Program-made: the position numbers and the translations under genes
The notes under the pieces: generated by a model
The model's input: only the letters and a program-made list of their open reading frames with translations
Databases searched by the model: none
What the model was told of the DNA's origin: nothing
Source of the DNA: Syntrophales bacterium
Lineage (GTDB): Bacteria > Desulfobacterota > Syntrophia > Syntrophales > Fen-1087
Assembly: GCA_034678725.1 (NCBI GenBank)
Contig: JAXDBM010000049.1
Span: forward strand, 10,878 to 74,877
Length of the DNA: 64,000 bases
Direction: 5' to 3'
Part shown: positions 1 to 64,000 of the stretch, in pieces
Position numbering within the stretch: the first letter of the stretch is position 1
Layout of the letters: the number at the start of each line of letters is the position of its first letter

Positions 1-738
1 CCCCTGCCGGTCCAGGATGCATCGGAAAAGCCCGAGCCGCTCCGCATCGAGGGCGCCTACAATTTTCTGCTGCTGGCCGGCGTGGTGGGCGTGATCCTCA
101 TCAGCGGCTACTGGCGGCCCGGCCACCTGTCCGTTTTCGGCGTTGAGATGCACTACCAGAACATGCTTCGGGACGGCGCGATCGTCGCCCTGGGCCTCCT
201 GTCCCTCTACCTGACCCCGCAGCGCCTGCGGAAGGCCAACGAGTTCAGTTGGGGGCCGATTCTGGAGGTGGCGAAGCTCTTTGCGGGCATTTTCATCACG
301 ATCATACCGGCTCTGGCCATTCTGAAGGCCGGCGCGCACGGGGCGATGGCGGGCCTCGTGACGGCGGTCCAGACGCCGGCCCATTACTTCTGGGCGTCGG
401 GCGGGCTGTCGTCCTTCCTGGATAATGCGCCCACCTACCTGACTTTTTTCAACATGGCCCTGGGGAAGGTCGGGATCGCCGAGTCGGCCGTGCCGGCGGC
501 ATTGGCGGCGGGTACGGCGGCGGCCAGCCCCGACTTCATCGGGTATCTCAAGGCCATCTCCGCCGGGTCGGTTTTCATGGGCGCCAACACCTACATCGGG
601 AACGCCCCGAACTTCATGGTGAAGTCCATCGCCGAGGAGGCGGGGGTGAACATGCCCAGCTTCTTCGGCTACATGTTCAAGTATTCCATACCGATCCTGA
701 TTCCGGTTTTCATTCTGGTGACGTTCATCTTTTTTTAA
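1..738 (+). CDS. NhaD/ArsB-like (ion-transporter superfamily) Na+/H+ antiporter family permease, C-terminal part; the 5' end lies outside the window
   Basis: Frame 1 is open from nt 1 (PLPVQDASEKPEPLRIEGAYNFLLLAGVVGV...) into ORF 82..738. The sequence is polytopic and hydrophobic, with GGLSSFLDNAPTYLTF and GANTYIGNAPNFMV motifs typical of this fold. Confidence 0.7.
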   Translation, partial: PLPVQDASEKPEPLRIEGAYNFLLLAGVVGVILISGYWRPGHLSVFGVEMHYQNMLRDGAIVALGLLSLYLTPQRLRKANEFSWGPILEVAKLFAGIFITIIPALAILKAGAHGAMAGLVTAVQTPAHYFWASGGLSSFLDNAPTYLTFFNMALGKVGIAESAVPAALAAGTAAASPDFIGYLKAISAGSVFMGANTYIGNAPNFMVKSIAEEAGVNMPSFFGYMFKYSIPILIPVFILVTFIFF

Positions 739-778
739 CCCAAATGGGCCGGGGTTTGCGGCTCCGGGAGGACATGTC

Positions 779-1366
779 ATGAACGAGCGTTATTGCGAAG
801 TGACCGTCGAAGGAAGCCTCGATCTGGTCAAGGGATTTGTCGCGGGGTTCCTGGAGGGGCGGGGCGTTTCGGGCGACGTCTTTTTCGGCAGCGACTACCA
901 CATCGAGAAAGAGAATCCGGCGGGCCTGCTCATGCGGCTGACGGGAATTCGGGGCGAGACCTGCACGCTGGTCGTCGGGACTGGGCTCCACGAACTCCTT
1001 GCCGCGGCCCTGGAGAGGCGGCGGGGCATCGTGCCCCTGCGCATCCTGAGGGTGCGCCCGGTCGCCTCCGCCGCCTTTGACGCGTCGTTCCGGACCTATT
1101 CACGGGATGTCGGCGCGAAGCTCAGGGAACTTTTCGGCAGCCTTCCCGCGGGAGTGAGCCACGGAGAAGGGTTCGAGATGCAAGAAAAGGTCACGCCGGA
1201 GGGCAAGGGGGTCGAGGCCTACGCCCCCCTGCACGAATACGAGCTGCGCGGCCGGGGAAGGATCGAGGGCGACGTGAAAGGGGTCTTCGGGCTGTATCAC
1301 CGGCTGGAACGCTTCGAGGTCGTCGAACGGGGCGACATGGAACTGACCTGTGGCGAAGACCGGTGA
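779..1366 (+). CDS. Hypothetical soluble protein (195 aa) lying between two cation transporters
   Basis: ATG ORF with ordinary amino-acid composition. It starts 40 nt after the antiporter gene and ends 19 nt before kup. The competing ORFs (725..991 -, 793..1080 +, 1100..1462 -) are R/P/G-rich shadows. Confidence 0.6.
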   Translation: MNERYCEVTVEGSLDLVKGFVAGFLEGRGVSGDVFFGSDYHIEKENPAGLLMRLTGIRGETCTLVVGTGLHELLAAALERRRGIVPLRILRVRPVASAAFDASFRTYSRDVGAKLRELFGSLPAGVSHGEGFEMQEKVTPEGKGVEAYAPLHEYELRGRGRIEGDVKGVFGLYHRLERFEVVERGDMELTCGEDR

Positions 1367-1385
1367 AAAATGAGGCGGACGTTTC

Positions 1386-3203
1386 TTGAAGCAGCCTGAA
1401 AAAGAGTCCTTCTGGGGCGGTGTGATCAAGTCCATGGGGCTGGTCTTCGGCGACATCGGCACCAGCCCGATCTACACCCTGACCGTCATCTTCGCCCTGA
1501 CCCGGCCGACCTACGAAAACGTCCTGGGGATCCTTTCACTCGTGGTCTGGACCCTGACGATCCTCGTCACCGTCGAGTACGCCTGGCTGGCCACGAGCCT
1601 TTCCCGCAAGGGGCAGGGCGGCGAGATCGTGCTCCGGGAGATTCTGCTGTCCCACCTGAAATCCGGCCGGGCCATCGGCTTCGCGGGCGTCCTCACCTAC
1701 ATGGGCGTGTCGCTGCTCCTGGGGGACGGCGTCATCACCCCGGCGATCACGCTCCTCTCGGCGGTGGAGGGTCTGCTGATCATTCCCGGCATGGAAAATC
1801 TGAGCCAGGCGACGCTCATCGGGATCGCCGCGGCCATTGCCATCGCCCTCTTTATCGCGCAGTCCCGGGGGGCGGACCGCATTGCCGGCGCCTTCGGACC
1901 GGTCATGCTGGTATGGTTCGGCGCCCTGGCCCTGTCCGGCCTGGTCTCCCTGTCCGCCATGCCGGATATCGTCAAGGCGGTGAATCCCTGGTATGCTTTC
2001 CAGTTTTTCCAGCAGAACGGCATCGCCGCTTTCTTCGTTCTCTCGGAAGTCATTCTCTGCGCGACGGGAGGCGAGGCCCTCTACGCCGACATGGGCCATC
2101 TGGGGAGAAAGCCCATTTTACAGGCCTGGAATTTCGTTTTTGTCGCCCTGCTGATCAATTATTTCGGGCAGGGGGTCTTCGCCATCCAGCACCCGGAAGC
2201 GAAACACTTTCTGTTCGGCATGGTCCGAAGCCAGGCGCCGTTGCTGTACATCCCCTTCCTCCTGCTGACGGTCGCCGCGACGATCATCGCCTCCCAGGCC
2301 ATCATCAGCAGCGCCTTCTCCATCGTCTACCAGGGGATCACGACCCGGCTGATGCCCCTCATGAAGATCGACTACACCTCCCGCAGGCTGCAGTCGCAGA
2401 TCTACATCGGGGCCGTCAACTGGATCCTGATGATCAGTGTCATCTTCATCATGTTCCTCTTCCAGAGATCGTCGAACCTGGCGGCGGCCTACGGCATGGC
2501 GGTCACCGGCTCCATGACCATCACCAGCCTGATGATGATCATGGTCTTTTCCCGCACCACAAAGTGGAAGGTCCCCATCGCGCTTGCCGTCTGCGCGATC
2601 GATTTCGTCTACCTCGCTTCGACCTTCACGAAGCTGCCCCACGGCGCCTACTGGTCCCTGATCATCGCCTCTGTCCCCTTTTTCATCATGCTCGTCTATA
2701 CGAAGGGGCAGAAGATGCTCTTCCGGCGGCTGATGCCCCTGGACATGGAGGCCTTCCTGATCAGCTATGAGCAGGTCTACGGCAAGGGGAGAAACATCGC
2801 CGGCACGGCGCTCTTCTTCACCCGTCAGGGGAACGTCATTCCCCCCTACATCGTCCACTGCATTCTCGGCAGCAGCATCATCTACGAGAACAACATTTTC
2901 ATATCGATCACCCGGACCGAGGAGCCCTTCGGCATCGAGACCGACTACCGGCAGAACTTCGCCCCCGGGCTCCACCTCTTCGAGATCCGGGCCGGATACA
3001 TGACGGTCGTGAACATCGAAAAGCTGCTGAAGGAAAAGGGCATACAGGAAAAAATCATCTTCTACGGCGTCGAGGACATCACGACGAAGAACATCATCTG
3101 GAAGGCGTTCAGCATGATCAAGAAGCTGTCGCCGAATTTCGTGCAGTTCCACAAGCTGCCCGCCCGAAAACTGCACGGCGTCGTCACCCGGGTGGAGATG
3201 TGA
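1386..3203 (+). CDS. kup: KUP/HAK/KT family potassium uptake transporter
   Basis: GDIGTSPIYTL signature near the N-terminus, about 12 hydrophobic segments, and a C-terminal cytoplasmic domain. TTG start at 1386 with GAGGCGG 8 nt upstream; ATG 1434 is an alternative. Confidence 0.9.
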   Translation: MKQPEKESFWGGVIKSMGLVFGDIGTSPIYTLTVIFALTRPTYENVLGILSLVVWTLTILVTVEYAWLATSLSRKGQGGEIVLREILLSHLKSGRAIGFAGVLTYMGVSLLLGDGVITPAITLLSAVEGLLIIPGMENLSQATLIGIAAAIAIALFIAQSRGADRIAGAFGPVMLVWFGALALSGLVSLSAMPDIVKAVNPWYAFQFFQQNGIAAFFVLSEVILCATGGEALYADMGHLGRKPILQAWNFVFVALLINYFGQGVFAIQHPEAKHFLFGMVRSQAPLLYIPFLLLTVAATIIASQAIISSAFSIVYQGITTRLMPLMKIDYTSRRLQSQIYIGAVNWILMISVIFIMFLFQRSSNLAAAYGMAVTGSMTITSLMMIMVFSRTTKWKVPIALAVCAIDFVYLASTFTKLPHGAYWSLIIASVPFFIMLVYTKGQKMLFRRLMPLDMEAFLISYEQVYGKGRNIAGTALFFTRQGNVIPPYIVHCILGSSIIYENNIFISITRTEEPFGIETDYRQNFAPGLHLFEIRAGYMTVVNIEKLLKEKGIQEKIIFYGVEDITTKNIIWKAFSMIKKLSPNFVQFHKLPARKLHGVVTRVEM

Positions 3204-3270
3204 GCGAAATGGCCGTCGGCCTGAACCCGAAAGATTCAGACCGGAATCGGCATTTCAGGGAGGTTTACAG

Positions 3271-3579
3271 ATGGGGGATCGTTCCGACGCAAAGGAAGCA
3301 AAGGGGATGTCGCCGCTGATGATCGAAAAGATCGACCGGGTCCTCGAGCGGGTCAAGGACCCGGAGAGCGGGCTGCCCGTTTCCCGGCTTGGCCTGGTGA
3401 AGCGGTTCCGCTACAGCGAGCGCGAAAAAAAAATCTTCGTCTTCACCGACGTCTACCCGCACCTGCCCAAATGCGTCACCTGCGCCGCGATTGCCCGGAC
3501 GATCGTCTCCGCCATCATTCGGGACCTGACGGCGGAGCTGGAGCGCGAGTTTCCCGAGCTGAGCGTGGAGTTCGTCTGA
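3271..3579 (+). CDS. Small DUF59/MIP18-like protein (putative metal-sulfur cluster assembly factor family)
   Basis: V..V.DPESGLPVSRLGLV pattern followed by a conserved Cys region (PKCVTCAAIA), as in DUF59 proteins. The start is ambiguous (3271 or MSPLM at 3307). Confidence 0.55.
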   Translation: MGDRSDAKEAKGMSPLMIEKIDRVLERVKDPESGLPVSRLGLVKRFRYSEREKKIFVFTDVYPHLPKCVTCAAIARTIVSAIIRDLTAELEREFPELSVEFV

Positions 3580-3581
3580 TC

Positions 3582-4100
3582 TCAGAAGAACTTCCCGAAG
3601 GTCAGGCCCGCGTACATCGGGTCGTGGTTGGCCCGAAGGGTGCGCACCATGACCATGTGGAATTTTTCCTCCTTGGCGATCTTCTCGAAGAACTTTTTCT
3701 GGTCCCGGTCGCGGGACAGCTTGGCCAGCTCGGAGTAAAGAAGGATGGCGTTCTTTTCCGCCGCCATTGCGATCGCGCAGGCCTGGCCCACCGTCTCGAC
3801 CTTCTCCAGCCGTCTGTCCACCGTTTCGCCTTTGGGGAACAACCCATCCTGGACGATCGCTTCGAGATAGTCGTCGATTTCCGGGTTGCGCAGGGTCTGG
3901 TCGGTTCCCTTGAGTTCCGCCTGGACCTTGAAGTCCGAGAAGATCCGGAGATGGTTTGCCTCTTCCTTGGCGAGGTTCGTGAAGAGCTTCTTCAGGTCTT
4001 CCGCGTCGAACTTCTTTGCCGCCTTCGTGTAGAAGGCCATGCCGTCCTTTTCCGCCTTGATCGCAAAATCGAACACATCCAGTTTCTCGCGCTTTGCCAT
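3582..4100 (-). CDS. Rubrerythrin/ferritin-like di-iron domain protein without a rubredoxin domain
   Basis: Two ExxH motifs (EEANH, EEKFH) plus paired upstream Glu in a four-helix-type sequence. Convergent with 3271..3579, with 2 nt between the stops. Confidence 0.75.
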   Translation of the reverse strand: MAKREKLDVFDFAIKAEKDGMAFYTKAAKKFDAEDLKKLFTNLAKEEANHLRIFSDFKVQAELKGTDQTLRNPEIDDYLEAIVQDGLFPKGETVDRRLEKVETVGQACAIAMAAEKNAILLYSELAKLSRDRDQKKFFEKIAKEEKFHMVMVRTLRANHDPMYAGLTFGKFF

Positions 4101-4204
4101 GGTCTGCCCTCCTCATGTGCTGTCTGGGTTGATTTTTCGCGTAAACCGCCGCCCGAACATTTCTATCATGAAGCGGCGCCTTCCTCCCTGTCAAGAAAAA
4201 ACGG

Positions 4205-4573
4205 CTAATATACGGACTTTCTCCCTTCGAGAAGGCCCTTTTCCGTCTCCGGCTTCCCTTTGCACTCGGGCGGCATGGGGATCTCGTCGCCCGCCTCGCA
4301 GGGGAGGCCGCTCATGGATTTGGCCGCGCAGCGACCCGTCCGGAAACCGATCTCGTAGCAGGACAGAGCGCTTCCCGGACCGGCCGGTTTGGGCGATGCC
4401 GTCGTTGGCGCTGTTGCCGGCGCGGCCGGTTGCGCCGTTGCCTGCACGGCGGCGGGCTTGGGCTTGTCCGCCTGCGCCGGCCCCCCCTTGCCGGAATCGC
4501 CGCAGGCCGCAAAGAGCAGGCAAAGCGCCGCCAGCACGAACGGGATTGCCCGTTTCAAATTCGTTTTCTTCAT
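4205..4573 (-). CDS. Small lipoprotein (122 aa) with an Ala/Pro-rich linker and a Cys-containing C-terminal domain
   Basis: Internal ATG at 4573 of track ORF 4205..4966, with GGAGGC 8 nt upstream. Signal peptide plus lipobox: MKKTNLKRAIPFVLAALCLLFAAC. The start overlaps the upstream gene stop by 4 nt. Confidence 0.65.
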   Translation of the reverse strand: MKKTNLKRAIPFVLAALCLLFAACGDSGKGGPAQADKPKPAAVQATAQPAAPATAPTTASPKPAGPGSALSCYEIGFRTGRCAAKSMSGLPCEAGDEIPMPPECKGKPETEKGLLEGRKSVY

Positions 4574-5244
4574 TGTGATGCCTCCTGTTTGAACTGGGAT
4601 AAGAGCCAGCGGTAAACCGGCGCGAGGTCCTTCGCCACCTGCCCCTCGCGGGGGATCATGAAGATGAAGCAGCGCTTCTGCTCCGGGACAACGGCCACGT
4701 GGCGGATATTCCCCGGGTCGGGGGAGCCGCCGGCGAGCGTCCGCAACCGGTCGCGCATTTTTCCATTGCCGTAATAGAGAAGAAAACTGCTCTTCCCCCA
4801 GGTCAGCGTCTCCTGCTTCAGGCGGTCGGCGTTTGCGATCTTCGGCCCGCGGAAACGGCTGTACCCTTCTTCGATGAGATGCCCCTCGGCGCCAGGCGAC
4901 TGCCGAAGGTGAAGGGTGATGAACAGGCGGTCGTATTTGCGGATGATCTTTGAGACGGGCATCCACAGCCAGGAGTGCCTCGGCAGAAAGGTGATGGTGG
5001 CCTCCACCCCCTCCACGGGCGATTTTTTCGGCATGGCGAGTTTGGCGTGGTATCCGATCAGGCCGCCGATGTTGGTGAAGGTCTGGTCCGTCGGCTGAAC
5101 CACGGAAACGAGATCGGTAAAGGCGCTGCGGAAGATCCGCGTGTTCACCCGCTTCCCCCAGAAATAGCCGGCCCCCAGCATGAAGGAGAAGGCGAGAAAG
5201 AGATAGAAGAGGGGCTCTTTCGCCAGGTGGGCGTACTCAAACAT
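4570..5244 (-). CDS. Hypothetical N-terminally membrane-anchored protein (224 aa)
   Basis: One N-terminal TM segment (EPLFYLFLAFSFMLGAGYFWG) followed by a soluble domain. The start overlaps the ArsA-like gene end by 8 nt, and the stop overlaps the lipoprotein start. Confidence 0.65.
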   Translation of the reverse strand: MFEYAHLAKEPLFYLFLAFSFMLGAGYFWGKRVNTRIFRSAFTDLVSVVQPTDQTFTNIGGLIGYHAKLAMPKKSPVEGVEATITFLPRHSWLWMPVSKIIRKYDRLFITLHLRQSPGAEGHLIEEGYSRFRGPKIANADRLKQETLTWGKSSFLLYYGNGKMRDRLRTLAGGSPDPGNIRHVAVVPEQKRCFIFMIPREGQVAKDLAPVYRWLLSQFKQEASQ

Positions 5245-6199
5245 GGCCTGTGCCTCCGCGGTCCAGATGGGCCGTCAGGTCCTCGGCAATGCCGTAAAGG
5301 GGCGCCGGCCCGCCGAGAACGAACTCCCGGTTCAGGGCCACCGAGGTCGCGGGGACGGCGGCGCCCGCCCGGCGCTTCAGCGCGCCGGTGACGCGCTCTG
5401 CGGTGGGCCGGTTCTCTTCGGTGACCTTGTTGGCGATCAGGAGCGCCAGCGGCAGCTTGAGCTCCCGCAGCCCCTCGATGAGCCGCTCCGATTCCCGGAG
5501 CGACAGGAGATCGGGGTTGAAGACCACCACGACACCGCAATCTGCGCCCTGAAGGGTCCGGGTCAGGTCCCGGTAGTTCCCGTCAAGGGTCCTCAGGCGC
5601 TTGAGGATGTCGTCGTCCCGCTCGTCGTATTGCAGGCGGATCTCCGGGCTCTCCTCGCCTTCCTTCAGCGGTCCGCGGATCTTCTGGATCGTGTGGCGCT
5701 TGTCGAGGATCTGCCGGCGGATGGCCGTCAGACGCTCGATCCACGTGATGGTCACCTGGGGCAGGGCCAGGAACCGCAGGGTCAGCCCGGTGGGCGGCGT
5801 GTCGAAGACGATGTAATCGAAGGCTCCTTCCTCGCGAAGCGTCTTCTCGATGCTGTTCAGCAGGGCGTATTCCTCGATGCCGGGGGAGTATTTCAGGATC
5901 GAAAAGTACCGGTCCAGGTTCAGGGTCCGAAGATAGTGATAGGATTCGGACAGGACGCTGGTTTCCCGCTCCAGATAATCCCGGGACAGCTTTTTCAGGT
6001 CCACTTCCCGAAGCTGCAGGGTCGCGGAGAAGTTCCGCCTGCCGTCCACCAGCGAAACGCCGAAGACGTCCCCCAGATTGTGGGCCGGGTCCAGCGAAAC
6101 GGCCAGCACCCGCTTCCTTTGCGAGAGCTGCCAGGCGGCGGCGGCCGCCAGCGTCGATTTCCCGACGCCGCCCTTGCCGGTGAAAAATAGGATTTTCAC
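5237..6199 (-). CDS. ArsA/GET3-family P-loop ATPase (single ATPase unit, 320 aa)
   Basis: GKGGVGKST P-loop, DPAHNLGD and DTPPTGLTLRFL motifs matching the ArsA/Get3 signature DTAPTGHT. GTG start at 6199, 1 nt after the upstream ORF stop. Confidence 0.85.
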   Translation of the reverse strand: MKILFFTGKGGVGKSTLAAAAAWQLSQRKRVLAVSLDPAHNLGDVFGVSLVDGRRNFSATLQLREVDLKKLSRDYLERETSVLSESYHYLRTLNLDRYFSILKYSPGIEEYALLNSIEKTLREEGAFDYIVFDTPPTGLTLRFLALPQVTITWIERLTAIRRQILDKRHTIQKIRGPLKEGEESPEIRLQYDERDDDILKRLRTLDGNYRDLTRTLQGADCGVVVVFNPDLLSLRESERLIEGLRELKLPLALLIANKVTEENRPTAERVTGALKRRAGAAVPATSVALNREFVLGGPAPLYGIAEDLTAHLDRGGTGHV

Positions 6200-6200
6200 G

Positions 6201-6506
6201 TCAGTCGATCCCCAGGGTGCCGGCGATCTCGGCGAGCATGTCGCCGGCGTCCTCCGCCCGCCGGTGCAGGACCTGGATCTCCCGCTCCATGAAGGGAAGC
6301 AGCTCCACGGCCAGGAAACTGGGCGGCGAGGGCAGGCCCACGAAGGAGCCCAGCAGCAGCAGGGCGAAGATGTTTTCCAGCTCCTGGGCCTCCAGGCAGG
6401 TCAGGGATACGAGGTTCTCTCGCTGCAGCGCGCCGATGTCGGAGAAAATCCGGCGGCAGTAGCGGATCAGCGAAGATGTCTTCCTGTTCGATTTCGAGCG
6501 TGTCAA
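6201..6506 (-). CDS. Hypothetical small protein (101 aa), first gene of the ArsA-like operon
   Basis: This is the only ORF in the interval with non-shadow composition. TTG start, so the start is uncertain. The stop abuts the ArsA-like start. Confidence 0.45.
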   Translation of the reverse strand: MTRSKSNRKTSSLIRYCRRIFSDIGALQRENLVSLTCLEAQELENIFALLLLGSFVGLPSPPSFLAVELLPFMEREIQVLHRRAEDAGDMLAEIAGTLGID

Positions 6507-6571
6507 GCGGGTACGGACCCCTCAATTTCCACGGGAATGCAAAAGCCGAATGCGTCAGGGATGACGGCACC

Positions 6572-6609
6572 CATAAAACAGGGAGGCCCCGCCCGCGGGC
6601 GGGGCCTCC
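6572..6609 (-). terminator. Intrinsic terminator downstream of cstA
   Basis: Perfect 13-bp GC-rich hairpin GGAGGCCCCGCCC-GCG-GGGCGGGGCCTCC (6582..6609), followed on the minus strand by CTGTTTTAT. Confidence 0.6.
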
Positions 6610-6681
6610 GGAACGGCAGTTATTTTCTGCCGGGCGTCTTTCCTTGAGCGGTCGGGAAAGGCGCCGGCAGCGACAACGCGG

Positions 6682-8466
6682 TTACTGCTGCTCCTTCTTT
6701 CTCATCTTGTAGAAGTCGAAGATGAAGATGAAGTTGAGGATCAGCATGATGCCCATGATGATCTGGACCGTCCAGCCCTGGCCGGGGGCTTTGGCGATGT
6801 TGGCCGGCATGACGACGATCATGAACCAGATGATCGCACAGGTCACCGTGATCCAGAGCAGGTAGGCCGGCACGACCGCCATGACGGCGAATTTCGACTT
6901 CAGCTTCTTGGACACGAATGCCGCGCCGGTCATCAGGGCGATCGCGGCGATGAGCTGGTTCGCGGCGCCGAAGGAAGGCCACACGATGGTGAACTGCTTG
7001 CTCCAGGCGAGGTAGATTCCGATGGCCGCCGGCACCAGCGAGGCGATCCAGCGGTTCGTCAGGACGCTGTAGAGGCCCTTGGCTGCATCCTTCACGGGGG
7101 CCAGCATCTCGACAAGGCAGTACCGGGCGATGCGGTTCGTCGTATCCAGCGTCGTCAGCGCGAAGGCGGAGATCCACAGGCCGGCCAGGATCTTGACGAT
7201 CTTCGTGGGGATGAAGCTGAGGAAGCTTGCCGCCACCATGTCGGCGTAGGTCTGGACGACGAGGTTCGCCTGATCGAGTTTCAGAGACGACGATATCTTG
7301 GTGAAGAGCTCGCCCCAGTTGTCGAGCGTCAGGGCGAAAACGGGGGCTGTGAAGGCGGCGCCCGAAGCGGCGGCCTTGGCGGCGTCGGCGGCCACCTGGG
7401 CGGCGTGGCCGTTCTTCAGGGCCGTGAAGCCGAAGCCCGCGATGCCGCAGATCACGATCGTGGAGAGGAACCCCTCCGTGAACATGGAGCCGTAGCCGAT
7501 GAAGAGCCCGTCGGACTCCTTCGTGATCTGCTTGGACGATGTCCCCGAAGCCACCAGGGAGTGGAAGCCGGACAGCGACCCGCAGGCGATGATCAGCGGA
7601 ATGGCCGGCCAGAAGGGCGTCGGCTTTCCCCCGATCAGGTTGGGCGAGAACGTGGTGTAGGCGGGGATCTCGATCGCGTGGAAGGTGAAGAAGGCGGCGA
7701 TGAACCCGATGGCGATGCCGAAGTAGAGGAGCCAGGAGTTCAGGTAGTCCCGGGGCTGCAGCAGGATGTTCACCGGGATGGCCGCGGCGATGATGATGTA
7801 GATGAAGAGGATCACCAGCCAGGCCTCGAAGCTCAGGCGGACCGGGACGAGGGTTCCCAGCCAGATGGCGATGGCCATCATGACGATCCCGATGACCGTG
7901 GCGATGGGCAGGTTCATCTTCATCTGGTAGATGAGGTAGCCCAGAATGATCGCGGCGATGGTGACGAAGATCGAGGCGCCGGCGATCTCCGGCGTCTTCA
8001 CGAACATGGAGGAGATGACGGTGCCGAAGGCCGCCACGACCAGGATCAGGAGGAAGAAGACGATCCAGTAGAAGGCCGTGCCCGTCCGCTTGGAGATGAG
8101 GTCGGTGGCGACGAACTGGATGGACTTGCCGTCGTAGCGCATGGAGGCCATGAGCGCCAGGTAGTCGTGGACGGCGCCGATGAAGATGTTCCCCAGCCAG
8201 ACCCAGGCCAGGGCGGGGAGCCAGCCCCAGCACATGGCCATTGCGGGGCCGACGATGGGGCCCGCGCCCGCGATGGACGAGAAGTGATGGCCGAAGAGGA
8301 CCATTCGATGGGCCGGGACGTAGTCGATGCCGTCGTAGAGGCGCTTGGACGGGGCATCGATCTCGTCCGAGGCCCGGACAACATCCCGTTCGATCTTTTT
8401 TCCGTAGGTGAAGTACAGGCCTACGTAAAGGATGAAGCCGATGATGCCGATGATGGTGGTAGTCAT
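6682..8466 (-). CDS. cstA: Carbon starvation protein A family transporter (CstA/BtsT pyruvate-peptide transporter family)
   Basis: FGHHFSSIAGAGPIVGPAMAMCWGWLPA...GAVHDY signature in a 594-aa polytopic protein. The overlapping 6620..8233 ORF is an R/P/H-rich shadow. Confidence 0.9.
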   Translation of the reverse strand: MTTTIIGIIGFILYVGLYFTYGKKIERDVVRASDEIDAPSKRLYDGIDYVPAHRMVLFGHHFSSIAGAGPIVGPAMAMCWGWLPALAWVWLGNIFIGAVHDYLALMASMRYDGKSIQFVATDLISKRTGTAFYWIVFFLLILVVAAFGTVISSMFVKTPEIAGASIFVTIAAIILGYLIYQMKMNLPIATVIGIVMMAIAIWLGTLVPVRLSFEAWLVILFIYIIIAAAIPVNILLQPRDYLNSWLLYFGIAIGFIAAFFTFHAIEIPAYTTFSPNLIGGKPTPFWPAIPLIIACGSLSGFHSLVASGTSSKQITKESDGLFIGYGSMFTEGFLSTIVICGIAGFGFTALKNGHAAQVAADAAKAAASGAAFTAPVFALTLDNWGELFTKISSSLKLDQANLVVQTYADMVAASFLSFIPTKIVKILAGLWISAFALTTLDTTNRIARYCLVEMLAPVKDAAKGLYSVLTNRWIASLVPAAIGIYLAWSKQFTIVWPSFGAANQLIAAIALMTGAAFVSKKLKSKFAVMAVVPAYLLWITVTCAIIWFMIVVMPANIAKAPGQGWTVQIIMGIMLILNFIFIFDFYKMRKKEQQ

Positions 8467-8835
8467 GAACTTTCTCCTTTCGTTGGATGAAAAAAATTAA
8501 GATAAAGAACCGGTCCCTGCTTCGGGATTACATCTATTACATTACAGACGTGACCGGGTGGTCCGGCATCGTCTGCGTTTCCCTGACTTCCTTCAAGCTG
8601 TCCGGATTTCGCTTGCCCGGAGCTTGAAAGGACCCCGCACATGGGTGCAAATTTAGTCCCATCAAAATTGAAAGTCAATCATTTTTCCTGGCCCGCCCAT
8701 CCGCAAAGAGTTCATTTTTCTTGACTTCGAGGTTTTACGGGAGCATCATTCTGGCAAGTGAACCGGGGGCGGGGCAGGCCGTTTTCCGTGCCTATGTTCA
8801 GTTCCGCTTCGAACCTTTTCGCGGGAGGTGACAAG

Positions 8836-9438
8836 ATGCCACAGGACGCGCAAACCGGATCCGCCGTCGAGGACCTCAGGATCGGCGGCAAGATCAGGGA
8901 TCTTCGGGAAAAGAACTTTTTTACCCAGCAGGACCTGGCCGCCAAGACCGGGCTGACCAGGGCCGTTCTGGCGGAAATCGAGGCGGACGAGGTTATGCCG
9001 CCCGTGGCCACCCTGCTCAAGCTCGCCAGGGCGCTCAATGTGGGCATGGCGTATTTCTTCAAGGACGAGGCCCCGGTGGAGCAGGTCTCCATCACGCGGG
9101 CGGGGGAGCGGGTCCGCGTCAAGCGGCGGCCCCACCACCGTGAAGGCGAGGTCGATTACGTCTATGAATCCCTCGAGGCCCGCATGCCCGGCAAGCACAT
9201 GGAGCCGCTGCGGGTGGACTTCGTTCCCATGGAGACCGCCGACATGGTGTTCACCAGCCACGAGGGGGAGGAATTCCTCTTCCTCCTGGAAGGCACGCTG
9301 GAGTTCCGCACCAACGACCGGGTGGAAACCCTCTCCGCGGGCGATGCCCTGTATTTCGATTCCGTCCTGAACCACAGCTTCCGGTCGCTGACCGACCAGC
9401 CGGCCAGGGCCGTCGTGGTCGTCTGGAACAAGGTTTGA
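8836..9438 (+). CDS. XRE-family HTH transcriptional regulator with a C-terminal cupin domain
   Basis: ATG 8836 preceded by GGGAGGTG. HTH region IRDLREKNFFTQQDLAAKTGLTRAVLAEIE, then a cupin-like C-terminus (HEGEEFLFLLEGTLEF...GDALYFDS..NH). Confidence 0.85.
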   Translation: MPQDAQTGSAVEDLRIGGKIRDLREKNFFTQQDLAAKTGLTRAVLAEIEADEVMPPVATLLKLARALNVGMAYFFKDEAPVEQVSITRAGERVRVKRRPHHREGEVDYVYESLEARMPGKHMEPLRVDFVPMETADMVFTSHEGEEFLFLLEGTLEFRTNDRVETLSAGDALYFDSVLNHSFRSLTDQPARAVVVVWNKV

Positions 9439-9451
9439 CAGGGGGACCCCG

Positions 9452-10015
9452 ATGATTGAAATCCGTTTTCACGGGCGGGGCGGGCAGGGGACGGTGGTGG
9501 CCACCATCCTGCTGGCCAAGGCCTTTTTCCAGGCGGGCTGGCAGGTTCAGAGCTTCCCCTTCTTCGGGGTCGAGCGGCGCGGCGCGCCCGTCGAGGCCTA
9601 TGTCCGCCTGGACCGCAAGAAGATCCTGCTCCGGACCAACGTGACGGAACCCGACCATGTCGCCGTACAGGATCAGACGCTCCTGCACAGCATCAGCGTC
9701 ACCCGGGGCCTCAAGCCGGGCGGCTGGATCCTGATCAACAGCCCGTCGGCGCCCGCGGACCTCGCGCCCTTTGCCGGATTCCGGCTCGCTCACGTCGATG
9801 CGAACCGGATCGCCATTCAGCACAAGTTGGGGACGCGGACCCATCCCATCGTCAACACGACCATGATCGGCGCCTTTGCCCGGGTGCTGGAAATGCCGCC
9901 CCTGAAGGCCGTGGCGGAAGCCATTCGGGAGGACATCCAGACCGAGGCGGAGCGCAACATCGAGGCGGCCCGGGAGGCCTTTTCCCAGGTCTGCCTGGCG
10001 GGCATGATCGAATAG
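9452..10015 (+). CDS. 2-oxoacid:ferredoxin oxidoreductase, gamma subunit
   Basis: RFHGRGGQGTVVATILLAKA N-terminal signature of POR/VOR/KOR gamma subunits. Confidence 0.85.
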   Translation: MIEIRFHGRGGQGTVVATILLAKAFFQAGWQVQSFPFFGVERRGAPVEAYVRLDRKKILLRTNVTEPDHVAVQDQTLLHSISVTRGLKPGGWILINSPSAPADLAPFAGFRLAHVDANRIAIQHKLGTRTHPIVNTTMIGAFARVLEMPPLKAVAEAIREDIQTEAERNIEAAREAFSQVCLAGMIE

Positions 10016-10033
10016 CAAAGCGGGGAAGCGAGG

Positions 10034-11779
10034 ATGAACGAAGCCATGAAGCCAATACCCCTCTACATGCCGCGCACCTATCTCACCACGGAGAGCAACA
10101 AGACCGGTTCCTGGCGTTTCCTGCGTCCGCGGTACGACGAGAAGACCTCGCCCTGCAGCGCCGCCTGCCCGGCCGGCGAGGACATCGCCAGAATCGAGAT
10201 GCTGGCCGCGCAGGGGCTATTCAAAGAAGCGTGGGAGACAATCCTGCGGGAAAACCCCCTGCCGTCGGTCTGCGGGCGCGTCTGCTTCCACCCCTGCGAG
10301 GGCCGGTGCAACCGACGGGAGTTCGACGCGGCCGTGGCCATCCACAGCCTCGAGCGCTTTCTCGCCGATACGGCAATCCGCTACCGGATCACGCCGGAGA
10401 TGGAGACGCGGCCCGCGCAGCAGCGGAAAATCGCCGTGATCGGCTCCGGCCCGGCGGGCCTTTCGGCGGCGTGGTTCCTGTCCCTGCTGGGCTATGCCTG
10501 CCATGTCTACGAGGCCTCGTCCGAGGCGGGCGGCGTGCTGCGCTGGGGGATTCCCGCGTACCGCCTGCCGCTGAACGCGCTCCGCCATGACCTGCGGCAG
10601 ATCGAGGCCCTGGGCGTCTCGATCTACACGGGAAGGCCGGTGGGCCCGGACCTGCTGGCGGACCTGAAAAGGGATTATGACGGGGTCTTCATCGGCTGCG
10701 GCCACGGCCGGGGAATGTCGCTGCAGGCGCCCGGCGAGGAGCTGCCGCAGGTCGGCGAGGGCCTGGATTTCCTGCGCGAACTCCGAGCGGGCGGGAAGCC
10801 CTCCTGCGGGGGGGTGTCGGCGGTTGTCGGCGGCGGAAACACGGCCGTCGACGTGGCGCGCAGCATCGTGCGCCTGGGCGGAAAGGCGCTGCTCCTCTAC
10901 CGGAGGAGGCGTCAGGACATGCCCGCCTTCGATCTGGAAGTGGAAATGGCCCTCGAGGAGGGCGTGGAGCTGCAGGAACTGGTCGCTCCGGCGGCTGTGG
11001 CTGCCGATGGGGACGGAGTCGTCCTGACGCTGCAGGAGATGAAGATCGCCGGCGAGGAGGGCGGCCGGGGGCGTATCGTGCCGGACGCGGGAAAAACGCG
11101 GCAGGTCCGCGTGGAGAGGGTCTTCAAGGCCATCGGCGCCGGTGCCGCGGAACCCTGGCACCGGCCCCCGGAAGGGGCGCCGGGCCTGCTGCGGTTGAGT
11201 CATGCCGTCCTGGTGCACGGGCAGCCGGGCGCCGTCACGGCCTTCGGCGGAGACTTGACCAACGATACCCGGAGCGCTGTCCATGCCGTCGCCTCGGGCA
11301 AACAGGCGGCCATGGCGTTCGACACGCTTTTTCGGGAAGGGGTCGATGCAATCGTTCCGAAGCTGGATTCCTGCCGGGTCGGCGGTGGCCCGTCGCTTTC
11401 CATGGAGATTTACATGGGCGGGGAGCGGCGGTTGAGGAACCCCCACGTGGTCCGCTTCGAGGAAATCAACACCGATCACTTCCAGTTCGCTTCCCGGGTG
11501 ACCCAGCCGCGCCTGCTCCGGGACGAGCGGATCCGGTCGTTCGAGGAGATCGACCTGAAGATTTCCGCCCACCTGGCCATGAAGGAGTCCGAGCGCTGCT
11601 TCAACTGCGGCCTGTGCAACCAGTGCGACAACTGCTTCATCTTCTGCCCGGACACCTCGGTGATCCGGGACAAGGACCATCAGGGACGGCACATCAACTA
11701 TGACTACTGCAAGGGGTGCGGCCTGTGCGTGGTGGAATGCCCGCGCAACGCCATGTCTCTCGAGGAGGAGAAGTCATGA
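10034..11779 (+). CDS. Fusion protein: OFOR delta-type ferredoxin elements split by a GltD/NfnB-like FAD/NAD(P)H oxidoreductase module
   Basis: N-terminus TGSWRFLRPRYDEKTSPCSAACPAG (delta-subunit-like). GltD-like Fe-S region PLPSVCGRVCFHPCEGRC. Dinucleotide folds IAVIGSGPAGLSAA and VVGGGNTAVDVAR. C-terminal 2x[4Fe-4S]: CFNCGLCNQCDNC...CKGCGLCVVECP. Confidence 0.85.
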   Translation: MNEAMKPIPLYMPRTYLTTESNKTGSWRFLRPRYDEKTSPCSAACPAGEDIARIEMLAAQGLFKEAWETILRENPLPSVCGRVCFHPCEGRCNRREFDAAVAIHSLERFLADTAIRYRITPEMETRPAQQRKIAVIGSGPAGLSAAWFLSLLGYACHVYEASSEAGGVLRWGIPAYRLPLNALRHDLRQIEALGVSIYTGRPVGPDLLADLKRDYDGVFIGCGHGRGMSLQAPGEELPQVGEGLDFLRELRAGGKPSCGGVSAVVGGGNTAVDVARSIVRLGGKALLLYRRRRQDMPAFDLEVEMALEEGVELQELVAPAAVAADGDGVVLTLQEMKIAGEEGGRGRIVPDAGKTRQVRVERVFKAIGAGAAEPWHRPPEGAPGLLRLSHAVLVHGQPGAVTAFGGDLTNDTRSAVHAVASGKQAAMAFDTLFREGVDAIVPKLDSCRVGGGPSLSMEIYMGGERRLRNPHVVRFEEINTDHFQFASRVTQPRLLRDERIRSFEEIDLKISAHLAMKESERCFNCGLCNQCDNCFIFCPDTSVIRDKDHQGRHINYDYCKGCGLCVVECPRNAMSLEEEKS

Positions 11780-12945
11780 AACGCGTCCTGGAAGGAAGCC
11801 ATGCGGTGGCGGAAGCGGTGCGGCTGGCGAAGGTGCAGGTGATCTCCGCCTATCCGATCACGCCGCAGACCCATATCGTTGAGATCCTCTCGGAATACTG
11901 CACCAAGGGGGCGATGAGCGCCAAGTTCCTTCGAGTGGAGAGCGAGCATTCCTGCATGGCCGCGCTGATCGGCGCCCAGACTGCGGGAGTCCGGACTTTC
12001 ACCGCCACCTCCGGACAGGGGCTGGCCCTGATGCACGAGCTGCTCCACTGGGCGGCCGGCGCCAGGCTTCCCATCGTCATGGCCGAGGTCAACCGGGCCC
12101 TCGCGCCGGGCTGGAACATCTGGATCGACCAGACGGACAGCCTCGCCCAGCGGGACACCGGCTGGATCCAGATGTACTGCGAAGACGGCCAGGAAGTCCT
12201 CGACACGACGCTCCAGGCCTTCCGCCTGGCCGAGACGGTCAACCTGCCCGTCATGGTCGTTCTGGATGCCTTCTATCTCTCCCACACCTACGAGGCCGCC
12301 GACGTGCCCGCGCAGGAGGAGGTTGACGGCTTCCTGCCGCCCTATGTGCCGCGGTTTCAACTGGACACGGCTCACCCATGCGGTTTCGGGCCCCTTGTCC
12401 CCCCGGCCGATTACATGGAGATGCGCCACAGCATCGCCATGGCCATGGAGGAGGCCCTGGTCCGGTTCGACGAGATCGAGGACGACTTCGCCGGCCGCTT
12501 CGGCCGCCGCTATGGGCCGGTGGAGGCCATCGGCTGCGAGGACGCCGAGATCGTCTTCGTCACGACCGGAACGCTGACGAGCACCTGCCGTCTCGTGGTG
12601 GATGAATTGCGGTCGAAAGGGGATAAGGCGGGGATCCTGAAGCTCAAGCTCCTGCGCCCCTTTCCCTTCGAGCGGATCCGTCAGGCGCTGAAGCGCGCGA
12701 AGAAGGTGGCCGTCATCGACAGGAATTTCTCGTTCGGCGCCGGCGGGATCTTCGCCCAGGAGGTGCGGGCCGCCCTGTGCAACGTCTCGGACCACCCGCC
12801 CGTCTTCGGCTTTGTCGCCGGCATCGGCGGCCGGGACGTCACGCCCGGGCTGCTGATGGAAATCTACGAACAGGTCAGGAAAAGCGAGGCGCCGCAAAGG
12901 GAGAGTGTCTGGATGGGCCTGAAGGAGGTCAATCATGCCGACTGA
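11776..12945 (+). CDS. 2-oxoacid:ferredoxin oxidoreductase, alpha subunit
   Basis: ATG 11776 overlaps the upstream stop (ATGA). MKRVLEGSHAVAEAV...ISAYPITPQT signature. Confidence 0.9.
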   Translation: MKRVLEGSHAVAEAVRLAKVQVISAYPITPQTHIVEILSEYCTKGAMSAKFLRVESEHSCMAALIGAQTAGVRTFTATSGQGLALMHELLHWAAGARLPIVMAEVNRALAPGWNIWIDQTDSLAQRDTGWIQMYCEDGQEVLDTTLQAFRLAETVNLPVMVVLDAFYLSHTYEAADVPAQEEVDGFLPPYVPRFQLDTAHPCGFGPLVPPADYMEMRHSIAMAMEEALVRFDEIEDDFAGRFGRRYGPVEAIGCEDAEIVFVTTGTLTSTCRLVVDELRSKGDKAGILKLKLLRPFPFERIRQALKRAKKVAVIDRNFSFGAGGIFAQEVRAALCNVSDHPPVFGFVAGIGGRDVTPGLLMEIYEQVRKSEAPQRESVWMGLKEVNHAD

Positions 12946-13831
12946 CGACATCATGACGGATATCATGGACCGGGAATACGTCCACTCGGGGCACGTCGGG
13001 TGTCCCGGCTGCGGCGCCACGATCGCCATGCGCTTCCTGCTCAAGGCCCTGGGGGAGAAGACCATGATGGTGCTGCCGGCCTGCTGCTGGTCGGTGATCG
13101 CGGGACCCTATCCCCAGTCCACCTTGAACATTCCGGTGATTCACGCGGCCTTCGAAACGGGGGGCGCGACGGCCACCGGGGTCCGGGCCGCCCTGGACAT
13201 GAAGGGGGATCGGGAAACGACGGTCGTCACCTGGGCCGGCGACGGCGGGACCTTCGACATCGGCTTTCAGGCGCTCTCGGGCGCCGTGGAGCGCAACGAG
13301 GACTTCATCTACGTCTGCTACGACAACGAAGCCTACATGAACACGGGCATTCAGCGCAGCTCGTCCACGCCCTACGGGGCCTGGACGACGACCACCACCG
13401 GCGCGGACTGGAAAAAGCTGCGCAAGAAGAACATCGTGGAGGCCCTGGTGGCCCACCGGATCCCCTACGCGGCGACGGCCAGCATCGCCTTTCCGGACGA
13501 CCTGCTCCGCAAGGCCCGGAAGGCGAAGGAGGTGAAGGGCTCCCGGTTCCTTCACATCTACGCAAGCTGCCCCACGGGCTGGCGCATCCCCTCGGAGATG
13601 TCCGTCCGGATCGCCCGCATGGCCGTCCAGACCAACATCTTTCCCCTCTACGAGGTGGAAAACGGCCTGCGGTACACCATCAACTACAAGCCCCGCGAAT
13701 ATCTCGTCCGCGAGTATTTCAAGCTCCAGGGGCGCTTCCGGCACCTGACCGACGCCGACCTCGACGAGATCCAGAAGATGGTCGACGAGGACTGGGCATT
13801 GCTCCTCCGCAAGGCGGGCGAGCGCGCCTGA
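12935..13831 (+). CDS. 2-oxoacid:ferredoxin oxidoreductase, beta (TPP-binding) subunit
   Basis: CPGCG motif and the TPP motif GDGGTFDIG...YDNEAYMNTG. Overlaps the alpha subunit gene by 11 nt. Confidence 0.9.
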   Translation: MPTDDIMTDIMDREYVHSGHVGCPGCGATIAMRFLLKALGEKTMMVLPACCWSVIAGPYPQSTLNIPVIHAAFETGGATATGVRAALDMKGDRETTVVTWAGDGGTFDIGFQALSGAVERNEDFIYVCYDNEAYMNTGIQRSSSTPYGAWTTTTTGADWKKLRKKNIVEALVAHRIPYAATASIAFPDDLLRKARKAKEVKGSRFLHIYASCPTGWRIPSEMSVRIARMAVQTNIFPLYEVENGLRYTINYKPREYLVREYFKLQGRFRHLTDADLDEIQKMVDEDWALLLRKAGERA

Positions 13832-13885
13832 AGGGCGCGCACCGCAGACCGAAACGCCCCGCTCCACACGATCCCGCCGTGCCGA

Positions 13886-14512
13886 TTAGAAGTGGAATCC
13901 CAAACCGGCGCCGATCGTGAAGTAGCGGACCGTGTCCAGATCACCGAAACCCGAGGTATAGGCCGCCTCCAGGTTCACGGACAGGGTCGGATTGATGTAG
14001 ATGTCGGCGCCGAATCCGATCTTGGCGCAGGGATCCGTCTCGTCGGTCGATGTCGATGTCGGCAGGTACCCGGGAGCGCTGACCGTCGTGTCGAAAGACG
14101 CCCGCATCAGGCCCAGACCGGCGACGAAGTAGGGTTTGACGATCCCGGGCAGGGGCGGAAAGACTTTCGCCGCGGCCATGATCGTGAACACGTCCAGATC
14201 CGCGTCGAAGGTGGCCCGGTTATTGCCCCAGTTGACGGTTTCGCTGGCGTTGAAACCGGACAGATACTCGAAGACGGCTTCAACGGAAACGACCGGGTGC
14301 AGTTTGTACCCGACCTTGCCGTTGATGCCCCAGGAGTTGTCGAAGGACGGATCGAAGCCGTACGGCCGCACGTTGTCGAATTCCCCGGAATCAAAATTCT
14401 CCAGGGCATAGGTGCCCCCGATCCCGACGTACATCCCCCGGTCCGCCGCATAGGCGGAACCCGCCAGCAGGAACACCGCCACAATGCATCCGATGATAGA
14501 AAGCCTCTTCAT
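13886..14512 (-). CDS. Small outer-membrane beta-barrel protein (OmpA-barrel/OmpW-like class)
   Basis: Signal peptide MKRLSIIGCIVAVFLLAGSAYA, alternating amphipathic strands, and a C-terminal ...GAGLGFHF ending in Phe. Confidence 0.7.
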   Translation of the reverse strand: MKRLSIIGCIVAVFLLAGSAYAADRGMYVGIGGTYALENFDSGEFDNVRPYGFDPSFDNSWGINGKVGYKLHPVVSVEAVFEYLSGFNASETVNWGNNRATFDADLDVFTIMAAAKVFPPLPGIVKPYFVAGLGLMRASFDTTVSAPGYLPTSTSTDETDPCAKIGFGADIYINPTLSVNLEAAYTSGFGDLDTVRYFTIGAGLGFHF

Positions 14513-14920
14513 TTTCCTCTCCTTTCTCTGGTTGGGGTCGCCGAATCGTCCCGGCTGACCGTTGGCATTTCGTATATGTCAAAAGGGTCATCCTGTCAAT
14601 AGCGGTCGCCATTCGGTACGCGGGACCGAATCCGTAAACGGAATGGCATTCCCGTTCGTCTTATGATATGTGTATACATGTAATGGCGTTTGCGGCCGTT
14701 CCTGCCGTTCGCGGTTGACGCCGCTGATGCCGTTGCCGAGGGCGCAACTTCCGCCCGTCGGCCCCCCCGATGACATTTGCCCCGATTGACTTTTTTCGTC
14801 TCGTCATTTCCGCCCCCCCCTTCACCGCGGCGGCAAGGGGAAATTGTCGGAGCCTCCGATGGCAGCCGCGGAGCGAAAGGTCGGCCCCGTGAAGGCATCC
14901 TGCTGAAAGGAGTTTGGAAC

Positions 14921-17635
14921 ATGGAAAGGACGAACGAAAAAAAATGGCATTTGCTATCCCCGGAGGAAGTGCTCGGCATCCTGGAAAGTGACTCGGTAAA
15001 TGGGCTGGATCGGTCCGAGATTGAAAATCGACGACGGCGGTTCGGGGCCAATGTCATCACCGCGAAGAAGGGCCGGGGCCCCCTGATCCGGTTCCTTCTG
15101 CAGTTCCATCAGCCTCTGATCTACATTCTCCTCGCCGCGGCCCTCATCACGGCCCTGCTGCAGGAATGGGTGGATGCGGGCGTCATCTTCGGGGTGGTGC
15201 TCGTCAACGCCCTGATCGGTTTTTTCCAGGAGGCGAAGGCGGTCCGGGCCATCGAGGCCCTGGCCGAGACCATGGTCACCGAGGCGACCGTCCTGCGCTC
15301 CGGCGGGAAGACGCGCATCTCCTCGACGGAGGTCCTTCCGGGGGATATCGTCCTGCTGCAATCCGGCGACAAGGTGCCCGCGGACATGCGTTTGCTGTCT
15401 GCGCGGGACCTGAGGGCCGACGAGTCGGCGCTTACCGGTGAGTCCGTGCCGGTTGAAAAGAGCCACGAGACCCTGGCCGACGACGCCGTTCTGGCGGACC
15501 GGAAAAACATGGCCTACGGCTCCGCCCTGATCACCTACGGCCAGGCCACGGGCATCGTCGTCGCCATCGGCGACAACACGGAGGTGGGCCGCATCTCGAG
15601 CCTGATCTCCGCGACAACGGAGCTGGAGACCCCGCTGATCCGGAAGATCTCGGAATTCAGCAAGGTTCTGCTCTATGTCATCCTGCTGCTGGCGGCAGCG
15701 ACCTTCGGGATCGGCCTCCTGCGCGGTGCGAGCGCGTTCGACATGTTCATGGCGGCGGTGGCCCTGTCCGTCGGGGCCATCCCGGAAGGATTGCCCGCGG
15801 CCCTGACCATCACGCTGGCCATCGGGGTGGCCCGGATGGCCCGTCGCCGGGCGATCATCCGCAAACTCCCCGCCGTGGAGACGCTGGGCAGCACGACGGT
15901 CATCTGCTCGGACAAGACGGGCACCCTGACCGAGAACCAGATGACGGTGCAGGAGATCCATGCCGGCGGCGAGACCTTCGCGGTGAGCGGTGCCGGGTAT
16001 GCGCACTCCGGACGCATCACGGCCGTGGGGGGCGCGCCGGTGGACACCCCCGCAGCGGCGCTTCTGGAGACGCTCCGGTGCGGCCTGCTTTGCAACGACA
16101 GCCTCCTGGTGGAGAAGGAAGGCCGTCTGGTCGTGCAGGGAGACCCCACCGAAGGCGCCCTGATTGCCGCTGCGTCGAAGGGCGGGCTCTCGATGGAAGG
16201 GGAGGCGGGAAAGCGTGCGCGCCTCGACACGATCCCCTTTGAGTCGCAGCACCAGTACATGGCAACCCTGCACGCCACACCCGGGGAAGAAGGGGCAGGC
16301 GCCCTGGTTTACGCCAAGGGTTCCCTCGAATCCATGCTGGCCCGGTGCGACAGTTTCCTTTCCCCGTCGGGAGAGCCTGTGGATCTTGACGCCCCGTCGG
16401 TTATACGGGCGGCGGAGGCCATGGCCGCACGGGGTCTTCGCGTCCTGGCCTTAGCACGAAAGGAAATAGCCGGGGGCACGAAAAGGATCGATCACGGGGA
16501 TGTGGCGGACGGCATGATCTTTCTCGGGCTGCAGGGTATGATCGATCCGCCGCGCGCCGAGGCCGTGGAGGCGGTGAAGCACTGTCACAGCGCAGGAATT
16601 CGCGTCAAGATGATCACGGGTGACCACGCGCTCACGGCTTCCGCCATCGCCGGGCAGATCGGTCTTCGAAACGCGGACCGGGTCATCACCGGCGGAGCGC
16701 TCGCGGAGATTCCCGACGCGGAGCTCGTCCGCATCGTCGAAGACGTTTCGGTATACGCGCGGGTCGCCCCGGAGCAGAAGCTCCGCCTCGTGGAGGCCCT
16801 GCAATCCAGGGGCAATGTCGTGGCCATGACCGGAGACGGCGTGAACGATGCCCCGGCCCTGAAGCGCGCGAACATCGGCGTCGCCATGGGCATCACGGGC
16901 ACGGACGTGGCCAAGGAGGCCGCGGACATGGTCCTCACGGACGACAACTTCGCGTCCATCGAGGCGGCGGTGGAGGAGGGCAGGGGCACGTTCGACAATA
17001 TCACCAAGTTCATCGTCTGGACGCTGCCCACGAACATCGGCGAAGGCCTCGTGATCCTGGCCGCCGTGCTGATCGGAGCCGTTCTGCCGATCCTCCCGGT
17101 TCAGATCCTGTGGATCAACATGACCACGGCCGTGCTGCTCGGCCTCATGCTCGTCTTCGAGCCCAAGGAGCCGGGCATCATGGACCGTCCCCCGCGCGAT
17201 CCCAAGGAGCCCATTCTAACCCGCGTCCTGGTCTGGCGCCTCCTGATCGTGGGATTCTGGATGTTGGTTTGCGCCTTCGGCCTCTTCAAGTACGAGATTG
17301 CCTTTCTCGGGGCCTCCGAGGCGGAAGCGAGGACCGTGGCGGTGAACGTGTTCGTGATGGTGGAACTGTTCTACCTCTTCAACTGCCGCTCGCTGACGAA
17401 ATCCGTGTTCGAGGTGGGTTTCTTTTCCAACCCCTGGGTGTTCGCGGGGGCGGCCGCCATGATCCTCCTGCAACTGCTGTTCACCTACACGCCGTTTATG
17501 AACACTGCGTTCAATAGCGCGCCGATCGGCGCGGGGTCGTGGCTGCGCATTCTGGCCGCCGGGTTCATGGTGACGCTGATCGTGGGGATCGAAAAAGGGA
17601 TCGTGCGGCGAAGGCCGCCGGTCGCCTCACCGTGA
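14921..17635 (+). CDS. Cation-translocating P-type ATPase (type II, Ca2+/Mg2+-ATPase-like)
   Basis: DKTGTLT phosphorylation site, MITGD and TGDGVNDAPAL motifs, and 10 predicted TM segments. ATG 14921 preceded by AAAGGAG; the 48 codons upstream in the track ORF are unlikely to be coding. Confidence 0.9.
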   Translation: MERTNEKKWHLLSPEEVLGILESDSVNGLDRSEIENRRRRFGANVITAKKGRGPLIRFLLQFHQPLIYILLAAALITALLQEWVDAGVIFGVVLVNALIGFFQEAKAVRAIEALAETMVTEATVLRSGGKTRISSTEVLPGDIVLLQSGDKVPADMRLLSARDLRADESALTGESVPVEKSHETLADDAVLADRKNMAYGSALITYGQATGIVVAIGDNTEVGRISSLISATTELETPLIRKISEFSKVLLYVILLLAAATFGIGLLRGASAFDMFMAAVALSVGAIPEGLPAALTITLAIGVARMARRRAIIRKLPAVETLGSTTVICSDKTGTLTENQMTVQEIHAGGETFAVSGAGYAHSGRITAVGGAPVDTPAAALLETLRCGLLCNDSLLVEKEGRLVVQGDPTEGALIAAASKGGLSMEGEAGKRARLDTIPFESQHQYMATLHATPGEEGAGALVYAKGSLESMLARCDSFLSPSGEPVDLDAPSVIRAAEAMAARGLRVLALARKEIAGGTKRIDHGDVADGMIFLGLQGMIDPPRAEAVEAVKHCHSAGIRVKMITGDHALTASAIAGQIGLRNADRVITGGALAEIPDAELVRIVEDVSVYARVAPEQKLRLVEALQSRGNVVAMTGDGVNDAPALKRANIGVAMGITGTDVAKEAADMVLTDDNFASIEAAVEEGRGTFDNITKFIVWTLPTNIGEGLVILAAVLIGAVLPILPVQILWINMTTAVLLGLMLVFEPKEPGIMDRPPRDPKEPILTRVLVWRLLIVGFWMLVCAFGLFKYEIAFLGASEAEARTVAVNVFVMVELFYLFNCRSLTKSVFEVGFFSNPWVFAGAAAMILLQLLFTYTPFMNTAFNSAPIGAGSWLRILAAGFMVTLIVGIEKGIVRRRPPVASP

Positions 17636-17750
17636 ACGACGCAGGAAACCCGGACGAGCCGGGTCGGCGAAACGGAGGCCGCACCGCCCGCCGAACAGGA
17701 TGGTCTGTGCTCTTTTGCATCCATATTTGCTTTTGTAAATCTCGCTTCAT

Positions 17751-17792
17751 CAAACAATCTTATCGTTGACATCACAAGATTGTTTGTATAAA
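17751..17792 (+). promoter_or_regulatory. Candidate sigma70-type promoter embedded in a perfect 11-bp inverted repeat (operator-like)
   Basis: CAAACAATCTT (17751..17761) and AAGATTGTTTG (17776..17786) flank a 14-nt spacer containing TTGACA (17766..17771). TATAAA follows at 17787..17792, giving a 15-16 nt spacer. Confidence 0.4.
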
Positions 17793-17861
17793 AGGGGCGA
17801 AAAAGATAATCAATCAGGGTTCAGAAATCGAGTAGGTTTCTGGAGGACTTTCGATGGTCGG

Positions 17862-17900
17862 GCCGCCATCTGACGTAATTGTCGGGTGGCGGCTTTTTTT
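17862..17900 (+). terminator. Strong intrinsic terminator, or attenuator, immediately upstream of small ORFs
   Basis: A 13-bp stem (17862..17874 pairs with 17881..17893, two G-U pairs), a 6-nt loop, then T7 (17894..17900). Confidence 0.7.
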
Positions 17901-17926
17901 ATTCGGAATAAATCGAGAGAGGTCGG

Positions 17927-18100
17927 ATGATCGAAATTCTGTCTCAGGGCCTTGCAACAGCGTGTGCGATTTTTGCCATATACGGTATCAAGGTCATGGA
18001 TTTGCCTGCCGGGATCACCATCATACTTGTGTTCGCCATCGTCTTTTTTTTCATATTTGTTTTAGCCGGCGGTCTTTCCAAAATCAAATTCATGAAATAG
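17927..18100 (+). CDS. Candidate small membrane protein (57 aa, two hydrophobic helices)
   Basis: Too short to appear in the ORF track (<60 aa). ATG 17927 preceded by GAGAGAGG. Sequence: MIEILSQGLATACAIFAIYGIKVMDLPAGITIILVFAIVFFFIFVLAGGLSKIKFMK. Confidence 0.45.
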   Translation: MIEILSQGLATACAIFAIYGIKVMDLPAGITIILVFAIVFFFIFVLAGGLSKIKFMK

Positions 18101-18141
18101 CCTCAGGCTGTCGTTTTTAGAAAAGGATTAGGGAAATAACG

Positions 18142-18252
18142 ATGATAGACTTGAAAGAGTTGCTCTTCCTGTTGGTTTTCATTGCCGTGATCGGAATGCC
18201 GATTATTTTTGGTATCTGGAAGAAAAAAGAGAAAAGCAAGCGCGACAAATGA
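18142..18252 (+). CDS. Candidate small membrane peptide (36 aa, one TM plus a basic tail)
   Basis: ATG 18142 preceded by AGGATTAGGGA. Sequence: MIDLKELLFLLVFIAVIGMPIIFGIWKKKEKSKRDK. Confidence 0.4.
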   Translation: MIDLKELLFLLVFIAVIGMPIIFGIWKKKEKSKRDK

Positions 18253-18314
18253 AATCTTCCGCGGGAATGGGACTTGTTTCCCAACCCTGAACCGACCGGT
18301 TTTCGGGAGGGAGA

Positions 18315-19085
18315 TCAAAGCGCTTCGAGGATTTCATCCAGCAGTCGGGCGATCTTTTTCTGGTCCGACAGGAAGAAGGCGGCCTGACCGGACAGCCCAT
18401 CCCCCACCCGAATGCCGAGGATGCGGTCGTTTCGCATGCGGAACACGTCTTCATCCGTTTCGTCGTCGCCAACGAAAACGGCGCGGTCTGAACCCGCAAG
18501 CGCCATGATTCGCAGGAGCGCCTCCCCCTTGTGCAGGGCATCCGCCGGCAGGATGTTTTCAACGCATTTGCCGGGAACCTCTCTGGGGCGGGGCGTGATC
18601 TGCTGCACGGCCTGAAGGATCTCACGGCGTGCCGCACTCCGTCGGGGCGCCTTTCGATAATGGGCGGACAGGGAAACCCCCTTGTTTTCGATAACGATGC
18701 CGCTGCGGGGCGAGCCCGGCAGAAGCACCCGGAGCTGATCTTCCCAGTTTCGGCAGAGGCCGGCGTATACGCGCTCGCGCTCCTCCTGCCCGGGAATGCC
18801 CTCCGCGCCGTGGTTGCCGACAATGAAGCGGGGATCGAAGCCGAGGCGGGAACGGGCGTCCTCGCGGGCACGACCCGTGAGGATGGCCACATCCGCCAGG
18901 CTGCACAGGCGGACCATCCTTTCACGCACGTCGACTGAGATTCGGGTGCCGGAGGGATCGTCGATGATCGGCGTCAGCGTCCCGTCCAGGTCGAATGTGA
19001 AAAGCGTTGCCCGGTTGGCGAAGTTCCGGAGCGCCGACAACCCGGCCGGACTGAAAATGCAGGTCCGTCCGTCTGCGGCGGTCAT
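18315..19085 (-). CDS. otsB: Trehalose-6-phosphate phosphatase (HAD superfamily)
   Basis: HAD motif I FDLDGTLT, ILTGR, and C-terminal GDDETDEDVF. The start overlaps the otsA stop by 4 nt. Confidence 0.85.
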   Translation of the reverse strand: MTAADGRTCIFSPAGLSALRNFANRATLFTFDLDGTLTPIIDDPSGTRISVDVRERMVRLCSLADVAILTGRAREDARSRLGFDPRFIVGNHGAEGIPGQEERERVYAGLCRNWEDQLRVLLPGSPRSGIVIENKGVSLSAHYRKAPRRSAARREILQAVQQITPRPREVPGKCVENILPADALHKGEALLRIMALAGSDRAVFVGDDETDEDVFRMRNDRILGIRVGDGLSGQAAFFLSDQKKIARLLDEILEAL

Positions 19086-21334
19086 CCCGCACCCCCGATG
19101 CGCAGCGCCAGCCGCTCCCGCTGCCGGATCCGGGCGGCGTCGAGCAGCATTCGGCCGGCCCAGCGGTAGACGTTGAAATCGCGGACGAGCGCCCGCATGC
19201 TGCGCATCCGCTCCCGCTGCTCGAAATCGGGCATGGTGAGCGCCTGGTAGAGGGCTTCGGCGGTCTGTTCGATGTGGTAGGGATTGACGATAAGCGATTC
19301 ATGCAGTTCGTGAGCGGCGCCGGTGAACTGGCTGAGCACGAGCACGCCCTGCTCGTCGTCCCGGGAGGCCACGAACTCCTTCGCCACCAGGTTCATTCCG
19401 TCGTGCAGGCTGGTTACCATGCAGACGTCCGCGGCCCGGTAGAAGCGGTTGACGATCTCCGGTTCGTGGTGTTCGGCCCGAAGGCAGACGGGCCGGTAGG
19501 CGCCCCGCGCGAAACGCCCGTTGATGCGGTCTGCGAGGCTCCGGACCTGTGCCGCGAACATCTGGTAATCCTCGAGCGTGGAGCGGCTCGGGGCGGCAAT
19601 CTGAATGAAGGTGAACCGGCCGATCATTTCCGGATGCGTTTCAAGCAGGTTCTCCACGGCTCGAAAACGCTCGAGAATCCCCTTGGTGTAATCCTGGCGG
19701 TCGACGCCCAGGCCGATGAGACCGTCCTTCGGCAATCCTGTGGACTGCAGAACTTCCCGCCTGCAATCCTGCACGGACGGCTGGGTCTCCTGCCAGGGCG
19801 GCGGCCACTGAATTGAGATGGGATAGTTTTCCACCAGGGTCAGCTTGCCCTGACGGGATATCGTCGACGATTCCGGTTCGATTCGGACTTCCAGGTAGCG
19901 ATCCACGGTTTCGAGAAAATTCCTGCAATGGAACGGGGTGTGGAAGCCCATGATCGTGCTGCCGAGCATGCCCTCCAGGATCTCCTCCCGCCAGGGGCAG
20001 ATGCCGAAGGATTCGGGGTTCGGCCAGGGAATGTGCCAGAACGTGATGATCGTCGCCTTGGGCAGGGCCTTGCGGATCATTTCCGGCAGGAGCGCGAAAT
20101 GGTAGTCCTGCGCCAGCACGACCGGATTTTCGCTGTCCGCTTCCGCTGCCACGGCATCGGCAAATCGCTGGTTGATCGCCTTGTACTGCCGCCAGTCGCT
20201 GGAACGGAAGATCGGCCGCACGTGGGCGATGTGGCAGAGCGGCCAGAGCCCTTCATTGGCAAAGCCGTAGTAATAACCGTCTTCTTCCTCTTTTGTGAGC
20301 CAGATGCGCCGCAGCGTGTACTCCGGATGTTCGGGCGGGATTCCGACCCGGTCGTGCGCGTCCACGGTTTCCCGGTCCGCGCTGCCGCCGCCGTGCGCGA
20401 TCCAGGTTCCCGAGCAGGCCCGCATGACCGGTTCGACGGCAGTAACCAGTCCGCTCGCCGGTCTGGAAACCTCGATCCGTTCCCCGGTTTTGACATGGAT
20501 ATAGGGTTCGCGATTGGAAACGACGAGGATTCTTTCCCCGGCGAGCTGTTTGTGAAGAAGCCTTCGCAGAGAGTCGGGGTTCCAGACGATGGAGATGTCT
20601 TCCGTAAACCGGCGTTCCGCGTCCAGGGTCCGAAACAGGTTTCGCAGGTCTCCCGCGAGGGGCTTCAATTCGGCGGGGGCCGTCTCCACGGAAAACGGTT
20701 TCAGGATTCCTTCGCCGCGCAGCATGGCCCGGACGCCGGCCATCCATCCCCGCCAGCTCAGGTGCGCGACGAATACCGTGATCAGGGAGATGATGACCCC
20801 GAGCACCGTAAAGAAGATGATGATGTATTTGCGGGTGGCGGCGCTCCGGCGCTCGATGTAGCTCATGTCATGCAAAATCACCAGCGAACCGACCCGCACC
20901 CCCTCCCGGTCGTCGGGATTGTCGACGGCATTGTATGAGACATGAACCGGTCCCTGCGGGAGAGGATGAATGGAGGGCGGTTTCTCTTTCGCGGGGTCGG
21001 CGGAAAGGCACGGGATGGATTTCGGAAAAGTCGGGGTATGATAGAGCAGTTTTCCGCCTCCGTTGCAGTAGCCGATGGCAAACAGCCGCTCGTCCTTGAT
21101 GACATTACCAAAAAGAGCGTTGATTTTTGCCCGTTCTCCCCTCTCCAGAAAATCCATAAGAGGCTCCTGCAGGGAATTGGCGATCAGATGCGAGCGGATG
21201 TCCAGGTCCCGGACGAACCACTGCAGGGTCAGCTTGTCCACGAGGGGCACCGCCGCGTAGGCCATCAGGATCAGGGCGATCGCCAATGGAAGGATGAAGC
21301 GCAGCGTCAGGCTCAGGGAACGGAGTGATTTCAA
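19082..21334 (-). CDS. otsA: Trehalose-6-phosphate synthase (GT20) with a ~265-aa N-terminal membrane-anchored extension
   Basis: GT20 core: [32 protein letters not shown]. The N-terminus has two TM segments (aa ~12-32 and ~170-192) flanking a ~135-aa loop. Confidence 0.9.
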
Positions 21335-21343
21335 AAGTCTCTC

Positions 21344-23134
21344 CTAAAATACATGATCCCACCGTTTACTCAAGCGTATGGCGGCATTGATCAGACCGAC
21401 CATGCTGTAGGTCTGGACGAAATTTCCCCACTGCTCTCCGGTGCGAACATCCAGATGCTCGGCGATGAGCCCGTGCCGGTTGTGCCGGGAAAGCAGGTTC
21501 CCGAACAGGCTACGGGCCTCTTCAGCCCGCCCCAGCGCCGCAAGGGCGTAGATGTACCAGTAAGTGCAGACAACAAAGGCGTTGACGGGCGTACCGAAAT
21601 CGTCCGGGTCCGTGTAACGGAAGATGTAGTCGCCTTTGCGCAGATCCCTTTCGATGGCGGAGACGGTGGCGGCAAAGCGGGGATCGTCCGCCGCGAGGAA
21701 CCCGACGTCATGCATCAGCAGCAGGCTGGCGTCCAGCGCCTCTCCGCCGAAGGAGGCGGCAAACGCCTTTCTCCGGCTGTTCCAGGCCTGCGCACAGATG
21801 GCGGCATGAATCCGGGCTGCCTGGTCCGCCCAGTGGCGGCGACGGTCTTCGAGACCGAGGCTGGCTGCGATGCGGGAGAGGCGGTCGCAGGCCGCCCAGC
21901 ACATGATGCTGGAAAAGGTGTGCACCCTGCGGGACCCGCGCAATTCCCAAAGCCCCGCGTCCGGCTGGTTGTGCACCTGGACGGCGGTGTCCCCCAGCGG
22001 TTCGAGGCGCTGAAACAGGGCCCGGTCCCCGCGGTGCATCAGCCGGCGGTCGAAAAAGGCGTGTGTCATGGCCAGGATGGCGGAACCGTAAACATCGTGC
22101 TGCTGCATTTTGTAGGCCTCGTTGCCCACCCGGACCGGCCCCATCCCGCGGTAACCGGAGAGGGTTCCGACCTCCCGCTCCTCCAGACGCGCACGGCCGT
22201 CAATTCCATAAACGGGCTGGATGGTTCCGTCCGTCGCTGCTGCGGCCACGTTGACCAGAAAGCCGATGTAACGCTCCATGGTGTGGGTCGTGCCCAGCCG
22301 GTTCAGGGCGTTCACCACGAAATAGGCGTCCCGCACCCAGCAGTAGCGGTAATCCCAGTTCCGCGTGGAATCGGGTGCCTCCGGAATGGACGTGGTCATG
22401 GCGGCAATGACGGCGCCGGTGTCATCGAAGGCGTTGAGCTTCAGGGTTATGGCGGCCCGAATGACCTCGTCCTGCCATTCGAAGGGAATGCCCAAGTCGC
22501 GCACCCACCCGCGCCAGAAGTCGAGCGTTTCGCACCGGAATCGGCGGGCCAGTTCCCCGATCGCCTCGGGAATCGTCTCGTCGGGGCCGAAGATGAGATT
22601 CACACGGTCTTCCAGTAGAAAGGGGATTTCCTGGAGGATGGTGGTGATGGACGCATCGGTCGTGAGCCTCAAAACCCAGTCGGGGGACACATAGCGGATG
22701 TGATGGCTCCCGCAGGTGGTGCCGCAGCATTCCCGTCCGTAATCGAAGGTCGGTCGAACGCGGATGCGGATTCTCGGGCTTCCCTGAAGGCGGCGCACCT
22801 GACGGATCAGCATCATCGGGGTGAACATCCGGCCGTACTGGCGGAAGCGGGGGGCAAAGTCGGTGATCTCGATCACGCCTCCGTGCGCGTCGGTCAGGCG
22901 CGTTGTCAGCACGGCGGAGTTGTGAAGATAGGATTGCTCGGATTCCGCCAGATCCGCCAGTTCGATGACGCAATAGCCCATTCCGTCGCCCTGGGCATGC
23001 TCCTGCAGCAATGAACAGAAGGCGGGATCGCCGTCGAACCGGGGAAGGCAGCACCAGACGATCTCGGCCGCGGAGTCGATCAGGGCGCCGATTCTGCAAT
23101 TGCCGATCAGGGCGAGGTCCAGAGAGCTGTTCAT
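21344..23134 (-). CDS. Glycoside hydrolase family 15 protein (glucoamylase/trehalase-like)
   Basis: N-terminus LIGNCRIGALIDSAAEIVWCCLPRFDGDPAFCSLL is typical of bacterial GH15 proteins. It lies 9 nt upstream of otsA on the same strand. Confidence 0.85.
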   Translation of the reverse strand: MNSSLDLALIGNCRIGALIDSAAEIVWCCLPRFDGDPAFCSLLQEHAQGDGMGYCVIELADLAESEQSYLHNSAVLTTRLTDAHGGVIEITDFAPRFRQYGRMFTPMMLIRQVRRLQGSPRIRIRVRPTFDYGRECCGTTCGSHHIRYVSPDWVLRLTTDASITTILQEIPFLLEDRVNLIFGPDETIPEAIGELARRFRCETLDFWRGWVRDLGIPFEWQDEVIRAAITLKLNAFDDTGAVIAAMTTSIPEAPDSTRNWDYRYCWVRDAYFVVNALNRLGTTHTMERYIGFLVNVAAAATDGTIQPVYGIDGRARLEEREVGTLSGYRGMGPVRVGNEAYKMQQHDVYGSAILAMTHAFFDRRLMHRGDRALFQRLEPLGDTAVQVHNQPDAGLWELRGSRRVHTFSSIMCWAACDRLSRIAASLGLEDRRRHWADQAARIHAAICAQAWNSRRKAFAASFGGEALDASLLLMHDVGFLAADDPRFAATVSAIERDLRKGDYIFRYTDPDDFGTPVNAFVVCTYWYIYALAALGRAEEARSLFGNLLSRHNRHGLIAEHLDVRTGEQWGNFVQTYSMVGLINAAIRLSKRWDHVF

Positions 23135-23371
23135 TTTTCACTTCCTTGCTTCATGGATTGCAAAGCTCACGGGCAGTCTTTTCTTATTCCATGTTGATCG
23201 TGACTCCCGCTGTGTGCGTAACCGAAATAATTATATCAGAAGGACTTAAGGATGGCCAGTCGGCCTTGAATGATCAATTGCCGGGGATGGTTCCGGGAAG
23301 ATATGCATATGCTGTAATGGAACCACCCCTCGTTTCTCGATTCGGTTTCCTCTTTCGTCTTACGATGCGTC

Positions 23372-23605
23372 TCATGTCTCGAACACACCCGGCCTGATCA
23401 GCAGTACCGGCACATGGGCATCGTGAAGTACCTTCAACGCCACACTTCCAAACATGACGCGCTTTACCCCTTTGTATCCGTGCGTGGCGATTACGATCAG
23501 GTCGACATGGTTTTCTTTTGCATAATCAATGATTGTGTGAGCTGTTTCGCCTTCCAGAACCTCTGCATTGACTTTCATCCCCTCCGAACGCAACCGGGAT
23601 TGCAT
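23372..23605 (-). pseudogene. Universal stress protein remnant (C-terminal half only, 77 codons)
   Basis: DLIVIATHGYKGVKRVMFGSVALKVLHDAHVPVLLIRP is the USP C-terminal ATP-binding half. The in-frame upstream sequence hits TAA 6 codons above the ATG, next to an A7 run. No N-terminal half is present in any frame. Confidence 0.6.
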
Positions 23606-23658
23606 CGCTGTAAGATACTTTTTTTATGCCGCCGAAACACCCCCTTTCTCGTGGTCGA

Positions 23659-24294
23659 TTAGAAGTTCCTTTTTTGTACGACAACTTCGCTTCCATTCAA
23701 CGTCTTTCTATGGGACGTTCTTTCCTCTTTGCCCGGCAAGTTCAGCTCCGGTGAGAGGACCAGCCGTGGCGGAAGCTCCTGTGCCCCGAGAATATTGACC
23801 AGCAGATCAAGGCCAGCCACTATTTCCTTCAGTTTCATGAGAGTAAGATCCTCCAGCCCGGAAACCAATAAATCCTGGTGGACCTGTGGCGCTTTTGTCA
23901 CTAACGCATTGCCTTCATCGGTCAGCTCCACATGAACAACCCTTCGGTCGCCGGCGGTTCGTACCCGCTTGATCAGTCCCTGCAATTCGAGGCGATTGAG
24001 TATGCCCACGACGGTTGCGGGATGAAGATACATGCGAAGCGCAAGATCCGAAACCCTTACCGAAGAGGATGCCGCAATGGTCTTGATTGCCCACAGCTGT
24101 GGTCCCGTAAGCCCCGTTTTTCGTTTTGCCCTTTTGGACTGTTCGTTGATGACCTGGAAAATGCGTCTAATGTTATCGATGATATCGGATACTAAAGCTG
24201 ATTTTCTTGCCATATTCCCAACTTTCACCCCGATCCGGTACGGGTGGTAAAATTCATCATGCATCCGCACCATCGTTTTCAGTGCACGGGTCAA
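23659..24294 (-). CDS. MarR-family transcriptional regulator
   Basis: Winged-helix region LTGPQLWAIKTIAASSSVRVSDLALRMYLHPATVVGILNRLELQGLIKRVRTAGDRRVVHVELTDEG. The start is ambiguous (24294, or ATG 24213 giving MARKSALV...). Confidence 0.8.
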   Translation of the reverse strand: MTRALKTMVRMHDEFYHPYRIGVKVGNMARKSALVSDIIDNIRRIFQVINEQSKRAKRKTGLTGPQLWAIKTIAASSSVRVSDLALRMYLHPATVVGILNRLELQGLIKRVRTAGDRRVVHVELTDEGNALVTKAPQVHQDLLVSGLEDLTLMKLKEIVAGLDLLVNILGAQELPPRLVLSPELNLPGKEERTSHRKTLNGSEVVVQKRNF

Positions 24295-24351
24295 ATTGTC
24301 TTTTCACTTTGCTTCTCATCCCGACGGATTCATGTCGATCGTCTCTTTTTC

Positions 24352-24365
24352 ATTAGTATACTAAT
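24352..24365. promoter_or_regulatory. Perfect 14-bp palindrome, candidate MarR operator
   Basis: ATTAGTATACTAAT lies in the divergent marR/24601 intergenic region, 18 nt upstream of a TTGACA (24383..24388). Confidence 0.4.
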
Positions 24366-24600
24366 CATTTCTGTAGAAATCAATTGACAAATTACAGCGA
24401 TTTCGAATATTCTACACATGCTGCGTGATGATGTGGACCGCTGCAGATGAAATGTGAAACAATATTCAGCCTGCTGCGACCCGCTCATGAAATGCGTCAT
24501 TTCAATCCGCCTGCACACAATCTAATCATTGCAATGACAGTGAATTGCGCGAAAAGAATGAAAACAAGGGCTATTTTTCGATAAGATGAAGGAGGAAATC

Positions 24601-25296
24601 ATGAAGACCAACATTTTTGTCAGTGCTCTGGTGACGGCCGTTCTCATTGCCATTGCCGGAATCGGCGCCTATTTCATTTTGCCGAGACTGATCCAGGAAA
24701 ACACTTCTGATCTGAATTTACAGATAAAACAGGCAAATGAGCGTCTGCAGAAAATAGAGGGATCTATCGCTGTCTCGGAACAGGCGAGCAAGGAAGGCCA
24801 GTTGAAAATCGGTGCAGATGCCCAAACGATTGTCAATATGGTGAACCGGCAAATTTCGCGCATCGACGCCTTGAGCGTCCAGACCAAGGGAGACATAAAG
24901 CGAATCGACGATGAGATGACCCGACAGAAAAACCGAATCGAGAAAGGCCTCAAGGAACAGGAAGAAACTGCCAAGAAAATCGACGATGCGACGAAGTCTC
25001 TCGCTCAGACCGCTCAGTTTCGAGGACTATTGGCGAATATCAAAAGGCAGATTCTGAAAGTTCGTCTGGAAATCAGCGACAAGAATATCGGCAACGCCAA
25101 GAATGAATTGAATCTGATCGACGCGCGGTTCGGCCAGGCATCGGCCCTGACTTCCGCTCAGGAAAAAACAACCTTGAAAGAATTGCATCAAATGCTGCAG
25201 AAGGTCAGGGCCGATCTGGATACGAATCTCGCCTCGGCAGCCAATCGTCTGGATCTCTTGTGGCACGAATTGGAGAAAGTGCCGGAGCAGCCGTAA
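24601..25296 (+). CDS. Hypothetical membrane-anchored coiled-coil protein
   Basis: ATG 24601 preceded by GGAGG (24591..24595). N-terminal TM segment (IFVSALVTAVLIAIAGIGAYFIL), then a long Q/K/E-rich heptad-like sequence. AT-richer than its surroundings. Confidence 0.6.
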   Translation: MKTNIFVSALVTAVLIAIAGIGAYFILPRLIQENTSDLNLQIKQANERLQKIEGSIAVSEQASKEGQLKIGADAQTIVNMVNRQISRIDALSVQTKGDIKRIDDEMTRQKNRIEKGLKEQEETAKKIDDATKSLAQTAQFRGLLANIKRQILKVRLEISDKNIGNAKNELNLIDARFGQASALTSAQEKTTLKELHQMLQKVRADLDTNLASAANRLDLLWHELEKVPEQP

Positions 25297-26486
25297 TGGA
25301 TGTTCCGCTTCTGTTTTTCATCGCCGGGGGCATCATCCTCGTCGGTTTCCTGGGCGATTATGTTTACGAGAAGATCAAGATTCCTGACGTGCTGGTTCTG
25401 CTCGGAATCGGCATTCTTCTCGGGCCTGTTTTCGGGATGGTCGATCACCAGCGGCTTGCCGAGTTCGCCGAGTATTTCGGGACCTTCGCCCTCATCGTCA
25501 TCCTGTTTGAAGGGGGCATGGACGTCAAAATCAGCATGCTGCTGCGGGAACTCGGAAACGCCACGATTCTCGCGACCCTTTCTTTTGCGTCCACGACGGG
25601 GGCCATCACGGCTTTTCTCTTTTACGTCCAAGGGTGGCAATTCTTCCCAAGCATCATGATGGCCAGCGTTCTGGGCTGCACCAGCGCGGCCATCGTCCTC
25701 CCTATCGTCGCGAAAATGTCCGTCAAGGACGAAACCCGAACCGTCGTCGGCGTCGAATCGGCGGTGAGCGATGTTCTGGCCGTGGTTCTGGTGATTTCCC
25801 TGATTGAATTCACCAAACTCGAAAGCATCGGAATCGAGAAGCCGCTGCGGGCGATCGCCAGCTCATTTTCCGTTGCCATCGTTGCGGGGACGGTTTTCGG
25901 GTTTTTCTGGTTCAAGGTGTTGAATGTCCTGGAAGAACGAAAATATTCCTACATGGTCACGCTGGGCGCCATGCTGATTGTTGTCGCGGCGGTCGATTAT
26001 CTGGGCGGAAGCGGTCCCATCGCGGTTCTCATCTTCGGGATCATTCTCGGCAACTGCGGCGACATCCCCTTTATTCGGGGTTCCGGCCGGTGCGGCCTGA
26101 TCGACGAGACGATCAAGTTCTTTCACGGCGAGGTCACCTTTTTCATTCGAACCTTCTTCTTTGTTTATCTGGGAATGATGATCACCTCCGCGGTCCTGTC
26201 GCCTCGGCACATTGCCGTCAGCCTTGCCTTGCTGTGCATTATCGTTCTCATGCGGTACCTGAGCGTCGAGTTCATGGTGAGAAGTTCCGGAAAAGGAAGG
26301 GAGGAGAAGAGCGCCTTTTTCTACATGCTTCCCCGCGGTCTGGCGACGGCTGTCCTGGCTTCGCTCCCGGTGGCCGCAGGCGTGGAAGGTTCCGAGAATT
26401 TTATCGTCTACGCCGTCAGTGTCATCATTTTAACGAATGTCATCATGACGTTCGGTGTGCTGAACATGGAAAGGAACAATACATGA
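25296..26486 (+). CDS. Cation:proton antiporter (CPA1/CPA2, Na+/H+ exchanger family)
   Basis: ATG 25296 overlaps the upstream stop (TAATG). Polytopic protein, MDVPLLFFIAGGIILVGFLGDYVYEKIKIPDVLVLLGIGILLGP, typical of a Na_H_exchanger N-terminus. Confidence 0.85.
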   Translation: MDVPLLFFIAGGIILVGFLGDYVYEKIKIPDVLVLLGIGILLGPVFGMVDHQRLAEFAEYFGTFALIVILFEGGMDVKISMLLRELGNATILATLSFASTTGAITAFLFYVQGWQFFPSIMMASVLGCTSAAIVLPIVAKMSVKDETRTVVGVESAVSDVLAVVLVISLIEFTKLESIGIEKPLRAIASSFSVAIVAGTVFGFFWFKVLNVLEERKYSYMVTLGAMLIVVAAVDYLGGSGPIAVLIFGIILGNCGDIPFIRGSGRCGLIDETIKFFHGEVTFFIRTFFFVYLGMMITSAVLSPRHIAVSLALLCIIVLMRYLSVEFMVRSSGKGREEKSAFFYMLPRGLATAVLASLPVAAGVEGSENFIVYAVSVIILTNVIMTFGVLNMERNNT

Positions 26487-26926
26487 AGCGGGACCACTTG
26501 ATCATTGCAAGTATAATCATTTCTTTCATATTCCTGGTCGTCTTCAATTTAGGAGGACACGGAAAATCAGCTTCCGCAAATGAAAGGGTTCCTTATCTGA
26601 TCGGCAAATGGAAAGGAGTATGTTCATTAAGTGTTAACACGAATGGCTTCGTTCCGATTAAAGCATCTTTGGTTCTTCATGTATTTGAGCAGATGGACAG
26701 AGACTTTATCGGATATATTGAAGGCTGGACGGATGGCATCCCATATCGAATGGAACTGTCGGGCGCAGTTGACACGCGGGATAGAAACATATTTGCAATC
26801 GATAAGAGCGGAATGATTTACAGCGGATATTTTGTAACCAGTTATCGAATGATCCTGTATGGCTTTGAAAATAAGGCTGAACCCAGAATCATTCAATACA
26901 AACTAAAAAAAATATCCGATCTATGA
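26483..26926 (+). CDS. Hypothetical exported or membrane-anchored protein (147 aa)
   Basis: ATG 26483 overlaps the antiporter stop (ATGA). N-terminal hydrophobic segment (LIIASIIISFIFLVVF). AT-rich codon usage. Confidence 0.55.
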   Translation: MKRDHLIIASIIISFIFLVVFNLGGHGKSASANERVPYLIGKWKGVCSLSVNTNGFVPIKASLVLHVFEQMDRDFIGYIEGWTDGIPYRMELSGAVDTRDRNIFAIDKSGMIYSGYFVTSYRMILYGFENKAEPRIIQYKLKKISDL

Positions 26927-27061
26927 AGGCAATGGCACGAAAACATTATCGGTGATGGCGAATGTGTTGACTCGAACGGTTATGATATGAAAAATTAAAT
27001 AATTAGGTCTTGGGCAGGGTTTTTGTCATAAGGTTAAAAAGCGAGCTGTCACCTCCGACTT

Positions 27062-28477
27062 ATGCAGAAACCCTGCTCGTCTTTTTTCGTTGTCTTTCGG
27101 GCCACGGAAACAACCATGAGAAATAAAATCGTCGAAGAGTCCGTTCTGTTTGTCAGCCTTCTGAAATGGCTCGTTCTGTCTTCCGTTGTCGGGATTACCG
27201 CAGGCGCCGCAACGGCCGCCTTCCTCAAAATCCTTCATGCAAGCATCGCGTTTGCGACCCCTCCGTCCCATGCCTTTTTTCTGCTGCCGGCGGGGCTTTT
27301 CCTGAGCGCCCTGCTGGTGAAATACGTGGCGCGGGAGGCAAAGGGGTACGGAACGGAAAAGGTGATCGAGTCCGTTCACAGGCATTCCGGGAGAATCCGT
27401 GCCGTCGTCGTGCCGGTCAAACTCGCCGCGACCGTCGTCACGGCAGCGGTCGGCGGTTCCGTGGGGCAGGTCGGTCCGAGCGCGCAGATCGGGGGCGGAC
27501 TGGCGTCCGTCCTGGCCGGGTTTCTGAAATTCGACGATAACGATCGGAAGAAACTCGTCATCTGCGGGATCAGTGCCGGATTTTCCGCCGTTCTGGGCGC
27601 ACCGGTGTCCGGCGCCATCTTCGGGGTGGAAGTCCTCTTTGTCGGAACGCTCCTGTATGAGGTTCTTCTGCCTTCTTTCGTCGCGGGCATCATCGGTTAT
27701 CATACGGCTTCCTTCCTCGGCGTCACATACTTTCACTACCCCATTCGCGCGATATCGGCCTTCTCCGACGCCTTTTTCCTCGAAATCATCGTTTCCGGAA
27801 TTTTCTTCGGAATTTGCGCAATCGTTGTCATCGAGACGGTGCACGGTGCCGATCGCCTGTTTGCGAAGGTCAGAATCTGGCAGCCGCTTCAGGCGATCCT
27901 GGGCGGTGTCGTCCTGGCGCTCCTCGCGTCTGTTTTTTCCGCAAAATATCTGGGGCTCGGACTGAACACCATCCAGGAGGCGCTCCAGGGGGTCCGGATG
28001 GTTTCCTATGATTTTTTGATGAAGACGGTCTTTACCGCCATCACCTTCGCTTCCGGCGGGAGCGGCGGGATCATCGCGCCGATTCTGTTTGTCGGAGCGA
28101 CGGCCGGCAGCTTTTTCGGGGACCTGCTGAGCCTGGACCGGGCAACCTTTGCTTCGATCGGAATGGTGAGCGTCCTGGCAGGAGCGGCGAATACGCCCGT
28201 CGCCATGAGCATGCTGGCCATCGAGCTGTTCGGGGGCGAGATCGGCGCCTACGCGGCCGTCGCCTGCGTGATCAGTTTTCTCATCTCCGGGCACCGCAGC
28301 ATTTTTCCGACGCAGGTCATGGCCATGAAAAAATCATCCTCCGTCGATGTGGAACTCGGGAGGGAAGTGGAAAATGTGAAGACGCGGTTCAAATATCGGG
28401 AAAAAAGTTTCATCGGGCAGGGGATCCGGCTGAGGGATAAAATCAGAAGAAGAATCCAAAATGGCGGAGGGGAATGA
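27062..28477 (+). CDS. ClC-family chloride channel/transporter homologue with no CBS domains
   Basis: ClC signature blocks GYGTEK (the GSGIPE position), GGSVGQVGPSAQIGG (the GREGPxxQIG position) and GGIIAPILFVG (the GxFxP position). The start is ambiguous (27062 or 27116). Confidence 0.85.
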   Translation: MQKPCSSFFVVFRATETTMRNKIVEESVLFVSLLKWLVLSSVVGITAGAATAAFLKILHASIAFATPPSHAFFLLPAGLFLSALLVKYVAREAKGYGTEKVIESVHRHSGRIRAVVVPVKLAATVVTAAVGGSVGQVGPSAQIGGGLASVLAGFLKFDDNDRKKLVICGISAGFSAVLGAPVSGAIFGVEVLFVGTLLYEVLLPSFVAGIIGYHTASFLGVTYFHYPIRAISAFSDAFFLEIIVSGIFFGICAIVVIETVHGADRLFAKVRIWQPLQAILGGVVLALLASVFSAKYLGLGLNTIQEALQGVRMVSYDFLMKTVFTAITFASGGSGGIIAPILFVGATAGSFFGDLLSLDRATFASIGMVSVLAGAANTPVAMSMLAIELFGGEIGAYAAVACVISFLISGHRSIFPTQVMAMKKSSSVDVELGREVENVKTRFKYREKSFIGQGIRLRDKIRRRIQNGGGE

Positions 28478-28639
28478 TGCCTCGGCGGAGCGCATTTGCT
28501 TTCCTCCTTCCTGACGGCGTCCGTTGACGGTCCGGATCTGAATCTTCGATCGTTCGGTCGGCATCGGGTTTCCGGAAGAAATATAAGCATGCATCATTCG
28601 GAAGGGATCCTGCGACGGGGGGTGTTGAAAGAAGTCTCG

Positions 28640-28667
28640 TTGACAATTCAAATCTTTCCGGTATGAT
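28640..28667 (+). promoter_or_regulatory. Candidate sigma70 promoter for the aminotransferase gene
   Basis: TTGACA (28640..28645), a 16-nt spacer, then TATGAT (28662..28667), 46 nt upstream of ATG 28713. Confidence 0.5.
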
Positions 28668-28712
28668 CCGGTCAACAACAAGTCCGCGGCGGCGGGCAGG
28701 GAGGAGATCGAC

Positions 28713-29819
28713 ATGAAGAACCTGCTGGACGGCATCGAAGACATTCTGCTCATGGGACCCGGCCCATCCTGCGTCCCCGATGAGGTCTATCGGGCGCTGA
28801 GCCGCGGGACCCTCGGGCATCTGGACCCTTACTTCCTGACCATCATGGATGAAATCAAGGACATGCTGAGGCGGGTCATGAACACCGGCAACGCCATGAC
28901 GGTCCCCCTTTCCGGCACCGGATCGGCCGGGATGGAGGCGTGCTTCGTCAATCTCGTGGAGCCCGGCGACAAAGTGCTGGTCCTCGTCAACGGGGTGTTC
29001 GGCGTGCGCATGCGCGAGGTCGCGACCCGGCTGGGCGCCCGGGTGGACGCGCTCGAATTCCCCTGGGGGACGCCCGTGATTCCGGAGCAGGCGGCCGAGA
29101 AGATCCGCCGGGAAAATTACCGGATCGTCGCGATCGTCCACGCGGAGACGTCGACGGGGGTCATGAATCCGGTGGCCGACATCGGGAAAATCATCGCGGG
29201 GTCCGACACCCTCTACCTGGTGGATGCGGTGACCAGCCTGGGCGGCATCGAGGTCCGCATGGACGACTGGGGCATCGACGCCCTCTACAGCGGGACCCAG
29301 AAATGCCTTTCCTGCCCGCCGGGGCTCGCGCCCCTGTCCTTTTCCGAAAAGGCGATGGCCCGGCTGGGCGGGCGCGGATCGAAAGTGCCCAACTGGTACC
29401 TGGACCTTTCCCTGATCGCCAACTACTGGGGGACCAACCGGGTTTACCACCACACGGCGCCCGTGAACATGCTCTACGGCCTTTACGAGGCCCTGCGCCT
29501 GCTGCTGGCGGAGGGGCCCGAAGCGGCCTTCCGGCGGCACCGGGAATGCCACGAAGCCCTTGTCCGGGGCTTGTGGGACCTCGGCTTGGAGATGCTGGTG
29601 GCGGAGCCCTGGCGCCTGCCCATGCTCAACACCGTCCGCATTCCGGAGGGTGTGGACGATCTTGCCGTCCGGAAGCATCTGCGCAGCGAATTCCGGATCG
29701 AGATCGGCGGCGGCCTGGGGCCGCTGGCCGGAAAGATCTGGCGGATCGGCCTGATGGGCCATACCGCGAGGGCGGAGAATGTCTCCCGGTTTCTCGAAGC
29801 GCTGAGGGCACTTTTATAA
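28713..29819 (+). CDS. Class V aminotransferase (alanine-glyoxylate / serine-pyruvate aminotransferase family)
   Basis: LLMGPGPS N-terminus and the PLP-lysine block SGTQKCLSCPPGL, typical of the AGXT/SPT family. Confidence 0.9.
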   Translation: MKNLLDGIEDILLMGPGPSCVPDEVYRALSRGTLGHLDPYFLTIMDEIKDMLRRVMNTGNAMTVPLSGTGSAGMEACFVNLVEPGDKVLVLVNGVFGVRMREVATRLGARVDALEFPWGTPVIPEQAAEKIRRENYRIVAIVHAETSTGVMNPVADIGKIIAGSDTLYLVDAVTSLGGIEVRMDDWGIDALYSGTQKCLSCPPGLAPLSFSEKAMARLGGRGSKVPNWYLDLSLIANYWGTNRVYHHTAPVNMLYGLYEALRLLLAEGPEAAFRRHRECHEALVRGLWDLGLEMLVAEPWRLPMLNTVRIPEGVDDLAVRKHLRSEFRIEIGGGLGPLAGKIWRIGLMGHTARAENVSRFLEALRALL

Positions 29820-30003
29820 AATGGCCCCGACCGGCGTCTGATCGCCGGGTTGAATTCGACATCGAGCCCGCGGTTCCATAGCGGAAGCGGAACATTCCCG
29901 CGGCGCGGGGGTATTGCGGGCGGAAAAACCGCTGCGTGAAAATCCGGAACGTCTGTTTGCCCGCCGGAGCAACGCCTTTTCATCACACGAAGTGAACCGG
30001 ATC

Positions 30004-31173
30004 ATGTCTGAAGCGCTGATCTACTTTGACAATGCCGCCACCACCTTCCCGAAACCCGCGGTAACGATGGAGGCCATGGCGCGCTGCCTGCGCGAAGCGG
30101 GCGGCAGTCCGGGGCGTTCCGGCCACCGTCTTTCCATCGAGGCGGGACGGGTCCTGTTCAACGCGCGGGAAAGCCTGGCCGGGCTGTTCGGCATTTCCGA
30201 CTCGCTCCGGATCATTCTGACAAAAAATGCGACGGAAGCCCTGAATATTGCCATCTGCGGACTGCTGAAGCCGGGCGACCATGTCATCACGTCCGGCATG
30301 GAGCACAATTCGGTCATGCGGCCCCTGCGCGCCCTGGAGCCCGGGGGCGTGAATCTGACCGTGATCTCCTGCTCTCCCGCGGGGGAACTCGACCCTGCGG
30401 ATGTCGCCCGCGCCATCCGGAAGGACACCCGGGCTATCGTCCTGACCCACGCCTCCAATGTCACCGGAACCATCATGCCCGTCGCCGCCGTGGGCCGGAT
30501 CGCCCGGGAGCGGGGTGTCGTATTTTGCGTGGATGCTGCGCAGACCGCGGGCGCCCTTCCCATCGACGTTCAGGCCATGCAGATCGACCTGCTCGCATTC
30601 ACGGGGCACAAGTCCCTGTTCGGCCCGCAGGGAACGGGCGGGCTCTACATGCGGAAGGGCCTTGAAAAGGAGATCGCGCCCATCATGCGGGGAGGCACGG
30701 GAAGCCACTCCGAACTGGAGGAGCAGCCGGATTTCATGCCCGACTGCTACGAATCGGGCACCCCGAACACCGTCGGCATGGCCGGCCTGGATGCCGGGGC
30801 CGGTTTCGTCGCGAACCGGGGGGTCGAAAGCATTCGGGTCCATGAGGAAAGGCTGACCGGGCTCTTTCTGGCGGGTATCGAAAACATCGAAGGGGTAAGG
30901 GTGTACGGACTGAAGGACCCGTCCCGGCAGATGCCCGTCGTTTCGATCGGCATTCGCGGCTTGGACCCCGCGGCGGTCTCGATGGCGCTGGATGAACGTT
31001 TCGGGATCATGACGAGGCCGGGGCTGCACTGCGCCCCCGCGGCGCACAAAACGATCGAAACTTATCCCGCCGGGACGATCCGGTTCAGCTTCGGCTTTTT
31101 CAACACGGAGGAGCAGGTCGGCAGGGCGCTGGAGGCAATCCGCGAACTGGCCGGAAAGAGGATCAGGCCATGA
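30004..31173 (+). CDS. Cysteine desulfurase-family (class V) PLP enzyme
   Basis: ATG 30004. IYFDNAATTFPKP, the PLP lysine in FTGHKSLFGPQGTGGLY, and an active-site Cys in RPGLHCAPAAH. Confidence 0.85.
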   Translation: MSEALIYFDNAATTFPKPAVTMEAMARCLREAGGSPGRSGHRLSIEAGRVLFNARESLAGLFGISDSLRIILTKNATEALNIAICGLLKPGDHVITSGMEHNSVMRPLRALEPGGVNLTVISCSPAGELDPADVARAIRKDTRAIVLTHASNVTGTIMPVAAVGRIARERGVVFCVDAAQTAGALPIDVQAMQIDLLAFTGHKSLFGPQGTGGLYMRKGLEKEIAPIMRGGTGSHSELEEQPDFMPDCYESGTPNTVGMAGLDAGAGFVANRGVESIRVHEERLTGLFLAGIENIEGVRVYGLKDPSRQMPVVSIGIRGLDPAAVSMALDERFGIMTRPGLHCAPAAHKTIETYPAGTIRFSFGFFNTEEQVGRALEAIRELAGKRIRP

Positions 31174-31400
31174 CGCCGGGGGAGGGATTTCTCGTCGTTC
31201 TGTTCGTCTCGGTCAGCCATGCGCTGAAGGCGGAAAAGATTCTGAAGGGCGAAGGCATTCCCTTCAAGCTGATTCCCGTCCCCCGACACCTGAGTTCCGA
31301 CTGCGGTGTCTGCCTGCGGTTCCCGGCCGGTTTCCGGGAAAGGGTCCTTCACGCCCTTTCGGGAAAGGTCGAGATCGAAGGCATTCATTCCCTGGAATAG
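31170..31400 (+). CDS. DUF3343 (putative Se/S carrier-like) small protein
   Basis: ATGA overlap with the desulfurase gene. FLVVLFVSVSHALKAEKILKGEGIPFKLIPVPRHLSSDCGVCLRF matches the DUF3343 pattern, including its conserved Cys. Confidence 0.7.
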   Translation: MTPGEGFLVVLFVSVSHALKAEKILKGEGIPFKLIPVPRHLSSDCGVCLRFPAGFRERVLHALSGKVEIEGIHSLE

Positions 31401-31412
31401 GCCGGCCCGCCG

Positions 31413-32339
31413 CTATCGGCTCTTGTCCAGAAGGGCGGCATGCACCTTCTCGTGCTGCGGCACGGGGATCCCCAGTTTCTTCCCGATGGCGGTCATGTAG
31501 CCGGTGAAGATGTCCAACTCGACGGGGTTTCCCTTTTCGAAATCCAGTTGAAAAGAGGTCTTGGTCTCCTTCGGGAAGGCGCCCGCCTTGGCGATCGTGG
31601 CCGGAACGATGTCCTCGGGCAGCGCGACGCCCTGGGCCTTTGCCACCTCCGCGACTTCCCGCATGAGCGCCCCCAGCATTTTTTTCCGTTCCCCGTCTTC
31701 CAGAATCTCGCCGAACGCCTTTCCCAGCATGGCCGTCAGGCCGGCCATCGGATCGATGAAGATGTATTTGGTCCACAGTGGGATGCGGATGTCGGAAACA
31801 AGCTCCGCCGGAATGCCGGCGTCTTTCAGAAAACGCTCGACGGGCCGGAACGGCGCCGCGTCCGTTCCCGGCTCGGGGCCGAAGATGAGCTGGCAGGAGC
31901 CGCCGACCTGGCGGACGGCGCCGGGACCTTCGATCCGCGTGCTGATGTAGACGCAGCCGCCGAGGACAATGCCCGTTGGCAGGACCGCCCGCAGGCGCTC
32001 GGCCATGTTGACGCCGTTCAGAAGGGGAACGATCACGGTCCCGTCGTGGATGTTGCCGCTGATCCGGCGCGCCGCCTCTTCGAGGCCGTAGCTCTTAACG
32101 CAGAAGAGAACCAGGTCGAAGGGTCCCGCGTCGCCCGGGCTGTCCGTGGCCAGCGCCGGTACGGCGGTAAAATCCCCCTCCACGGTCATCAGCCGCAGGC
32201 CGCCGTTTTGAATCGCCTTCAGGTGCGCCCCCCGGGCGATGAAGATGATCCGGTGCTCCGGAGATCCGGCATACCGCAGGGCCAGCCTGCCCCCGTAATA
32301 GCCGCCCACGCCGCCCACGCCGACAATCGCCGCTCTCAT
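31413..32339 (-). CDS. panE: 2-dehydropantoate 2-reductase (ApbA/PanE family)
   Basis: ATG 32339 preceded by GAGGAGG. IVGVGGVGGYYGGRLA Rossmann motif and ApbA-like C-terminal domain. Confidence 0.85.
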   Translation of the reverse strand: MRAAIVGVGGVGGYYGGRLALRYAGSPEHRIIFIARGAHLKAIQNGGLRLMTVEGDFTAVPALATDSPGDAGPFDLVLFCVKSYGLEEAARRISGNIHDGTVIVPLLNGVNMAERLRAVLPTGIVLGGCVYISTRIEGPGAVRQVGGSCQLIFGPEPGTDAAPFRPVERFLKDAGIPAELVSDIRIPLWTKYIFIDPMAGLTAMLGKAFGEILEDGERKKMLGALMREVAEVAKAQGVALPEDIVPATIAKAGAFPKETKTSFQLDFEKGNPVELDIFTGYMTAIGKKLGIPVPQHEKVHAALLDKSR

Positions 32340-32420
32340 GAATCTTCCTCCTCTTTCATAATGGATGAAACAAGCGCCCGCCGGAGCCTTCGTCCGCGGA
32401 GGGTGCATGCCGGTCCGCCG

Positions 32421-33584
32421 CTACAGGCAGCGCCGGAGGATGTCCGAGATCACCTCGGGGGTATAATCCTTCAACTGCCAGACCTCGGCGAGTCTGCCGG
32501 CATTTGCCGTGATCTTGTCGATGTCCCCCTCCGGGATGCGGACCTCCTCGAGCGACGTCGGGCTGCCGATCCCGGAAAACCAGGCCTTCAGGCGGCGGAT
32601 CCCTTCCTGCGCCTCTTCCATTTCCGTGCGGCTTTCAACTCCGAAGATTTCCCGGGCGAACCGCGCAAACCGCTTCGGATTGCTCCCGACGGCGTAATCC
32701 ATCCAGCCCGGCGTCAGGATCGAGAGCCCCGCCCCGTGCGGCACGTCGTAGAGGGCGCTCAGGGAGTGCTCGATCATGTGGACGGGCAGGCTGATCAGGC
32801 CCATTCCCGCCGATGTCAGCCCGTTGAAGGCGAGCGTTGCGGACCACATCATCGTGGCCCTCGCATTGTAGTTCGCCGGGTCTTGAAGGATGATCCCGGT
32901 GCTTTCCATGATCGTCCGGGTCAGGGCTTCGACCAGGCGGTCCTGGAGCGGGGAGTCGGCCGCCGTGTTGTTGAAGTAGCCCTCCAGCATGTGGCTGATC
33001 GCGTCGACGGCGCTGTAGGCGCTGTAGGACGGGGGCAGCGTGTACAGGACGGTGGGGTCGAGAATGGAGGTCTTCGGCTGGATGTGCATGGACCGGATGC
33101 TGAATTTCTCGGCCCCTTCGTCGCGGGTCATGACGGCTGCCGGGTTCATCTCCGAGGCGCTGGCGGAGACGGTGGCCACCGTCAGGACGGGCAGTGCGCC
33201 CCGGATCGCTTCCTTGCGGGTGAAATAGTCCCAGATGTCGTGTTCCGCCCGGACGCCCATGGCGATGGTCTTGGCCGTGTCGATGACGCTGCCGCCGCCG
33301 ACGGCGAGGACAACATCCACCGCTTCCCGCCTGGCCAGTGTGATGCCCTTCATTGTGTGGGACAGCAGCGGATTCGACCGGACGCCCGGGAACTCCACGA
33401 GGGAAACCCCCGCCTCGCTCATGGAGGCGACCACCCGGTCGTAGATGCCGTTTTTCCGAATGCTGCCTTCCCCGTAGACCATCAGCGCCTTCCGGCCGTG
33501 GGATTTGACTTCCGCGCCGATCCGCTTGATCTGGCCCTGGCCGAAGATGATTTTTGTGGGGTTCTCAAAAATGAAGTTCTGCAT
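32421..33584 (-). CDS. Iron-containing (group III) alcohol dehydrogenase, butanol dehydrogenase/YqhD-like
   Basis: VLAVGGGSVIDTAK motif and metal-binding His blocks (AISHMLEGYF, MIEHSLSALYDVPHGAGL). Confidence 0.9.
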   Translation of the reverse strand: MQNFIFENPTKIIFGQGQIKRIGAEVKSHGRKALMVYGEGSIRKNGIYDRVVASMSEAGVSLVEFPGVRSNPLLSHTMKGITLARREAVDVVLAVGGGSVIDTAKTIAMGVRAEHDIWDYFTRKEAIRGALPVLTVATVSASASEMNPAAVMTRDEGAEKFSIRSMHIQPKTSILDPTVLYTLPPSYSAYSAVDAISHMLEGYFNNTAADSPLQDRLVEALTRTIMESTGIILQDPANYNARATMMWSATLAFNGLTSAGMGLISLPVHMIEHSLSALYDVPHGAGLSILTPGWMDYAVGSNPKRFARFAREIFGVESRTEMEEAQEGIRRLKAWFSGIGSPTSLEEVRIPEGDIDKITANAGRLAEVWQLKDYTPEVISDILRRCL

Positions 33585-33621
33585 GGCTCCCGTCCTTTCG
33601 GGTGAATGGACTTTGAAAAAA

Positions 33622-35013
33622 TCAGGTGTTCTTTTCCAGACGCCGCAGCAGATAATCCCGGAACTGCGCGTAGTCGTTCGGCAGCGGGTCGGCCTCGCCG
33701 GTTTTCCGGTCCAGTCCCTTCATGCTCTCGGGCAATTCCGGATCGATGCCGATGGTCTTCAGGATCTCCTCCGGAAACTTGGCCGGGTGGGCCGTTTCAA
33801 GGGATACGCACAGACCGGCGTACCCGGAGTGCCGAAGATAGGCCTCGAGGCCGCGCCAGCCGACGGCGCCGTGCGGCTCCAGGATCGTGCCGTATGATTC
33901 GTATGCCCGCCGGATCGTTTCCAGGGTTTCCCGGTCGGTGACGCTGACCGAGAAGATGTTCTCTTTCATGCGTGCCCGGTCCGGGTAGCGATGGACCGTG
34001 CCGTTCCGGTCCACCGTTCCGCCGTACAGGTCGAAAAAACGGGCCAGGTTGCTCGGATGCCCCACGTTCATTGCGTTGGACAGGCAGGCCCGCGACGGGG
34101 AGACCTTCTCGTAAAGGCCGGTTTCCAGGTACCTCGGAAACTCGTCGTTTTCGTTGGTCGGCATGACCAGCCTTTTGACCGGCAGCCCCATCCGCCGCGC
34201 ATATTCGCATCCCAGGGCATTGCCGAAATTGCCGGAGGGGACGGAGAACACGATCTCCTCTTCAGGTTCGGCGAGCTGTCCGTAGGCGTAGACGTAATAG
34301 ACGATCTGGGGCATGATCCGGCCGAAGTTGATCGAATTGGCCGACGTCAGGTTGAGCCCCGCGAGGCCGGGGTCGGCAAAGGCCCGCTTGACGAGGTTCT
34401 GGCAGTCGTCGAATTTCCCATCCAGGGAGATGGCCCGAACGTTGCCGCCGATGGTATCGAGCTGCTTTTTCTGCCTCCCGCTCACCTCCGCGCGGGGGTA
34501 GAGGATGAAGACATTGATTCCTTCGACGCCCCGAAAGGCGTCCCCGACGGCGCTCCCCGTGTCCCCGGAGGTGGCCACCAGCACGTTCAGCCGGTTGCCG
34601 GCGCCCTTGAAGTGGCCCATCAGCCGGGCCATGAGGCGCGCCGCGAAATCCTTGAAGGATGCCGTGGGGCCCCGGTCCAGCCTCATGACGTACTTTCTGT
34701 CCGCCACCTTCTCCAGCGGCACTGCAAAGGGATAGGCGCTGCCGATAATGTCCCGAAGCGCGGCCTCCGGCATTTCACCCCGCAGAAAGGCCCCCGCGAC
34801 CAGCAGAGCCGCCTCGGCATAGGGCCTGTCCCGCAGGGAGCGGATTTCAGAAAGGGAAATCACGGGAATCCGCTCCGGCATGAAGAGGCCCTCGTCCGGG
34901 GCCTGGCCCATGAGGAGGGCCTCCCGGAAGGATGCCGTTTCCCCGGGCGCTGATCCTGCTTGTTTTGCGTTCAGGGTTCGGTTGGTGCTGTAATACCGGA
35001 TGCTTTCAGACAT
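33622..35013 (-). CDS. thrC: Threonine synthase (long form)
   Basis: ATG 35013. The PLP-lysine block TASFKDFAAR and LVATSGDTGSAVGDAF. The upstream 50 codons of the track ORF are unlikely to be coding. Confidence 0.9.
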   Translation of the reverse strand: MSESIRYYSTNRTLNAKQAGSAPGETASFREALLMGQAPDEGLFMPERIPVISLSEIRSLRDRPYAEAALLVAGAFLRGEMPEAALRDIIGSAYPFAVPLEKVADRKYVMRLDRGPTASFKDFAARLMARLMGHFKGAGNRLNVLVATSGDTGSAVGDAFRGVEGINVFILYPRAEVSGRQKKQLDTIGGNVRAISLDGKFDDCQNLVKRAFADPGLAGLNLTSANSINFGRIMPQIVYYVYAYGQLAEPEEEIVFSVPSGNFGNALGCEYARRMGLPVKRLVMPTNENDEFPRYLETGLYEKVSPSRACLSNAMNVGHPSNLARFFDLYGGTVDRNGTVHRYPDRARMKENIFSVSVTDRETLETIRRAYESYGTILEPHGAVGWRGLEAYLRHSGYAGLCVSLETAHPAKFPEEILKTIGIDPELPESMKGLDRKTGEADPLPNDYAQFRDYLLRRLEKNT

Positions 35014-35214
35014 GGCGAGATGCGCGCTCCGCTGTGTTTTTCTAAGAAATTCATAGCACAACACGCGGATCCGATCAATGCGGAAAAGACGGCTGTGCCG
35101 GCGGGCGTTGTCCGGGGGGCTGACGCCGCCATGGCGTGTGCAGGGGCAGGGTGCTTCAGCCATGGAAGGCCCGCGGGGTGCCGGGAATGCCTGTCGGCGA
35201 TTCCGTGCCCTGGA

Positions 35215-36018
35215 TTAATAGGTATAGCTCACCGCGGCGCCGGCGGAAAGCCGGTCGGAATATTGCGCTTCGGCATTCAGGCGAAATCCCCTGGCAAGGG
35301 GCATGTCGATTCCCGCAAATCCTCCGGCCAATGCTTTGTTCGAAAGGGTAACCTTCTCGTCTGCGTGCGCGCGGCCGGAAATCGTGGTGGTTGCATATGC
35401 CTTCGCTTCCGAATAATGGACATAGGGTCCCGCATACACCCTGACGCCGCGGTGAAGGGCGGCCTGAAATCCGACGCCGAGATTCACGTCCCAGAGATTT
35501 CTCACTTTCAGCTCCGCGGTGAACGGGGCGCCGCCGGCGGTTCCGGAGACGCTGTCCGTGAAATAACTGAAATAATAGGTCCCCTGAACGAAAGCGCCCA
35601 TGCCGAATGTTTTGTTGAAGGGGTAGAAGACCTTTGCTCCCAGCGTTCCGAAGAATTTCCAGTTTTCCTCGAAATCGCTTCTGCCTGCGGTGGCTGATCC
35701 GTCCGCCGCACTGAAAGTGTCGAAGATTGTCAAATCCGAGATGCCGATGCGCGCGGATATTTCCCAGATGTTGCTTGCGCCGTAGGCCGCCTGGGAATAG
35801 ATCGCGTTCTGCCTGATTTTGTGTTCCGCGCCGTTCTCGTAGGTGTCTTCGTGATGCCAGTAACCGATGGCGGTGTTCAGGCCGCCGGCCTCTCTGGAGA
35901 CGGTTTGCGGTGCGCCGAACAATCCTGCCGCCGCAGCCGCCTTCGGGGGGACGGCCCAGATGAACAAAGCCGACAGCGCGATGAGCAGAAAATTCCCCGC
36001 CGGAATGGTTTTCTTCAC
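35215..36018 (-). CDS. Outer-membrane beta-barrel protein (267 aa)
   Basis: Signal peptide MKKTIPAGNFLLIALSALFIWAVPPKAAAA, alternating strands, and an aromatic C-terminus ...AAVSYTY. GTG start overlaps the mlaA stop (GTGA). Confidence 0.7.
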   Translation of the reverse strand: MKKTIPAGNFLLIALSALFIWAVPPKAAAAAGLFGAPQTVSREAGGLNTAIGYWHHEDTYENGAEHKIRQNAIYSQAAYGASNIWEISARIGISDLTIFDTFSAADGSATAGRSDFEENWKFFGTLGAKVFYPFNKTFGMGAFVQGTYYFSYFTDSVSGTAGGAPFTAELKVRNLWDVNLGVGFQAALHRGVRVYAGPYVHYSEAKAYATTTISGRAHADEKVTLSNKALAGGFAGIDMPLARGFRLNAEAQYSDRLSAGAAVSYTY

Positions 36019-36935
36019 TGAATTTCCTTCTCCGGCGATGCCGGCCCGTCCGCCGGGGACTGCGCTTCCAGAGATGCGGACTTCGTCCGTTTGGACTTCC
36101 TTGCCTCGACCGACTTCAGGCGGTATTGAATGTAGGCATCCCGAAAGGCCACGTAGGGATCGATGGCCGCATTTTTGAGGGATTCATAATCGCCGATCCG
36201 CAGAGAGGTGGCATTCACCTGCTCGAATACCCCCACCGCCGTACCGGCGTACCAGGGACTCAGGTAGGTGGGGGGATCGAGGAGCCGCTCGCCCACCAGG
36301 CCGACGGTGTCGCGGGGACTGGAGGGTCCGAACACCGGCCAGACCAGATAAAAGCCCTGCCCAACGCCGTAGACGCCCAGCGTCTCACCCAGGTTTGTGT
36401 CCTGAATCTGAAGGTCGATCTCCCTGCCGGAGGAGGGATCCAGGAGCCCCCCGATGCCCCAGATGGTGTTGATGGCGAAACGGCCGGCTTCCGTGGCCGC
36501 GCCGCTGAAATCCGCCTGAAGCAGGCAACTGAGAAAGCGGGCGGGAAATCCCAGATTGGAAAAGAAATTTTTTACGCCGATCCGCGCGGGTTCGGGAACG
36601 ACCGCCTTGTACCCCTGGGCGACGGGTTTGAGCGCCCAGAAATAGAGTTTGTCGTTGAACTCGTGCATGGCCCGGTTGAACGGCTCCAGGGGGTCGGCAA
36701 CTACCAGTTTCTCTTCCCGAACCGCGCCGGCGCCATAAGGGTCCGGAATCTCGTCTTCCCGGTATTCTTCCTCCATGGGATTCGTCGCCGAGACGGCGGA
36801 AGTCGCCGGAATTGGACCGGCTGCGGAGGCAGGCGGAGACGTCGGGGGCGAAGACGGGGGAGAAGCGGCCCAGGAAGCGCCGCACGCGGCCATCAGAAAA
36901 ACAACCAGCACGAACAGCTCGATGTAGGATCTCAT
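36015..36935 (-). CDS. mlaA: MlaA/VacJ-family outer-membrane lipoprotein
   Basis: ATG 36935 with lipobox LMAAC. DPLEPFNRAMHEFNDKLY and NTIWGIGGLLD VacJ motifs. Confidence 0.85.
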   Translation of the reverse strand: MRSYIELFVLVVFLMAACGASWAASPPSSPPTSPPASAAGPIPATSAVSATNPMEEEYREDEIPDPYGAGAVREEKLVVADPLEPFNRAMHEFNDKLYFWALKPVAQGYKAVVPEPARIGVKNFFSNLGFPARFLSCLLQADFSGAATEAGRFAINTIWGIGGLLDPSSGREIDLQIQDTNLGETLGVYGVGQGFYLVWPVFGPSSPRDTVGLVGERLLDPPTYLSPWYAGTAVGVFEQVNATSLRIGDYESLKNAAIDPYVAFRDAYIQYRLKSVEARKSKRTKSASLEAQSPADGPASPEKEIQ

Positions 36936-37020
36936 GTAACCGGCCCCGGGTTTTCGCGCCCGCCGCACCCTGCGCATCGCTGTGCTTGTGCTCCGGCGAT
37001 GCGGGTGAATGATTTTGATC

Positions 37021-37614
37021 TCAGTGCGCCTTGACCTTTTTGCGCAGGATCTCCAGCAATTGATCCGGGGTGTTCCTGGCCAGGATGTCGCTGAACTGCG
37101 TGCGGTAATTCTGGACCAGACTCACATTTTCCACCACGACATCGTATACCTTCCATTTGCCGTCCTTCAGAATCATCCGGTAGAAAATGGGGATTTCCTT
37201 GGAGGACGTCACGATCTTCGACTGAATTTCCGCCTGATTGCCGGAAATCATGTTCTCTTTGTAGAAATCGACTCTTTCGTTCGAGTAGTCCAGAATTTTG
37301 TCGATATACGCTTTTTCCAGGATCTGCTCGAAAAGGTTCACGAATTCCGTGCGCTGCGCGGGGTTGAAATGGTTCCAGTTGCGGGCCAGCGTGCGCTTGG
37401 AAAACTCGATTTCGTCAAACATGTCCCTGTAGATCACTCGCAGCCTGTCTTTTTTGACTTCCTTGGCGGCCGGGCTTTTCAGACCGGGATCCCGAAGCAC
37501 CTCAAGCACTCTCTTGACGTAGCCTTCGGCCGTGGTCATCGGCACCCCGGCATAGGCCGGGACGGACAGCAGAAAAATGATCAGCATGCCCCATATGGCC
37601 ATTCGTTTTCTCAT
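37021..37614 (-). CDS. mlaC: MlaC/Ttg2D-family periplasmic phospholipid-binding protein
   Basis: Signal peptide plus the Tol-tolerance Ttg2 pattern (FDEIEFSKRTLARNWNHFNPAQRTEFVNLFEQIL...YDVVVENVSLVQNYRTQF). Confidence 0.85.
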   Translation of the reverse strand: MRKRMAIWGMLIIFLLSVPAYAGVPMTTAEGYVKRVLEVLRDPGLKSPAAKEVKKDRLRVIYRDMFDEIEFSKRTLARNWNHFNPAQRTEFVNLFEQILEKAYIDKILDYSNERVDFYKENMISGNQAEIQSKIVTSSKEIPIFYRMILKDGKWKVYDVVVENVSLVQNYRTQFSDILARNTPDQLLEILRKKVKAH

Positions 37615-37646
37615 GGATAAAACCTCCTCAAACCGATTCCATTGCC

Positions 37647-38126
37647 TTATTTTGTCTTGTTTTCCTTGTCCGGTTCTTTTTTCACTTCTCCAAAGGCGTA
37701 TTTGCTGATGAGCTGCTCGATATCGACGGCCGCCTGCGTATCGCTGATGACCCCGTTGTCGGCCAGCAGCGTGCCGCCGCCGCCCGGGTCGATGCTGAGA
37801 TACTTGTCGCCGATGAGGCCTTCCGTTTTGATGGAGGCGATGGCGTCGTCGTAGATGTTGACCCCTTTTTTGATCTTCATTTCCACAACCGCCTTCAGGT
37901 TTTCCTGGTCGATGGTGACTCGCTCCACCCGTCCGACTTCGAGGCCCAGGATGCTCACTTTGCTGCCGATCCTCAGACCGGTTACGGTTGTGAACTTGGC
38001 GATCAATGTGTAGGAGCGATCACCGAACAGATCCACCTTGCCCAGCTTCACCGTCATGTATCCGACGCAGATCAGACCGAGGACAACAAAAATGCCGACG
38101 ATGGTCTCCATGTTGTATTTTTTCAT
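37647..38126 (-). CDS. mlaD: MlaD (MCE-domain) inner-membrane protein
   Basis: ATG 38126, 4 nt after the mlaF stop. N-terminal TM segment and the MCE domain (GLRIGSKVSILGLEVGRVERV...IKTEGLIGDKYLSI). Confidence 0.85.
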   Translation of the reverse strand: MKKYNMETIVGIFVVLGLICVGYMTVKLGKVDLFGDRSYTLIAKFTTVTGLRIGSKVSILGLEVGRVERVTIDQENLKAVVEMKIKKGVNIYDDAIASIKTEGLIGDKYLSIDPGGGGTLLADNGVISDTQAAVDIEQLISKYAFGEVKKEPDKENKTK

Positions 38127-38130
38127 GCCT

Positions 38131-39375
38131 TCACTCCCCGGCGGCACATTGGAGCCGCCCGATTTCTTTTTGTTGGGATTTTGCGGAGCCGACAATCGCA
38201 TCAATGTCGGCCATGGACTGGCCCTGGGCGATTCCGGCCAGGATCGCAAGTCCGGCCGCCTCACCGGCAGGCAGCTTGCATGCGACTTGCGGCATGGCGC
38301 GAAGAAACTGCTGCTGAAAATCCTGGACGAAGATCTGCATGATGCTTTCCGTTTCGGCAAGATTCGAATAGGGGATCATCGTGATGATCTCATCGGTGCT
38401 GCGGCGGGTGGAAAATCCGCCGATCTTGCCGAAGTGCTTTTCAATGTACAATCCCATCGACCGCAGAACCTCCTGCGCGGCATCATGTCCGACGCGGGTG
38501 GTGAAAGCGTCGAGCCCGGTCAGCCTGAAAACGACCAGGCAGTAGGATTCTTCCGCCGCCGTGTTTCTCTTCAACTGGATGTGATTGAGCATCTCGAACT
38601 GGCGCTTGGAGTAAAGGCCGGTCAGTTCCATTTGCAGCGCTTCGAGGCTGTTGATGACCTCTTCCTTGAACGGATGGTCGAAATTCTCCAGCTCCGCCGG
38701 CGTCCCCTGAAATACGATCTTGTGCTGATAGAGGGAAAGGATGCGGTTCGAGATGAAATAGACATCCGGGATCTCGTGGCTGACGAGCACGGCGGTAAAG
38801 TTGAATTTTTTCTGATACTGGGCAATCATGCTCAAGATGGCGTTTTTCCGGACGGGGTCCTGGCCGGAAGTCGGTTCGTCAAACAGAACGATCCTGGGAT
38901 CGGTGATCAGGGCGCGCGCCAGCGCGGCTCGTTTCTGCATGCCTCCGGAGAGCTCCGACGGAAAACGGTGGGCGGCGTCGGTCAGCTCCGTCTGCTCGAT
39001 TCTGGCCATCACCCGGCGATCGATTTCCGCTTTCGTCAGACGGGTGGTTTCCTGAAGCGGCATCGCGATATTGTCGTAAACGGTCAGGGAATCGAACAGC
39101 GCGTTCCCCTGGAACATGTAGCTGATCTGGGCGAAGGATTCGGCGATTTCCGGCTTCGTCATTTCGTCGATCGGTTTGCCGCGGAACAGAATCGCCCCAT
39201 CGTCCGGTTTCAGCAGACCGATGATGTGCTTGAGCATCACGCTTTTGCCCGAACCGGACAGGCCGATGATGGTGGTGACCTCTCCCTCGTAGATCCGCAG
39301 ATTGACGCGGTCCAGCACGGTTCGCCGGCCGAAGCGCTTGGTGACATCCTTGAATTCGATGAGGGGCGTTTCCAT
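38131..39375 (-). CDS. mlaF: MlaF-type ABC ATPase fused to a C-terminal degenerate GGDEF-like domain
   Basis: Walker A GLSGSGKS, signature LSGGMQKR and Walker B VLFDEPTSGQD (aa 1-245). Residues ~245-405 align to a GGDEF fold (ELTGLYSKRQF...VGHDAAQEVLR...) with STDEI in place of GG[DE]EF. Confidence 0.85.
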   Translation of the reverse strand: METPLIEFKDVTKRFGRRTVLDRVNLRIYEGEVTTIIGLSGSGKSVMLKHIIGLLKPDDGAILFRGKPIDEMTKPEIAESFAQISYMFQGNALFDSLTVYDNIAMPLQETTRLTKAEIDRRVMARIEQTELTDAAHRFPSELSGGMQKRAALARALITDPRIVLFDEPTSGQDPVRKNAILSMIAQYQKKFNFTAVLVSHEIPDVYFISNRILSLYQHKIVFQGTPAELENFDHPFKEEVINSLEALQMELTGLYSKRQFEMLNHIQLKRNTAAEESYCLVVFRLTGLDAFTTRVGHDAAQEVLRSMGLYIEKHFGKIGGFSTRRSTDEIITMIPYSNLAETESIMQIFVQDFQQQFLRAMPQVACKLPAGEAAGLAILAGIAQGQSMADIDAIVGSAKSQQKEIGRLQCAAGE

Positions 39376-39381
39376 GATTCG

Positions 39382-40251
39382 CTAAATCAAAAGAGAAGTC
39401 ACCACGTAATCCGAGATCAGAATCAGCACGCAGGAAGTGACGACGGCCGACGTCGTCGCCAGGCCGACGGCCTGAGCGCCGCGGCTGTCCTTGCGCAGGT
39501 GCGCGAAATAACCCTGGTAACAGCAGACCGTGGATACGATGATCGCAAAAACGATCGCTTTGACGAAGCCGTTGGTGATGTCGCTCATTGCCACGTAGGC
39601 CTGAACGCTGTGCGAGTAGACGCCGGCATTCAAACCCAGCAGCATGACCCCGGAGATGTAGCCGCCGACGATGCCGATCAGGTCGAACAGTGCCGTCAAC
39701 AGGGGAAAACTGATGATGGCGGCGGTGATTCTGGGGCTGACCAGATACTGGAGCGGGTTGATCCGCATGGTGTGCAGCGCATCGATCTGTTCGCTGATGC
39801 GCTGAATGCCGATCTCCGCCGCGATGGCCGAACCGGCCCGCGCCGTGATCATGATGGCCGTCAGCACCGGCCCCATTTCCATGATCAGCGAAAGAGAAAC
39901 CAGTGAACCGACAGCGCCCTGCGCCCCGAATTTGACGAGGGCATAGTAGGACTGCAGACCCAGGACCATGCCGGTGAACAGGCTGACCAGCATGATGATG
40001 GTCATGGACCTCGCACCGATGTAGTAAACCTGCTTCACGACCTTGGAAAACTGTCTGGGCCGCGGCACATTCCAGAGCGCCGTGAGAAGGAAAATCATTG
40101 CCGCGCCCAGAATGTTGACCCGTTCGATGACCGCTTCCCCGATCCGGGCGAACGGCTTAGCCAGGGAAACGCCCGATCCATTTGGTGCTCCGGCTTCCGG
40201 ACCGTGTTTTTGCTTTTCGGTCAACGCCATGAACGGATATCCCCTTGTCAA
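39382..40251 (-). CDS. mlaE: MlaE permease
   Basis: The MlaE/Ttg2B pattern GAQGAVGSLVSLSLIMEMGPVLTAIMITARAGSAIAAEIGIQRISEQIDAL. The start is ambiguous (40251 or 40230). Confidence 0.85.
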   Translation of the reverse strand: MTRGYPFMALTEKQKHGPEAGAPNGSGVSLAKPFARIGEAVIERVNILGAAMIFLLTALWNVPRPRQFSKVVKQVYYIGARSMTIIMLVSLFTGMVLGLQSYYALVKFGAQGAVGSLVSLSLIMEMGPVLTAIMITARAGSAIAAEIGIQRISEQIDALHTMRINPLQYLVSPRITAAIISFPLLTALFDLIGIVGGYISGVMLLGLNAGVYSHSVQAYVAMSDITNGFVKAIVFAIIVSTVCCYQGYFAHLRKDSRGAQAVGLATTSAVVTSCVLILISDYVVTSLLI

Positions 40252-40439
40252 TTATTCTTGGGATGACATGACCGGCCAGTTTGCACATTTATTGAAATTC
40301 GTCAATAGTTTGCTGAAAATGTTTCGGTAAAGTTGTATAGAACCTCGTCATGGGGATTGCGGAGCCGTTCCGCGGCCGGCCGATCGAAGGTTTTTCGGCT
40401 TTCCGGAAAAGAGACGACTGAAGGGGAGAAATATTCGAT

Positions 40440-41492
40440 ATGTCCGAAGCGAAAACGTTGCGCCTGACTGAAACGGTTCACGGTTCCGGCTGAGCCTGCA
40501 AAATCGGTCCGGAGGACCTGAACAAAGCGCTGCAGGCATTGCCGCCGATCTCGCACCCGAATCTCATCGTGGGCATGGAGCACGGGGAGGATGCCGGGGT
40601 CTACAAATTGTCCGATGACCTGGCCATCATCCAGACCGTGGATTTTTTCACCCCGATCGTCGACGATCCCTTCACCTTCGGACAGGTGGCGGCCGTCAAC
40701 GCCCTGTCCGATGTGTACGCCATGGGCGGCCGACCGCTCACGGCCATGAACATCATCTGCTTTCCCGTCAGAAAGATGGACCTCTCCATTCTGCAGCAGG
40801 TCCTTCTGGGCGGCCTGAACAAGATGCAGGAGGCCGGCGTTGTCCTTGTGGGCGGGCACAGTGTGGAGGACGACGAACTGAAGTATGGGCTGTCCGTGAC
40901 GGGTGTCATTCATCCCGACAGGGTACTGTTGAACCGGGGCGCCCGGCCCGGCGACCGGCTGATCCTCACGAAGCCGCTGGGGACCGGCATTGTGAGCACG
41001 GCCGTCAAGGGTGGGGTGGCCGACGACGCACTGCTGGCCGGCGCCGTTGCGTGCATGACGACGCTGAACCGGGCCGCGGCCGAACTGGTGGCGCAGACCC
41101 CCGGGATTCACGCCTGCACGGACATCACCGGGTTCGGACTGGTCGGGCACGCCGCTGAAATGATTGAAAACAGCGATGTTTCCATTCGGATCCGGACCGC
41201 GGACGTGCCCTTTTTCCCGGGCATCCGCGAGCTGGTGGAGAGCGGCATCGTCCCCGCGGGGCTGTACCGCAACCGGGATTTCCGTGCGGGCATCGTTGAT
41301 CCGGCCCCCGGATGTCCCTCGTGGCTGGTGGACATCCTTTTCGACCCGCAGACGGCCGGCGGGCTTTTCGTGGCCCTGGCGCCGGAGCGCGCGGACGAAC
41401 TCGTCCGAACGATGCGGTCCCGCGGCCTCGAGCAGGCCGCCGTCGTCGGGGAGGTTCTGGCCGAGCCGAAAGGCCGCATTCTGCTCGTTTGA
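40440..41492 (+). CDS. selD: Selenide, water dikinase (selenophosphate synthetase) with in-frame UGA (Sec) at codon 18
   Basis: ATG 40440 preceded by AAGGGGAG. Translation MSEAKTLRLTETVHGSG-U-ACKIGPEDL... with TGA at 40491..40493, at the position of the catalytic Cys/Sec in the SelD glycine-rich loop. It runs in frame into track ORF 40539..41492 (AIR-synthase-like fold). Confidence 0.9.
40494..40537 (+). promoter_or_regulatory. Candidate bacterial SECIS stem-loop directly 3' of the selD UGA
   Basis: Outer stem GCCUGCA (40494..40500) pairs with UGCAGGC (40531..40537). Inner hairpin GGUCC-GGA-GGACC (40506..40518). Confidence 0.6.
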
Positions 41493-41616
41493 TCCCGCAT
41501 GGTATTCAAAAATAATGGTTGTTGAATCGGAAAATGCTTTCTGTTAAATCTTTTCCCATTCTTGCGTGCCGCTGATCGCGCGAAGCGGAAGGACCACCCG
41601 TCAATAACGCCATGTC

Positions 41617-42693
41617 ATGAAGCGCATTGAATCGATCCTCGTCAAAAAAGAGGAAACATCACTCAATGTTTTCAAACTGAAGGCCATGGTCAGGGGAAAA
41701 GAGGCGCCGGCCATCCTCATGTACGGCAGCCCCGATCCGGACGCCGTGGCGTCGGCGATGGCGCTGGAGGAGATTCTGCGCCGGACATCGGGGATTGCCC
41801 GGTGCACCCTGATCTCGACGGAGCCGGTGGCCCGCCAACAGAACCGGGAATTCATCCGGGCCATGCGTCTGGACATCGGGCTCCTGGACAAGAGCGACCT
41901 CGATTCGTTCGATCTCATCGCCCTTGTGGACGCCCAGCCCACGTTCTTCGGCCAGTCCCTGGAAAACATCCCCGTCCACCCCCAGATCGTCCTGGACCAC
42001 CACCCCGCCGCCGGCGTCTGGCACGCTGAACTGGCCGACATCCGGCCGAACTACGGCGCCCTGTCCACCGTCATGATGGAGTATTTGCTGACGGCGAAGG
42101 TCAGGATTCCGAGGAAGCTCTACACGGCGCTCTTGTACGGGATCAAGACGGACACCAACAACTTCGAGCGGGATTCCATTCTCGAAGACATCACTGCCTA
42201 TTACCTGGCCTATTCCCGCGCCAATCGCCAGCTCATCCGGCGCATCGAGCTGAATCAGATCCCCGAGAAGTATTTCAAGTATTTCGACTATGCCTTTCAT
42301 CACCGGCGCCGCTATCGCGACCGGGCCATGTGCTTTCTCGGCAAGGTGGAAAGCACCGACGCCTGCGTCCAAGTGGCCGATTTCTTCATCCGGATCGCGG
42401 AGATTTACTATGTCCTGATCGCCGGCATCGTCCGGGACCGTCTCGTCATCGTTTTGCGCGGGGACGGCTACCGTCAGGACTGCGGGGCCATCGCCATCAA
42501 GGCCTTCGGCGGCTACGGGAGCGCGGGGGGGCACAAGAGCGCGGCCCGTGTGGAGATACCGCTGGAGGCCCTGAAAGCGCCCCTGGATGAAGATTTTTCC
42601 CAGGAAAACGTGGAGCAGTTCATGATTCAGTGCCTTCGAAGGGCGCGGAAGCGGGCGCGCCCGTCCGAACCGCCCCCGGCGCAGAATTCCTGA
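41617..42693 (+). CDS. DHH/DHHA1-family phosphoesterase (NrnA-like)
   Basis: The DxD motif (GSPDPDAVAS), DHH motif (VLDHHP) and DHHA1 GGGH-type motif (GSAGGHKSAA). Confidence 0.8.
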   Translation: MKRIESILVKKEETSLNVFKLKAMVRGKEAPAILMYGSPDPDAVASAMALEEILRRTSGIARCTLISTEPVARQQNREFIRAMRLDIGLLDKSDLDSFDLIALVDAQPTFFGQSLENIPVHPQIVLDHHPAAGVWHAELADIRPNYGALSTVMMEYLLTAKVRIPRKLYTALLYGIKTDTNNFERDSILEDITAYYLAYSRANRQLIRRIELNQIPEKYFKYFDYAFHHRRRYRDRAMCFLGKVESTDACVQVADFFIRIAEIYYVLIAGIVRDRLVIVLRGDGYRQDCGAIAIKAFGGYGSAGGHKSAARVEIPLEALKAPLDEDFSQENVEQFMIQCLRRARKRARPSEPPPAQNS

Positions 42694-42878
42694 CCCGCGG
42701 CCCTGCCTCGAAGCGAATCCCGCTTGCCCTTGCCGGACATTCCTGAACATTGTCGGCCATGCGAAGAATCGAACGCCCCGGTTGCTCTGAAGAAACGGAA
42801 GGGTGTCTGAAATGCAGGAACGCGGAGGCGGGATCCCTTTGAGGGCCCTGCTTCCGCGCTGAAGGGAAAGTTTATGTT

Positions 42879-43172
42879 TTAATCGTTGCTTTCGGAAGAT
42901 GTGCCGGACGTATCGGATGCACCGGCGGCGGCATCGACCGGGGGCGAAGCGGCGGACTTTTCTTCCTTGGCCGTCTCGGTTGCCGGCGCCTTCTTTCCGC
43001 CGTAATCCGTGACATACCAGCCGGACCCCTTCAAGTGAAAGGTCGTTCTCGAAATCAGCTTCCGGGCAGGCCCCTTGCAGAAACGGCAGGATTTCAGGGC
43101 AGGCTCTGTAATCCCTTGAAATACCTCAAATTCCTTGCCGCACTTTTTGCATTTGTACTCGTAAATGGGCAT
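42879..43172 (-). CDS. FmdB-family zinc-ribbon protein
   Basis: ATG 43172 preceded by GGAGGTG. MPIYEYKCKKCGKEFEV...CRFCKG (CxxC...CxxC) with a low-complexity acidic/Ser tail. Confidence 0.8.
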   Translation of the reverse strand: MPIYEYKCKKCGKEFEVFQGITEPALKSCRFCKGPARKLISRTTFHLKGSGWYVTDYGGKKAPATETAKEEKSAASPPVDAAAGASDTSGTSSESND

Positions 43173-43194
43173 TCCCACACCTCCAAAAAATCGC

Positions 43195-43731
43195 TTATTG
43201 GCACAGATCGCCAATTTGATATCGATTGCTGAAGCACTCCAGGACCAGATTCAACTCCGGATGGGACGCGGGTCCCAGCATCTCCCGGGTGATCTCGTGG
43301 ACTTTTTCCTCCTCCCGCCGCTTCTCTTCCAGCGGGGCGTCGAAATCGATCGCGCCCTCGTCGAAGCGGATCACGTGCACCAGCTCGTGGGCGGCGATAT
43401 AAAGCATCAGGGGCCCCAGCTTGATGAACGAGCTGGCCCTTTCCACGGCGTCGAGTATCCGGTTGTCCTGAAGGCAGATCCGGTAAAAATGAAGATCCCT
43501 CTCCGGACCGGCCCCGTCCGCCCTCTGGTAGTGGTACTTGCAGAGATGGGCGAAGGCCCGCGCACTCACCTCGTGATGATCGAGATAGGCCAAGGTCTTG
43601 ACATCATAGCGGTATTCCTTCATCCCTTCCGGGCTGATCCGGTAGTATCGCCCGGCCAGCTTTTCGGCCTGCTGAAAGGCGCTGCCGGCAAGAGACTTCT
43701 GCAATGAATTGAAATACATGCCCGGTGACAT
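43195..43731 (-). CDS. Hypothetical protein with an HExxH motif
   Basis: A 178-aa ORF of normal composition containing AAHELVHVIRF. It ends 22 nt upstream of the FmdB-family gene on the same strand. Confidence 0.6.
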   Translation of the reverse strand: MSPGMYFNSLQKSLAGSAFQQAEKLAGRYYRISPEGMKEYRYDVKTLAYLDHHEVSARAFAHLCKYHYQRADGAGPERDLHFYRICLQDNRILDAVERASSFIKLGPLMLYIAAHELVHVIRFDEGAIDFDAPLEEKRREEEKVHEITREMLGPASHPELNLVLECFSNRYQIGDLCQ

Positions 43732-43793
43732 CGCCCCGTTCCCCCGACCATCGATTACGCTGCGCTAATATATGAATTTTTTTCAATCTGTCA

Positions 43794-43811
43794 AGCTTTT
43801 CCTGAATTGCT
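43794..43811. repeat. Left copy of the 18-bp direct repeat (target-site duplication) flanking the IS
   Basis: AGCTTTTCCTGAATTGCT, identical 18/18 to 45249..45266, immediately abutting the IS left inverted repeat. Confidence 0.75.
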
Positions 43812-45248
43812 GTCAAGAGCAAATAGAGTTGTCCGGTTTTGTAGCACGTGAATTGTCCGCTTTTCTGTTCCGTGCGAAGGGCGACATTTTGGAACAGGAG
43901 GGGAGCGGCGGACGTGCGCTTCCTCAGACGATGAGGCGTTATCCACAACTCATCTCCCGCAGCCTATGTGGAGCGAGGCGGGAGGGGGCTGTGGGTAACG
44001 CCGTCAAGCCGCTTTTTTTATCTCTTTGAGCTTCCCCCGAGGATCATAATCAGCCAGCTTCCTGGGACCATGAAAGAGGGCTATTGACCCATCCAGATAC
44101 CGATGAACTTGGACCCTGACCCTGACGTAATGGCAGCGATATTGGTTTTCAGGGATTTGGAGTTTCTTCCCCTCGAAGCTGACGCAGTTGTCGGCGCTGA
44201 CCGTCCGCTCATCCTGTTCGCAGAGAATGTCATCCAGATGCTCTCCCAGCCAAGGAACAAACGCTGACCCGTCTTCAAGGGCCGGCTGCATGAACTCGGC
44301 GTTGAACGCGGGGAGATACTCCTTTGCCAAATAGCGGTTGGCGGCGTCCATGTCCGTGATCCCATGAAAAGCCAGCTCCTTGACAAGCCGGTCCTGGTGA
44401 GTCTCAAAAGCCCTTTCGCTACGTCCTCGCGCCTCCGGGGAGTAGGCCGCAATCATCTGAATCCCCAGGTGTTTCATCGCCCGGCCAAACTGGGTCAGCT
44501 GCGTCTTGCTGACCTTCCCCCCTTCCTTGGGTGTGTACCAGTAATGACTTCCACGGTCGGTGTACAAAGAACTGAACAACCCCTTTTGAACAATCACCTC
44601 CCGCACCCCCTGAAAACTGCTGCTCGTCCCTTCCTCGCCAACAAAGAACATCGAATAATGCTCACTCGTTGCGTCATCCATCGTCACGATTAGATCCCAC
44701 TGCTTCCCGGAAACCCATTCGTGTCTGCTGCCGTCTTGATGCAGCATCATACCGGGAAAGTGAGCCCGCTCTCTGCGCTTGCGATGAACTCCCCGCTTGG
44801 ATGACTTCATAACCAATCCCTTTGTCTGGAGCGTGTTCTTCACCCAGGTGTAACTGCGCCCACCCCCATCTCGCCGATACCACCTGTAAAAGTGCTTCAC
44901 ATTCCAGCCCCGGTGACCACGATGATACAGGTCCGTAACCGCCATCACCTCGTCCACAGGCGCACGACGAAATGAAGCCTGCCTCAAACGCTTGTCCGAC
45001 ACACCCGCTATCCCATCCTCCTCGTATCGATCAATGTATCGCCGAAACGTCCGATCGCTTACCCCCAAAACCAGAGCCGCCGTCGCCTGCGTCAACCGAC
45101 CCTCGTTCCATCCCAAATATACCTCCTCAAATCGCATCTTCCGGTTCTCCTCTAGCCACTCTGTCCGCCTCATCGGTCACCTCCCTAGGCAACCTTATCA
45201 AACCGGACAGATCATGTGCTATAAACCGGACATATCATTTGTTACTGA
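43812..45248 (-). mobile_element. Intact 1437-bp insertion sequence (DDE/rve transposase; IS1202/ISNCY-like, or IS481-like)
   Basis: Imperfect ~50-bp terminal inverted repeats: GTCAAGAGCAAATAGAGTTGTCCGGTTTTGTAGCAC... versus the reverse complement GTCAGTAACAAATGATATGTCCGGTTTATAGCAC... Each carries two TGTCCG(G/C)TTT motifs. One transposase ORF, flanked by an 18-bp direct repeat. Confidence 0.8.
44004..45173 (-). CDS. IS transposase (N-terminal HTH plus rve-type DDE integrase core)
   Basis: 389 aa. HTH region LTQATAALVLGVSDRTFRRYIDRY; DDE core blocks MLHQDGSRHEW, DLIVTMDDATS, LYTDRGSHY and SPEARGRSER. Confidence 0.85.
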   Translation of the reverse strand: MRRTEWLEENRKMRFEEVYLGWNEGRLTQATAALVLGVSDRTFRRYIDRYEEDGIAGVSDKRLRQASFRRAPVDEVMAVTDLYHRGHRGWNVKHFYRWYRRDGGGRSYTWVKNTLQTKGLVMKSSKRGVHRKRRERAHFPGMMLHQDGSRHEWVSGKQWDLIVTMDDATSEHYSMFFVGEEGTSSSFQGVREVIVQKGLFSSLYTDRGSHYWYTPKEGGKVSKTQLTQFGRAMKHLGIQMIAAYSPEARGRSERAFETHQDRLVKELAFHGITDMDAANRYLAKEYLPAFNAEFMQPALEDGSAFVPWLGEHLDDILCEQDERTVSADNCVSFEGKKLQIPENQYRCHYVRVRVQVHRYLDGSIALFHGPRKLADYDPRGKLKEIKKAA

Positions 45249-45266
45249 CAGCTTTTCCTGAATTGC
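45249..45266. repeat. Right copy of the 18-bp direct repeat (target-site duplication)
   Basis: AGCTTTTCCTGAATTGCT, immediately abutting the IS right inverted repeat. Confidence 0.75.
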
Positions 45267-45671
45267 TTTTTTCGCAATTGCGTTGCGTCTCACGAGCGGG
45301 GTGGCCCGGCATCGATCGCCGAATGCATACGGCGGGGAAATCGGACGAAGAGTCGATGTCCGCTCGCTTGACGTTTCCCTTCGCTCCACGGTCTTAAATT
45401 CCCGGTCTTTCATCCTCCCGGATCTGATCCTGAGCGGCGGCGCCTGGCCTTATGAATGGTCTCGATGTGCCGGTGAGGGTGTGATTGCCGGTGAAATGCC
45501 GGTTTCTGCATCTTTTCCGCCCTTCGGAAATGTGATATTGATGGGCCGCGCCGGCCGATGTCGCCCCGCCGGTTGACGAAAAGAGAAAAAGCGATGATTC
45601 GTGACCATCGGCAAGGGAAGGGATGACCTTCCCCTGCTTTCGGCCGACCGCCAAGGCAAAGGAGGCCCGAC

Positions 45672-47102
45672 ATGCTCATTCAGCCCTTTTTTGTTTCCGG
45701 ACTGGCCCATTGCTCGTACCTGCTCGCCGGGTCGAAAAGCTGCGCCGTCATCGATCCGAGGCGGGACGTCCGGGTGTATCTGGATGCGGCGAATTCGCTG
45801 GGCGTCCGGATCACGCACATCCTCGAAACCCACCTTCACGCGGATTTTGTCTCCGGTCACATGGACCTGGCCGAAAAGACCGGGGCCGCGATCTATGCCC
45901 CCCGCTCCGCCGGGTGCGCCTTCGCGCACACGGGTTTGGCAGACGGCGATGTGTTCCATATCGAAGACATGGATGTCCTGGTTCTGGAGACGCCCGGCCA
46001 CACACCGGAGCACATCGTTTACGTCGTCGCGGACCGGTCAAGGGGCGAAGATCCGGTGGCCCTCTTCAGCGGCGACACCCTCTTCGTGGGTGATGTGGGA
46101 AGGCCGGACCTGTTTCCGGGGATCGCGGAGAAACTGGCGGGGGAACTGCACGACAGCCTCTACCGGAAACTGATGGGCCTGCCCGATTTCTGCGAGGTCT
46201 ATCCCGCGCACGGGGCCGGCTCCCTCTGCGGAAGAGAGATATCGGCAAAGCGCACGTCCACCATCGGATATGAAAAGCGGCACAACTACGCGCTGCAAAT
46301 CCCGGACCGGAAGGAGTTCATTCGGCGGCTGACGACCGGGATGCCCGCGGCCCCGGACCACTTCAGCCGCTGCAGCGAGACCAACCGGAAGGGACCTGCC
46401 CGGCTTAAAAGCCTTTCCGCCGCCGTGCCCCTCGATCCCCTATCCTTTTCACGCAGGGCCGAGGGCGCCGGTGTGGCCGTGCTCGATATCCGGCCCTATG
46501 ATGCGTACGGCGGCTTGCATGTCATGGGATCTTTTCACATCGATCTGACCAGCAACTTCAGCACCTTCGCCGGATGGATCCTTCCGCCCGAAGCCGACAT
46601 CCTGCTGGTCGCCGATCACCGGGACCAGGTTGAAAGGGCCTCGGTTCTTCTCAGACGGGTGGGGCTCGACCGGGTGACGGGCTTTCTGGAAGGGGGCTCG
46701 TTTGCCTGGGCCGCCTCCGGATTTCCCCTGGGTCATGTTCCCCAGCTTTCCGTTCAGGATCTGAACGAAAGGATCTGCAGCGGCGAATCGGCCGTCCTTC
46801 TGGACGTGCGAACCGTCGGCGAATTCGAGGGGGGCCATATCGAGGGCGCCATCCATATTCCGGTTCCCGACCTCAGGACCCGACATGGGGAACTGGACCC
46901 GGAGGCGTCGATCGTCGCCATCTGCAACGTGGGACAGCGGGGGACGCTTGCGGCAAGCCTTCTCAAGCAGCGCGGTTTTCAGCGCGTCTCCAATCTGGCC
47001 GGCGGCATGACGGCTTACAATGCCGCCACAGGAGGCGCCGAATGTCCGGTCTGCGCGCTTCCCCACGGACCGGCGCTGTCCGCAGGATCGGGTGGGAGGT
47101 GA
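45672..47102 (+). CDS. MBL-fold hydrolase (persulfide-dioxygenase-like) fused to two rhodanese domains
   Basis: THLHADFVSGH metal motif and HTPEH. C-terminal rhodanese with active-site loop CNVGQRG. AGGAGG lies 6 nt upstream of the ATG. Confidence 0.85.
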   Translation: MLIQPFFVSGLAHCSYLLAGSKSCAVIDPRRDVRVYLDAANSLGVRITHILETHLHADFVSGHMDLAEKTGAAIYAPRSAGCAFAHTGLADGDVFHIEDMDVLVLETPGHTPEHIVYVVADRSRGEDPVALFSGDTLFVGDVGRPDLFPGIAEKLAGELHDSLYRKLMGLPDFCEVYPAHGAGSLCGREISAKRTSTIGYEKRHNYALQIPDRKEFIRRLTTGMPAAPDHFSRCSETNRKGPARLKSLSAAVPLDPLSFSRRAEGAGVAVLDIRPYDAYGGLHVMGSFHIDLTSNFSTFAGWILPPEADILLVADHRDQVERASVLLRRVGLDRVTGFLEGGSFAWAASGFPLGHVPQLSVQDLNERICSGESAVLLDVRTVGEFEGGHIEGAIHIPVPDLRTRHGELDPEASIVAICNVGQRGTLAASLLKQRGFQRVSNLAGGMTAYNAATGGAECPVCALPHGPALSAGSGGR

Positions 47103-47127
47103 GGATCACAGCGTGGAATGGCTCATC

Positions 47128-47634
47128 ATGGAAAGGTGGTCGCCTTACGCGGCGGGGGTCGGAATCGGGATACTGAGCTGGCTGACCTTTCTGCTGTCGG
47201 ACCGGGCCCTCGGCTGCTCCACCGCCTTCGCCCGGACCAGCGGGATGATCGAAAGGCTCTTCCGCGGGGCCAAGGTCCTCGAAAAGCCCTATTACCGGAA
47301 ATTCGTCCCGGAGATCGACTGGGAATGGATGCTGGTCCTCGGGATGTTCTTCGGCGCCCTCGCCTCCTCGGTCCTGTCCGGCCAGTTTCAGATCCAGTGG
47401 GTTCCGGAAAGATGGATGGCGGCTTTCGGCGGTTCGTTCCCCCTTCGCTGGCTGGCCTCGATGGCCGGAGGATTTCTGCTGGGGTTCGGCGCCCGCTGGG
47501 CGGGAGGCTGCACCAGCGGCCACGGGATCAGCGGCACCCTGCAACTGGCCGTCGGCAGCTGGATCGCGACCCTCTGCTTCTTTGTCGGCGGCGTTGTGAC
47601 GGCCCGGCTGATTTTTCAATATTTTCCGAAGTGA
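47128..47634 (+). CDS. YeeE/YedE-family sulfur (or selenium) transport protein, half-size
   Basis: Conserved GARWAGGCTSGHGISG motif and four hydrophobic segments. GTG 47113 is an alternative start, 10 nt after GGGAGGTGAGG. Confidence 0.8.
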   Translation: MERWSPYAAGVGIGILSWLTFLLSDRALGCSTAFARTSGMIERLFRGAKVLEKPYYRKFVPEIDWEWMLVLGMFFGALASSVLSGQFQIQWVPERWMAAFGGSFPLRWLASMAGGFLLGFGARWAGGCTSGHGISGTLQLAVGSWIATLCFFVGGVVTARLIFQYFPK

Positions 47635-47639
47635 CGCGG

Positions 47640-48200
47640 ATGATGCCGGGCAGCCTGCACGAAAACAGAAAAATTCAACTGGTCATCGGTTTTGCGGCCG
47701 GTTTCTTTTTCGGATTCCTGCTCCAGAAGGGAGGGGTCACCCGCTACGACGTCATCATCGGCCAGCTCCTTCTGAGGGACTTCACGATGGTCAAGGTCAT
47801 GCTCTCCGCCGTGGTCACCGGCATGATCGGCGTGCACCTGCTGCGCAGTCTCGGCCTGGCTGCCCTGCACCCGAAGGCCGGTTCCTTCGGGTCGGTCGTT
47901 CCCGGAGGCCTGATCTTCGGGGCGGGATTCGGCCTGCTGGGCTATTGCCCCGGGACCCTGGCCGGCGCCGCGGGTCAGGGGAGCCTGGACGCCCTGCTTG
48001 GAGGGATGGCGGGCGTCCTGATCGGCGCGGGGGTCTTTGCGCAATTCTACCCGAAGCTGGAGCGGGCAATTATCGGAAGGGGTGATTTCGGTGAGATGAC
48101 CATGCCGCAGTTGCTCCGGGTGAATCCCTGGCGGGTGATTCCGGGGGTCGCGATCGCCATCGTCGCCCTGCTGGTCTGGATGGAAAAATCGGGCTTCTGA
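47640..48200 (+). CDS. YeeE/YedE-family transport protein, second half-size paralogue
   Basis: ATG 47640, in frame within track ORF 47118..48200. GFGLLGYCPGT conserved-Cys motif; hydrophobic. Confidence 0.8.
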   Translation: MMPGSLHENRKIQLVIGFAAGFFFGFLLQKGGVTRYDVIIGQLLLRDFTMVKVMLSAVVTGMIGVHLLRSLGLAALHPKAGSFGSVVPGGLIFGAGFGLLGYCPGTLAGAAGQGSLDALLGGMAGVLIGAGVFAQFYPKLERAIIGRGDFGEMTMPQLLRVNPWRVIPGVAIAIVALLVWMEKSGF

Positions 48201-48400
48201 CCGAAGGGAAGAGGTCGACGTGCGGGAGATCGCTTCCAGGGCTTTGCGCCGAATTTCATGAACACCTGAACGCAATCGCCCGTGAGGCCGCCCGGACGGC
48301 CGCCATGACCGTGCGCCGCGCGGTCTTTTGCCGAATGCCGCGCCCCTGCCTCATAACGGGCGCTCCGGCGGCATACGGGAAGGGCGTGGGTCCGGTCTTC

Positions 48401-49477
48401 TCAGAGGGGTCCCTTCTTGGCGGCGTGCGCCTCCAGGGCATTTTGGATGATGCGGTCGATCAGGTCGGCCTGCGTGATCCCGGCGGCCGCCGCCTGATGG
48501 AACAGGACGGTGGAGGGCGTCATCCCCGGCAGGCTGTTGGGCTCGAGCACCGCGATCCGACCGCTTTCGGTGACGAACATGTCGATCCGGGCATAGCCCT
48601 TCAGATCGAGCGCCTGAAAACTCCGGACTGCGATGTCCCGGATTTTTTCCAGAGTTTCCTTCGGCAGGCGTGCCGGGGTCTTGTTCTCGCCCTGCCCGTA
48701 GAGGAATTTGTCCTCCAGGGACAGGATCGCCGTCGTCGGGATCGTCTCGGAGGGGGTGAGCGCGACGGGATGGTGATTCCCGACGACCCCGCAGGTGACC
48801 TCCATGCCGGTCAGAAATTCCTCGACCAGGACGGTGTCATCCCAGGCAAAGGCCCCTTCCAGCGCCTCGGGGATGCCGTCCGCGGAGACGACCTTCCGGA
48901 CCGCCGTGCTGCACCCTTCCCGGGTGGGCTTGACCACGCAGGGGTAGCCGATCTCCGAGGCGATCTTCTTCAGGATCGCCTCGCGGCTGTCAGGCGTCCA
49001 TTGTCCACTGAAAATCGGCAGCGTGCGGGGCACGTCGATGCCGCTGATGGACAGGATCTTTCGGCCGGTCCACTTGTCCATGCCCAGTGCCGAGGCCAGA
49101 ACGCCCGAGCCGGTGTAGGGGATTCGTACAAGCTCCAGGAGCCCCTGCATGCAGCCGTCCTCTCCGTATTTGCCGTGCAGCCCCAGGCAAACCACGTCGA
49201 CCCGGGATTTGATCTGCTCATAGGCGATGGGCGTTGCCTCGTCGGGAAGGTCCTCCTCGATGTCCCGAGTGCTGTTGCGCATCAACAGTTTGATCGGGAT
49301 TTCCCAGAGGGCCGCCCTGCTGTCCATGAAAATGGCGACCGGATCGTATTTCCGGCGGTCGATCTTGCTGTAGATGTTTCTGCCGCTCTCCAGGGAGACC
49401 TCCTTTTCCGATGAGACTCCCCCCATGATGATGCCGACCCGGAGTTTGGCGGCGGGATGATCCGTTGATGAAGCCAT
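48401..49477 (-). CDS. ddl: D-alanine--D-alanine ligase family protein (paralogue 1; omega-loop Lys-Phe)
   Basis: IIMGGVSSEKEVSLESG, LHGKYGEDGCMQGLLELVRIPYTGSG, and an ATP-grasp C-terminus LEPNSLPGMT. The omega-loop reads ILSLEDKFLYG. Confidence 0.9.
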   Translation of the reverse strand: MASSTDHPAAKLRVGIIMGGVSSEKEVSLESGRNIYSKIDRRKYDPVAIFMDSRAALWEIPIKLLMRNSTRDIEEDLPDEATPIAYEQIKSRVDVVCLGLHGKYGEDGCMQGLLELVRIPYTGSGVLASALGMDKWTGRKILSISGIDVPRTLPIFSGQWTPDSREAILKKIASEIGYPCVVKPTREGCSTAVRKVVSADGIPEALEGAFAWDDTVLVEEFLTGMEVTCGVVGNHHPVALTPSETIPTTAILSLEDKFLYGQGENKTPARLPKETLEKIRDIAVRSFQALDLKGYARIDMFVTESGRIAVLEPNSLPGMTPSTVLFHQAAAAGITQADLIDRIIQNALEAHAAKKGPL

Positions 49478-49495
49478 GGCTGTTGTTCCTTGGAT

Positions 49496-50275
49496 TTAGA
49501 AACCGATGGAAATTCCAACAAAAGGCCCGTTGCAATCCACATCCGCGTAAATGTCGCTGATGTCGTCCAGTTCGAGCTTCATGACGCGATAACCCGCGTG
49601 AATGTCGAGAAAAGGGAAGGGGGTCACGGAAATCTCCGCCGAGGCGTCGTAGAACTGGTTGCCGGAGTAGCCGGTCCAGGCGCCGTTCACGCGGGCCTCC
49701 AGGATGTTGGCGATCAGCCCGATATGCAGTCCCGCCCCGACCATGGGAAGAACGGCGGTGAACGTCCGTTTCTGCTCGCCCAGTTCCGCGGAGGACATCC
49801 TCGTTTCGCCGTCGATGTACCGCACCCTTCCCAGCAGCCCGAAGGAGAAGCCTCCCAGAGCGTTCTCCAGGTTGACAAGGTCGTACCGGTACTCCCCGTC
49901 GAACATGTTTATTTTGAAGCTGGAATCGACGACGGAATTCGTTTGATAGGCTTGGCCGTTGAAGGTGATGGGCCGGCTGATGCTCGCGCTCGCCGAATAA
50001 TCCAGCGGCGTGTACATGACGCTGAAGTGATGGTTTCCGCCTCCGGCATAGACTTCCACGGAATAGGTCAGCTCATCGTCGAGCCCCAGATCGTCTTTCA
50101 GGTCTACATTGTCGCCTTTTATTCCGTCTTTGTCCGCACGCATCGTGCCCTCGATTTTGGGCATCCACAGAAATCCCCGCGCGCCGAATTCCACGGCGCC
50201 GGCGCTTGCCGACAGCATGGTCACGATCAGAAATCCGGCAAGCGCGGCCAGAACCACCCCGTGCTTTTTTTTCAT
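49496..50275 (-). CDS. Outer-membrane beta-barrel protein (259 aa)
   Basis: ATG 50275. Signal peptide MKKKHGVVLAALAGFLIVTMLSASAGA, alternating strands, and C-terminal ...VGISIGF. Confidence 0.7.
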   Translation of the reverse strand: MKKKHGVVLAALAGFLIVTMLSASAGAVEFGARGFLWMPKIEGTMRADKDGIKGDNVDLKDDLGLDDELTYSVEVYAGGGNHHFSVMYTPLDYSASASISRPITFNGQAYQTNSVVDSSFKINMFDGEYRYDLVNLENALGGFSFGLLGRVRYIDGETRMSSAELGEQKRTFTAVLPMVGAGLHIGLIANILEARVNGAWTGYSGNQFYDASAEISVTPFPFLDIHAGYRVMKLELDDISDIYADVDCNGPFVGISIGF

Positions 50276-50403
50276 GAAACCTCCTGAAAACGCCCGCATC
50301 CGCGCATCCGCGCATTTTTTAGAATCCGCGGCAACATCGCAAATAATCCCGTCCAGTGCAAGCGAAAATGCATTCCCGTTCCCGCCATGCCCGGCGCTGA
50401 ATT

Positions 50404-51459
50404 TCAGAGGGGGCCCTTCTTGTCCCGGTGGATCGCGAGGGCGTTCCGGATCAGGGCGGAGATGATCATCCCGGGCAGGAGGCCGGCGCTGGCAGCCTGC
50501 TCGAAGAAAAAGGAGGAGGGTGCCATGCCGGATGAAGAGTTGGGGTCGGTGATCAGGATCCGGCCGTCCTTCAGGCAGAATCCGTCAATGCGGCCGTAGG
50601 AGCGGAATCCAAGGGCATGGTAGGCCCGAAGCACGGATTCCCGGATTCGATCCGCCGTTTCGCGGGGGATGTTTTTCGGCGGCGTGAATTTGCGGCATCG
50701 TCCGGGCATGTACTTGTCGTCATAGGTGTAGTAGGCGCTCTGCGGGTAGATTTCCGTCAGTTCCAGCACCCGGGCCTCTCCATCGTCCTCCAGGACGATG
50801 GCGGAAAATTCGATGCCGTCGAGATACTCCTCCACCAGGGCGGCGTTGTCCCATTGGAGGGCGGCGTCGATGCCCGCCGCGAGGCCGGCCGGATCGTCCA
50901 CACGGGTGACGCCGACGCTCGATCCTTCGCGGGTCGGTTTCGTGAAGAAGGGGAAGGAAAACCGCTCCAGGATCTCCTTTTGGACGGCCTCCCGCCTTTC
51001 CCGCCAGTCCCATGCGGTAACGACCATGCTGCGCGGCACATCGATTCCCTCCGACATCAGGACTTTCTGCTGGAGATGCTTGTCCATGCCGAGGGCGGAT
51101 GCCAGGACGCCGGGGCCGGTGTAGGGGATGTTCAGGAGTTCGAGCAGCCCCTGGATGCAGCCGTCGTCCCCGTACTTTCCGTGCAGGGAGATGAAGGCGA
51201 AATCGATTTCCCTTTTCAGGTCCTCGTAGGCGATCCGGCGGGCCTCCCCTTCGAGGTGGTCGGAGATGTCCAGGGTCGTGTTCTGGGAGATGAGCTGCCA
51301 CGGAATGACCCACAGCCTCCCCTCGGCGTCCATGAAGATGGGAACGGCCCCATACAGCTCGGGGTCGAGGTTGTCGTGAACGTTCCTTCCGCTGTTGAGG
51401 GAGACCTCACGTTCCGAAGACATCCCCCCCAGAATGATCCCGATGCGCAGTTTTTTCAT
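50404..51459 (-). CDS. ddl: D-alanine--D-alanine ligase (paralogue 2; canonical omega-loop Lys-Tyr)
   Basis: ATG 51459. IILGGMSSEREVSLNSG and LHGKYGDDGCIQGLLELLNIPYTGPG. The omega-loop YYTYDDKYMPG resembles E. coli DdlB FYDYEAKY. Confidence 0.9.
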   Translation of the reverse strand: MKKLRIGIILGGMSSEREVSLNSGRNVHDNLDPELYGAVPIFMDAEGRLWVIPWQLISQNTTLDISDHLEGEARRIAYEDLKREIDFAFISLHGKYGDDGCIQGLLELLNIPYTGPGVLASALGMDKHLQQKVLMSEGIDVPRSMVVTAWDWRERREAVQKEILERFSFPFFTKPTREGSSVGVTRVDDPAGLAAGIDAALQWDNAALVEEYLDGIEFSAIVLEDDGEARVLELTEIYPQSAYYTYDDKYMPGRCRKFTPPKNIPRETADRIRESVLRAYHALGFRSYGRIDGFCLKDGRILITDPNSSSGMAPSSFFFEQAASAGLLPGMIISALIRNALAIHRDKKGPL

Positions 51460-51734
51460 CGTCTCTTCCCGGAGTCGCGCCGCCGCGGGCATCGCGCCCG
51501 GATCGCGTCCGGTCGGCTGCACGTTCGGCTGAGGCGCCCCTTCCAATTATTTTTTTACGGTTCGTGCCGCATTTCATACTTTACAACGGCTTTACCGTCG
51601 AGGAAATGTTTTGCCGTATATCACAGTCGGCGGGCGGTGGGAAGACCGTGCAAGTAGGGCGGGCCGGAGACGGCCTGAAGGTCCGGGCCGCGGCCGGCGG
51701 ACCGTCGAACGCATGACCGGTGACGGGGCTGCGG

Positions 51735-53720
51735 CTACGCCCAGATAAATGTGACGCCGCTGGTGGGAAAGATCCACTCGTCGTCGCTGATCCGGAGTGT
51801 GATGGACCGGTCCTTCACTCGGGTGATCACCGGTGAGGGGTTCCTCCCGGCGAAGAAGCTGATCTCCCGGACATTCCGGACGCGCGCCCCCTCGTAGTTG
51901 AAGCGGATGTCCAGCCCCCGCGTGGGGTAGACCAGATAAACGGAGAACAGGTTGTTGCGCTTCGATTTCTTGGTCACGATTTCGATTGCAATCCTGGCCT
52001 GGCGGTTGACTTTTTTCTTCAGATCCTCGCCGCCGCACCAGACCTCGTAGCCCCGGTCCGTGATTTCCGTCCGAATGATGGGGACCGGATCATCGTCGAT
52101 ACAGACGCGGCTCACCCGGAAATCCTTTTCCGTGATCGCCTCGTCGCGTTGGCCGAGCAGCCAGCGGTACTCGCACCGCTTATCGTCGAACAGCGAGGCG
52201 AGCTGCTCGTTATTCATGGCGCAGCCGATCATGAAGACGGGATGGCTGAGGGCCTTGGTGTATTCGATGCGCGTGGTGACCTTGAAATCATCTCCGGACG
52301 GGCGATCGGAGGCCATTTCCGCCTCCGTGAATTCCTCGATGTGGATGTCGTAGCGGAAGTTCGTCCGCAGCTCGAGCTGCCGGTCCTCCTTGCCGAACAG
52401 GGTTTCGAACATCTCGTAGTAGATGGCGTCGCCCAGCTCCTCGCTGCGCGCCCGGGTCTGGAGGCAATGCCGGAGGATGTTGTCGATGCGGGCAAGGGAT
52501 TTTTCCTCGTCGGGGATGAAGACCCTCCGGAGGCGGGGAGCCACGGTGTCCGTTTTGCCCTTCTGCAGGAAGACCCGCGGCGCCCGCTTGCCCAGGGCGC
52601 ACAGGATCTCGTAGCTGATGGTCCGGATGCGGTTCGCGATCTCGTTGGCGGTGATCGCTTCGCTTCCCTGCCGGCCGAGGATCACCACCTCGTCCCCCAC
52701 TTGGCAGTCCTGAATGTGGCTGACATTGACGGTGCACATGTCCATGGAAACCCGCCCGACGATGGCGGCCCGCTTTCCCTGAATGAGCACCTCGCCCTGG
52801 TTCGACAGGAGCACGTCGTAGCCGTCCCCGTAGCCGACGGGGATCGTCGCGATCCGGGTGGGCTTGTGGGTCATATAGGTCCGGTTGTAGCCGATGCTGT
52901 AGCCTTCCGGAAACTCTTTGATGAGCACGATCCGGGTCTTGAAGCTCATGACCGGGGCGAGGCTCGCCTTTCCTGCGGTGTCGGGCGAGGGGTAGATGCC
53001 GTAGGACATGATGCCCGGCCGGACCATGTCCAGGTGGAACCCGGGGTAATTGAGGATGCCCCCGCTGTTGCACATGTGCCGGACGGGAATCCGGACCCGG
53101 TGGGCCGCCAGCTTGTCCAGCAGATCCTTGAACAGGCGCCACTGCCGGTCGTTGTACTCGATCATCACCTCGCTGGCCGCCAGGTGGGTGAAGATCCCCT
53201 CGACAACGACGTTCGGAAATGCGAGGATTTCCCGGATCATGTCGAAGGCCTCGTAATGGATGGTGCCGCCGCGGCCCATCCCGGTGTCCACCTCGATGTG
53301 TATGGGGGCCTTGATCCCCGCCTTGCGGAACTGCCTCTGCAGCTCCCGGGCAAAACAGATGTCGGAGACCGACGGTGTCAGGTTGTACTTGATGATCTGG
53401 CCGATTTCGTAATCCGGCGAGGGGCTGAGGATGACGATGGGTGCGCTGATGTCGCTGACCCGGAGCTGAACGCCCTCATCCGCGTTGGCGACGCCGAGGC
53501 AGGCCGCGCCGTTTTTCAGCGCCACATTGGCGATTTCCATCGCGCCGTGCCCGTAGGCGTCGGCCTTCACCACCTGCATGATGCGCACGGCAGGGCCCAC
53601 GAGCCGCTTCATCTCATTCCAGTTTTGGGTGAAGTGATCGAGGTCGACTTCCACCCAGCTTCTGTACCGCTGTTCCTCTTTCAACGCCATGTCCCCTGTC
53701 CCCGGGCCGCTTCCACACAT
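51735..53720 (-). CDS. alr: Alanine racemase fused to a ~276-aa C-terminal domain of unknown function
   Basis: The PLP-lysine block VVKADAYGHG and the Alr fold to about aa 385 (..ISYEILCALGKRAPRVF). A further 276 aa have no motif I recognise. ATG 53690 is an alternative start. Confidence 0.85.
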   Translation of the reverse strand: MCGSGPGTGDMALKEEQRYRSWVEVDLDHFTQNWNEMKRLVGPAVRIMQVVKADAYGHGAMEIANVALKNGAACLGVANADEGVQLRVSDISAPIVILSPSPDYEIGQIIKYNLTPSVSDICFARELQRQFRKAGIKAPIHIEVDTGMGRGGTIHYEAFDMIREILAFPNVVVEGIFTHLAASEVMIEYNDRQWRLFKDLLDKLAAHRVRIPVRHMCNSGGILNYPGFHLDMVRPGIMSYGIYPSPDTAGKASLAPVMSFKTRIVLIKEFPEGYSIGYNRTYMTHKPTRIATIPVGYGDGYDVLLSNQGEVLIQGKRAAIVGRVSMDMCTVNVSHIQDCQVGDEVVILGRQGSEAITANEIANRIRTISYEILCALGKRAPRVFLQKGKTDTVAPRLRRVFIPDEEKSLARIDNILRHCLQTRARSEELGDAIYYEMFETLFGKEDRQLELRTNFRYDIHIEEFTEAEMASDRPSGDDFKVTTRIEYTKALSHPVFMIGCAMNNEQLASLFDDKRCEYRWLLGQRDEAITEKDFRVSRVCIDDDPVPIIRTEITDRGYEVWCGGEDLKKKVNRQARIAIEIVTKKSKRNNLFSVYLVYPTRGLDIRFNYEGARVRNVREISFFAGRNPSPVITRVKDRSITLRISDDEWIFPTSGVTFIWA

Positions 53721-53984
53721 CCTTCCTGAAACCGCGACGTGCGAATCATACCAGAGGCTTCGGTGTTGTCAAGGCAAAGCTCGGACTTGGTTTGTGGAAA
53801 CAGCCATTGGAAATTTTCCATTATCCGTCCGATCGTCGCTGTCGAACACCTGCTTCGACCGCCCTCTCTGGCTCCGCTCGCGCTCCGCCGATCAAGGCCG
53901 TTCGAGCAGACCCCGCCCCAAGGGGCTGTAACGATCCATCGTTCGCATAAAGAGAGAAAAATCCTTGCTGCTATGACGTTATGG

Positions 53985-54002
53985 TGTTATAGATACATAA
54001 CA
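53985..54002. promoter_or_regulatory. Inverted repeat upstream of the TA operon (candidate antitoxin operator)
   Basis: TGTTAT-N6-ATAACA, 18 nt upstream of ATG 54020. Confidence 0.35.
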
Positions 54003-54019
54003 ACATGGGGGGTGATAAT

Positions 54020-54253
54020 ATGAAATCAGCAGCAACACGCGCCACCGTATACCTGGACCCGGAATTACATAAAGCTCTTCGCTTAAAGGCAGTTGAAACA
54101 TCACAGTCTCTATCGAAATTAGTGAATGATGCCATCAAAGAATCTCTGGCGGAAGACGCTGAAGACATTGCAGCTTTTGGGGAAAGAGTTAAAGAGCCCT
54201 TAATCAGTTACGAAACAATGATCAAGAGGCTGAAAATCGATGGCAAAATATGA
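54020..54253 (+). CDS. Ribbon-helix-helix (CopG/RelB-like) type II antitoxin
   Basis: ATG 54020 preceded by GGGGGTGA. RATVYLDPELHKALRLKAVETSQSLSKLVNDAIKESL is an RHH pattern. It overlaps the toxin gene by 14 nt. Confidence 0.75.
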   Translation: MKSAATRATVYLDPELHKALRLKAVETSQSLSKLVNDAIKESLAEDAEDIAAFGERVKEPLISYETMIKRLKIDGKI

Positions 54254-54497
54254 AATCTATTTCAAACAATCCGTCGAAAAAGACTTCCGTGCGATACCCA
54301 AAAAAGATTTAAGGAAGATTATCCATTGCATTGAGGCGCTTTCTAAAGATCCGAGACCCCCAGGCCATGAAAAACTAACAGGGCAAGAGAGATACCGTGT
54401 TCGACAAGGGCGGTACAGGATTATCTATTCCGTTCAGGAGAAAGAGCTTACAATTTGGATCGTGAAGGTGGGGCATCGAAGAGATGTTTATCGCTGA
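54240..54497 (+). CDS. relE: RelE/ParE-family type II toxin
   Basis: YRVRQGRYRIIYSVQEKELTIWIVKVGHRRDVY, the typical RelE/StbE C-terminal signature. Confidence 0.85.
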   Translation: MAKYEIYFKQSVEKDFRAIPKKDLRKIIHCIEALSKDPRPPGHEKLTGQERYRVRQGRYRIIYSVQEKELTIWIVKVGHRRDVYR

Positions 54498-54515
54498 AGC
54501 GAACATGTCAATCCT

Positions 54516-54546
54516 CGCGACCGCATGTAGCGGCGCGTGATTTTTT
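54516..54546 (+). terminator. Intrinsic terminator after the TA pair
   Basis: CGCGACCGC-ATGTA-GCGGCGCG hairpin (8 bp with one bulged A), followed by TGATTTTTT. Confidence 0.55.
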
Positions 54547-54811
54547 CGCTAAATGACTGCCCGGGCGATGCTCTGCCGTTTACAAGAAATCCGTGCTGTC
54601 CCGGTGTGAAGCACTCTTCCCGGTGCGAACGGGATTACCCACCTTTACCCTTCATTTTACAATGCTGTTCTGATCCGCGGAAATCTTTCCTGTAAAATAT
54701 TCATCAATCATTACAAAAACATGAGATTCATTTCCCTGCCGGATGGCCCTTTTGGCACGATTCCTGATTGCAACCGACGCCGAAAAGACTTTTCACAAGG
54801 GAGGCATGCAG

Positions 54812-55762
54812 ATGACGGCTTCAAGAAACAGGGTGGCCGCGGTCTTTCCGGGGCAGGGCGCCCAGCGGCCTGGCATGGGGCGGGACTTCCATGACCGCGC
54901 CGCCGTCTGCCGGGAGACCTACGAGGAGGCATCGGATGCGCTGGGTTGGGACGTTGCCGCCATGTGCTTCGGGAACGACGAGCGGCTGGACCGAACGGAG
55001 TACACGCAGCCCTGCCTGCTGACGACGGAACTGGCAATGTTCCGGGGACTTTGCGAGCTGCATGGGATTCATCCGTCCCTTTACGGGGGTCACAGCCTCG
55101 GCGAGTTTACCGCCCTGGTCGCGGCCGGCGTCATTCCCCTTTCCGATGCCGTCCGGATCGTGCAGTCGCGGGGCAGGCTGATGCAGGAGGCGGCCCCGGC
55201 CGGCCTGGGCGGAATGGCGGCGGTGATTGCCGACGCGCTGGATGCCGACGACCTCGATCACGCCCTGTCCGATCTTCCCGTCGATATCGCGAATGTCAAC
55301 TCGCCGAAGCAGATCGTTCTCAGCGGGGCCGCGGAGGCCCTGTCCGAGGCGGCGGTCCGGATCGTCGATGTCCTGGAGGAAGGCAGGCCCTTCCGCTTCG
55401 TTCCCCTCAATGTCAGCGCCCCCTTTCACAGCCGGTTCATGCGCTGTGTGGAGGGCGAATTTTCAAGGATCCTCCAGTCCCTGAGCGAACGGATGGACGC
55501 GAAAAAAGCCGTCGCGGTCACTTCCAATTTCACCGGCGGATTCCACGAAACGAACCCGGATGATCTGCTGAGCGCCCTCACCTGCCAGATCGGGAGCCGG
55601 GTCCGCTGGGTGGACAACATGGAAGCCATCGCCGCGGAGGCCGATCGGATCTACGAAATCGGCCCGGCCCGGCCGCTCCGGGAATTTTTCAAATCGATCG
55701 ATGTCCACTGCCTGTCCGTGACGACGCTTTCCTCGGCGTCCCGGCTGTTCGGGAGCAATTGA
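54812..55762 (+). CDS. fabD: Malonyl-CoA:ACP transacylase
   Basis: AAVFPGQGAQRPGMG and active-site GHSLGEFTALVAAG. ATG 54812 lies 7 nt after AAGGGAGG; ATG 54806 is an alternative. Confidence 0.9.
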   Translation: MTASRNRVAAVFPGQGAQRPGMGRDFHDRAAVCRETYEEASDALGWDVAAMCFGNDERLDRTEYTQPCLLTTELAMFRGLCELHGIHPSLYGGHSLGEFTALVAAGVIPLSDAVRIVQSRGRLMQEAAPAGLGGMAAVIADALDADDLDHALSDLPVDIANVNSPKQIVLSGAAEALSEAAVRIVDVLEEGRPFRFVPLNVSAPFHSRFMRCVEGEFSRILQSLSERMDAKKAVAVTSNFTGGFHETNPDDLLSALTCQIGSRVRWVDNMEAIAAEADRIYEIGPARPLREFFKSIDVHCLSVTTLSSASRLFGSN

Positions 55763-55765
55763 GAC

Positions 55766-56965
55766 ATGGACTTCCATCTGAACGATCAGCAGCAGATGTA
55801 TGTGGACACGGTCCGCCGCTTCGTCCGGACGGAGATCCTGCCGCAGGTCATGGACATGGAACGGAAACACGTTTTCCCCATGCAGATCATCCGCAAGGCC
55901 TGGGAGACGGGCATCCTCAATCTCAGCATTCCGGACGCGATCAAGGAGTACGAGATCGACGCCGTATCGTCCGCGCTGATCATCATGGAGCTTTCCTACG
56001 GCGATTCGGGGATCGCCACGTCGGCCATGTGCAACGATCTCGCCAACGTGATCATCGCCCGTCATGGGAGCGCCGCACAACAGGAGCGGTTCCTCCGCCC
56101 CTTCGTCGAAAGGCCGCTGTTGGCTTCCTTCTGCCTGACCGAACCGGGTGCAGGCTCCGACAACGGCGCCATGATCTCCTGCATGAGCAAGCAGGCGGAC
56201 GGCTCGTACCGGCTCAACGGAACGAAATGCTTCATCACCAATGCCTCCTACGCATCCCAGTTCACGGTCTTCTGCAAGGTGGGAAAGCCGGGCAGTTCGC
56301 TGATGGCCTGCGTCGTCGTTCCCGCCGGGTCCGTTTCCCCGGAAGATATGCAGGGCGATGGAGAAGGGATCCGGGAGATCGACATCGCGGCGGGCGGGAA
56401 AATCGTCGTCGCGAAGGCGGAGGACAAGCTCGGGCAGCGCCTGTCCAACACGGCCGGTGTCACCTTCGAGGACGTGGTGATTGCCCCCGACCAGATCATC
56501 GGGGACCGGCGTCTGGGATTCCGCTACATCGTCGATGTCCTCGACTACGCCCGGCCCATGGTGGCGGCGATCGGCGTCGGGCTGGCGAGGCGCGCGCTGG
56601 ATGTCACGCTGGCCTACACCCGGGAGCGCCGCCAATTCAGCCAGCGCATCTGCGACCTTCCAGTGGCGCGGGAATCGCTGGTGGCCATGTGGAAAAAAGT
56701 GGAAATGGCGGAGATGGCCCTGCTGAAGTCCGCCTGGAAACTCCAGACGGGGGCGCCGGACGGCGGCCTCTACGCCTCGCTGGCGAAAAATGCCGCAGCG
56801 GAGGCGTCCCTCTTCTGCGCGAACGAGGGGCTCCACCTCCACGGCGGCTACGGATTCATGTCGGAATACGAGATTTCGAAGCTGGTCCGGGACGCCCATA
56901 TCCTCGACATCTACGAGGGCGTCCGGGAGGTCCAGAACATGATCATCGGCCGGGAGCTGGTCTGA
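55766..56965 (+). CDS. Acyl-CoA dehydrogenase-family flavoenzyme (possibly acting on acyl-ACP)
   Basis: ACAD fold: CLTEPGAGSD, FITNA and the C-terminal catalytic-Glu block DIYEGVREVQ. It starts 3 nt after the fabD stop, and its stop overlaps the fabH start (TGATG). Confidence 0.9.
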   Translation: MDFHLNDQQQMYVDTVRRFVRTEILPQVMDMERKHVFPMQIIRKAWETGILNLSIPDAIKEYEIDAVSSALIIMELSYGDSGIATSAMCNDLANVIIARHGSAAQQERFLRPFVERPLLASFCLTEPGAGSDNGAMISCMSKQADGSYRLNGTKCFITNASYASQFTVFCKVGKPGSSLMACVVVPAGSVSPEDMQGDGEGIREIDIAAGGKIVVAKAEDKLGQRLSNTAGVTFEDVVIAPDQIIGDRRLGFRYIVDVLDYARPMVAAIGVGLARRALDVTLAYTRERRQFSQRICDLPVARESLVAMWKKVEMAEMALLKSAWKLQTGAPDGGLYASLAKNAAAEASLFCANEGLHLHGGYGFMSEYEISKLVRDAHILDIYEGVREVQNMIIGRELV

Positions 56966-57954
56966 TGGCGCTTTACCTGCACGGTCTGGGTCACTTCCAC
57001 CCGGAGAACGTGATCTCCAACCGTTTCCTCGAGGAGCTGGACATCGGCACGACCCAGGAGTGGATCATGGAGCGGGTCGGCATTCAGGAGCGCCGCACGG
57101 CCCTTTCCCTGGACTATATTCAGGCGACGCGGAACCGCGATCCGCGGGCGGCGCTGGAGGCGAGCAGCCATACGAACGCGCGGATCGGCGCGGCGGCGGC
57201 CCGAATGGCCTTGGATCGGGCGGGGCTCGGTCCGGAGGACATCGGCCTCGTCGTTTCCGGAAGCTCGGCCCCGGACCACGTCACGCCCGCCGAGGCGGCG
57301 GTGGTGGCGGCGGAACTGGACATCGAAGCGCCCTGTTTCGACATGAATGCCGCCTGCGCCACCTTTGGCGTGCAGATGCATTTTCTGAGCGGAATGCGGC
57401 CGGAAGCGCTTCCGCCTTACGTCCTGGTGGTCAACCCGGAGAGCCTCACCCGCTGCGTCGATTATTCGGACCGGAACACGGCTGTGCTCTTCGGGGACGG
57501 CGGCACGGCGGCCGTCGTCTCGGCGGCCGTGCCGTCGCGCATTCATGTTCAGGACTGCCGTTGCGATGCCCGGCCGTCGGCCTGGCGGAAGGCGTCGATT
57601 CCCCGTACCGGCTATTTCCGGCAGGAGGGGAACGCCGTCCAGGGGTTTGCAATCCGCCGCATGACGGACACCGTCCGAATGCTTCAGGATTCCCACGGCC
57701 GCAACGGCCATCGCTTTCTCTTCGCCGGACACCAGGCGAACCTGGGAATCCTGCAGACGGTCTGCGCGCGGACGGGAATCGCGGAGGATCACCACTGGCA
57801 CAATGTGGTCCGCTTCGGCAACGCCGGCTGCTCGGGCGCGCCTGCGGCCGTGAGCCAGCGCTGGGGCGATCTGAAGCCGGGCGACCGTCTGGCCATGGCT
57901 TTCGTGGGCGCGGGGCTGAGCTGGGCGTCTCTGATGCTGGTAGTCGAGGAATGA
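56965..57954 (+). CDS. fabH: 3-oxoacyl-ACP synthase III (FabH-like)
   Basis: These are the last 329 codons of track ORF 55759..57954. Cys-His-Asn triad contexts DMNAACATFG, GHQANLGI and FGNAGCSG. Confidence 0.85.
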   Translation: MALYLHGLGHFHPENVISNRFLEELDIGTTQEWIMERVGIQERRTALSLDYIQATRNRDPRAALEASSHTNARIGAAAARMALDRAGLGPEDIGLVVSGSSAPDHVTPAEAAVVAAELDIEAPCFDMNAACATFGVQMHFLSGMRPEALPPYVLVVNPESLTRCVDYSDRNTAVLFGDGGTAAVVSAAVPSRIHVQDCRCDARPSAWRKASIPRTGYFRQEGNAVQGFAIRRMTDTVRMLQDSHGRNGHRFLFAGHQANLGILQTVCARTGIAEDHHWHNVVRFGNAGCSGAPAAVSQRWGDLKPGDRLAMAFVGAGLSWASLMLVVEE

Positions 57955-57996
57955 CGGAAAGATATCGATGATACGCATTTTGCGGGGATGTGAAGC

Positions 57997-58602
57997 ATGA
58001 GAATCGGTTACCGGGAATTCCGGGAGAGGAAAAGTTTCGGCCTGGCTGACCTGATCGCCTTTTCCCGCGGCAGCCTGGTGGCGGATCCCCCGGCGGGATT
58101 CGAGGCAAGGCTGCCCGCCCCGCCGTTCCTGATGGTGGACCGCATCCTGCGGATCGAGGCCGACGGACGGAGGGGAAAGATCGTGGCGGAGCAGGACATC
58201 CGCCTGGACGCCTGGTATTTCCAGTGCCATATGCCCGGGGACCCGGTGCAGCCGGGCTGTTTGTGCGTGGATGCCGTCTGGCAGCTCCTGGGATTTTACG
58301 GGACCTGGCGTGGCGGTCTGGGTGCGGGGAGGGCGCTGGGGTGCGACGGGGTGGCCTTTACCGGCCAGATCCGGCCCTACCACCGAGTCGTACGTTTCGA
58401 AATCGACATTCGCCGCTTTGCCGTTCTGGCCGATTCGGGAGCCGGCATCGTGATCGGCGACGGCGCGATCTCCGTCGACGGCGAGCCCGTTGCCGAGGTC
58501 CGTCAGGCCCGGACAGGCCTGTTCCGGGGAATCGTCTATGGCGGTTACCCCTGGCCGGAAAGCGCCGGGGAAGGGCGCATGCCGGCCGGTTGCACGGCAT
58601 GA
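57997..58602 (+). CDS. fabA: FabA-type 3-hydroxyacyl-ACP dehydratase / trans-2-decenoyl-ACP isomerase homologue
   Basis: LPAPPFLMVDRI and YFQCHMPGDPVQPGCLCVDAVWQLLGFY align with E. coli FabA LPAPNMLMMDRV and [28 protein letters not shown]. The catalytic His and Asp are retained. Confidence 0.85.
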   Translation: MRIGYREFRERKSFGLADLIAFSRGSLVADPPAGFEARLPAPPFLMVDRILRIEADGRRGKIVAEQDIRLDAWYFQCHMPGDPVQPGCLCVDAVWQLLGFYGTWRGGLGAGRALGCDGVAFTGQIRPYHRVVRFEIDIRRFAVLADSGAGIVIGDGAISVDGEPVAEVRQARTGLFRGIVYGGYPWPESAGEGRMPAGCTA

Positions 58603-58613
58603 AGGGGGAAGCG

Positions 58614-59357
58614 ATGGCATCATCCGGTCAGCCGGACCAACCCGTTGCGGTTGTAACCGGAGCCGCCACGGGCATCGGGGCCGCCTGCGCCCGAGCGCTG
58701 GCGGAGAAGGGCTTTCGGGTCGGCATTCACTATCGGCGCAGCACCGCTGCGGCCGGGGCCCTGATGGCCGAGCTGGGTGAAGCATTCCTGCTCCGCGGGG
58801 ACTTGTCGCGGGAAGAGGATGTCGATGGCATCGTGGAGCGGATCAAGGACGAGGCGGGGCGGGTGGACGTCCTCGTCAACAATGCGGGCCTGTCGCTCAA
58901 TGCCGACATCCACGCCATGCGCCTCGAACAGTTCGACGAGCAGCGGGCCCTGACGCGCGGGACCTGGTACCTGACCAAGCGCATCCTGCGGCAGTTCATG
59001 ATACGACGCAACCGGGGGCGGATCATCAACATCACCAGCGTCGTCGGACACACGGGCAACGGGGGGCAGATCGCCTACACGATGGAGAAGGCCGCCCTGG
59101 ACGCCTTCACCCGGTCCCTCGCGAAGGAGCTGGCGGGCCGGGACATTCTTGTGAATTCGATTGCGCCCGGCTTCATCGACACGGACATGACGGCGGACCT
59201 TCCGGAAGAGGTCCGGGAACGCATCCTCGCCGGCATTCCCATGGGGAGAATGGGCAGGCCGGACGAAGTGGCCGAGGTGGCGGCCTTCCTGGCCAACGGC
59301 GGGAGCTACATCACGGGCTCCGTGATCCACGTCAACGGGGGGCTCTATGGCGGCTGA
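58614..59357 (+). CDS. fabG: 3-oxoacyl-ACP reductase (SDR, FabG-like)
   Basis: TGAATGIGAA, NNAG, and YTMEK (the YxxxK motif). ATG 58614 follows AAGGGGGA; ATG 58599 (ATGA overlap with fabA) is an alternative. Confidence 0.85.
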   Translation: MASSGQPDQPVAVVTGAATGIGAACARALAEKGFRVGIHYRRSTAAAGALMAELGEAFLLRGDLSREEDVDGIVERIKDEAGRVDVLVNNAGLSLNADIHAMRLEQFDEQRALTRGTWYLTKRILRQFMIRRNRGRIINITSVVGHTGNGGQIAYTMEKAALDAFTRSLAKELAGRDILVNSIAPGFIDTDMTADLPEEVRERILAGIPMGRMGRPDEVAEVAAFLANGGSYITGSVIHVNGGLYGG

Positions 59358-59817
59358 CGAACAAATGAAGGCGATCATTCTGAAGGCGATTCCCCAGCAG
59401 CCGCCGTTCCGTTTCATCGACGAGTTGCTGGAGCTGGATGACGATCGCAGCATCGGCGCCTACCGGTTCCGGCCGGACGAGTACTTCTACCGGGGGCATT
59501 TTCCCGGACGTCCCGTGACGCCCGGCGTCATCCTCATCGAGGCCATGGCCCAGACGAGCATCGTCGCCCACGGGCTGTACCTTTCCATGAAGAAAAGTGG
59601 ATCGTCTCCGGATGACTTGAAGCGAATCAGCACCCTGTTCACCTGCGCCGAAACGGTGGAATTCACCGGGATCGTGGCGCCGGGCGAGCGGATCGTCTTC
59701 CGGGGGGAAAAGGTCTATTTTCGCATGGGGAGCCTGAAGGCAAAAATTGTTGCGGAGCGGGAGACCGGGGAAGTCGTCTGCCGGGGAACGCTGGCCGGCA
59801 TGGGGGTCCGTTTATGA
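59347..59817 (+). CDS. FabZ-like hot-dog fold 3-hydroxyacyl-ACP dehydratase
   Basis: PPFRFIDEL and YRGHFPGRPVTPGVILIEAMAQ match the FabZ catalytic His/Glu block. Overlaps fabG by 11 nt. Confidence 0.75.
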   Translation: MAADEQMKAIILKAIPQQPPFRFIDELLELDDDRSIGAYRFRPDEYFYRGHFPGRPVTPGVILIEAMAQTSIVAHGLYLSMKKSGSSPDDLKRISTLFTCAETVEFTGIVAPGERIVFRGEKVYFRMGSLKAKIVAERETGEVVCRGTLAGMGVRL

Positions 59818-61094
59818 AAAAGCGAGTCGTGATTACGGGCATGGGGGTGACCGCGCCGAATGCCCACGGGCTGGAGGCCTTTGAGTCGGCCCTGCGCGAG
59901 GGCCGGTCGGGGATCCGCTTCATCCCGGAGCTGAAGGAGTTGAATTTCGCCTGCCAGGTGGGCGGCATCCCGCAGGATTTCGAAAGGATCCGCAAGCAGT
60001 ATTTCGATCATGAAAAGCTGCTGTCGATCAACGACAACATCGGCTATGCCTCCGTCTCGGCCATCGACGCCTGGCGGGATGCCGGCTTCGACATCCCGGA
60101 TCCCGAAGACGACCGGGTCGACTGGGACACGGGGATCGTGATCGGATCCGGAATCGGCGGCATGGATACGATCGCCCGTTCCGTCGTGCCGATGGTGAAC
60201 GACGGCAAGGTCCGCAGGCTGGGAAGCCGGATCGTCGAGCAGGTCATGAACAGCGGCACCAGCGCCCGGATCGCCGGGCTGCTGGCACTGGGGAACCAGG
60301 TGACTTCCAATTCGTCGGCCTGCAGCACCGGCAACGAGGCCATCATCGAGGCCATGCTGAAGATCCGGACGGGCCGGGCCAGGCGGATGCTGGCTGGAGG
60401 CTCGGAAGGGGCCTCGCCCTACATCTGGTCCGGGTTCGACGCGATGCGCGTCATCTGCCGGAAGTTCAACGAAGCGCCGGAGCAGGCCTCCCGGCCCATG
60501 AGCGCCACCGCGGGCGGCTTCGTTCCCGGCGCCGGCGGGGCGGTGCTGGTCCTGGAAGATCTGGAGACGGCCAGACGGCGCGGCGCGCGCATCTACGCCG
60601 AGGTCCTCGGCGGCGCCCTGAACTGCGGCGGCCAGCGCCGGGGCGGGTCCATGACGGCGCCCAACCCGGACGGCGTCAGCCGCTGCATCCGCGGGGCCAT
60701 CGCGGACGCGAATGTTTCGCCCCGCGACATCGACGCCATCAACGGCCACCTGACGGCCACCTATGCTGACCCCATGGAAGTCCGGAACTGGTCCGCGACG
60801 CTCGGCCTTCCGCCGGAGGATTTTCCCCTGATCAACGCGACGAAATCACTGATCGGACACTGCCTCGGCGCCGCCGGGGCCATCGAAAGCGTCGCCGCCG
60901 TCCTGCAGATCCACAGGGGGTTCGTCCATCCCTCGGCAAACTGCGAGGATGTCCACCCCGAACTGGAGCGCTTCGCCGACAAAATCCCCCGAAAGGCCGT
61001 GGACGTGCCCGGCCTCAAGATCGTCGCCAAGGCCGGATTCGGATTCGGCGACGTCAACAGTTGCCTGATCTTCCGAAAATGGGAAGAGAATTGA
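59814..61094 (+). CDS. 3-oxoacyl-ACP synthase I/II (FabB/FabF-like elongating KS)
   Basis: Cys-His-His triad contexts SNSSACSTGNEAI, INGHLTAT and KSLIGHCLGAAGAIE. ATGA overlap with the upstream gene. Confidence 0.9.
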   Translation: MKKRVVITGMGVTAPNAHGLEAFESALREGRSGIRFIPELKELNFACQVGGIPQDFERIRKQYFDHEKLLSINDNIGYASVSAIDAWRDAGFDIPDPEDDRVDWDTGIVIGSGIGGMDTIARSVVPMVNDGKVRRLGSRIVEQVMNSGTSARIAGLLALGNQVTSNSSACSTGNEAIIEAMLKIRTGRARRMLAGGSEGASPYIWSGFDAMRVICRKFNEAPEQASRPMSATAGGFVPGAGGAVLVLEDLETARRRGARIYAEVLGGALNCGGQRRGGSMTAPNPDGVSRCIRGAIADANVSPRDIDAINGHLTATYADPMEVRNWSATLGLPPEDFPLINATKSLIGHCLGAAGAIESVAAVLQIHRGFVHPSANCEDVHPELERFADKIPRKAVDVPGLKIVAKAGFGFGDVNSCLIFRKWEEN

Positions 61095-61124
61095 AAGCGC
61101 AAACAAAATCAAAGGAGTTTTCAT

Positions 61125-61370
61125 ATGGATGAGAAACAGATTTTTGCGGAGATGATCGGCATTCTGAGGGTGTACACGAAGGACGCGACCCTCCTGGACA
61201 AAGCCACGCCGGCCACCCACATCCTGGACGATCTCAAGGTCAATTCCGCCCGCCTGGTGGATGTGATCATCAAGTGCGAGGACGTCTTCGGGATCACGAT
61301 CGAGGACGACGAGGCCGACAAGATCCGCACCATCGGCGATGCCGTTGAACTGGTCAAGAAGAAGCAATGA
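61125..61370 (+). CDS. Acyl carrier protein (dedicated)
   Basis: 81 aa, acidic helical bundle, with a putative phosphopantetheine serine in LDDLKVNSARLVD. Confidence 0.85.
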   Translation: MDEKQIFAEMIGILRVYTKDATLLDKATPATHILDDLKVNSARLVDVIIKCEDVFGITIEDDEADKIRTIGDAVELVKKKQ

Positions 61371-62188
61371 CTTTTCCCGCGGCTTTTCAGATCCGTCTGC
61401 AGTCCTTCCTGGGGCTCGCGGTCGCCTGGATCCTGGCGCCGGCCTATTTCCTCCTGATCCGCATCGCGGGCTGGCGCGTCAGGGACCTCGCCGGAACCCG
61501 AAAACGATGGGCGGAACTCCGGAAGGGCCATCAGGGGCCCTGGCTGGTCTGCGGCAATCATCTGACCATGGTCGATTCCATGATCATGACCTACTCCATG
61601 ACGTCCCTGGGAGGGCACCTCACGGCTTACCGGAGTCTGCCCTGGAACCTGCCGGAGCGGACCAACTTCAATCGAAACAAGCTGTTGGCCGCCCTGTGCT
61701 ATCTGGCGAAGTGCATTCCGGTGAGACGGGGCGGCGCCCGGGAGGAAATGCGCGGCGCCCTCGCGAAATGCGATCATCTGCTGCGCCGGCGGCAGAACCT
61801 CATGGTCTTTCCCGAGGGGGGCCGATCCCGGACCGGCCGGGTCAACCGGGAGGATTTCTCTTACGGCGTCGGGCGCTTTCTTCAGGACCACCCGGACTGC
61901 CGCGTGGCGTGCGTCTATCTGCGGGGCGACGGGCAGGATGTCTACGGGACGCTGCCCCGGCGGGGCGAATCGTTTTCGGTGATGCTCGAGGAGTTCCGGC
62001 CCTGCCGGAACGGGCTGCGGGGGTTGCGGGAACAGCGGGACCTTGCGGGTCAGATCGTTCGGCATCTGGCCGGAATGGAGGAAAGGCACTTTGATCTGCA
62101 TCGGCAACGATATTGTGGACTTGAACCATCCGGGAAACCGGGGAAAAAGCCGGGACCGGCGCTTCGTTTCCCGTGTCTTCACCCCTGA
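61367..62188 (+). CDS. PlsC/LPLAT-family acyltransferase (lysophospholipid acyltransferase-like)
   Basis: The HX4D motif (GNHLTMVDS) and FPEGGRSRTG. ATGA overlap with the ACP gene. Confidence 0.8.
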   Translation: MTFPAAFQIRLQSFLGLAVAWILAPAYFLLIRIAGWRVRDLAGTRKRWAELRKGHQGPWLVCGNHLTMVDSMIMTYSMTSLGGHLTAYRSLPWNLPERTNFNRNKLLAALCYLAKCIPVRRGGAREEMRGALAKCDHLLRRRQNLMVFPEGGRSRTGRVNREDFSYGVGRFLQDHPDCRVACVYLRGDGQDVYGTLPRRGESFSVMLEEFRPCRNGLRGLREQRDLAGQIVRHLAGMEERHFDLHRQRYCGLEPSGKPGKKPGPALRFPCLHP

Positions 62189-62837
62189 GGAGCGGGAACG
62201 GATCGACGGCGCCGACGCGCCTGATGCGGTGCTCTGGATGCTGTGGGCCGCAAAAGAGGCCGCCTTCAAGGCGGCCGTCAAGCGAAGACAGGGGATCCCT
62301 TTCATCCCCCGAATGTATTCGGTCGCTCTTGAAGATCGTTCATATTCCGGTGATTGCGGGCAGGGCAATCCGCATGGCATCTCGATGGCGTCCGGCATCG
62401 AGGAAGAGCGGTCCGCTGCACACTGCGGCGTCGTCATGACGCCCGCGGGCCCCGTCGAGCTTTCCTGTTTCCGCTCCGCCGGCCATGTCCACTGTGTCGC
62501 GGTCGTGAACGGCGCATACCGCACGGCCCAGCCCGATTCCGGTGTTCGCGCCTTCGTCAGAAAACTGACCGGCCCCGCCGATCCCTCCATTGCGCTTCGC
62601 CTGGAGACCATTCACTATCTGGCTTCCGCCTTGAGGATTTCCCCCTATTTCATTCGAATCCGCCGCGAGAAGATGGGTGCCGAATCCGGCCCCCCCAGGA
62701 TTTTCATGGAAGGGCGGCCCGCGGACATCGACATCAGCCTGAGCCACGACGGCCGGTACATCGCCTTTGCCGTTCACCTGCCGGGCGCAGGGTATGCGTC
62801 CGAACGCCGCCAGGCGGTCCCTGCCTGCGCTTTCTGA
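62091..62837 (+). CDS. 4'-phosphopantetheinyl transferase superfamily protein
   Basis: ICIGNDIVDL, WAAKEAAFKA and ISLSHDGRYIAFAV motifs. There is no ATG. TTG 62091 lies 9 nt after GGAGG (TTG 62043 is an alternative). The gene overlaps the acyltransferase gene by ~98 nt. Confidence 0.7.
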   Translation: MICIGNDIVDLNHPGNRGKSRDRRFVSRVFTPEERERIDGADAPDAVLWMLWAAKEAAFKAAVKRRQGIPFIPRMYSVALEDRSYSGDCGQGNPHGISMASGIEEERSAAHCGVVMTPAGPVELSCFRSAGHVHCVAVVNGAYRTAQPDSGVRAFVRKLTGPADPSIALRLETIHYLASALRISPYFIRIRREKMGAESGPPRIFMEGRPADIDISLSHDGRYIAFAVHLPGAGYASERRQAVPACAF

Positions 62838-63099
62838 ACCGGGCCGCACCGGTATCCGGGGAAGGGGCGGGCAGCCGTTCCGAAGTCTGCCGGACAAGAG
62901 CCTGTTTTCCCTGTTATTCCAGTGATTTTACCGATTTTTTCAGTCGCAAGAAATCTGGCAAGAAATCTAACCTTGACAGGGCTGTGAAATCATGATAACC
63001 GCTCGCACGGTTTGCGGTCCCCCCTGTGCATGGGCCGTGCGTAAGGCGCGTCATCCATGTTCTTTAAATTTCGAATCGAATCCGTACAGGAGTGAAAAG

Positions 63100-64000
63100 G
63101 TGTTGAAAGATAACGAGAAAGTCGGCGCGGTAATGGTCGTCGGGTCGGGCATCGCCGGTATTCAGGCGTCCCTGGACCTCGCAAATTCCGGTATGAAAGT
63201 GTACCTCGTGGAGAACGGGATCAGCATCGGCGGCGTCATGGCCCAGCTCGACAAGACCTTTCCCACCAATGACTGCTCGGCCTGCATCCTCTCCCCGAAG
63301 CTTGTGGAAGTGGGGCGTCATCCCAACGTGGAGATCATGACCCGCCGCACGGTGGAGTCCGTGGAGGGCGAGCCGGGCAGATTCAAGGTCAAGCTGACCC
63401 GGGCCCCCCGGTTTGTCGATCTGGACAAGTGCACGGGCTGCGGCGACTGCGCCAATGCCTGCCCCGTGTCCGTCAAGTCGGATTTCAACGAAAACCTGAA
63501 CGAGCGCAAGGCCACCTACCGCCATTTCCCCCAGGCCATACCCAGCGGTTACGCCATCGACAAACTCGGGACCTCCCCCTGCAAGGCGGCCTGTCCCACC
63601 CATATCAGCGTCCAGGGCTATGTGGCCCTCATCTCCGCGGGCAAGTACAAGGAAGCCCTCAAGCTCATCAAACAGGAGAACCCCTTCCCGTCCGTCTGCG
63701 GCCGGGTCTGCAACCATCCCTGCGAGGAGGCCTGCATGCGGGGCAAGGTCGAAGCGCCCATCGACATCATGCACCTCAAGCGCTTCGTGGCCGATCTGGA
63801 CCTGAACGCCGAGACCCGCTACATCCCGGAAGTCAAGGAGAAAAAAGATAAAAAGGTTGCCGTTGTCGGCGCCGGTCCGTCCGGCCTGACGGCCGCCTAC
63901 TATCTGGCCGCGAACGGATATGGCGTGGATGTCTTTGAAGCCCTGCCCGTGGCCGGCGGCTGGATGGCGGTGGGGATCCCCGAATACCGCCTCCCCAAGG
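63100..64000 (+). CDS. HdrA-like FAD/Fe-S oxidoreductase with an inserted GltD-like NAD(P)H module; the 3' end lies outside the window
   Basis: Not in the ORF track because no stop falls inside the window. GTG 63100 lies 7 nt after AGGAG. VMVVGSGIAGIQASLDLANSG, DKTFPTNDCSACILSPKL (HdrA signature), CTGCGDCANACP, then NPFPSVCGRVCNHPCEEAC and VAVVGAGPSGLTAAYYL (GltD-like). Confidence 0.8.
   Translation, partial: MLKDNEKVGAVMVVGSGIAGIQASLDLANSGMKVYLVENGISIGGVMAQLDKTFPTNDCSACILSPKLVEVGRHPNVEIMTRRTVESVEGEPGRFKVKLTRAPRFVDLDKCTGCGDCANACPVSVKSDFNENLNERKATYRHFPQAIPSGYAIDKLGTSPCKAACPTHISVQGYVALISAGKYKEALKLIKQENPFPSVCGRVCNHPCEEACMRGKVEAPIDIMHLKRFVADLDLNAETRYIPEVKEKKDKKVAVVGAGPSGLTAAYYLAANGYGVDVFEALPVAGGWMAVGIPEYRLPK

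Follow-up and report, generated by a model that had tools for sequence, protein, structure and literature searches.

Where does the selD gene of an uncultured member of the Syntrophales begin, and is the TGA triplet that lies in frame near its 5' end a genuine stop or a codon for selenocysteine (Sec)? The question is raised by a stretch of 64,000 nucleotides (the whole of the DNA analysed, hereafter "the window"), in which the mechanical list of open reading frames starts selD at TTG 40539 and yields a product of 317 amino acids (aa), whereas a first-pass annotation, made from the letters alone, proposed that an ATG at 40440, preceded by a ribosome-binding site, opens the same frame and supplies the missing N-terminal peptide through an in-frame TGA. 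The start in the list and the coordinates of the ATG, of the upstream ribosome-binding site, of the peptide and of the frame were all confirmed on the sequence, and we hold it to be very nearly certain that 40440-41492 represents one selD gene, the UGA of its codon 18 being recoded to selenocysteine.

The selD reading frame and its TGA codon

The features on which this reading is based are the following:

40440-41492, plus strand: full selD coding sequence, 350 codons including Sec18 (selenide, water dikinase / selenophosphate synthetase)
40440-40442, plus strand: ATG start, the first start in frame, preceded by an in-frame stop at 40419-40421
40421-40428, plus strand: Shine-Dalgarno-like AAGGGGAG, 11 nt 5' of the ATG, read from the sequence
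40491-40493, plus strand: in-frame UGA, codon 18, aligned with the catalytic Cys17 of E. coli SelD; predicted Sec
41490-41492, plus strand: genuine selD stop TGA, from the translation

Translation from the ATG gives MSEAKTLRLTETVHGSG, then the TGA, then ACKIGPEDL and a frame that stays open as far as the TGA at its end, codon 18 being the sole interruption of the 350 codons. In an alignment of the 5' leaders the closest relative (L005) keeps GGGGAG at an equal distance from the start. The same alignment displays a palindrome, TTTCCGGAAA, common only to the window and to this closest relative.

Searches with the protein, run with Cys substituted at residue 18, returned 396.4 bits with TIGR00476 (selD, NCBIfam; cut-off 125) and 356.3 bits with NF002098 (NCBIfam; cut-off 299), as well as the PurM-like two-domain build of SelD (AIRS, PF00586, residues 49-157; AIRS_C, PF02769, residues 169-347). 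The best relative in the PDB is E. coli SelD (3U0O, E = 2.5e-78, residues 5-348), the second-best solved relative being that of Aquifex aeolicus (2YYE, E = 4.5e-69). Judged by these full-length family scores the product is an unambiguous SelD, as the first-pass annotation had it, and on grounds of homology it is predicted to be a selenophosphate synthetase catalyzing the ATP-dependent synthesis of selenophosphate from selenide.

The TGA was likewise found to occupy the position that had been claimed for it, namely that of the catalytic Cys/Sec. Indeed, in the alignment with 3U0O the segment HGSG-U18-A-C20-K21 falls column for column on HGAG-C17-G-C19-K20, the two proteins sharing the same N-terminal Gly-rich loop (H-G-x-G-[C/U]-x-C-K); E. 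coli, however, has Cys17 (TGC) and no SECIS hairpin where the window has UGA as residue 18. In E. coli SelD the Gly-rich loop carries the catalytic Cys/Sec and Lys. Asp51, Asp68, Asn87 and Asp91 are found at identical positions in the two aligned proteins, and their roles are known from structural work on the E. coli enzyme. Also the SSG-C-AAKVGPGDL of Aquifex aeolicus SelD (2YYE/2ZOD/2ZAU), which belongs to a different phylum, aligns with GSG-U-ACKIGPEDL of the window; the native Aquifex protein is a selenoprotein, and its crystals were obtained from a variant in which Cys replaces Sec.

How general this arrangement is could be seen from one scan of 185,579 species-representative genomes, from which 80 selD loci were fetched, nearly all labelled Syntrophales, Syntrophaceae, Smithella or Syntrophus and including that of the complete genome of Syntrophus buswellii DM-2 (L025). 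Their SelD proteins are 62-91 % identical in amino acids to that of the window and, in most of the 80 genomes, the tblastn match spans residues 1-350, that is, across the TGA. The TGA is present at the homologous codon in 80/80 Syntrophales loci and 78/78 distinct sequences, an order-wide conservation that extends to the catalytic motif around residue 18 (HGSG-U-A-C-K), invariant in the 78 relatives. The stretch 40440-40538, on whose conservation in the orthologues the first-pass annotation had staked its proposal, is conserved in every one of the 80 loci. Furthermore, both 5' (codons 8-17) and 3' (codons 19-34) of the UGA the amino acids are kept and the third positions vary freely, with an entropy of 1.6-1.9 bits at Arg8, Leu9, Thr10, Thr12, Val13, Gly15 and Gly17 (78 sequences). 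A conserved peptide with synonymous variation on both sides of the TGA indicates that both sides are translated in one frame and, for practical purposes, eliminates a pseudogene, a faulty assembly and a leader peptide with a truncated enzyme after it.

The last of these, in which the TGA would be a real stop separating a 17-residue leader from a truncated SelD begun at TTG 40539 or at some GTG or ATG further on, agrees with the mechanical ORF list and with the databases: the same truncated 317-aa product is called in public metagenomes on 12 contigs of the species, and the N-terminus is missed in 119 of the best 120 public homologues. It would nevertheless leave outside the enzyme the 15 codons that separate the TGA from TTG 40539 (ACKIGPEDLNKALQA), whose peptide is kept in all relatives while the codons vary synonymously and which include Cys20 and Lys21, aligned to Cys19 and Lys20 of E. 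coli; from what is established for E. coli SelD, a protein devoid of the Gly-rich loop would lose the catalytic Cys/Sec and Lys. No purine-rich ribosome-binding site is found 5' of 40539, and the called start differs between orthologues, the products called being of 305, 315, 317, 320 and 329 aa, as expected of an arbitrary picking of the first available start. We therefore regard a genuine stop at this codon as highly improbable, and the claim that stop-based ORF calling is unreliable here holds both for this gene and for 119 of its best 120 public homologues.

Even less probability can be accorded to a pseudogene or to a TGA arising from an assembly or sequencing error for TGC or TGT. Such an origin would call for a single mutation, the related protein P0011 (metagenomic contig L087) having TGC at this place, but the same TGA is read in 12 metagenome contigs of the species that were assembled independently, and it recurs in 80/80 genomes of different Syntrophales species, whereas the rest of selD is intact and under purifying selection; the comparative data effectively refute this explanation.

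P0011 itself, 70 % identical to the window protein, is the only full-length match among the best 120 database homologues. Along with the Cys codon at the position of codon 18, its gene still carries GGTCCGGGCGACC and, to judge from the sequence, looks like a recent Sec-to-Cys conversion in which the SECIS was retained. Recoding of codon 18 in the window would be a local event, as opposed to a global reassignment of UGA, since TGA is the main ordinary stop of the window, terminating 27 of the 39 genes checked, selD itself included.

The hairpin 3' of the UGA

If codon 18 is read as Sec, a bacterial SECIS (bSECIS) element is to be sought immediately downstream, and the first-pass annotation had in fact described there a two-tier stem-loop. 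Its components are:

40506-40518, plus strand: bSECIS core hairpin GGUCCGGAGGACC, stem GGUC (40506-40509) / GACC (40515-40518), apical loop CGGAG (or GGA)
40504-40521, plus strand: extended upper stem, UC (40504-40505) / GA (40520-40521) across a bulged U40519, seen in the minimum free energy (MFE) folds
40494-40537, plus strand: lower stem, GCCUGCA (40494-40500) / UGCAGGC (40531-40537), enclosing the core; lineage-specific, seen in the MFE fold

The two-tier structure is the MFE fold of the window sequence, with -24.5 kcal/mol for 61 nt and -17.6 kcal/mol for the UGA plus 48 nt, but compared with shuffled sequences it is only modestly better (z = -1.98; 6 of 200 shuffles equal it). The case against chance rests instead on comparison, that is, on the TGA present in 80/80 orthologous loci and on a core that is frozen at synonymous sites.

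In the hairpin conservation alignment (A1) of 69 distinct relatives, the RNAalifold consensus is a single helix, GGUC/GACC, closed by a CGGNN loop. The core stem pairs are unchanged in 67-69 of the 69 relatives, the sole changes being three from G-C to G-U, and the GG of the loop (G30 and G31 of alignment A1) is invariant in 69/69, whereas a fifth pair, C40510-G40514, can form in 25/69. RNAalifold detected no compensatory covariation in the core stem among these 69 relatives, because the stem is short (4 bp) and invariant. The UC/GA extension of the upper stem, which makes a standard pair in only 56 % of the cells across the 69 relatives, finds weak support in this alignment. Thus, of the two tiers originally described, the inner GGUC/GACC proved to be conserved and the outer, although part of the MFE fold here, did not: two of its seven pairs, 13-56 and 15-54, are broken in 60/69 and 54/69 relatives, respectively, the outer lower stem being kept in L005 and partly in L006, while in many other lineages GCCUG pairs with a CAGGC located ~7 nt closer in. 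Moreover, stems enclosing the core are not significantly better than those obtained with shuffled 3' tails (mean z = -0.7; 6.9 vs 6.1 enclosing pairs). Since two of the outer pairs are broken in most relatives, the two-tier shape is to be considered lineage-specific and not part of the defining element; the species-specific 7-bp lower stem might possibly tune the efficiency of Sec insertion.

That the hairpin is under selection at the RNA level is shown by the synonymous sites of selD. Among 82 conserved four-fold-degenerate codons compared in 78 sequences (median third-position entropy 1.63 bits), zero synonymous change is found only at Gly23 (GGT, 78/78) and Pro24 (CCG, 78/78), two codons that spell GGUCCG and lie inside the hairpin; in addition, Asp26 is GAC in 77/78, compared with a 58:20 partition at Asp51. 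The frozen codons of Gly23 and Pro24 imply that the RNA GGUCCGG..GACC is under selection beyond the needs of the protein.

How well does this element fit the bSECIS model? In the passage of a 2026 review (PMC13188914) that summarises the bSECISearch consensus model of Zhang and Gladyshev 2005, the element is given as a stem of 4-16 bp capped by an apical loop of 3-9 nt, in which G occupies position 1 or 2 (typically N1-G-[G/U]-N-N2), with a UGA-to-loop distance of 16-37 nt and an MFE of -7.5 kcal/mol or lower. The selD hairpin falls within all four constraints, in agreement with its first description as SECIS-like, and its location too is appropriate, being in the coding sequence and directly 3' of a UGA aligned to the Cys of E. 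coli SelD and of P0011. It may be read as 4 bp with a CGGAG loop or as 5 bp with a GGA loop, C-G-G-A-G matching N1-G-G-N-N2 with flanking C and G that can pair. The hairpin begins 12 nt 3' of the UGA, so that 16 nt separate the UGA from the loop if the stem is read as 4 bp and 17 nt if it is read as 5 bp, values at the bottom of the range. The -17.6 kcal/mol of the UGA plus 48 nt passes the energy limit, as do 67/69 relatives, but the 18-nt mini-hairpin alone, at -7.2 kcal/mol, is just short of -7.5, so that the limit is passed only with the flanking pairs. The selD hairpin thus stands at the short, near end of the bSECIS model.

A similar position emerges from the comparison with the bSECIS of E. 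coli fdhF: both are stem-loops within the coding sequence 3' of the UGA and have a small apical loop that begins with G followed by G/U. The distance from UGA to upper stem is 11 nt in fdhF and 12 nt in selD of the window. On the other hand, with respect to fdhF and to the bSECISearch model the stem of the window is a minimal one of 4-5 bp, and only the G-G/U of the loop is similar in sequence to fdhF. Rfam is uninformative for this hairpin, no family covering the element: searches of the whole window at gathering thresholds and of 40420-40600 at E up to 10 produced only chance-level matches. The motif GGTCCGGNNGACC has 5 matches in the window vs 3.55 expected; its other exact copy (58626-58638, minus strand) runs antisense to a FabG-like gene, lacks a TGA upstream, and was set aside as due to chance.

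Decoding of the UGA and a second gene of the same kind

If E. coli fdhF is taken as the pattern, the hairpin GGUC-CGGAG-GACC, which begins 12 nt beyond the UGA, would present GG in its apical loop and SelB, together with GTP and Sec-tRNA(Sec), would bind this loop as in the E. coli paradigm; on arrival of the ribosome at the UGA, the tethered complex would compete with release factor 2 and bring Sec-tRNA(Sec) to the A site, and translation would proceed through the Gly-rich catalytic loop G-S-G-U18-A-C20-K21. The SelD so produced would make selenophosphate, from which SelA takes the selenium for Sec-tRNA(Sec). Since the synthesis of SelD would then need its own product, the circuit would constitute a positive, selenium-dependent feedback; without selenium, translation would stop after 17 residues and a 17-residue peptide would be released.

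These steps presuppose a Sec machinery. No selA, selB or tRNA-Sec was found in the 64-kb window or in the 10 kb beyond either end, nor was a tRNA-Sec adjoining selD detected in tRNA scans of the window and of the selD loci of 60 relatives; with none of the three in the region searched, the machinery is assumed. That the organism decodes Sec is supported indirectly by a second gene, located on contig MVQT01000104.1 (L089) of the metagenome-assembled genome (MAG) GCA_002067595.1, which is 99.965 % identical to positions 49814-64000 of the window:

17762-18199 of L089, strand not given: MvhD/FlpD gene, 145 residues, ~3.6 kb past the end of the window, with a TGA at 17978-17980

Gene callers divide this gene into two neighbouring FlpD fragments, one of 72 and one of 60 aa, but Pfam FlpD matches over its whole model, across the TGA, with 172.7 bits. 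The TGA sits at a conserved Cys position in the motif GVLVSG-U-HPGECHY, and 23 nt downstream of the UGA begins a hairpin whose apical loop is GUCU. Just past the window, this gene is a second example of a selenoprotein gene broken up by stop-based calling. A scan for TGA-bridged ORFs was too unspecific to be used, giving 197 candidates in this 60 % G+C DNA, and split gene calls sharing one Pfam family were relied upon instead. The ORF at 56911-58785 on the minus strand, whose look-up gave no match, was rejected as not being a real gene.

Could the UGA be read through without Sec, with a near-cognate tRNA inserting Trp or Cys, or a Cys-tRNA(Sec) taking its place, and the hairpin acting as a general stimulator? 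A Sec-independent read-through stimulated by a hairpin has been proposed for insect SPS1 (PMC4561486), a minor non-Sec decoding may by our reasoning help to start the feedback loop in the absence of SelD, and the Sec machinery was not located within the window or 10 kb to either side. Nevertheless, the hairpin fits the SelB-type bSECIS model in both loop sequence and spacing, the codon occupies a catalytic Cys/Sec site where Trp would not work, and the MvhD/FrhD-type gene of the same organism, which belongs to a classic selenoprotein family, also has a UGA at a Cys position; moreover, in the cultured relative S. aciditrophicus, SelD and four FrhD belong to a catalogue of 19 selenoproteins (PMC1794560). 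Read-through of this kind is in our estimate no more probable than a genuine stop, and insertion of Sec at codon 18 remains by far the preferred reading.

Genomic surroundings, known systems and annotation

Some of the genes around selD may have to do with the handling of selenium:

41617-42693, strand not given: divergent DHH/DHHA1 phosphoesterase gene, directly downstream of selD
29914-31400: SclA-like selenocysteine lyase/cysteine desulfurase and Se/S-carrier protein, TIGR01977 469.7 bits, 9 kb upstream
45672-48200: metallo-beta-lactamase-rhodanese fusion and two YedE/TsuA-like half-transporters, 4 kb downstream

A DHH gene lies directly downstream of selD in 22/80 Syntrophales loci, its start overlapping the selD stop in L087. 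The DHH/DHHA1 protein has no NCBIfam match and a PDB sequence search gave no matches; as to a link between SelD and DHH, nothing relevant was found in the literature. It may be that the protein serves selenophosphate metabolism as a new accessory, but that selD forms part of a wider selenium-handling neighbourhood including an uncharacterised partner is a proposal to which we attach little likelihood. As a separate observation, the region is broken by an ISNCY insertion that is confined to this strain.

A Sec-containing SelD with a bSECIS, the Syntrophus orthologue included, is already known, and the remark of the first-pass annotation that there is no new biology in this is borne out by Table 3 of a 2006 study (Zhang, Romero and Gladyshev, PMC1794560), in which the 19 selenoproteins given for Syntrophus aciditrophicus include SelD and four FrhD (FrhD/MvhD-type). 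Few selenoprotein families of bacteria are as widespread as SelD (PMC9312934), and bacterial SECIS elements are present in Sec-containing SelD genes (PMC4561486). With the Sec-SelD of S. aciditrophicus and of other Deltaproteobacteria (PMC1794560) the gene of the window shares the family, the order and the UGA at the catalytic residue, and all 80 Syntrophales loci, S. buswellii DM-2 (L025) among them, share the TGA and the hairpin core. Compared with the Syntrophus Sec-SelD there is no difference of substance, the window representing an uncultured species with a longer, species-specific lower stem; its nearest species-representative MAGs, L005 and L006, have about 90 % SelD identity.

The value of these results lies mainly in the correction of annotations, what is known of selenocysteine decoding being left unchanged. 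The correct selD product would be a protein of 350 residues with Sec at position 18, in place of the stored fragments of 305-329 residues, and in this organism, as in the Syntrophales generally, any gene call that relies on stops can break up or shorten a selenoprotein gene. As for the organism itself, the selD finding marks it as a selenium user endowed with a Sec pathway that would depend on its own product.

Selenoprotein genes beside and beyond selD

Sequence signatures indicate that selD is not the only selenoprotein gene of this region, a second one, for an MvhD/FlpD-like protein, lying on a contig (L089) that is nearly identical to the right-hand part of the window and continues beyond it.

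L089 17762-18199 (contig MVQT01000104.1 of MAG GCA_002067595.1): MvhD/FlpD (hydrogenase delta subunit-like) gene
L087 840-1892 (JGI metagenome contig Ga0598241_0006094): gene for the Cys-type SelD P0011, 70 % identical

The MvhD/FlpD gene, which in window numbering would occupy approximately 67575-68012, 3.6 kb past the window end, is split by the gene calls into fragments of 72 and 60 aa; read as a single frame it encodes 145 residues with a TGA (L089 17978-17980) in the motif VSG-U-HPGECHY, the Pfam FlpD match (172.7 bits) spans this codon, and 23 nt 3′ of it lies a bSECIS-like hairpin whose loop reads GUCU. The gene is preceded by an HdrA-like gene (1475 aa, starting at window 63103) and followed by HdrB/C-like genes.

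SelD itself is affected by gene calling, 119 of its 120 best homologues in a collection of 5.8 billion proteins being N-terminally truncated (305–329 aa, 86–94 % query coverage) and some of these being entries that NCBI names SelD; the truncation in databases is systematic for this clade. As to the Cys-type gene of L087, TGC replaces the Sec codon and the hairpin GGTCCGGGCGACC is still present, so that P0011 looks like the product of a recent Sec-to-Cys conversion in which a “fossil” SECIS has been retained.

Other features of the window

17817-17871 (+): nhaA-I riboswitch (Rfam RF03057, 49.2 bits; gathering score 37)
44004-45173 (−): ISNCY-family transposase gene (NF033594, 345 bits)
54743-62188 (+): fatty-acid-synthase-like cluster

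The transposase gene is carried by a 1.44-kb insertion (43812-45249) flanked by an 18-bp direct repeat and missing in L001–L003, metagenome contigs that are elsewhere 99.9 % identical to the window; the short-read contigs L004, scaffold_254 and MVQT01000104.1 terminate at or inside it. The riboswitch sits just 3′ of a P-type cation ATPase gene (~14921-17635) and the only called ORFs that it precedes are two very small ones of 57 and 36 aa, which is unusual as the downstream context of this cation riboswitch. The cluster comprises genes for an acyltransferase, an acyl-CoA dehydrogenase, KAS III and two FabA-like dehydratases, one with ApeP/ApeI-like matches, and further a ketoreductase, KAS I/II, a small ACP-sized ORF and an acyltransferase, and resembles an aryl-polyene or specialised-lipid locus.

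Sulfur and selenium genes around selD

29914-31400 (+): cysteine desulfurase (EF2568 type) and PF11823 carrier genes
41617-42693 (+): divergent DHH/DHHA1-like phosphoesterase gene
45672-48200 (+): metallo-beta-lactamase–rhodanese fusion and two half-transporter genes
47113-47634 and 47631-48200 (+): the two half-size YeeE/YedE/TsuA-like membrane proteins

The desulfurase scores above the cut-off of TIGR01977 (469.7 bits) and below that of the SclA selenocysteine-lyase model (407 bits); its gene overlaps by 4 nt that of the PF11823 “Se/S carrier” (76 aa, SDCGVC motif), and the two, 9 kb upstream of selD, likely constitute a selenium or sulfur delivery pair. In L004, a metagenome variant, ~126 bp are deleted in frame within the carrier gene.

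The fusion (476 aa) is the first of three genes, the other two encoding the half-size proteins, with weak matches to the thiosulfate transporter TsuA and the selenium-metabolism protein YedE/FdhT; the three, not far from selD, are predicted to form a module for the uptake of sulfur or selenium.

The DHH product scores 28.8 bits with Pfam DHH, barely above the cut-off, and has no match in NCBIfam and no relative among PDB sequences. Its gene directly follows selD in the window, holds this position in 22 of 80 Syntrophales loci (55–91 % identity) and overlaps the stop codon of the Cys-type SelD gene on L087; a functional link of this phosphoesterase to selenophosphate metabolism is possible.

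Follow-up and report, generated by a model that had tools for sequence, protein, structure and literature searches.

Textbooks treat alanine racemase (Alr), a target of antibiotics, as a constitutive housekeeping enzyme, and its bacterial form is normally a stand-alone protein of about 360-390 aa, as the first-pass annotation of the locus described here had stated; no solved Alr chain is longer than about 417 aa, the usual length being about 360-410 aa. An extra module is found in VanT, the membrane-bound serine/alanine racemase of the VanC/E/G/L/N clusters, in which an N-terminal multi-TM domain is joined to an Alr-fold racemase with Asn as the entryway residue; its gene neighbours include Ddl paralogues that differ in specificity. 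The bifunctional MurF-Alr (PRK11930 / NF008897), which many Bacteroidota possess, joins Alr to a second member of the D-Ala-D-Ala branch, in this case a known enzyme that lies N-terminal to it. Furthermore, a constant C-terminal domain behind interchangeable modules is characteristic of the CBASS effectors (TIR-SAVED, 2TM-SAVED) and of the TM/TIR cNMP effectors of Pycsar. Here, we describe an Alr from a Syntrophales bacterium, encoded in a stretch of DNA of 64,000 nucleotides (hereafter the window), that is followed in the same frame by a C-terminal extension of 276 residues (domain X).

The fusion is encoded in one minus-strand frame (Table 1), in agreement with the first-pass annotation, which had reported that the frame runs on for 276 codons past the end of Alr near residue 385: the interval that it gave for them (51735-52565) corresponds exactly to aa 386-661 plus the stop codon, and the peptides that it quoted are present in the translation. 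Judging from homologues and public gene calls, the probable true start is Met11 (window position 53690), giving a protein of 651 aa. Length and start-site data were obtained by a profile search with a diverse alignment (among the best 120 matches listed, almost all were Alr fusions). Hundreds of public gene calls for the fusion have a length of 649-655 aa, and the tail of one of them (P0297, 651 aa) is 100% identical to that in the window. Racemase and tail share one open frame in all 80 of the 80 species-level genomes (Syntrophales, Syntrophaceae and Smithellaceae), which, together with the gene calls, excludes the missed stop or frameshift that the first-pass annotation had wished to see checked. 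The fusion is thus order-wide in Syntrophales and not peculiar to one genome. Alr-X fusions were also found in Cloacimonadota and Gemmatimonadota, independent lineages that carry the same architecture. Across 71 orthologues, mean identity was 68.5% in the tail and 73.0% in the Alr half (r = 0.93), and 39% of the tail columns were conserved at 90% or more; the tail is under strong purifying selection. It is barely conceivable that a chimeric assembly, a frameshift or an overlooked stop created the fusion, or that the tail is a decaying, non-functional leftover. GC-rich DNA does yield long spurious frames (e.g., one of 1,447 codons in locus L057, which was shown to be meaningless), and in some public annotations the gene is called in pieces (although these derive from error-prone long-read assemblies), but the in-frame arrangement in 80 independent genomes, the uniform gene calls, the conservation of the tail, its confidently predicted fold and the same fusion in other phyla all argue against such an origin. 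A second, short alr was not found within the window.

Table 1. Features of the Alr-X locus, with positions in the window and residues (aa) numbered from the first ATG of the fusion.
Feature	Position	Strand	Remarks
Sigma-70-like promoter before Alr-X	53745..53772	minus	TTGACA, 16-nt spacer, TATGAT, upstream TG; 11/12 matches; consensus match only
Alr-X fusion ORF	51735..53720	minus	661 codons from first ATG, uninterrupted
Alanine racemase catalytic module (aa 21-385)	52566..53660	minus	Pfam, TIGR00492 and alignment to 4y2w and 4luy
Linker (aa 386-410, QKGKTDTVAPRLRRVFIPDEEKSLARI)	52491..52565	minus	highly conserved, modelled disordered
Two-helix segment of tail (aa 411-445, ...ELGDAIYYEMFETLFGKEDRQ)	52386..52490	minus	common to TM-anchored relatives
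Beta-rich core of tail (aa 446-661, ~14 strands, ~215 residues)	51738..52385	minus	
Ddl1, D-Ala-D-Ala ligase	50404..51546	minus	NF002528, 267 bits; probable start MKKLRIG at ~51459
OMP beta-barrel-like protein, 267 aa	49496..50299	minus	TIGR04219, 94.7 bits, below cut-off of 105
Ddl2, paralogous ligase	48401..49477	minus	NF002528, 285 bits

The N-terminal part is a complete PLP-dependent alanine racemase and, from its sequence, is predicted to be functional. It matches Pfam Ala_racemase_N (PF01168; aa 25-244, 219 bits, 7.6e-65), Ala_racemase_C (PF00842; aa 257-383, 165 bits, 5.7e-49) and TIGR00492 'alr' (aa 21-385, 358.7 bits; cut-off 168). VVKADAYGHG aligns with VIKGDAYGHG/VIKADAYGHG of the solved enzymes and SIGY with IGY/ISY (4y2w, 4luy), and the entryway Tyr lies within ISYEIL; following established Alr enzymology, we take VVKADAYGHG to contain the PLP lysine and SIGY the second catalytic Tyr, that of the other subunit. 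Stand-alone racemases (TIGR00492; 4y2w, 4luy, 1sft) thus share both Pfam domains, the PLP lysine motif, the catalytic and entryway Tyr, and the point at which the racemase fold ends (homology to every solved racemase stops at about aa 389), whereas neither the solved structures nor the model families include the independently folding extension. An assignment to VanT was rejected (NF033132/NF033131 scores of 212 and 340 bits, below the respective cut-offs of 900 and 460; the 340 bits are those on the VanT-G catalytic model). The extra module of VanT is N-terminal and membrane-embedded, whereas that of Alr-X is C-terminal, soluble and beta-rich; no TM segment was found in Alr-X, which opens directly with the Alr fold and has the Tyr of Alr at the entryway, and the window contains no VanR, VanS or VanXY gene. 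A bifunctional MurF/Alr (NF008897) was rejected as well (341.7 bits against a cut-off of 804, covering model positions 455-821 only), no Mur ligase Pfam domain being matched in the protein. In contrast to MurF-Alr, the fusion partner in Alr-X is C-terminal and unannotated. A MurF-Alr of 832 aa was seen in another locus (L097).

The tail is predicted by AlphaFold2 models to be an autonomous folded module made of two helices and a beta-rich core. Modelled alone, it reached a pLDDT of 77.5 and a pTM of 0.73, with core blocks at about 85-95, and the full-length model a pLDDT of 83; the pTM of the latter was 0.59 and its linker was of low confidence, which suggests two modules and not one globule. 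The linker had a pLDDT below 50 in both models, although its mean top-residue frequency is 0.83 among the 71 orthologues, and the monomer models define neither a contact of X with the racemase nor a docking of the linker onto it. The two-helix segment (helices 409-424 and 427-442 in the full-length model) shows the highest conservation anywhere in the protein (0.90 in the same orthologues) and aligns with a homologous 'YGDAIYxDF' region of TM-anchored relatives. The beta-rich core contains the motifs GCA..QL, CEYRW and YPTRG and the C-terminal family hallmark W-x-F-P-x-S-G-x-x-F-x-W.

The first-pass annotation could place no motif in the tail, and the tail had indeed no match in Pfam, NCBIfam or PADLOC, nor among PDB sequences at E <= 10; profile and structure searches of the kind that it had proposed for aa 386-661 retrieved no known domain routinely fused to Alr. 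Foldseek retrieved only the N-domains of M1 aminopeptidases (E ~1e-5, probability 1.0, ~245-260 aligned columns), and the resemblance is weak (TM-score 0.33-0.37, rmsd 6-9 Å, sequence identity 6-10%); 145 PDB matches fell below E 0.001, and the top match in BFVD was of the same type. X is thus weakly similar in fold to the N-terminal beta domain of M1 aminopeptidases and LTA4 hydrolase (4p8q, 3qnf, 4gaa) but has no catalytic M1 domain attached, and the Pfam profile Peptidase_M1_N matched neither the tail (E <= 1) nor any of 95 diverse family members (E <= 0.01). SAVED, CARF, cNMP-binding and STING domains were matched by neither the tail nor its relatives in Pfam and PADLOC and were absent from the top Foldseek structures.

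Relatives of the tail form a family of 305 clusters at 50% identity, all unannotated, membership being defined by detection with the A2 profile plus a C-terminal W-x-F-P-x-x-G-x-x-F-x-W, YP-x-x-G and the preceding two-helix segment. The tail in the window belongs to it by its W649, F651, P652, G655, F658, W660 and P599 (conserved in 73-98% of 100 family sequences). Among 150 representatives of the 305 hits, X is always C-terminal and follows an interchangeable N-terminal module: one to three TM helices in the majority, in others a class III cyclase (weakly resembling PycC), a TIR-like module, a caspase or Alr. The free-standing forms for which the first-pass annotation had suggested a search probably exist as solo proteins of ~270-280 aa on long contigs. 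X is a previously undescribed domain, and its family has no entry in Pfam, NCBIfam, PADLOC or PDB; in the source databases the Alr-fused members are named 'alanine racemase' and the other members 'hypothetical protein'. We found no literature on C-terminal domains of Alr in Syntrophales or on a link between CHASE2 and Alr.

All Alr-fused tails fall into one clade, the sister clade of which consists of TM-anchored proteins (neighbour-joining tree without support values). Both share the invariant polar residues C500, C516, E517, R519, Y598 and R601 (full-length numbering), located in GCA...CEYRW and YP(T/V)(R/K)G. Such residues might belong to a second active site acting on a D-Ala compound (as a hydrolase, a transferase or a thiol-dependent isomerase), and bifunctional fusions in the D-Ala branch are known (e.g., MurF/Alr of NF008897); the tail, moreover, is as constrained as the enzyme half. 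We nevertheless regard a bifunctional enzyme as very unlikely: the positions conserved throughout the family (the seven named above together with Y487, L491 and F534) are hydrophobic or structural and include no shared catalytic set, a Pfam search of the 95 diverse members matched no known domain or enzyme family in X (nor did Pfam, NCBIfam or PDB for the tail in the window), the fold weakly resembles a non-catalytic beta domain, and partners such as those of X (TM, TIR, caspase, cyclase) typify proteins that couple a sensor to an effector.

Some X genes are located in three-gene systems that consist of a B12-radical SAM protein, an HExxH protein and X (as TM-X or cyclase-X; e.g., loci L005 and L006). 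The HExxH protein carries HExxH..EEG, which recalls the catalytic motif of M1 enzymes; an M1-like catalytic domain was rejected as its identity, the protein having no PDB sequence match and no detectable sequence relation to M1 enzymes. The components of these systems differ from those of Ophion, a published rSAM defence system. The architecture of X proteins is like that of the CBASS and Pycsar effectors, but X shows no sequence match to SAVED, CARF or cNMP-binding domains or to any PADLOC model, and the neighbours of these X genes are the B12-radical SAM and HExxH proteins and not CD-NTases; a role in defence is putative.

In the window, the gene order is Alr-X, Ddl1, a TIGR04219-like OMP of 267 aa and Ddl2, so that Alr-X is the first gene of a cluster that also encodes two Ddl paralogues and an OMP, as the first-pass annotation had recognized. 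Ddl1 directly follows Alr-X in most Syntrophales loci, the two genes often being tightly juxtaposed or overlapping; an OMP-like gene lies between the ligases in about 20 of the 80 loci. Dipeptide-type D-Ala-D-Ala ligases are marked by a hydrogen-bond triad, E15-S150-Y216 (E. coli DdlB numbering; PMC3378904). The triad is intact in Ddl1, in which DDKYMPG is conserved in 55 orthologues. Ddl2 differs from it at the specificity-determining Tyr216 position, where it has Phe, and has Cys at the position of Ser150 (E/C/F); it therefore lacks the triad, and EDKFLYG is present in 42 of its 42 orthologues. The E. coli sequence used as reference for the assignment has E, S, K and Y at positions 15, 150, 215 and 216, as expected. 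On these residues, Ddl2 is predicted to be of altered specificity (depsipeptide type).

The TM-anchored X proteins of the sister clade are encoded between ddl and a gene for a DdpX/VanX-like M15 dipeptidase, beside a MurF-like ligase, in eight of eight loci. These murF-ddl-X-ddpX operons occur in another phylum than Syntrophales (one locus also contains MurA), and a pattern scan of metagenomes for additional TM-X loci yielded two, found with highly degenerate patterns and both with Ddl and M15 neighbours. The most conserved neighbour of Alr-X in the relatives is a gene for a CHASE2-class III cyclase, located directly upstream on the same strand in 50 of the 80 loci (about 44 of the 58 whose upstream sequence extends far enough) at a median distance of 66 nt; it is absent from the window and its closest relatives. 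One genome that has this cyclase, with catalytic and TPR parts, is that of contig CAXXLA010000001.1 (locus L066). Neither neighbourhood is universal: the Smithella-type clade keeps the tail without adjacent Ddl genes, and the TM-X operons are without cyclase. A candidate cyclase-Alr-X triple fusion in L057 was rejected, as the cyclase is encoded in a different frame and the long open frame is an artefact of GC-rich DNA.

These neighbourhoods would also suit a docking role, in which X senses nothing and tethers the racemase to Ddl1, Ddl2, MurF or the membrane-bound CHASE2-cyclase, which would create a D-Ala-D-Ala 'metabolon' or bring the synthesis of D-Ala to the inner surface of the membrane. 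The membrane anchors of most X relatives, the position of the sister clade within the murF-ddl-X-ddpX operons and the close juxtaposition of Alr-X and Ddl1 are consistent with this role. It would also fit that conservation peaks in the linker and helices, which are nevertheless disordered in the monomer models, as expected of an interface formed only with a partner, and that the sole structural resemblance is to the N-domain of M1 aminopeptidases, which packs against another domain, X co-occurring with the HExxH..EEG protein in the rSAM-type systems. However, X is also attached to TIR-like, caspase and cyclase modules unconnected to Ddl or MurF, the Smithella-type genomes retain the tail without adjacent ligase genes, and the metallopeptidase-like partner is unrelated to M1 enzymes at the level of detectable sequence similarity. 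We consider a pure scaffold unlikely.

The explanation that we tentatively prefer, with a probability of about 0.45, is that X senses a ligand or a partner and, as a regulatory module, controls the supply of D-Ala. X would be a cytoplasmic input module joined to the racemase by the conserved linker of ~25 residues; upon binding a small ligand or a partner protein, it might set the activity or the assembly state of the obligately dimeric racemase, so that production of D-Ala would follow either a signal from the cyclase or the condition of the D-Ala-D-Ala branch in the synthesis of peptidoglycan precursors. Candidate ligands are D-Ala-D-Ala, D-Ala-D-Lac, a UDP-MurNAc-peptide or a cyclic nucleotide produced by the neighbouring CHASE2 cyclase. 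We read X as a C-terminal input domain because it follows interchangeable modules and has no catalytic set shared across the family, and we infer that it is regulatory rather than catalytic and acts on the racemase. The association with the D-Ala branch is suggested by the operons of the sister clade and by Ddl1 following Alr-X, that with the cyclase by the CHASE2 gene upstream in most loci and by the cyclase-X fusions elsewhere in the family. The first-pass annotation had proposed that the extra domain may regulate or localize D-Ala supply; the murF-ddl-X-ddpX loci (eight of eight) strengthen the link to D-Ala, while regulation or localization itself is putative.

Several observations speak against a sensor. 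The tail has no recognisable binding motif, the D-Ala-branch and cyclase neighbourhoods point to different ligands, the polar residues invariant in the two clades could equally be catalytic, and X and the racemase make no defined contact in the monomer models.

The sensory explanation can be extended to the family as a whole. X might then represent a new class of intracellular receptor that gates Alr as well as TM-pore, TIR, caspase and cyclase effectors in hitherto unrecognised three-gene rSAM/HExxH systems. In Syntrophales, the signal would be either a cyclic nucleotide made by the envelope-sensing CHASE2 cyclase or a D-Ala-peptide from the Ddl/MurF branch, and X, having bound it, would switch both D-Ala synthesis and the balance between the canonical Ddl1 and the depsipeptide-type Ddl2. 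We regard this extension as distinctly unlikely.

Genome-derived leads on Syntrophales are valuable, since these key syntrophs of methanogenic environments are difficult to culture. To our knowledge, next to nothing has been described of a post-translational control of the D-Ala supply. If the tail of Alr is regulatory, it would provide a testable case of signal-dependent control of the synthesis of a cell-wall precursor. The X family, which comprises at least 305 clusters at 50% identity, may point to new effector systems.

The racemase half of Alr-X, the window ORF in which an alanine racemase (Alr) runs on into a C-terminal tail, matched the racemase Pfam domains at aa 25-244 (E 7.6e-65) and aa 257-383 (E 5.7e-49) and the NCBIfam equivalog TIGR00492 over aa 21-385 (358.7 bits; cut-off 168). 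Against all 48 solved racemase sequences, the longest of which has about 417 aa, the homology ended at about aa 389, confirming the first-pass annotation of an Alr with a C-terminal extension of about 276 aa in a single ORF. Both homologues and public gene calls place the start at Met11 (window 53690), for a protein of 651 aa. Alignment to 4y2w and 4luy paired the PLP lysine (VVKADAYGHG), the 'SIGY' Tyr and the 'ISYEIL' Tyr with their equivalents; judging from these residues, the racemase half appears to be a competent catalyst and an Ala-type enzyme, not one of VanT (Ser) type, the latter assignment resting on the VanT entryway residue (the counterpart of the ISYEIL Tyr), which we take to be Asn.

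Features of the window and of comparison loci (window coordinates unless a locus is named)
Feature	Location	Strand	Basis or remark
Alr-X ORF, 661 codons, uninterrupted	51735..53720	minus	window translation
Tail, aa 386-661 (276 residues)	51738-52565	minus	downstream of Alr homology
Sigma-70-type promoter, near-consensus	53772-53745	minus, ahead of Alr-X	consensus match
Ddl1 (ligase paralogue), canonical E15-S150-Y216 triad	50404-51546	minus	alignment to E. coli DdlB
Ddl2 (ligase paralogue), E-C-F in place of triad	48401-49477	minus	alignment to E. coli DdlB
OMP-like ORF, TIGR04219 outer-membrane beta-barrel type	49496-50299	minus	94.7 bits, below cut-off 105
Ribbon-helix-helix antitoxin and ParE-family toxin (ParDE-like) pair	54005-54497	plus	low-GC (0.43) island
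CHASE2-cyclase-TPR gene, 727 aa	L066 6679-8862	same strand as Alr-X	example locus
rSAM (~510 aa), HExxH-x16-EEG (~370 aa, gluzincin-like), 2TM-X or cyclase-X	L005 1678-5865; L006 1530-5575; also L007

The tail had no family match at E <= 1 in Pfam, NCBIfam or PADLOC and no sequence match at E <= 10 among PDB chains, so the earlier impression that it holds no placeable motif or known domain was borne out. Modelled alone by AlphaFold2 from a 15-sequence alignment (pLDDT 77.5, pTM 0.73), it comprises about 26 disordered residues, two helices and a beta-rich core (about 14 strands, pLDDT mostly 85-95); the predicted structure has only a weak fold resemblance to the M1 aminopeptidase N-domain. In the full-length model (mean pLDDT 83) both halves are confident, while the pTM of 0.59 and the linker at 394-408 (below 50) indicate two modules whose mutual orientation is not confidently fixed in the monomer.

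Relatives of the tail were found in 304 genomes (one genome per species scanned), the best 80 of which, with 61-96% identity, are without exception MAGs of Syntrophales, Syntrophaceae or Smithellaceae. Racemase and tail share an open frame in all of these 80 loci (un-truncated ORFs of about 650-700 codons), and hundreds of independent public gene calls have 649-655 aa, which excludes the missed stop or frameshift considered in the first-pass annotation; that Alr-X is an artefact has a negligible probability. Across 71 complete orthologues the mean identity to the window is 68.5% for the tail versus 73.0% for the racemase half (r = 0.93), and the best-conserved segment of the whole protein is the linker (aa 386-410) with the two helices (aa 411-445), whose mean top-residue frequency is 0.83-0.90 versus 0.79-0.83 in the catalytic domains. 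More divergent fusions (615-671 aa), every one named plainly 'alanine racemase' in its source, occur in Cloacimonadota and Gemmatimonadota MAGs. Alr-X joins a complete Alr to an autonomous domain that represents a new family, and the fusion is real, ancient and strongly constrained.

Searched exhaustively with a profile, 1.84 billion representatives yielded 305 proteins with this tail domain (X) at E <= 0.001 (129 at E <= 1e-10), Alr fusions being a minority. In the majority architecture (350-420 aa) a helical linker connects X to 1-3 N-terminal TM helices; elsewhere X, which is always C-terminal, follows a class III nucleotide cyclase domain (P0187, P0219, P0202; PF00211, with weak PycC-like PADLOC matches), a TIR-like module (P0211 and P0217, both below threshold) or a caspase domain (P0150, a fragment). 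Probable free-standing forms of about 270-280 aa, the stand-alone occurrence raised in the first-pass annotation, lie on long contigs. X behaves as a constant C-terminal partner with interchangeable N-terminal modules. One 274-aa metagenomic protein (P0075), with about 90 unrelated N-terminal residues and the tail from about aa 90 on, is either a chimeric assembly or a further fusion partner. That X is purely a scaffold or docking domain would fit the membrane anchoring of its relatives, the conservation of linker and helices although these are unmodelled, and the resemblance to a domain packing on the catalytic domain in M1 peptidases; we regard this as rather unlikely.

No Pfam match fell in the X region of 95 diverse members. 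The positions conserved family-wide (Y487, L491, F534, P599 and the terminal W649-x-F-P-x-x-G-x-x-F-x-W660) are only hydrophobic or structural, and no catalytic-type residues are common to the whole family, the pattern expected for a module that binds or regulates, not for an enzyme. A second catalytic activity, for which the clade-specific invariant Cys, Glu, Arg and Tyr in GCA...CEYRW and YPTRG would speak, is improbable.

In a neighbour-joining tree of X domains (without support values) a single clade holds all Alr-fused tails, and its sister clade consists of 3-TM proteins. The TM-X genes of this sister clade adjoin a D-Ala-D-Ala ligase gene in eight of eight independent loci (L003, L008, L010, L012, L093-L096), usually in the order alpha/beta-hydrolase, MurF-like ligase (TIGR01143, 234-277 bits), Ddl, TM-X and M15 DdpX/VanX-like dipeptidase, with MurA upstream in L095. 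Chloroflexi-type TM-X operons also show an N-terminal extension of about 190 aa on the MurF-like protein, in some cases a 145-aa ORF beyond the M15 dipeptidase, and, with ligase and D-Ala-D-Ala dipeptidase in the same operon, a van-like arrangement. At most Syntrophales loci Ddl1 lies downstream of Alr-X and Ddl2 is frequent, sometimes with an OMP between the ligases (no more than roughly one orthologous locus in four has the OMP-like ORF). In L001 and L002, unlike the window, the cluster is followed by MlaEFD genes. The first-pass interpretation is supported in part: comparative genomics backs the link to D-Ala supply, and the mechanism is putative.

The motif DDKYMPG was found in 55 Ddl1 orthologues and EDKFLYG in 42 of 42 Ddl2 orthologues, and a Y/F ligase pair also occurs at the Chloroflexi-type locus L012. 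The Y216F exchange gives DdlB depsipeptide instead of dipeptide ligase activity; the opposite exchange renders Lactobacillus reuteri vancomycin-sensitive (PMC3378904). From its E-C-F residues and this effect, an altered specificity is predicted for Ddl2, the product of which is possibly D-Ala-D-Lac.

At 50 of 80 Syntrophales loci (among L016-L092) a gene for a CHASE2 sensor joined to a class III cyclase and TPR lies on the strand of Alr-X and stops shortly before it; among the 58 loci whose upstream sequence reaches 2.3 kb or more, the figure is about 44. The gap has a median of 66 nt (range -15 to 284). In the Smithella-type clade this neighbour is present and an adjacent Ddl absent. The gene is missing from this position in the window, and likewise in L013 and L014, the two relatives closest to the window. 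Its slot directly upstream of the promoter is taken in the window by the ParDE-like pair, which was possibly inserted there at the expense of the cyclase gene. In L057 (6485-10828) a 1,447-codon open frame across cyclase and Alr-X was rejected as a fusion: the cyclase uses a different frame, and translation of the long frame gives Arg/Pro/Gly-rich nonsense, a GC-rich no-stop artefact. The flanking genes at 54743-58602 (+; FabD-like acyltransferase, acyl-CoA dehydrogenase, KAS III-like and hot-dog-fold ORFs) and 45672-48200 (+; metallo-beta-lactamase-rhodanese protein and YeeE/YedE-like sulphur transporter) appear unrelated to Alr-X.

Other neighbourhoods of X were also seen. In L005, L006 and L007, which represent other branches of the family, X is encoded by the last gene of a conserved trio, the first two genes specifying a B12-binding radical SAM enzyme and an HExxH-x16-EEG protein; the trio, not in PADLOC apart from a weak PDC-M51A match of the radical SAM enzyme, has the look of an effector system not yet described. 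At L097 a TIR-like-X protein (6001-7179) lies about 700 nt from a convergent 832-aa MurF-Alr bifunctional gene on the opposite strand (7880-10378), with TraG-like and HTH genes around, probably by coincidence.

Five known counterparts come nearest, one being the M1 aminopeptidase N-domain mentioned above. Ordinary Alr is the same enzyme as the N-terminal half, without the tail. VanT likewise joins a racemase to an extra module in clusters with Ddl paralogues, but its module is N-terminal and multi-TM and Alr-X falls below the VanT model cut-offs; in the MurF-Alr bifunctional enzyme, the cut-off of which is also not reached, the partner is a known enzyme N-terminal to Alr. Sensor-effector proteins of signalling-based defence share the architectural logic of the X family without homology. 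The literature searched contained no mention of this Alr tail or of a CHASE2-Alr link, and what is new here is that a known enzyme bears a domain whose family is undescribed.

Gene neighbourhoods give X two independent functional links, the D-Ala-D-Ala branch and the cyclase. We infer, with a probability of about 45%, that X is a sensor or regulatory input module controlling racemase activity or assembly; the chance left over from the readings weighed here goes to something else. The active sites of Alr form only on dimerisation, so assembly controlled by a ligand or partner is one plausible route: X, once bound, would set Alr assembly and so racemase activity. Candidate ligands are, going by the D-Ala-branch neighbourhoods, D-Ala-D-Ala, D-Ala-D-Lac or a UDP-MurNAc-peptide and, going by the cyclase neighbourhood and cyclase-X fusions, a cyclic nucleotide. 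Together with the predicted change of Ddl2 specificity, we propose as a coherent picture that D-Ala supply would be regulated ahead of two alternative ligases.

Follow-up and report, generated by a model that had tools for sequence, protein, structure and literature searches.

In a window of 64,000 nucleotides from a Syntrophales bacterium (contig JAXDBM010000049.1), ten consecutive genes resemble a type II fatty acid synthesis (FAS) line with a flavoprotein of the acyl-CoA dehydrogenase family (ACAD) in its midst. The locus raises the question of how such a line would complete its elongation cycle, and what the ACAD contributes to it.

Gene content and organization of the operon

The ten genes occupy positions 54812–62837 and are tightly coupled (Table 1). 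All open reading frames and junctions were as described in the first-pass annotation: the ACAD stop and the FabH start share a TGATG at 56965, FabG and the FabZ-like gene overlap by 11 nt (59347–59357), ATGA overlaps lie at 59814 and 61367, and the LPLAT and PPTase genes overlap by 98 nt (62091–62188). Pfam and NCBIfam profiles, whose use that annotation had proposed, confirmed the domain call of each protein. The catalytic residues, which it had read as intact in all ten, are present and strictly or almost strictly conserved, as judged from alignments of 47–84 orthologues, or by eye for FabD, FabH and FabG. The operon is real and previously uncharacterised; we found no publication or curated family that covers it.

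Table 1. Genes of the operon in order, with positions in the window.
Product	Position	Strand	Length (aa)	Features
FabD-like malonyl-CoA:ACP transacylase	54812..55762	+	316	GHSLGE conserved
ACAD-family flavoprotein, proposed enoyl-ACP reductase	55766..56965	+	399	Three ACAD Pfam domains, all present
FabH-like KAS III	56965..57954	+	329	PF08545 + PF08541
FabA-type 3-hydroxyacyl-ACP dehydratase / trans-2,cis-3 isomerase homologue	57997..58602	+	201	NF003509
FabG-like 3-ketoacyl-ACP reductase	58614..59357	+	247	Ser/Y-x3-K
FabZ-like hot-dog dehydratase	59347..59817	+	156	PF07977, 58.5 bits
KAS I/II-type elongating ketosynthase	59814..61094	+	426	PF00109 + PF02801; Cys-His-His conserved
Dedicated atypical ACP	61125..61370	+	81	Signature DLK(V/I)NSARLVD; PF00550, 24.4 bits
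PlsC/LPLAT-family acyltransferase	61367..62188	+	273	N-terminal hydrophobic segment; PF01553, 45.4 bits
AcpS-type 4'-phosphopantetheinyl transferase (PPTase)	62091..62837	+	248	Long internal insert; PF01648, 47.9 bits, residues 4-62

All components except FabA scored below the NCBIfam housekeeping (equivalog) cut-offs. FabD (PF00698, 106 bits) reached 237.6 bits with the fabD model TIGR00128 (cut-off 260.9), FabH 194.5 bits with NF006829 (cut-off 249) and FabG 239.9 bits with TIGR01830 (cut-off 297.75); alternative ATG starts lie upstream of FabD at 54743 and for FabG at 58599. The Cys/His/Asn triad of FabH (Cys/HQAN/GN) is conserved, and FabG carries its Y-x3-K as YTMEK and lacks Y-x6-K. The FabZ-like protein, with conserved Glu and His of GHFPG, gave 67 bits with the fabZ model TIGR01750 (cut-off 155), and 15.3 and 11.9 bits with the ApeI-like and ApeP-like models, both below cut-off; its gene lies directly upstream of KAS in all variants seen except one (L099), where the reductase gene is immediately followed by KAS. 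The KAS scored 297.7 bits as fabF (cut-off 493.75) and 262 bits as FabB (cut-off 630), and is about equally distant from solved FabB and FabF structures. In an exhaustive search its own clade (41–62% identity) outranked canonical FabF/FabB. The FabA homologue reported earlier proved to be a genuine FabA (188.6 bits with NF003509, above the cut-off of 124), aligning end to end with the E. coli and P. aeruginosa enzymes and conserving the equivalents of His70 and Asp84.

The ACP fell below all NCBIfam ACP cut-offs, and a query with E. coli AcpP did not match it at E<=1e-3; the Ser within NSARLVD is conserved. In the LPLAT the HX4D motif (NHLTMVD) is invariant, and no sequence relative was found in the PDB. 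The PPTase retains GNDIVD, KEA and SLSHD motifs and starts at a TTG within the LPLAT gene, preceded by GGAGG. A TTG start with ATGGAGGA upstream was seen in most loci printed, and a few have ATG candidates further upstream. The frame relation of the two genes is kept in 64/64 related loci, with a median overlap of 101 nt. Gene callers frequently missed or shortened the PPTase.

The best PDB match of the ACAD was MCAD (3mdd, 1.5e-67), with the catalytic Glu of YEG aligned, and its top NCBIfam match was the acryloyl-CoA reductase AcrC, at 230 bits and far below the cut-off. No other protein of the operon is as well conserved: 41% of its alignment columns are invariant over 84 sequences. The earlier annotation had stated that the operon contains no FabI/K/L/V-type gene; by Pfam and NCBIfam domains none is called within it or up to 10 kb on either side.

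Conservation across Syntrophales

The operon is conserved throughout the order: the same gene order was present in 80 species-representative genomes, which excludes a chance arrangement and answers the neighbourhood question raised in the first-pass annotation. In 53 fully covered Syntrophales loci the ACAD, FabG, FabZ-like protein, KAS, ACP, LPLAT and PPTase were always present (53/53), and FabH (48/53), FabD (41/53) and FabA (29/53) were optional. Flanking genes varied from genome to genome.

Could this be the housekeeping FAS of Syntrophales, the sole fab set of the genome, with an enoyl reductase elsewhere or in the form of the ACAD? Identities among Syntrophales loci are housekeeping-like (70–95% for KAS, 62–91% for ACP), the FAS complement is nearly complete, and neither the 64-kb window nor any flank fetched showed further fab genes. 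We nevertheless regard this explanation as very unlikely. FabD is absent from 12 and FabH from 5 of the 53 operons, so other copies must exist; FabD, FabH, FabG, the FabZ-like protein, KAS and ACP are all sub-cut-off, and the ACP escapes an AcpP query. The ACP is also orthologous to that of clearly accessory operons, for example in Flavobacteriaceae, where an ACP/KAS/DH/ER/PPTase module adjoins and feeds a type III PKS. The private PPTase further implies that AcpS does not serve the operon ACP. Together, the sub-cut-off components, the atypical ACP with its PPTase, and the sister module feeding a type III PKS point to an accessory line. With its variable flanks, this agrees with the earlier description of a specialised, self-contained FAS-like line equipped with an ACP, PPTase and acyltransferase of its own, and the operon appears largely independent of housekeeping FAS.

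Homologous operons outside Syntrophales

Operons with the same ACP signature were found in Caldithrix, Bacteroidia, Sphingobacteriales and marine Flavobacteriaceae; the Sphingobacteriales variant has the order FabZ-like-KAS-KAS-ACP. The Caldithrix, Bacteroidia and Flavobacteriaceae operons lack the ACAD and instead encode a FabL/FabI-type enoyl reductase (ENR) of the SDR family. Its best PDB match was B. subtilis FabL (3oic) and its best NCBIfam match FabL, at 112–146 bits; PF12241 (Enoyl_reductase) gave 37.3 bits against a cut-off of 22.1. Every homologue (59/59) carries Y-x6-K; the window FabG has Y-x3-K instead. The FabL score lies well below the equivalog cut-off of 328, a point against the enoyl-reductase reading of the ACAD proposed below.

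The closest of these operons are of the Caldithrix type (KAS 63–65% identity), with the order SDR-FabH-FabA-FabZ-like-KAS-ACP-LPLAT-PPTase and no FabG. Here the SDR takes the exact position of the ACAD, directly upstream of FabH. In one locus (L158) FabD is followed after 34 nt by the ENR-type SDR, mirroring FabD-ACAD in the window. Among 64 loci retrieved by searching with the SDR, none contained an ACAD orthologue or FabG; the sole ACAD-family match, in L158, had 31% identity over half the protein and lay ~4 kb upstream. Conversely, no SDR orthologue was present in the 80 Syntrophales loci. ACAD and SDR are thus mutually exclusive in the loci compared, which supports the ACAD as the enoyl reductase.

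This distribution bears on an earlier suggestion that the operon is an iterative KS/KR/DH line without enoyl reductase, whose product, a conjugated polyene acyl chain like those of aryl-polyene (APE) clusters, the LPLAT would anchor to a lipid. The lack of a canonical enoyl reductase and the pairing of a dedicated ACP with an LPLAT would fit, but homologous operons of three other lineages carry a dedicated reductase. The only KS of the operon is FabF/FabB-like and a CLF is absent, scores with the ApeI/ApeP models are sub-cut-off, and fabF outscores the APE-type KS models by a wide margin. The adenylating enzyme, thioesterase, LolA-like and MMPL genes, already noted as missing, were in none of the flanks examined. 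A polyene line is therefore highly improbable.

The other earlier suggestion was a FabX-like backtracking route, in which the ACAD would act as an acyl-ACP dehydrogenase that puts a trans-2 bond back into saturated acyl-ACP, for isomerisation by FabA (or the FabZ-like protein) to the cis-3 form used by KAS, with enoyl reduction left to a housekeeping enzyme encoded elsewhere. ACADs of the MbtN, RedW/PigA and FkbI types act on carrier-protein-bound substrates, and these gave weak NCBIfam matches here; the ACAD catalytic Glu is intact, and the FabA on which the proposal relied is genuine, with its His and Asp. The proposal is weakened by the 24/53 operons that lack FabA and all retain the ACAD. 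Moreover, FabA is present in all Caldithrix-type loci, and these have an ENR rather than a dehydrogenase at the ACAD position. Likeness to acyl-ACP dehydrogenase models is negligible (MbtN, 33.8 bits against a cut-off of 700). We consider this route rather unlikely.

A proposed enoyl-ACP reductase

The reading we prefer, which the first-pass annotation had not considered and to which we give about an even chance, is that the ACAD serves as the enoyl-ACP reductase of the line. The preference arises because an ENR-type SDR occupies its position in homologous operons. It is supported by the gene content, one gene per FAS activity save the enoyl reductase plus one otherwise unexplained redox enzyme. 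The ACAD, always retained while FabA, FabH and FabD are dispensable, is therefore not tied to FabA, as desaturation or isomerisation would require, or to FabH, as for primer tailoring. Bcd/Etf, AcrC, CarC and the Syntrophus cyclohexanecarboxyl-CoA dehydrogenases are established examples of ACAD-family enzymes that work reductively in their physiological setting. This, with AcrC as the top NCBIfam match, lends support to a reductive role. We know of no biochemical precedent for an ACAD as enoyl-ACP reductase in fatty acid synthesis; confirmation would add a new type to the known enoyl-ACP reductases.

On these grounds the operon may, with similarly balanced confidence, be an accessory type II FAS line with the ACAD in the enoyl-reductase slot. 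The PPTase would activate the dedicated ACP, FabD would load it with malonate, FabH would prime from acyl-CoA and KAS would elongate. Reduction of the 3-keto group would fall to FabG, and dehydration to the FabZ-like protein together with FabA; the ACAD, working reductively and supplied with electrons by reduced ETF or some other donor of low potential, would then reduce trans-2-enoyl-ACP. Where present, FabA, as a putative isomerase, could add a cis double bond together with KAS, much as FabA and FabB do in E. coli. The chain built on the operon's own carrier is predicted to pass to the membrane-lipid acyltransferase, LPLAT moving it from ACP to a lyso-lipid acceptor. Against this reading, no etfAB or other electron-donor gene is present in the operon. 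Also, FabG could have replaced the SDR, with the ACAD an unrelated addition in the vacated position.

Alternatively, the ACAD might act on acyl-CoA, tailoring the FabH primer by reducing or oxidising short, branched or alicyclic acyl-CoA, or linking beta-oxidation intermediates to the line. Its translational coupling to FabH through TGATG and its MCAD/AcrC-like character, with no recognisable ACP-specific feature, are consistent with this. In three Smithellaceae loci FabD-ACAD is retained next to a type-2 3-hydroxyacyl-CoA dehydrogenase, with no KAS, ACP or LPLAT nearby; this gives a hint of activity on acyl-CoA and counts against the preferred reading. However, the 5/53 operons without FabH still have the ACAD, and Flavobacteriaceae and Bacteroidia keep the reductase in the slot without a canonical FabH, although in one Flavobacteriaceae locus (L116) a type III PKS gene lies immediately upstream. 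Nor would a primer tailor be expected to be the operon's most conserved protein. We judge an acyl-CoA role to be improbable.

Comparison with known systems

Like Bcd/EtfAB, AcrC, CarC and the flavin enoyl reductase FabK, which physiologically reduce an alpha,beta-enoyl thioester, the ACAD is a flavoprotein that would act in the reductive direction. Bcd, AcrC and CarC differ in using CoA esters in fermentation and in adjoining etfAB, and FabK is a member of the FMN TIM-barrel enzymes, an unrelated family.

APE clusters share discrete KS/KR/DH enzymes, a dedicated ACP and an LPLAT-family acyltransferase, which in APE attaches the product to a lipid. Their KS-CLF pair, two ACPs, ApeI/ApeP dehydratases, adenylating enzyme, thioesterase and LolA/MMPL export are absent from the window operon, and they lack an enoyl reductase, whereas relatives of the window operon encode one. 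The rhizobial AcpXL cluster (acpXL-fabZXL-fabF2XL-fabF1XL-adhA2XL-lpxXL) likewise pairs a specialised ACP with a dehydratase and KS of its own and with an acyltransferase dedicated to depositing the product, for accessory elongation beside housekeeping FAS. This very-long-chain fatty acid cluster has two KS, uses an LpxL-family rather than a PlsC-family acyltransferase, and lacks FabH, FabA, KR, PPTase and ACAD; it looks more like the Sphingobacteriales variant than like the window operon.

With the dissociated FAS II of E. coli (FabA/FabB branch) the operon shares discrete FabD, FabH, FabG, FabZ-like, FabA, KAS and ACP proteins. It differs in that all but FabA are divergent paralogues that fall short of the housekeeping cut-offs, the ACP is without the DSL signature and comes with a PPTase of its own, an LPLAT is included, and an ACAD is found instead of FabI/K/L/V. 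The Caldithrix, Bacteroidia and Flavobacteriaceae operons (L093, L095 and L116) have orthologous KAS (51–65% identity), FabZ-like dehydratase, ACP with DLK(I/V)NSA and AcpS-type PPTase. They differ from the window operon in their FabL/FabI-type reductase and lack of ACAD, FabG and, mostly, FabD, and the end of the Flavobacteriaceae version holds no LPLAT but a type III PKS, a methyltransferase and flavin oxidoreductases. The Caldithrix type specifically also has FabH, FabA and LPLAT in common with the window operon, in the same order.

Operon layout and surroundings

The ten co-directional open reading frames proposed in the first-pass annotation were all recovered at its positions, and every domain assignment was upheld by Pfam and NCBIfam. 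The five overlaps were also confirmed, namely TGATG at 56965, 11 nt at 59347, ATGA at 59814 and 61367, and 98 nt at 62091–62188. Catalytic residues read as intact in the window are all kept across orthologues, and no FabI/K/L/V-like gene was found in the operon or within 10 kb of it. Overall, the observations of that annotation stood, whereas its interpretation held only in part, since both of its readings of the pathway (considered below) are unlikely.

Genes of the operon, with positions in the window
Gene	Position	Strand	Basis
FabD	54812-55762	+	ORF reading, Pfam/NCBIfam
ACAD (acyl-CoA-dehydrogenase-family flavoprotein)	55766-56965	+	ORF reading, Pfam/NCBIfam
FabH	56965-57954	+	ORF reading, Pfam/NCBIfam
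FabA	57997-58602	+	ORF reading, Pfam/NCBIfam
FabG	58614-59357	+	ORF reading, Pfam/NCBIfam
FabZ-like dehydratase	59347-59817	+	ORF reading, Pfam/NCBIfam
KAS (KAS I/II-type ketosynthase)	59814-61094	+	ORF reading, Pfam/NCBIfam
ACP	61125-61370	+	ORF reading, Pfam/NCBIfam
LPLAT (PlsC-type acyltransferase)	61367-62188	+	ORF reading, Pfam/NCBIfam
PPTase (AcpS-type)	62091-62837	+	ORF reading, Pfam/NCBIfam

Identical sequences are present in Syntrophaceae bacterium PtaB.Bin095 (OPY06970-OPY06977, contig MVQT01000104.1), and operon sequences recur in many anaerobic-digester metagenomes. The PPTase gene starts inside the LPLAT gene, ~100 nt from its 3' end (window 62076-62188), and in most loci printed the start codon is TTG with ATGGAGGA upstream. 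The relative frame of the two genes was constant in 64/64 related loci, with a median overlap of 101 nt. Across this stretch the LPLAT tail is poorly conserved, and the PPTase is often missed or truncated by gene callers.

The stretch directly upstream of the operon (50404-54497) has two D-Ala-D-Ala ligase genes, the second copy being farther upstream (~48.4-49.5 kb), and a 651-aa alanine-racemase fusion on the minus strand. An RH3-domain/ParE toxin-antitoxin pair follows on the plus strand (54005-54497). The G+C content of positions 24001-28000 is 0.50-0.52, versus ~0.61 for the window. Rfam returned no RNA family between 50 and 64 kb, no tRNAs were found in the window, and the open reading frame at 33622-35163 is not on record.

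Component identities

The components were compared with the NCBIfam/TIGRFAM equivalog cut-offs for fabD, fabH, fabG, fabZ, fabF and acpP. All scored below them: FabD 237.6 bits (cut-off 260.9), FabH 167.2 (292.1), FabG 239.9 (297.75), the FabZ-like protein 67.3 (155.15), KAS 297.7 (fabF, 493.75) and ACP 44.2 (70.45). FabA alone was not under its equivalog cut-off, scoring 188.6 bits against NF003509 (cut-off 124). It aligned end to end with FabA of E. coli and P. aeruginosa (1mka, 4b0b), and the equivalents of His70/Asp84 were invariant in 47 orthologues. Judged by model score and active site, it is a true FabA, its isomerase activity being only predicted. The first-pass annotation had called a FabA homologue unusual in this genomic context, and genuine FabA homologues do extend well beyond alpha- and gammaproteobacteria.

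The KAS has the Cys-His-His residues, lies at about equal distance from solved FabB and FabF structures, and did not reach the cut-off of the FabB (KAS I) model NF005935 (262 of 630 bits). The sole SDR of the operon, FabG, has the Y-x3-K arrangement of ketoreductases. In the ACP, the DSL signature is absent and an invariant NSARLVD stands in its place; an E. coli AcpP query did not detect this protein. LPLAT matched PF01553 with 45.4 bits and has the HX4D motif, and no sequence relative of it was found in the PDB.

Conservation within Syntrophales

A search for ACAD orthologues gave 467 species-representative genomes, the best 80 of which all belong to Syntrophales (Syntrophaceae, Smithellaceae, Syntrophus, Smithella). 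Architectures were counted in the 53 loci that span the whole region, and four were distinguished (table below). The gene-neighbourhood check suggested by the first-pass annotation showed that ACAD, FabG, FabZ-like, KAS, ACP, LPLAT and PPTase are kept in 53/53 of these loci, while FabH (48/53), FabD (41/53) and FabA (29/53) are optional. Median identity to the window was 74% for KAS, 75% for ACP, 72% for ACAD, 52% for LPLAT and 35% for PPTase, and the largest share of invariant columns belonged to ACAD (41%, 84 sequences). Since the flanks vary from genome to genome, the operon is self-contained.

Gene orders in Syntrophales and in related loci of other lineages
Lineage	Loci	Gene order
Syntrophales	19/53	FabD-ACAD-FabH-FabG-FabZl-KAS-ACP-LPLAT-PPT
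Syntrophales	17/53	the same plus FabA (window type)
Syntrophales	12/53	window type without FabD
Syntrophales	5/53	neither FabH nor FabA
Caldithrix	L093/L094	SDR-FabH-FabA-FabZl-KAS-ACP-LPLAT-PPT
Bacteroidia	L095	ACP-SDR-FabZl-KAS-PPT
Sphingobacteriales	L091/L092	FabZl-KAS-KAS-ACP
Flavobacteriaceae	L116	FAD oxidoreductase, YceI, FAD monooxygenase-like, methyltransferase, type III PKS, SDR-FabZl-KAS-ACP-PPT

That the operon represents the housekeeping FAS of the cell is very improbable. All components but FabA fall below housekeeping cut-offs, and FabD, which any malonyl-dependent ketosynthase requires, is absent from 12/53 operons. These two features argue for a separate housekeeping fab set elsewhere in the genome. 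Approximate E. coli AcpP and FabI queries against the window and 90 loci gave only weak FabG cross-matches for housekeeping acpP/fabI.

Several loci carry additional genes. In five FabD-less Syntrophaceae loci (L015, L016, L021, L028, L034), two minus-strand genes divergent from the operon are found upstream of ACAD (~6.3-9.8 kb), one for a membrane sensor kinase (507-604 aa, raw ORF call) and the other for a response regulator of the NtrC type (~456-475 aa). This pair is absent from the window and may be a dedicated regulator of the operon. In Smithella-type loci (L040:8462-9874, also L055 and L082) a 470-aa gene is inserted between FabD and ACAD; it encodes a carboxyltransferase 5S/oxaloacetate-decarboxylase-alpha-like protein without a biotin domain (NF006761, 633 bits), which may supply malonyl-CoA to the line via transcarboxylation. 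L040, L070 and L082 share an SDR gene downstream of the PPTase; it was considered as a hidden enoyl reductase and rejected, as it is a type-2 3-hydroxyacyl-CoA dehydrogenase (4o5o, 2.4e-84). In three Smithellaceae loci (L051:7907-10863, L053, L060), where only FabD-ACAD are still adjacent, the same type-2 3-hydroxyacyl-CoA dehydrogenase (HSD17B10-like) comes immediately next; KAS, ACP, LPLAT and PPTase are absent from these loci.

Related modules outside Syntrophales

An exhaustive KAS search over 1.84 billion representatives yielded ~25 stand-alone KAS clusters with 41-62% identity to the window KAS, which outrank canonical FabF/FabB (~34-38%). Named members of this clade came from Sphingobacteriales, Chitinophagales, Bacteroidia, Caldithrix and marine samples. 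The ACPs of the Caldithrix, Bacteroidia, Sphingobacteriales and Flavobacteriaceae loci all carry DLK(I/V)NSA(R/N)LVD, and on this basis the modules are orthologous. We define the module family by a DLK(I/V)NSA ACP that neighbours a KAS from the 41-65% clade, together with a FabZ-like dehydratase and an AcpS-type PPTase, and the window operon has all four.

The SDR of these modules differs from the window FabG. FabL was its top NCBIfam match in 6/6 members tested (112-146 bits, below the 328 cut-off), and B. subtilis FabL (3oic) its top PDB match. PF12241 (Enoyl_reductase) was matched with 37.3 bits versus a cut-off of 22.1, and the motif Y-[AGT]-A-V-S-A-A-K-x-x-[LVM]-E (Y-x6-K) was invariant or nearly so in 59/59 homologues. 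Hence, the SDR is of the enoyl-reductase type. A metagenome scan with this SDR as query gave 64 loci, 13 of Caldithrix type (some partial) and ~15 of SDR-FabZl-KAS-ACP type. No ACAD orthologue and no FabG were found in the 64 loci; the single ACAD-family match (31% identity) lies ~4 kb upstream in metagenome locus L158. Conversely, a Y-x6-K SDR orthologue was absent from the window and all 80 Syntrophales loci.

In L116:5393-13317, a marine Flavobacteriaceae metagenome contig, the ACP/KAS/FabZ-like/reductase/PPTase module immediately follows genes for a type III PKS, a methyltransferase and a pair of FAD oxidoreductases. The whole resembles a phenolic-lipid (alkylresorcinol/alkylquinone-type) cluster that provides its own acyl chains. 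The Sphingobacteriales MAGs (L091:9518-13098 and L092) have a minimal variant with a pair of ketosynthases, near which neither a reductase nor LPLAT or PPTase is found.

ACAD as a candidate enoyl-ACP reductase

The N-terminal, middle and C-terminal domains of ACAD (PF02771, PF02770, PF00441) all exceeded their cut-offs. The protein is MCAD-like (3mdd, 1.5e-67), and the Glu of its YEG motif, aligned with the catalytic base Glu376 of MCAD, is invariant in 84 sequences; the middle domain has a variable insert of ~30 residues. Its top NCBIfam match was the acryloyl-CoA reductase AcrC, with every ACAD equivalog far below cut-off. Models of carrier-protein ACADs were not reached either (MbtN 33.8 of 700, RedW 146 of 650, PigA 162 of 500).

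In Caldithrix-type operons the SDR lies directly upstream of FabH, the position held by ACAD in Syntrophales, and in L158 the SDR begins 34 nt after a FabD orthologue (52% identity), an arrangement parallel to FabD-ACAD in the window. Across four lineages, the module always comes with one enoyl-thioester reductase candidate. This positional exchange is the pattern of non-orthologous gene displacement. Furthermore, ACAD is retained in the 53 loci regardless of FabA or FabH. Anaerobes are known to use ACAD-family enzymes reductively, as in Bcd/Etf, AcrC, CarC and the Syntrophus alicyclic acyl-CoA dehydrogenases. For these three reasons we favour, at even odds, the reading that ACAD would reduce enoyl-ACP within a dedicated FAS line whose product LPLAT would transfer onto a lyso-lipid.

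The same evidence bears on the alternatives. A FabX-like desaturase, in which ACAD dehydrogenates acyl-ACP ahead of FabA, was one of the two first-pass readings and is unlikely, given that the presence of ACAD is independent of FabA. A role for ACAD in tailoring a CoA-level primer is more doubtful still, being weakened by the persistence of ACAD without FabH. The other first-pass reading, a polyene line without any enoyl reductase, we consider extremely improbable. Aryl-polyene, PUFA-synthase and ladderane-type clusters were excluded by domain content and model scores, and cispentacin and flexirubin models gave only weak matches below cut-off.

Three points count against ACAD as the reductase. 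The exchange partner of the SDR could instead be FabG, the operon has no electron-donor genes, and the three Smithellaceae loci in which FabD-ACAD adjoin a 3-hydroxyacyl-CoA dehydrogenase, with the remaining operon genes missing, are not explained by it. We know of no precedent for an ACAD as a FAS enoyl reductase, and full-text literature searches gave no paper on the operon or on an ACAD-type enzyme of this kind.

A broader form of the reductase reading, which we hold at slightly less than even confidence, is that ACAD belongs to an unrecognised class of enoyl-ACP reductase that replaced a FabL/FabI-type enzyme in the Syntrophales ancestor and passes electrons of the ETF/acyl-CoA-dehydrogenase pool into lipids. 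Electrons of this pool are the hardest disposal problem for syntrophic oxidisers of fatty acids and benzoate, and syntrophs could conceivably channel them at the ETF level into lipid synthesis.

A gene for a ~1475-aa multidomain Fe-S/FAD oxidoreductase (Fer4, Fer4_20, several Pyr_redox_2) begins 266 nt beyond the PPTase gene, on the operon strand (63103-64000, continuing beyond the window end). Since its presence here is not shared by other Syntrophales loci, a tie to the electron supply of ACAD is speculation.

Significance and comparison with known systems

We describe the operon as an accessory type II FAS module whose reductase slot is occupied by a flavoenzyme without known precedent. Enoyl-ACP reduction is the most variable step of bacterial FAS and a major antibiotic target, and to our knowledge only a handful of reductase classes exist (FabI, FabL, FabK, FabV). 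If an ACAD-type enzyme fills the slot, a mechanistically different class would be added. Syntrophales play a key part as syntrophs in anaerobic digesters and sediments, and an operon that occurs in all of their fully covered loci suggests a membrane-lipid feature not yet described. More generally, the comparison defines a portable module of special ACP, private PPTase, KAS, dehydratase and reductase, with an output that differs by phylum (LPLAT in the window, type III PKS in marine Flavobacteriaceae).

Compared with known systems, the operon follows the working logic of dissociated FAS II, FabA branch included, yet is distinct from the housekeeping set. It has the FabA His70/Asp84 pair of the FabA/FabB pathway but not the FabB equivalog partner. 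A dedicated ACP and an LPLAT-family acyltransferase are common to the operon and aryl-polyene clusters; however, the latter have a KS-CLF pair and two ACPs, compared with one ketosynthase and one ACP here, and the FabZ-like protein scored below the ApeI/ApeP dehydratase cut-offs (PF22818, 15.3 versus 28.5; PF22817, 11.9 versus 27). As the first-pass annotation had pointed out, the adenylating enzyme, thioesterase, LolA-like and MMPL genes of those clusters are missing from the ten genes and the annotated flanks. The rhizobial AcpXL cluster shares the logic of a dedicated ACP plus acyltransferase, but its defining features are lacking in the operon; the FabZ-like-KAS-KAS-ACP layout of the Sphingobacteriales loci resembles it. 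PUFA synthases consist of multidomain PfaA-C and an NMO-type enoyl reductase, PfaD, whereas the operon proteins are single-domain and their PfaA matches partial and weak. The nearest relatives of the operon are the uncharacterised operons found here.
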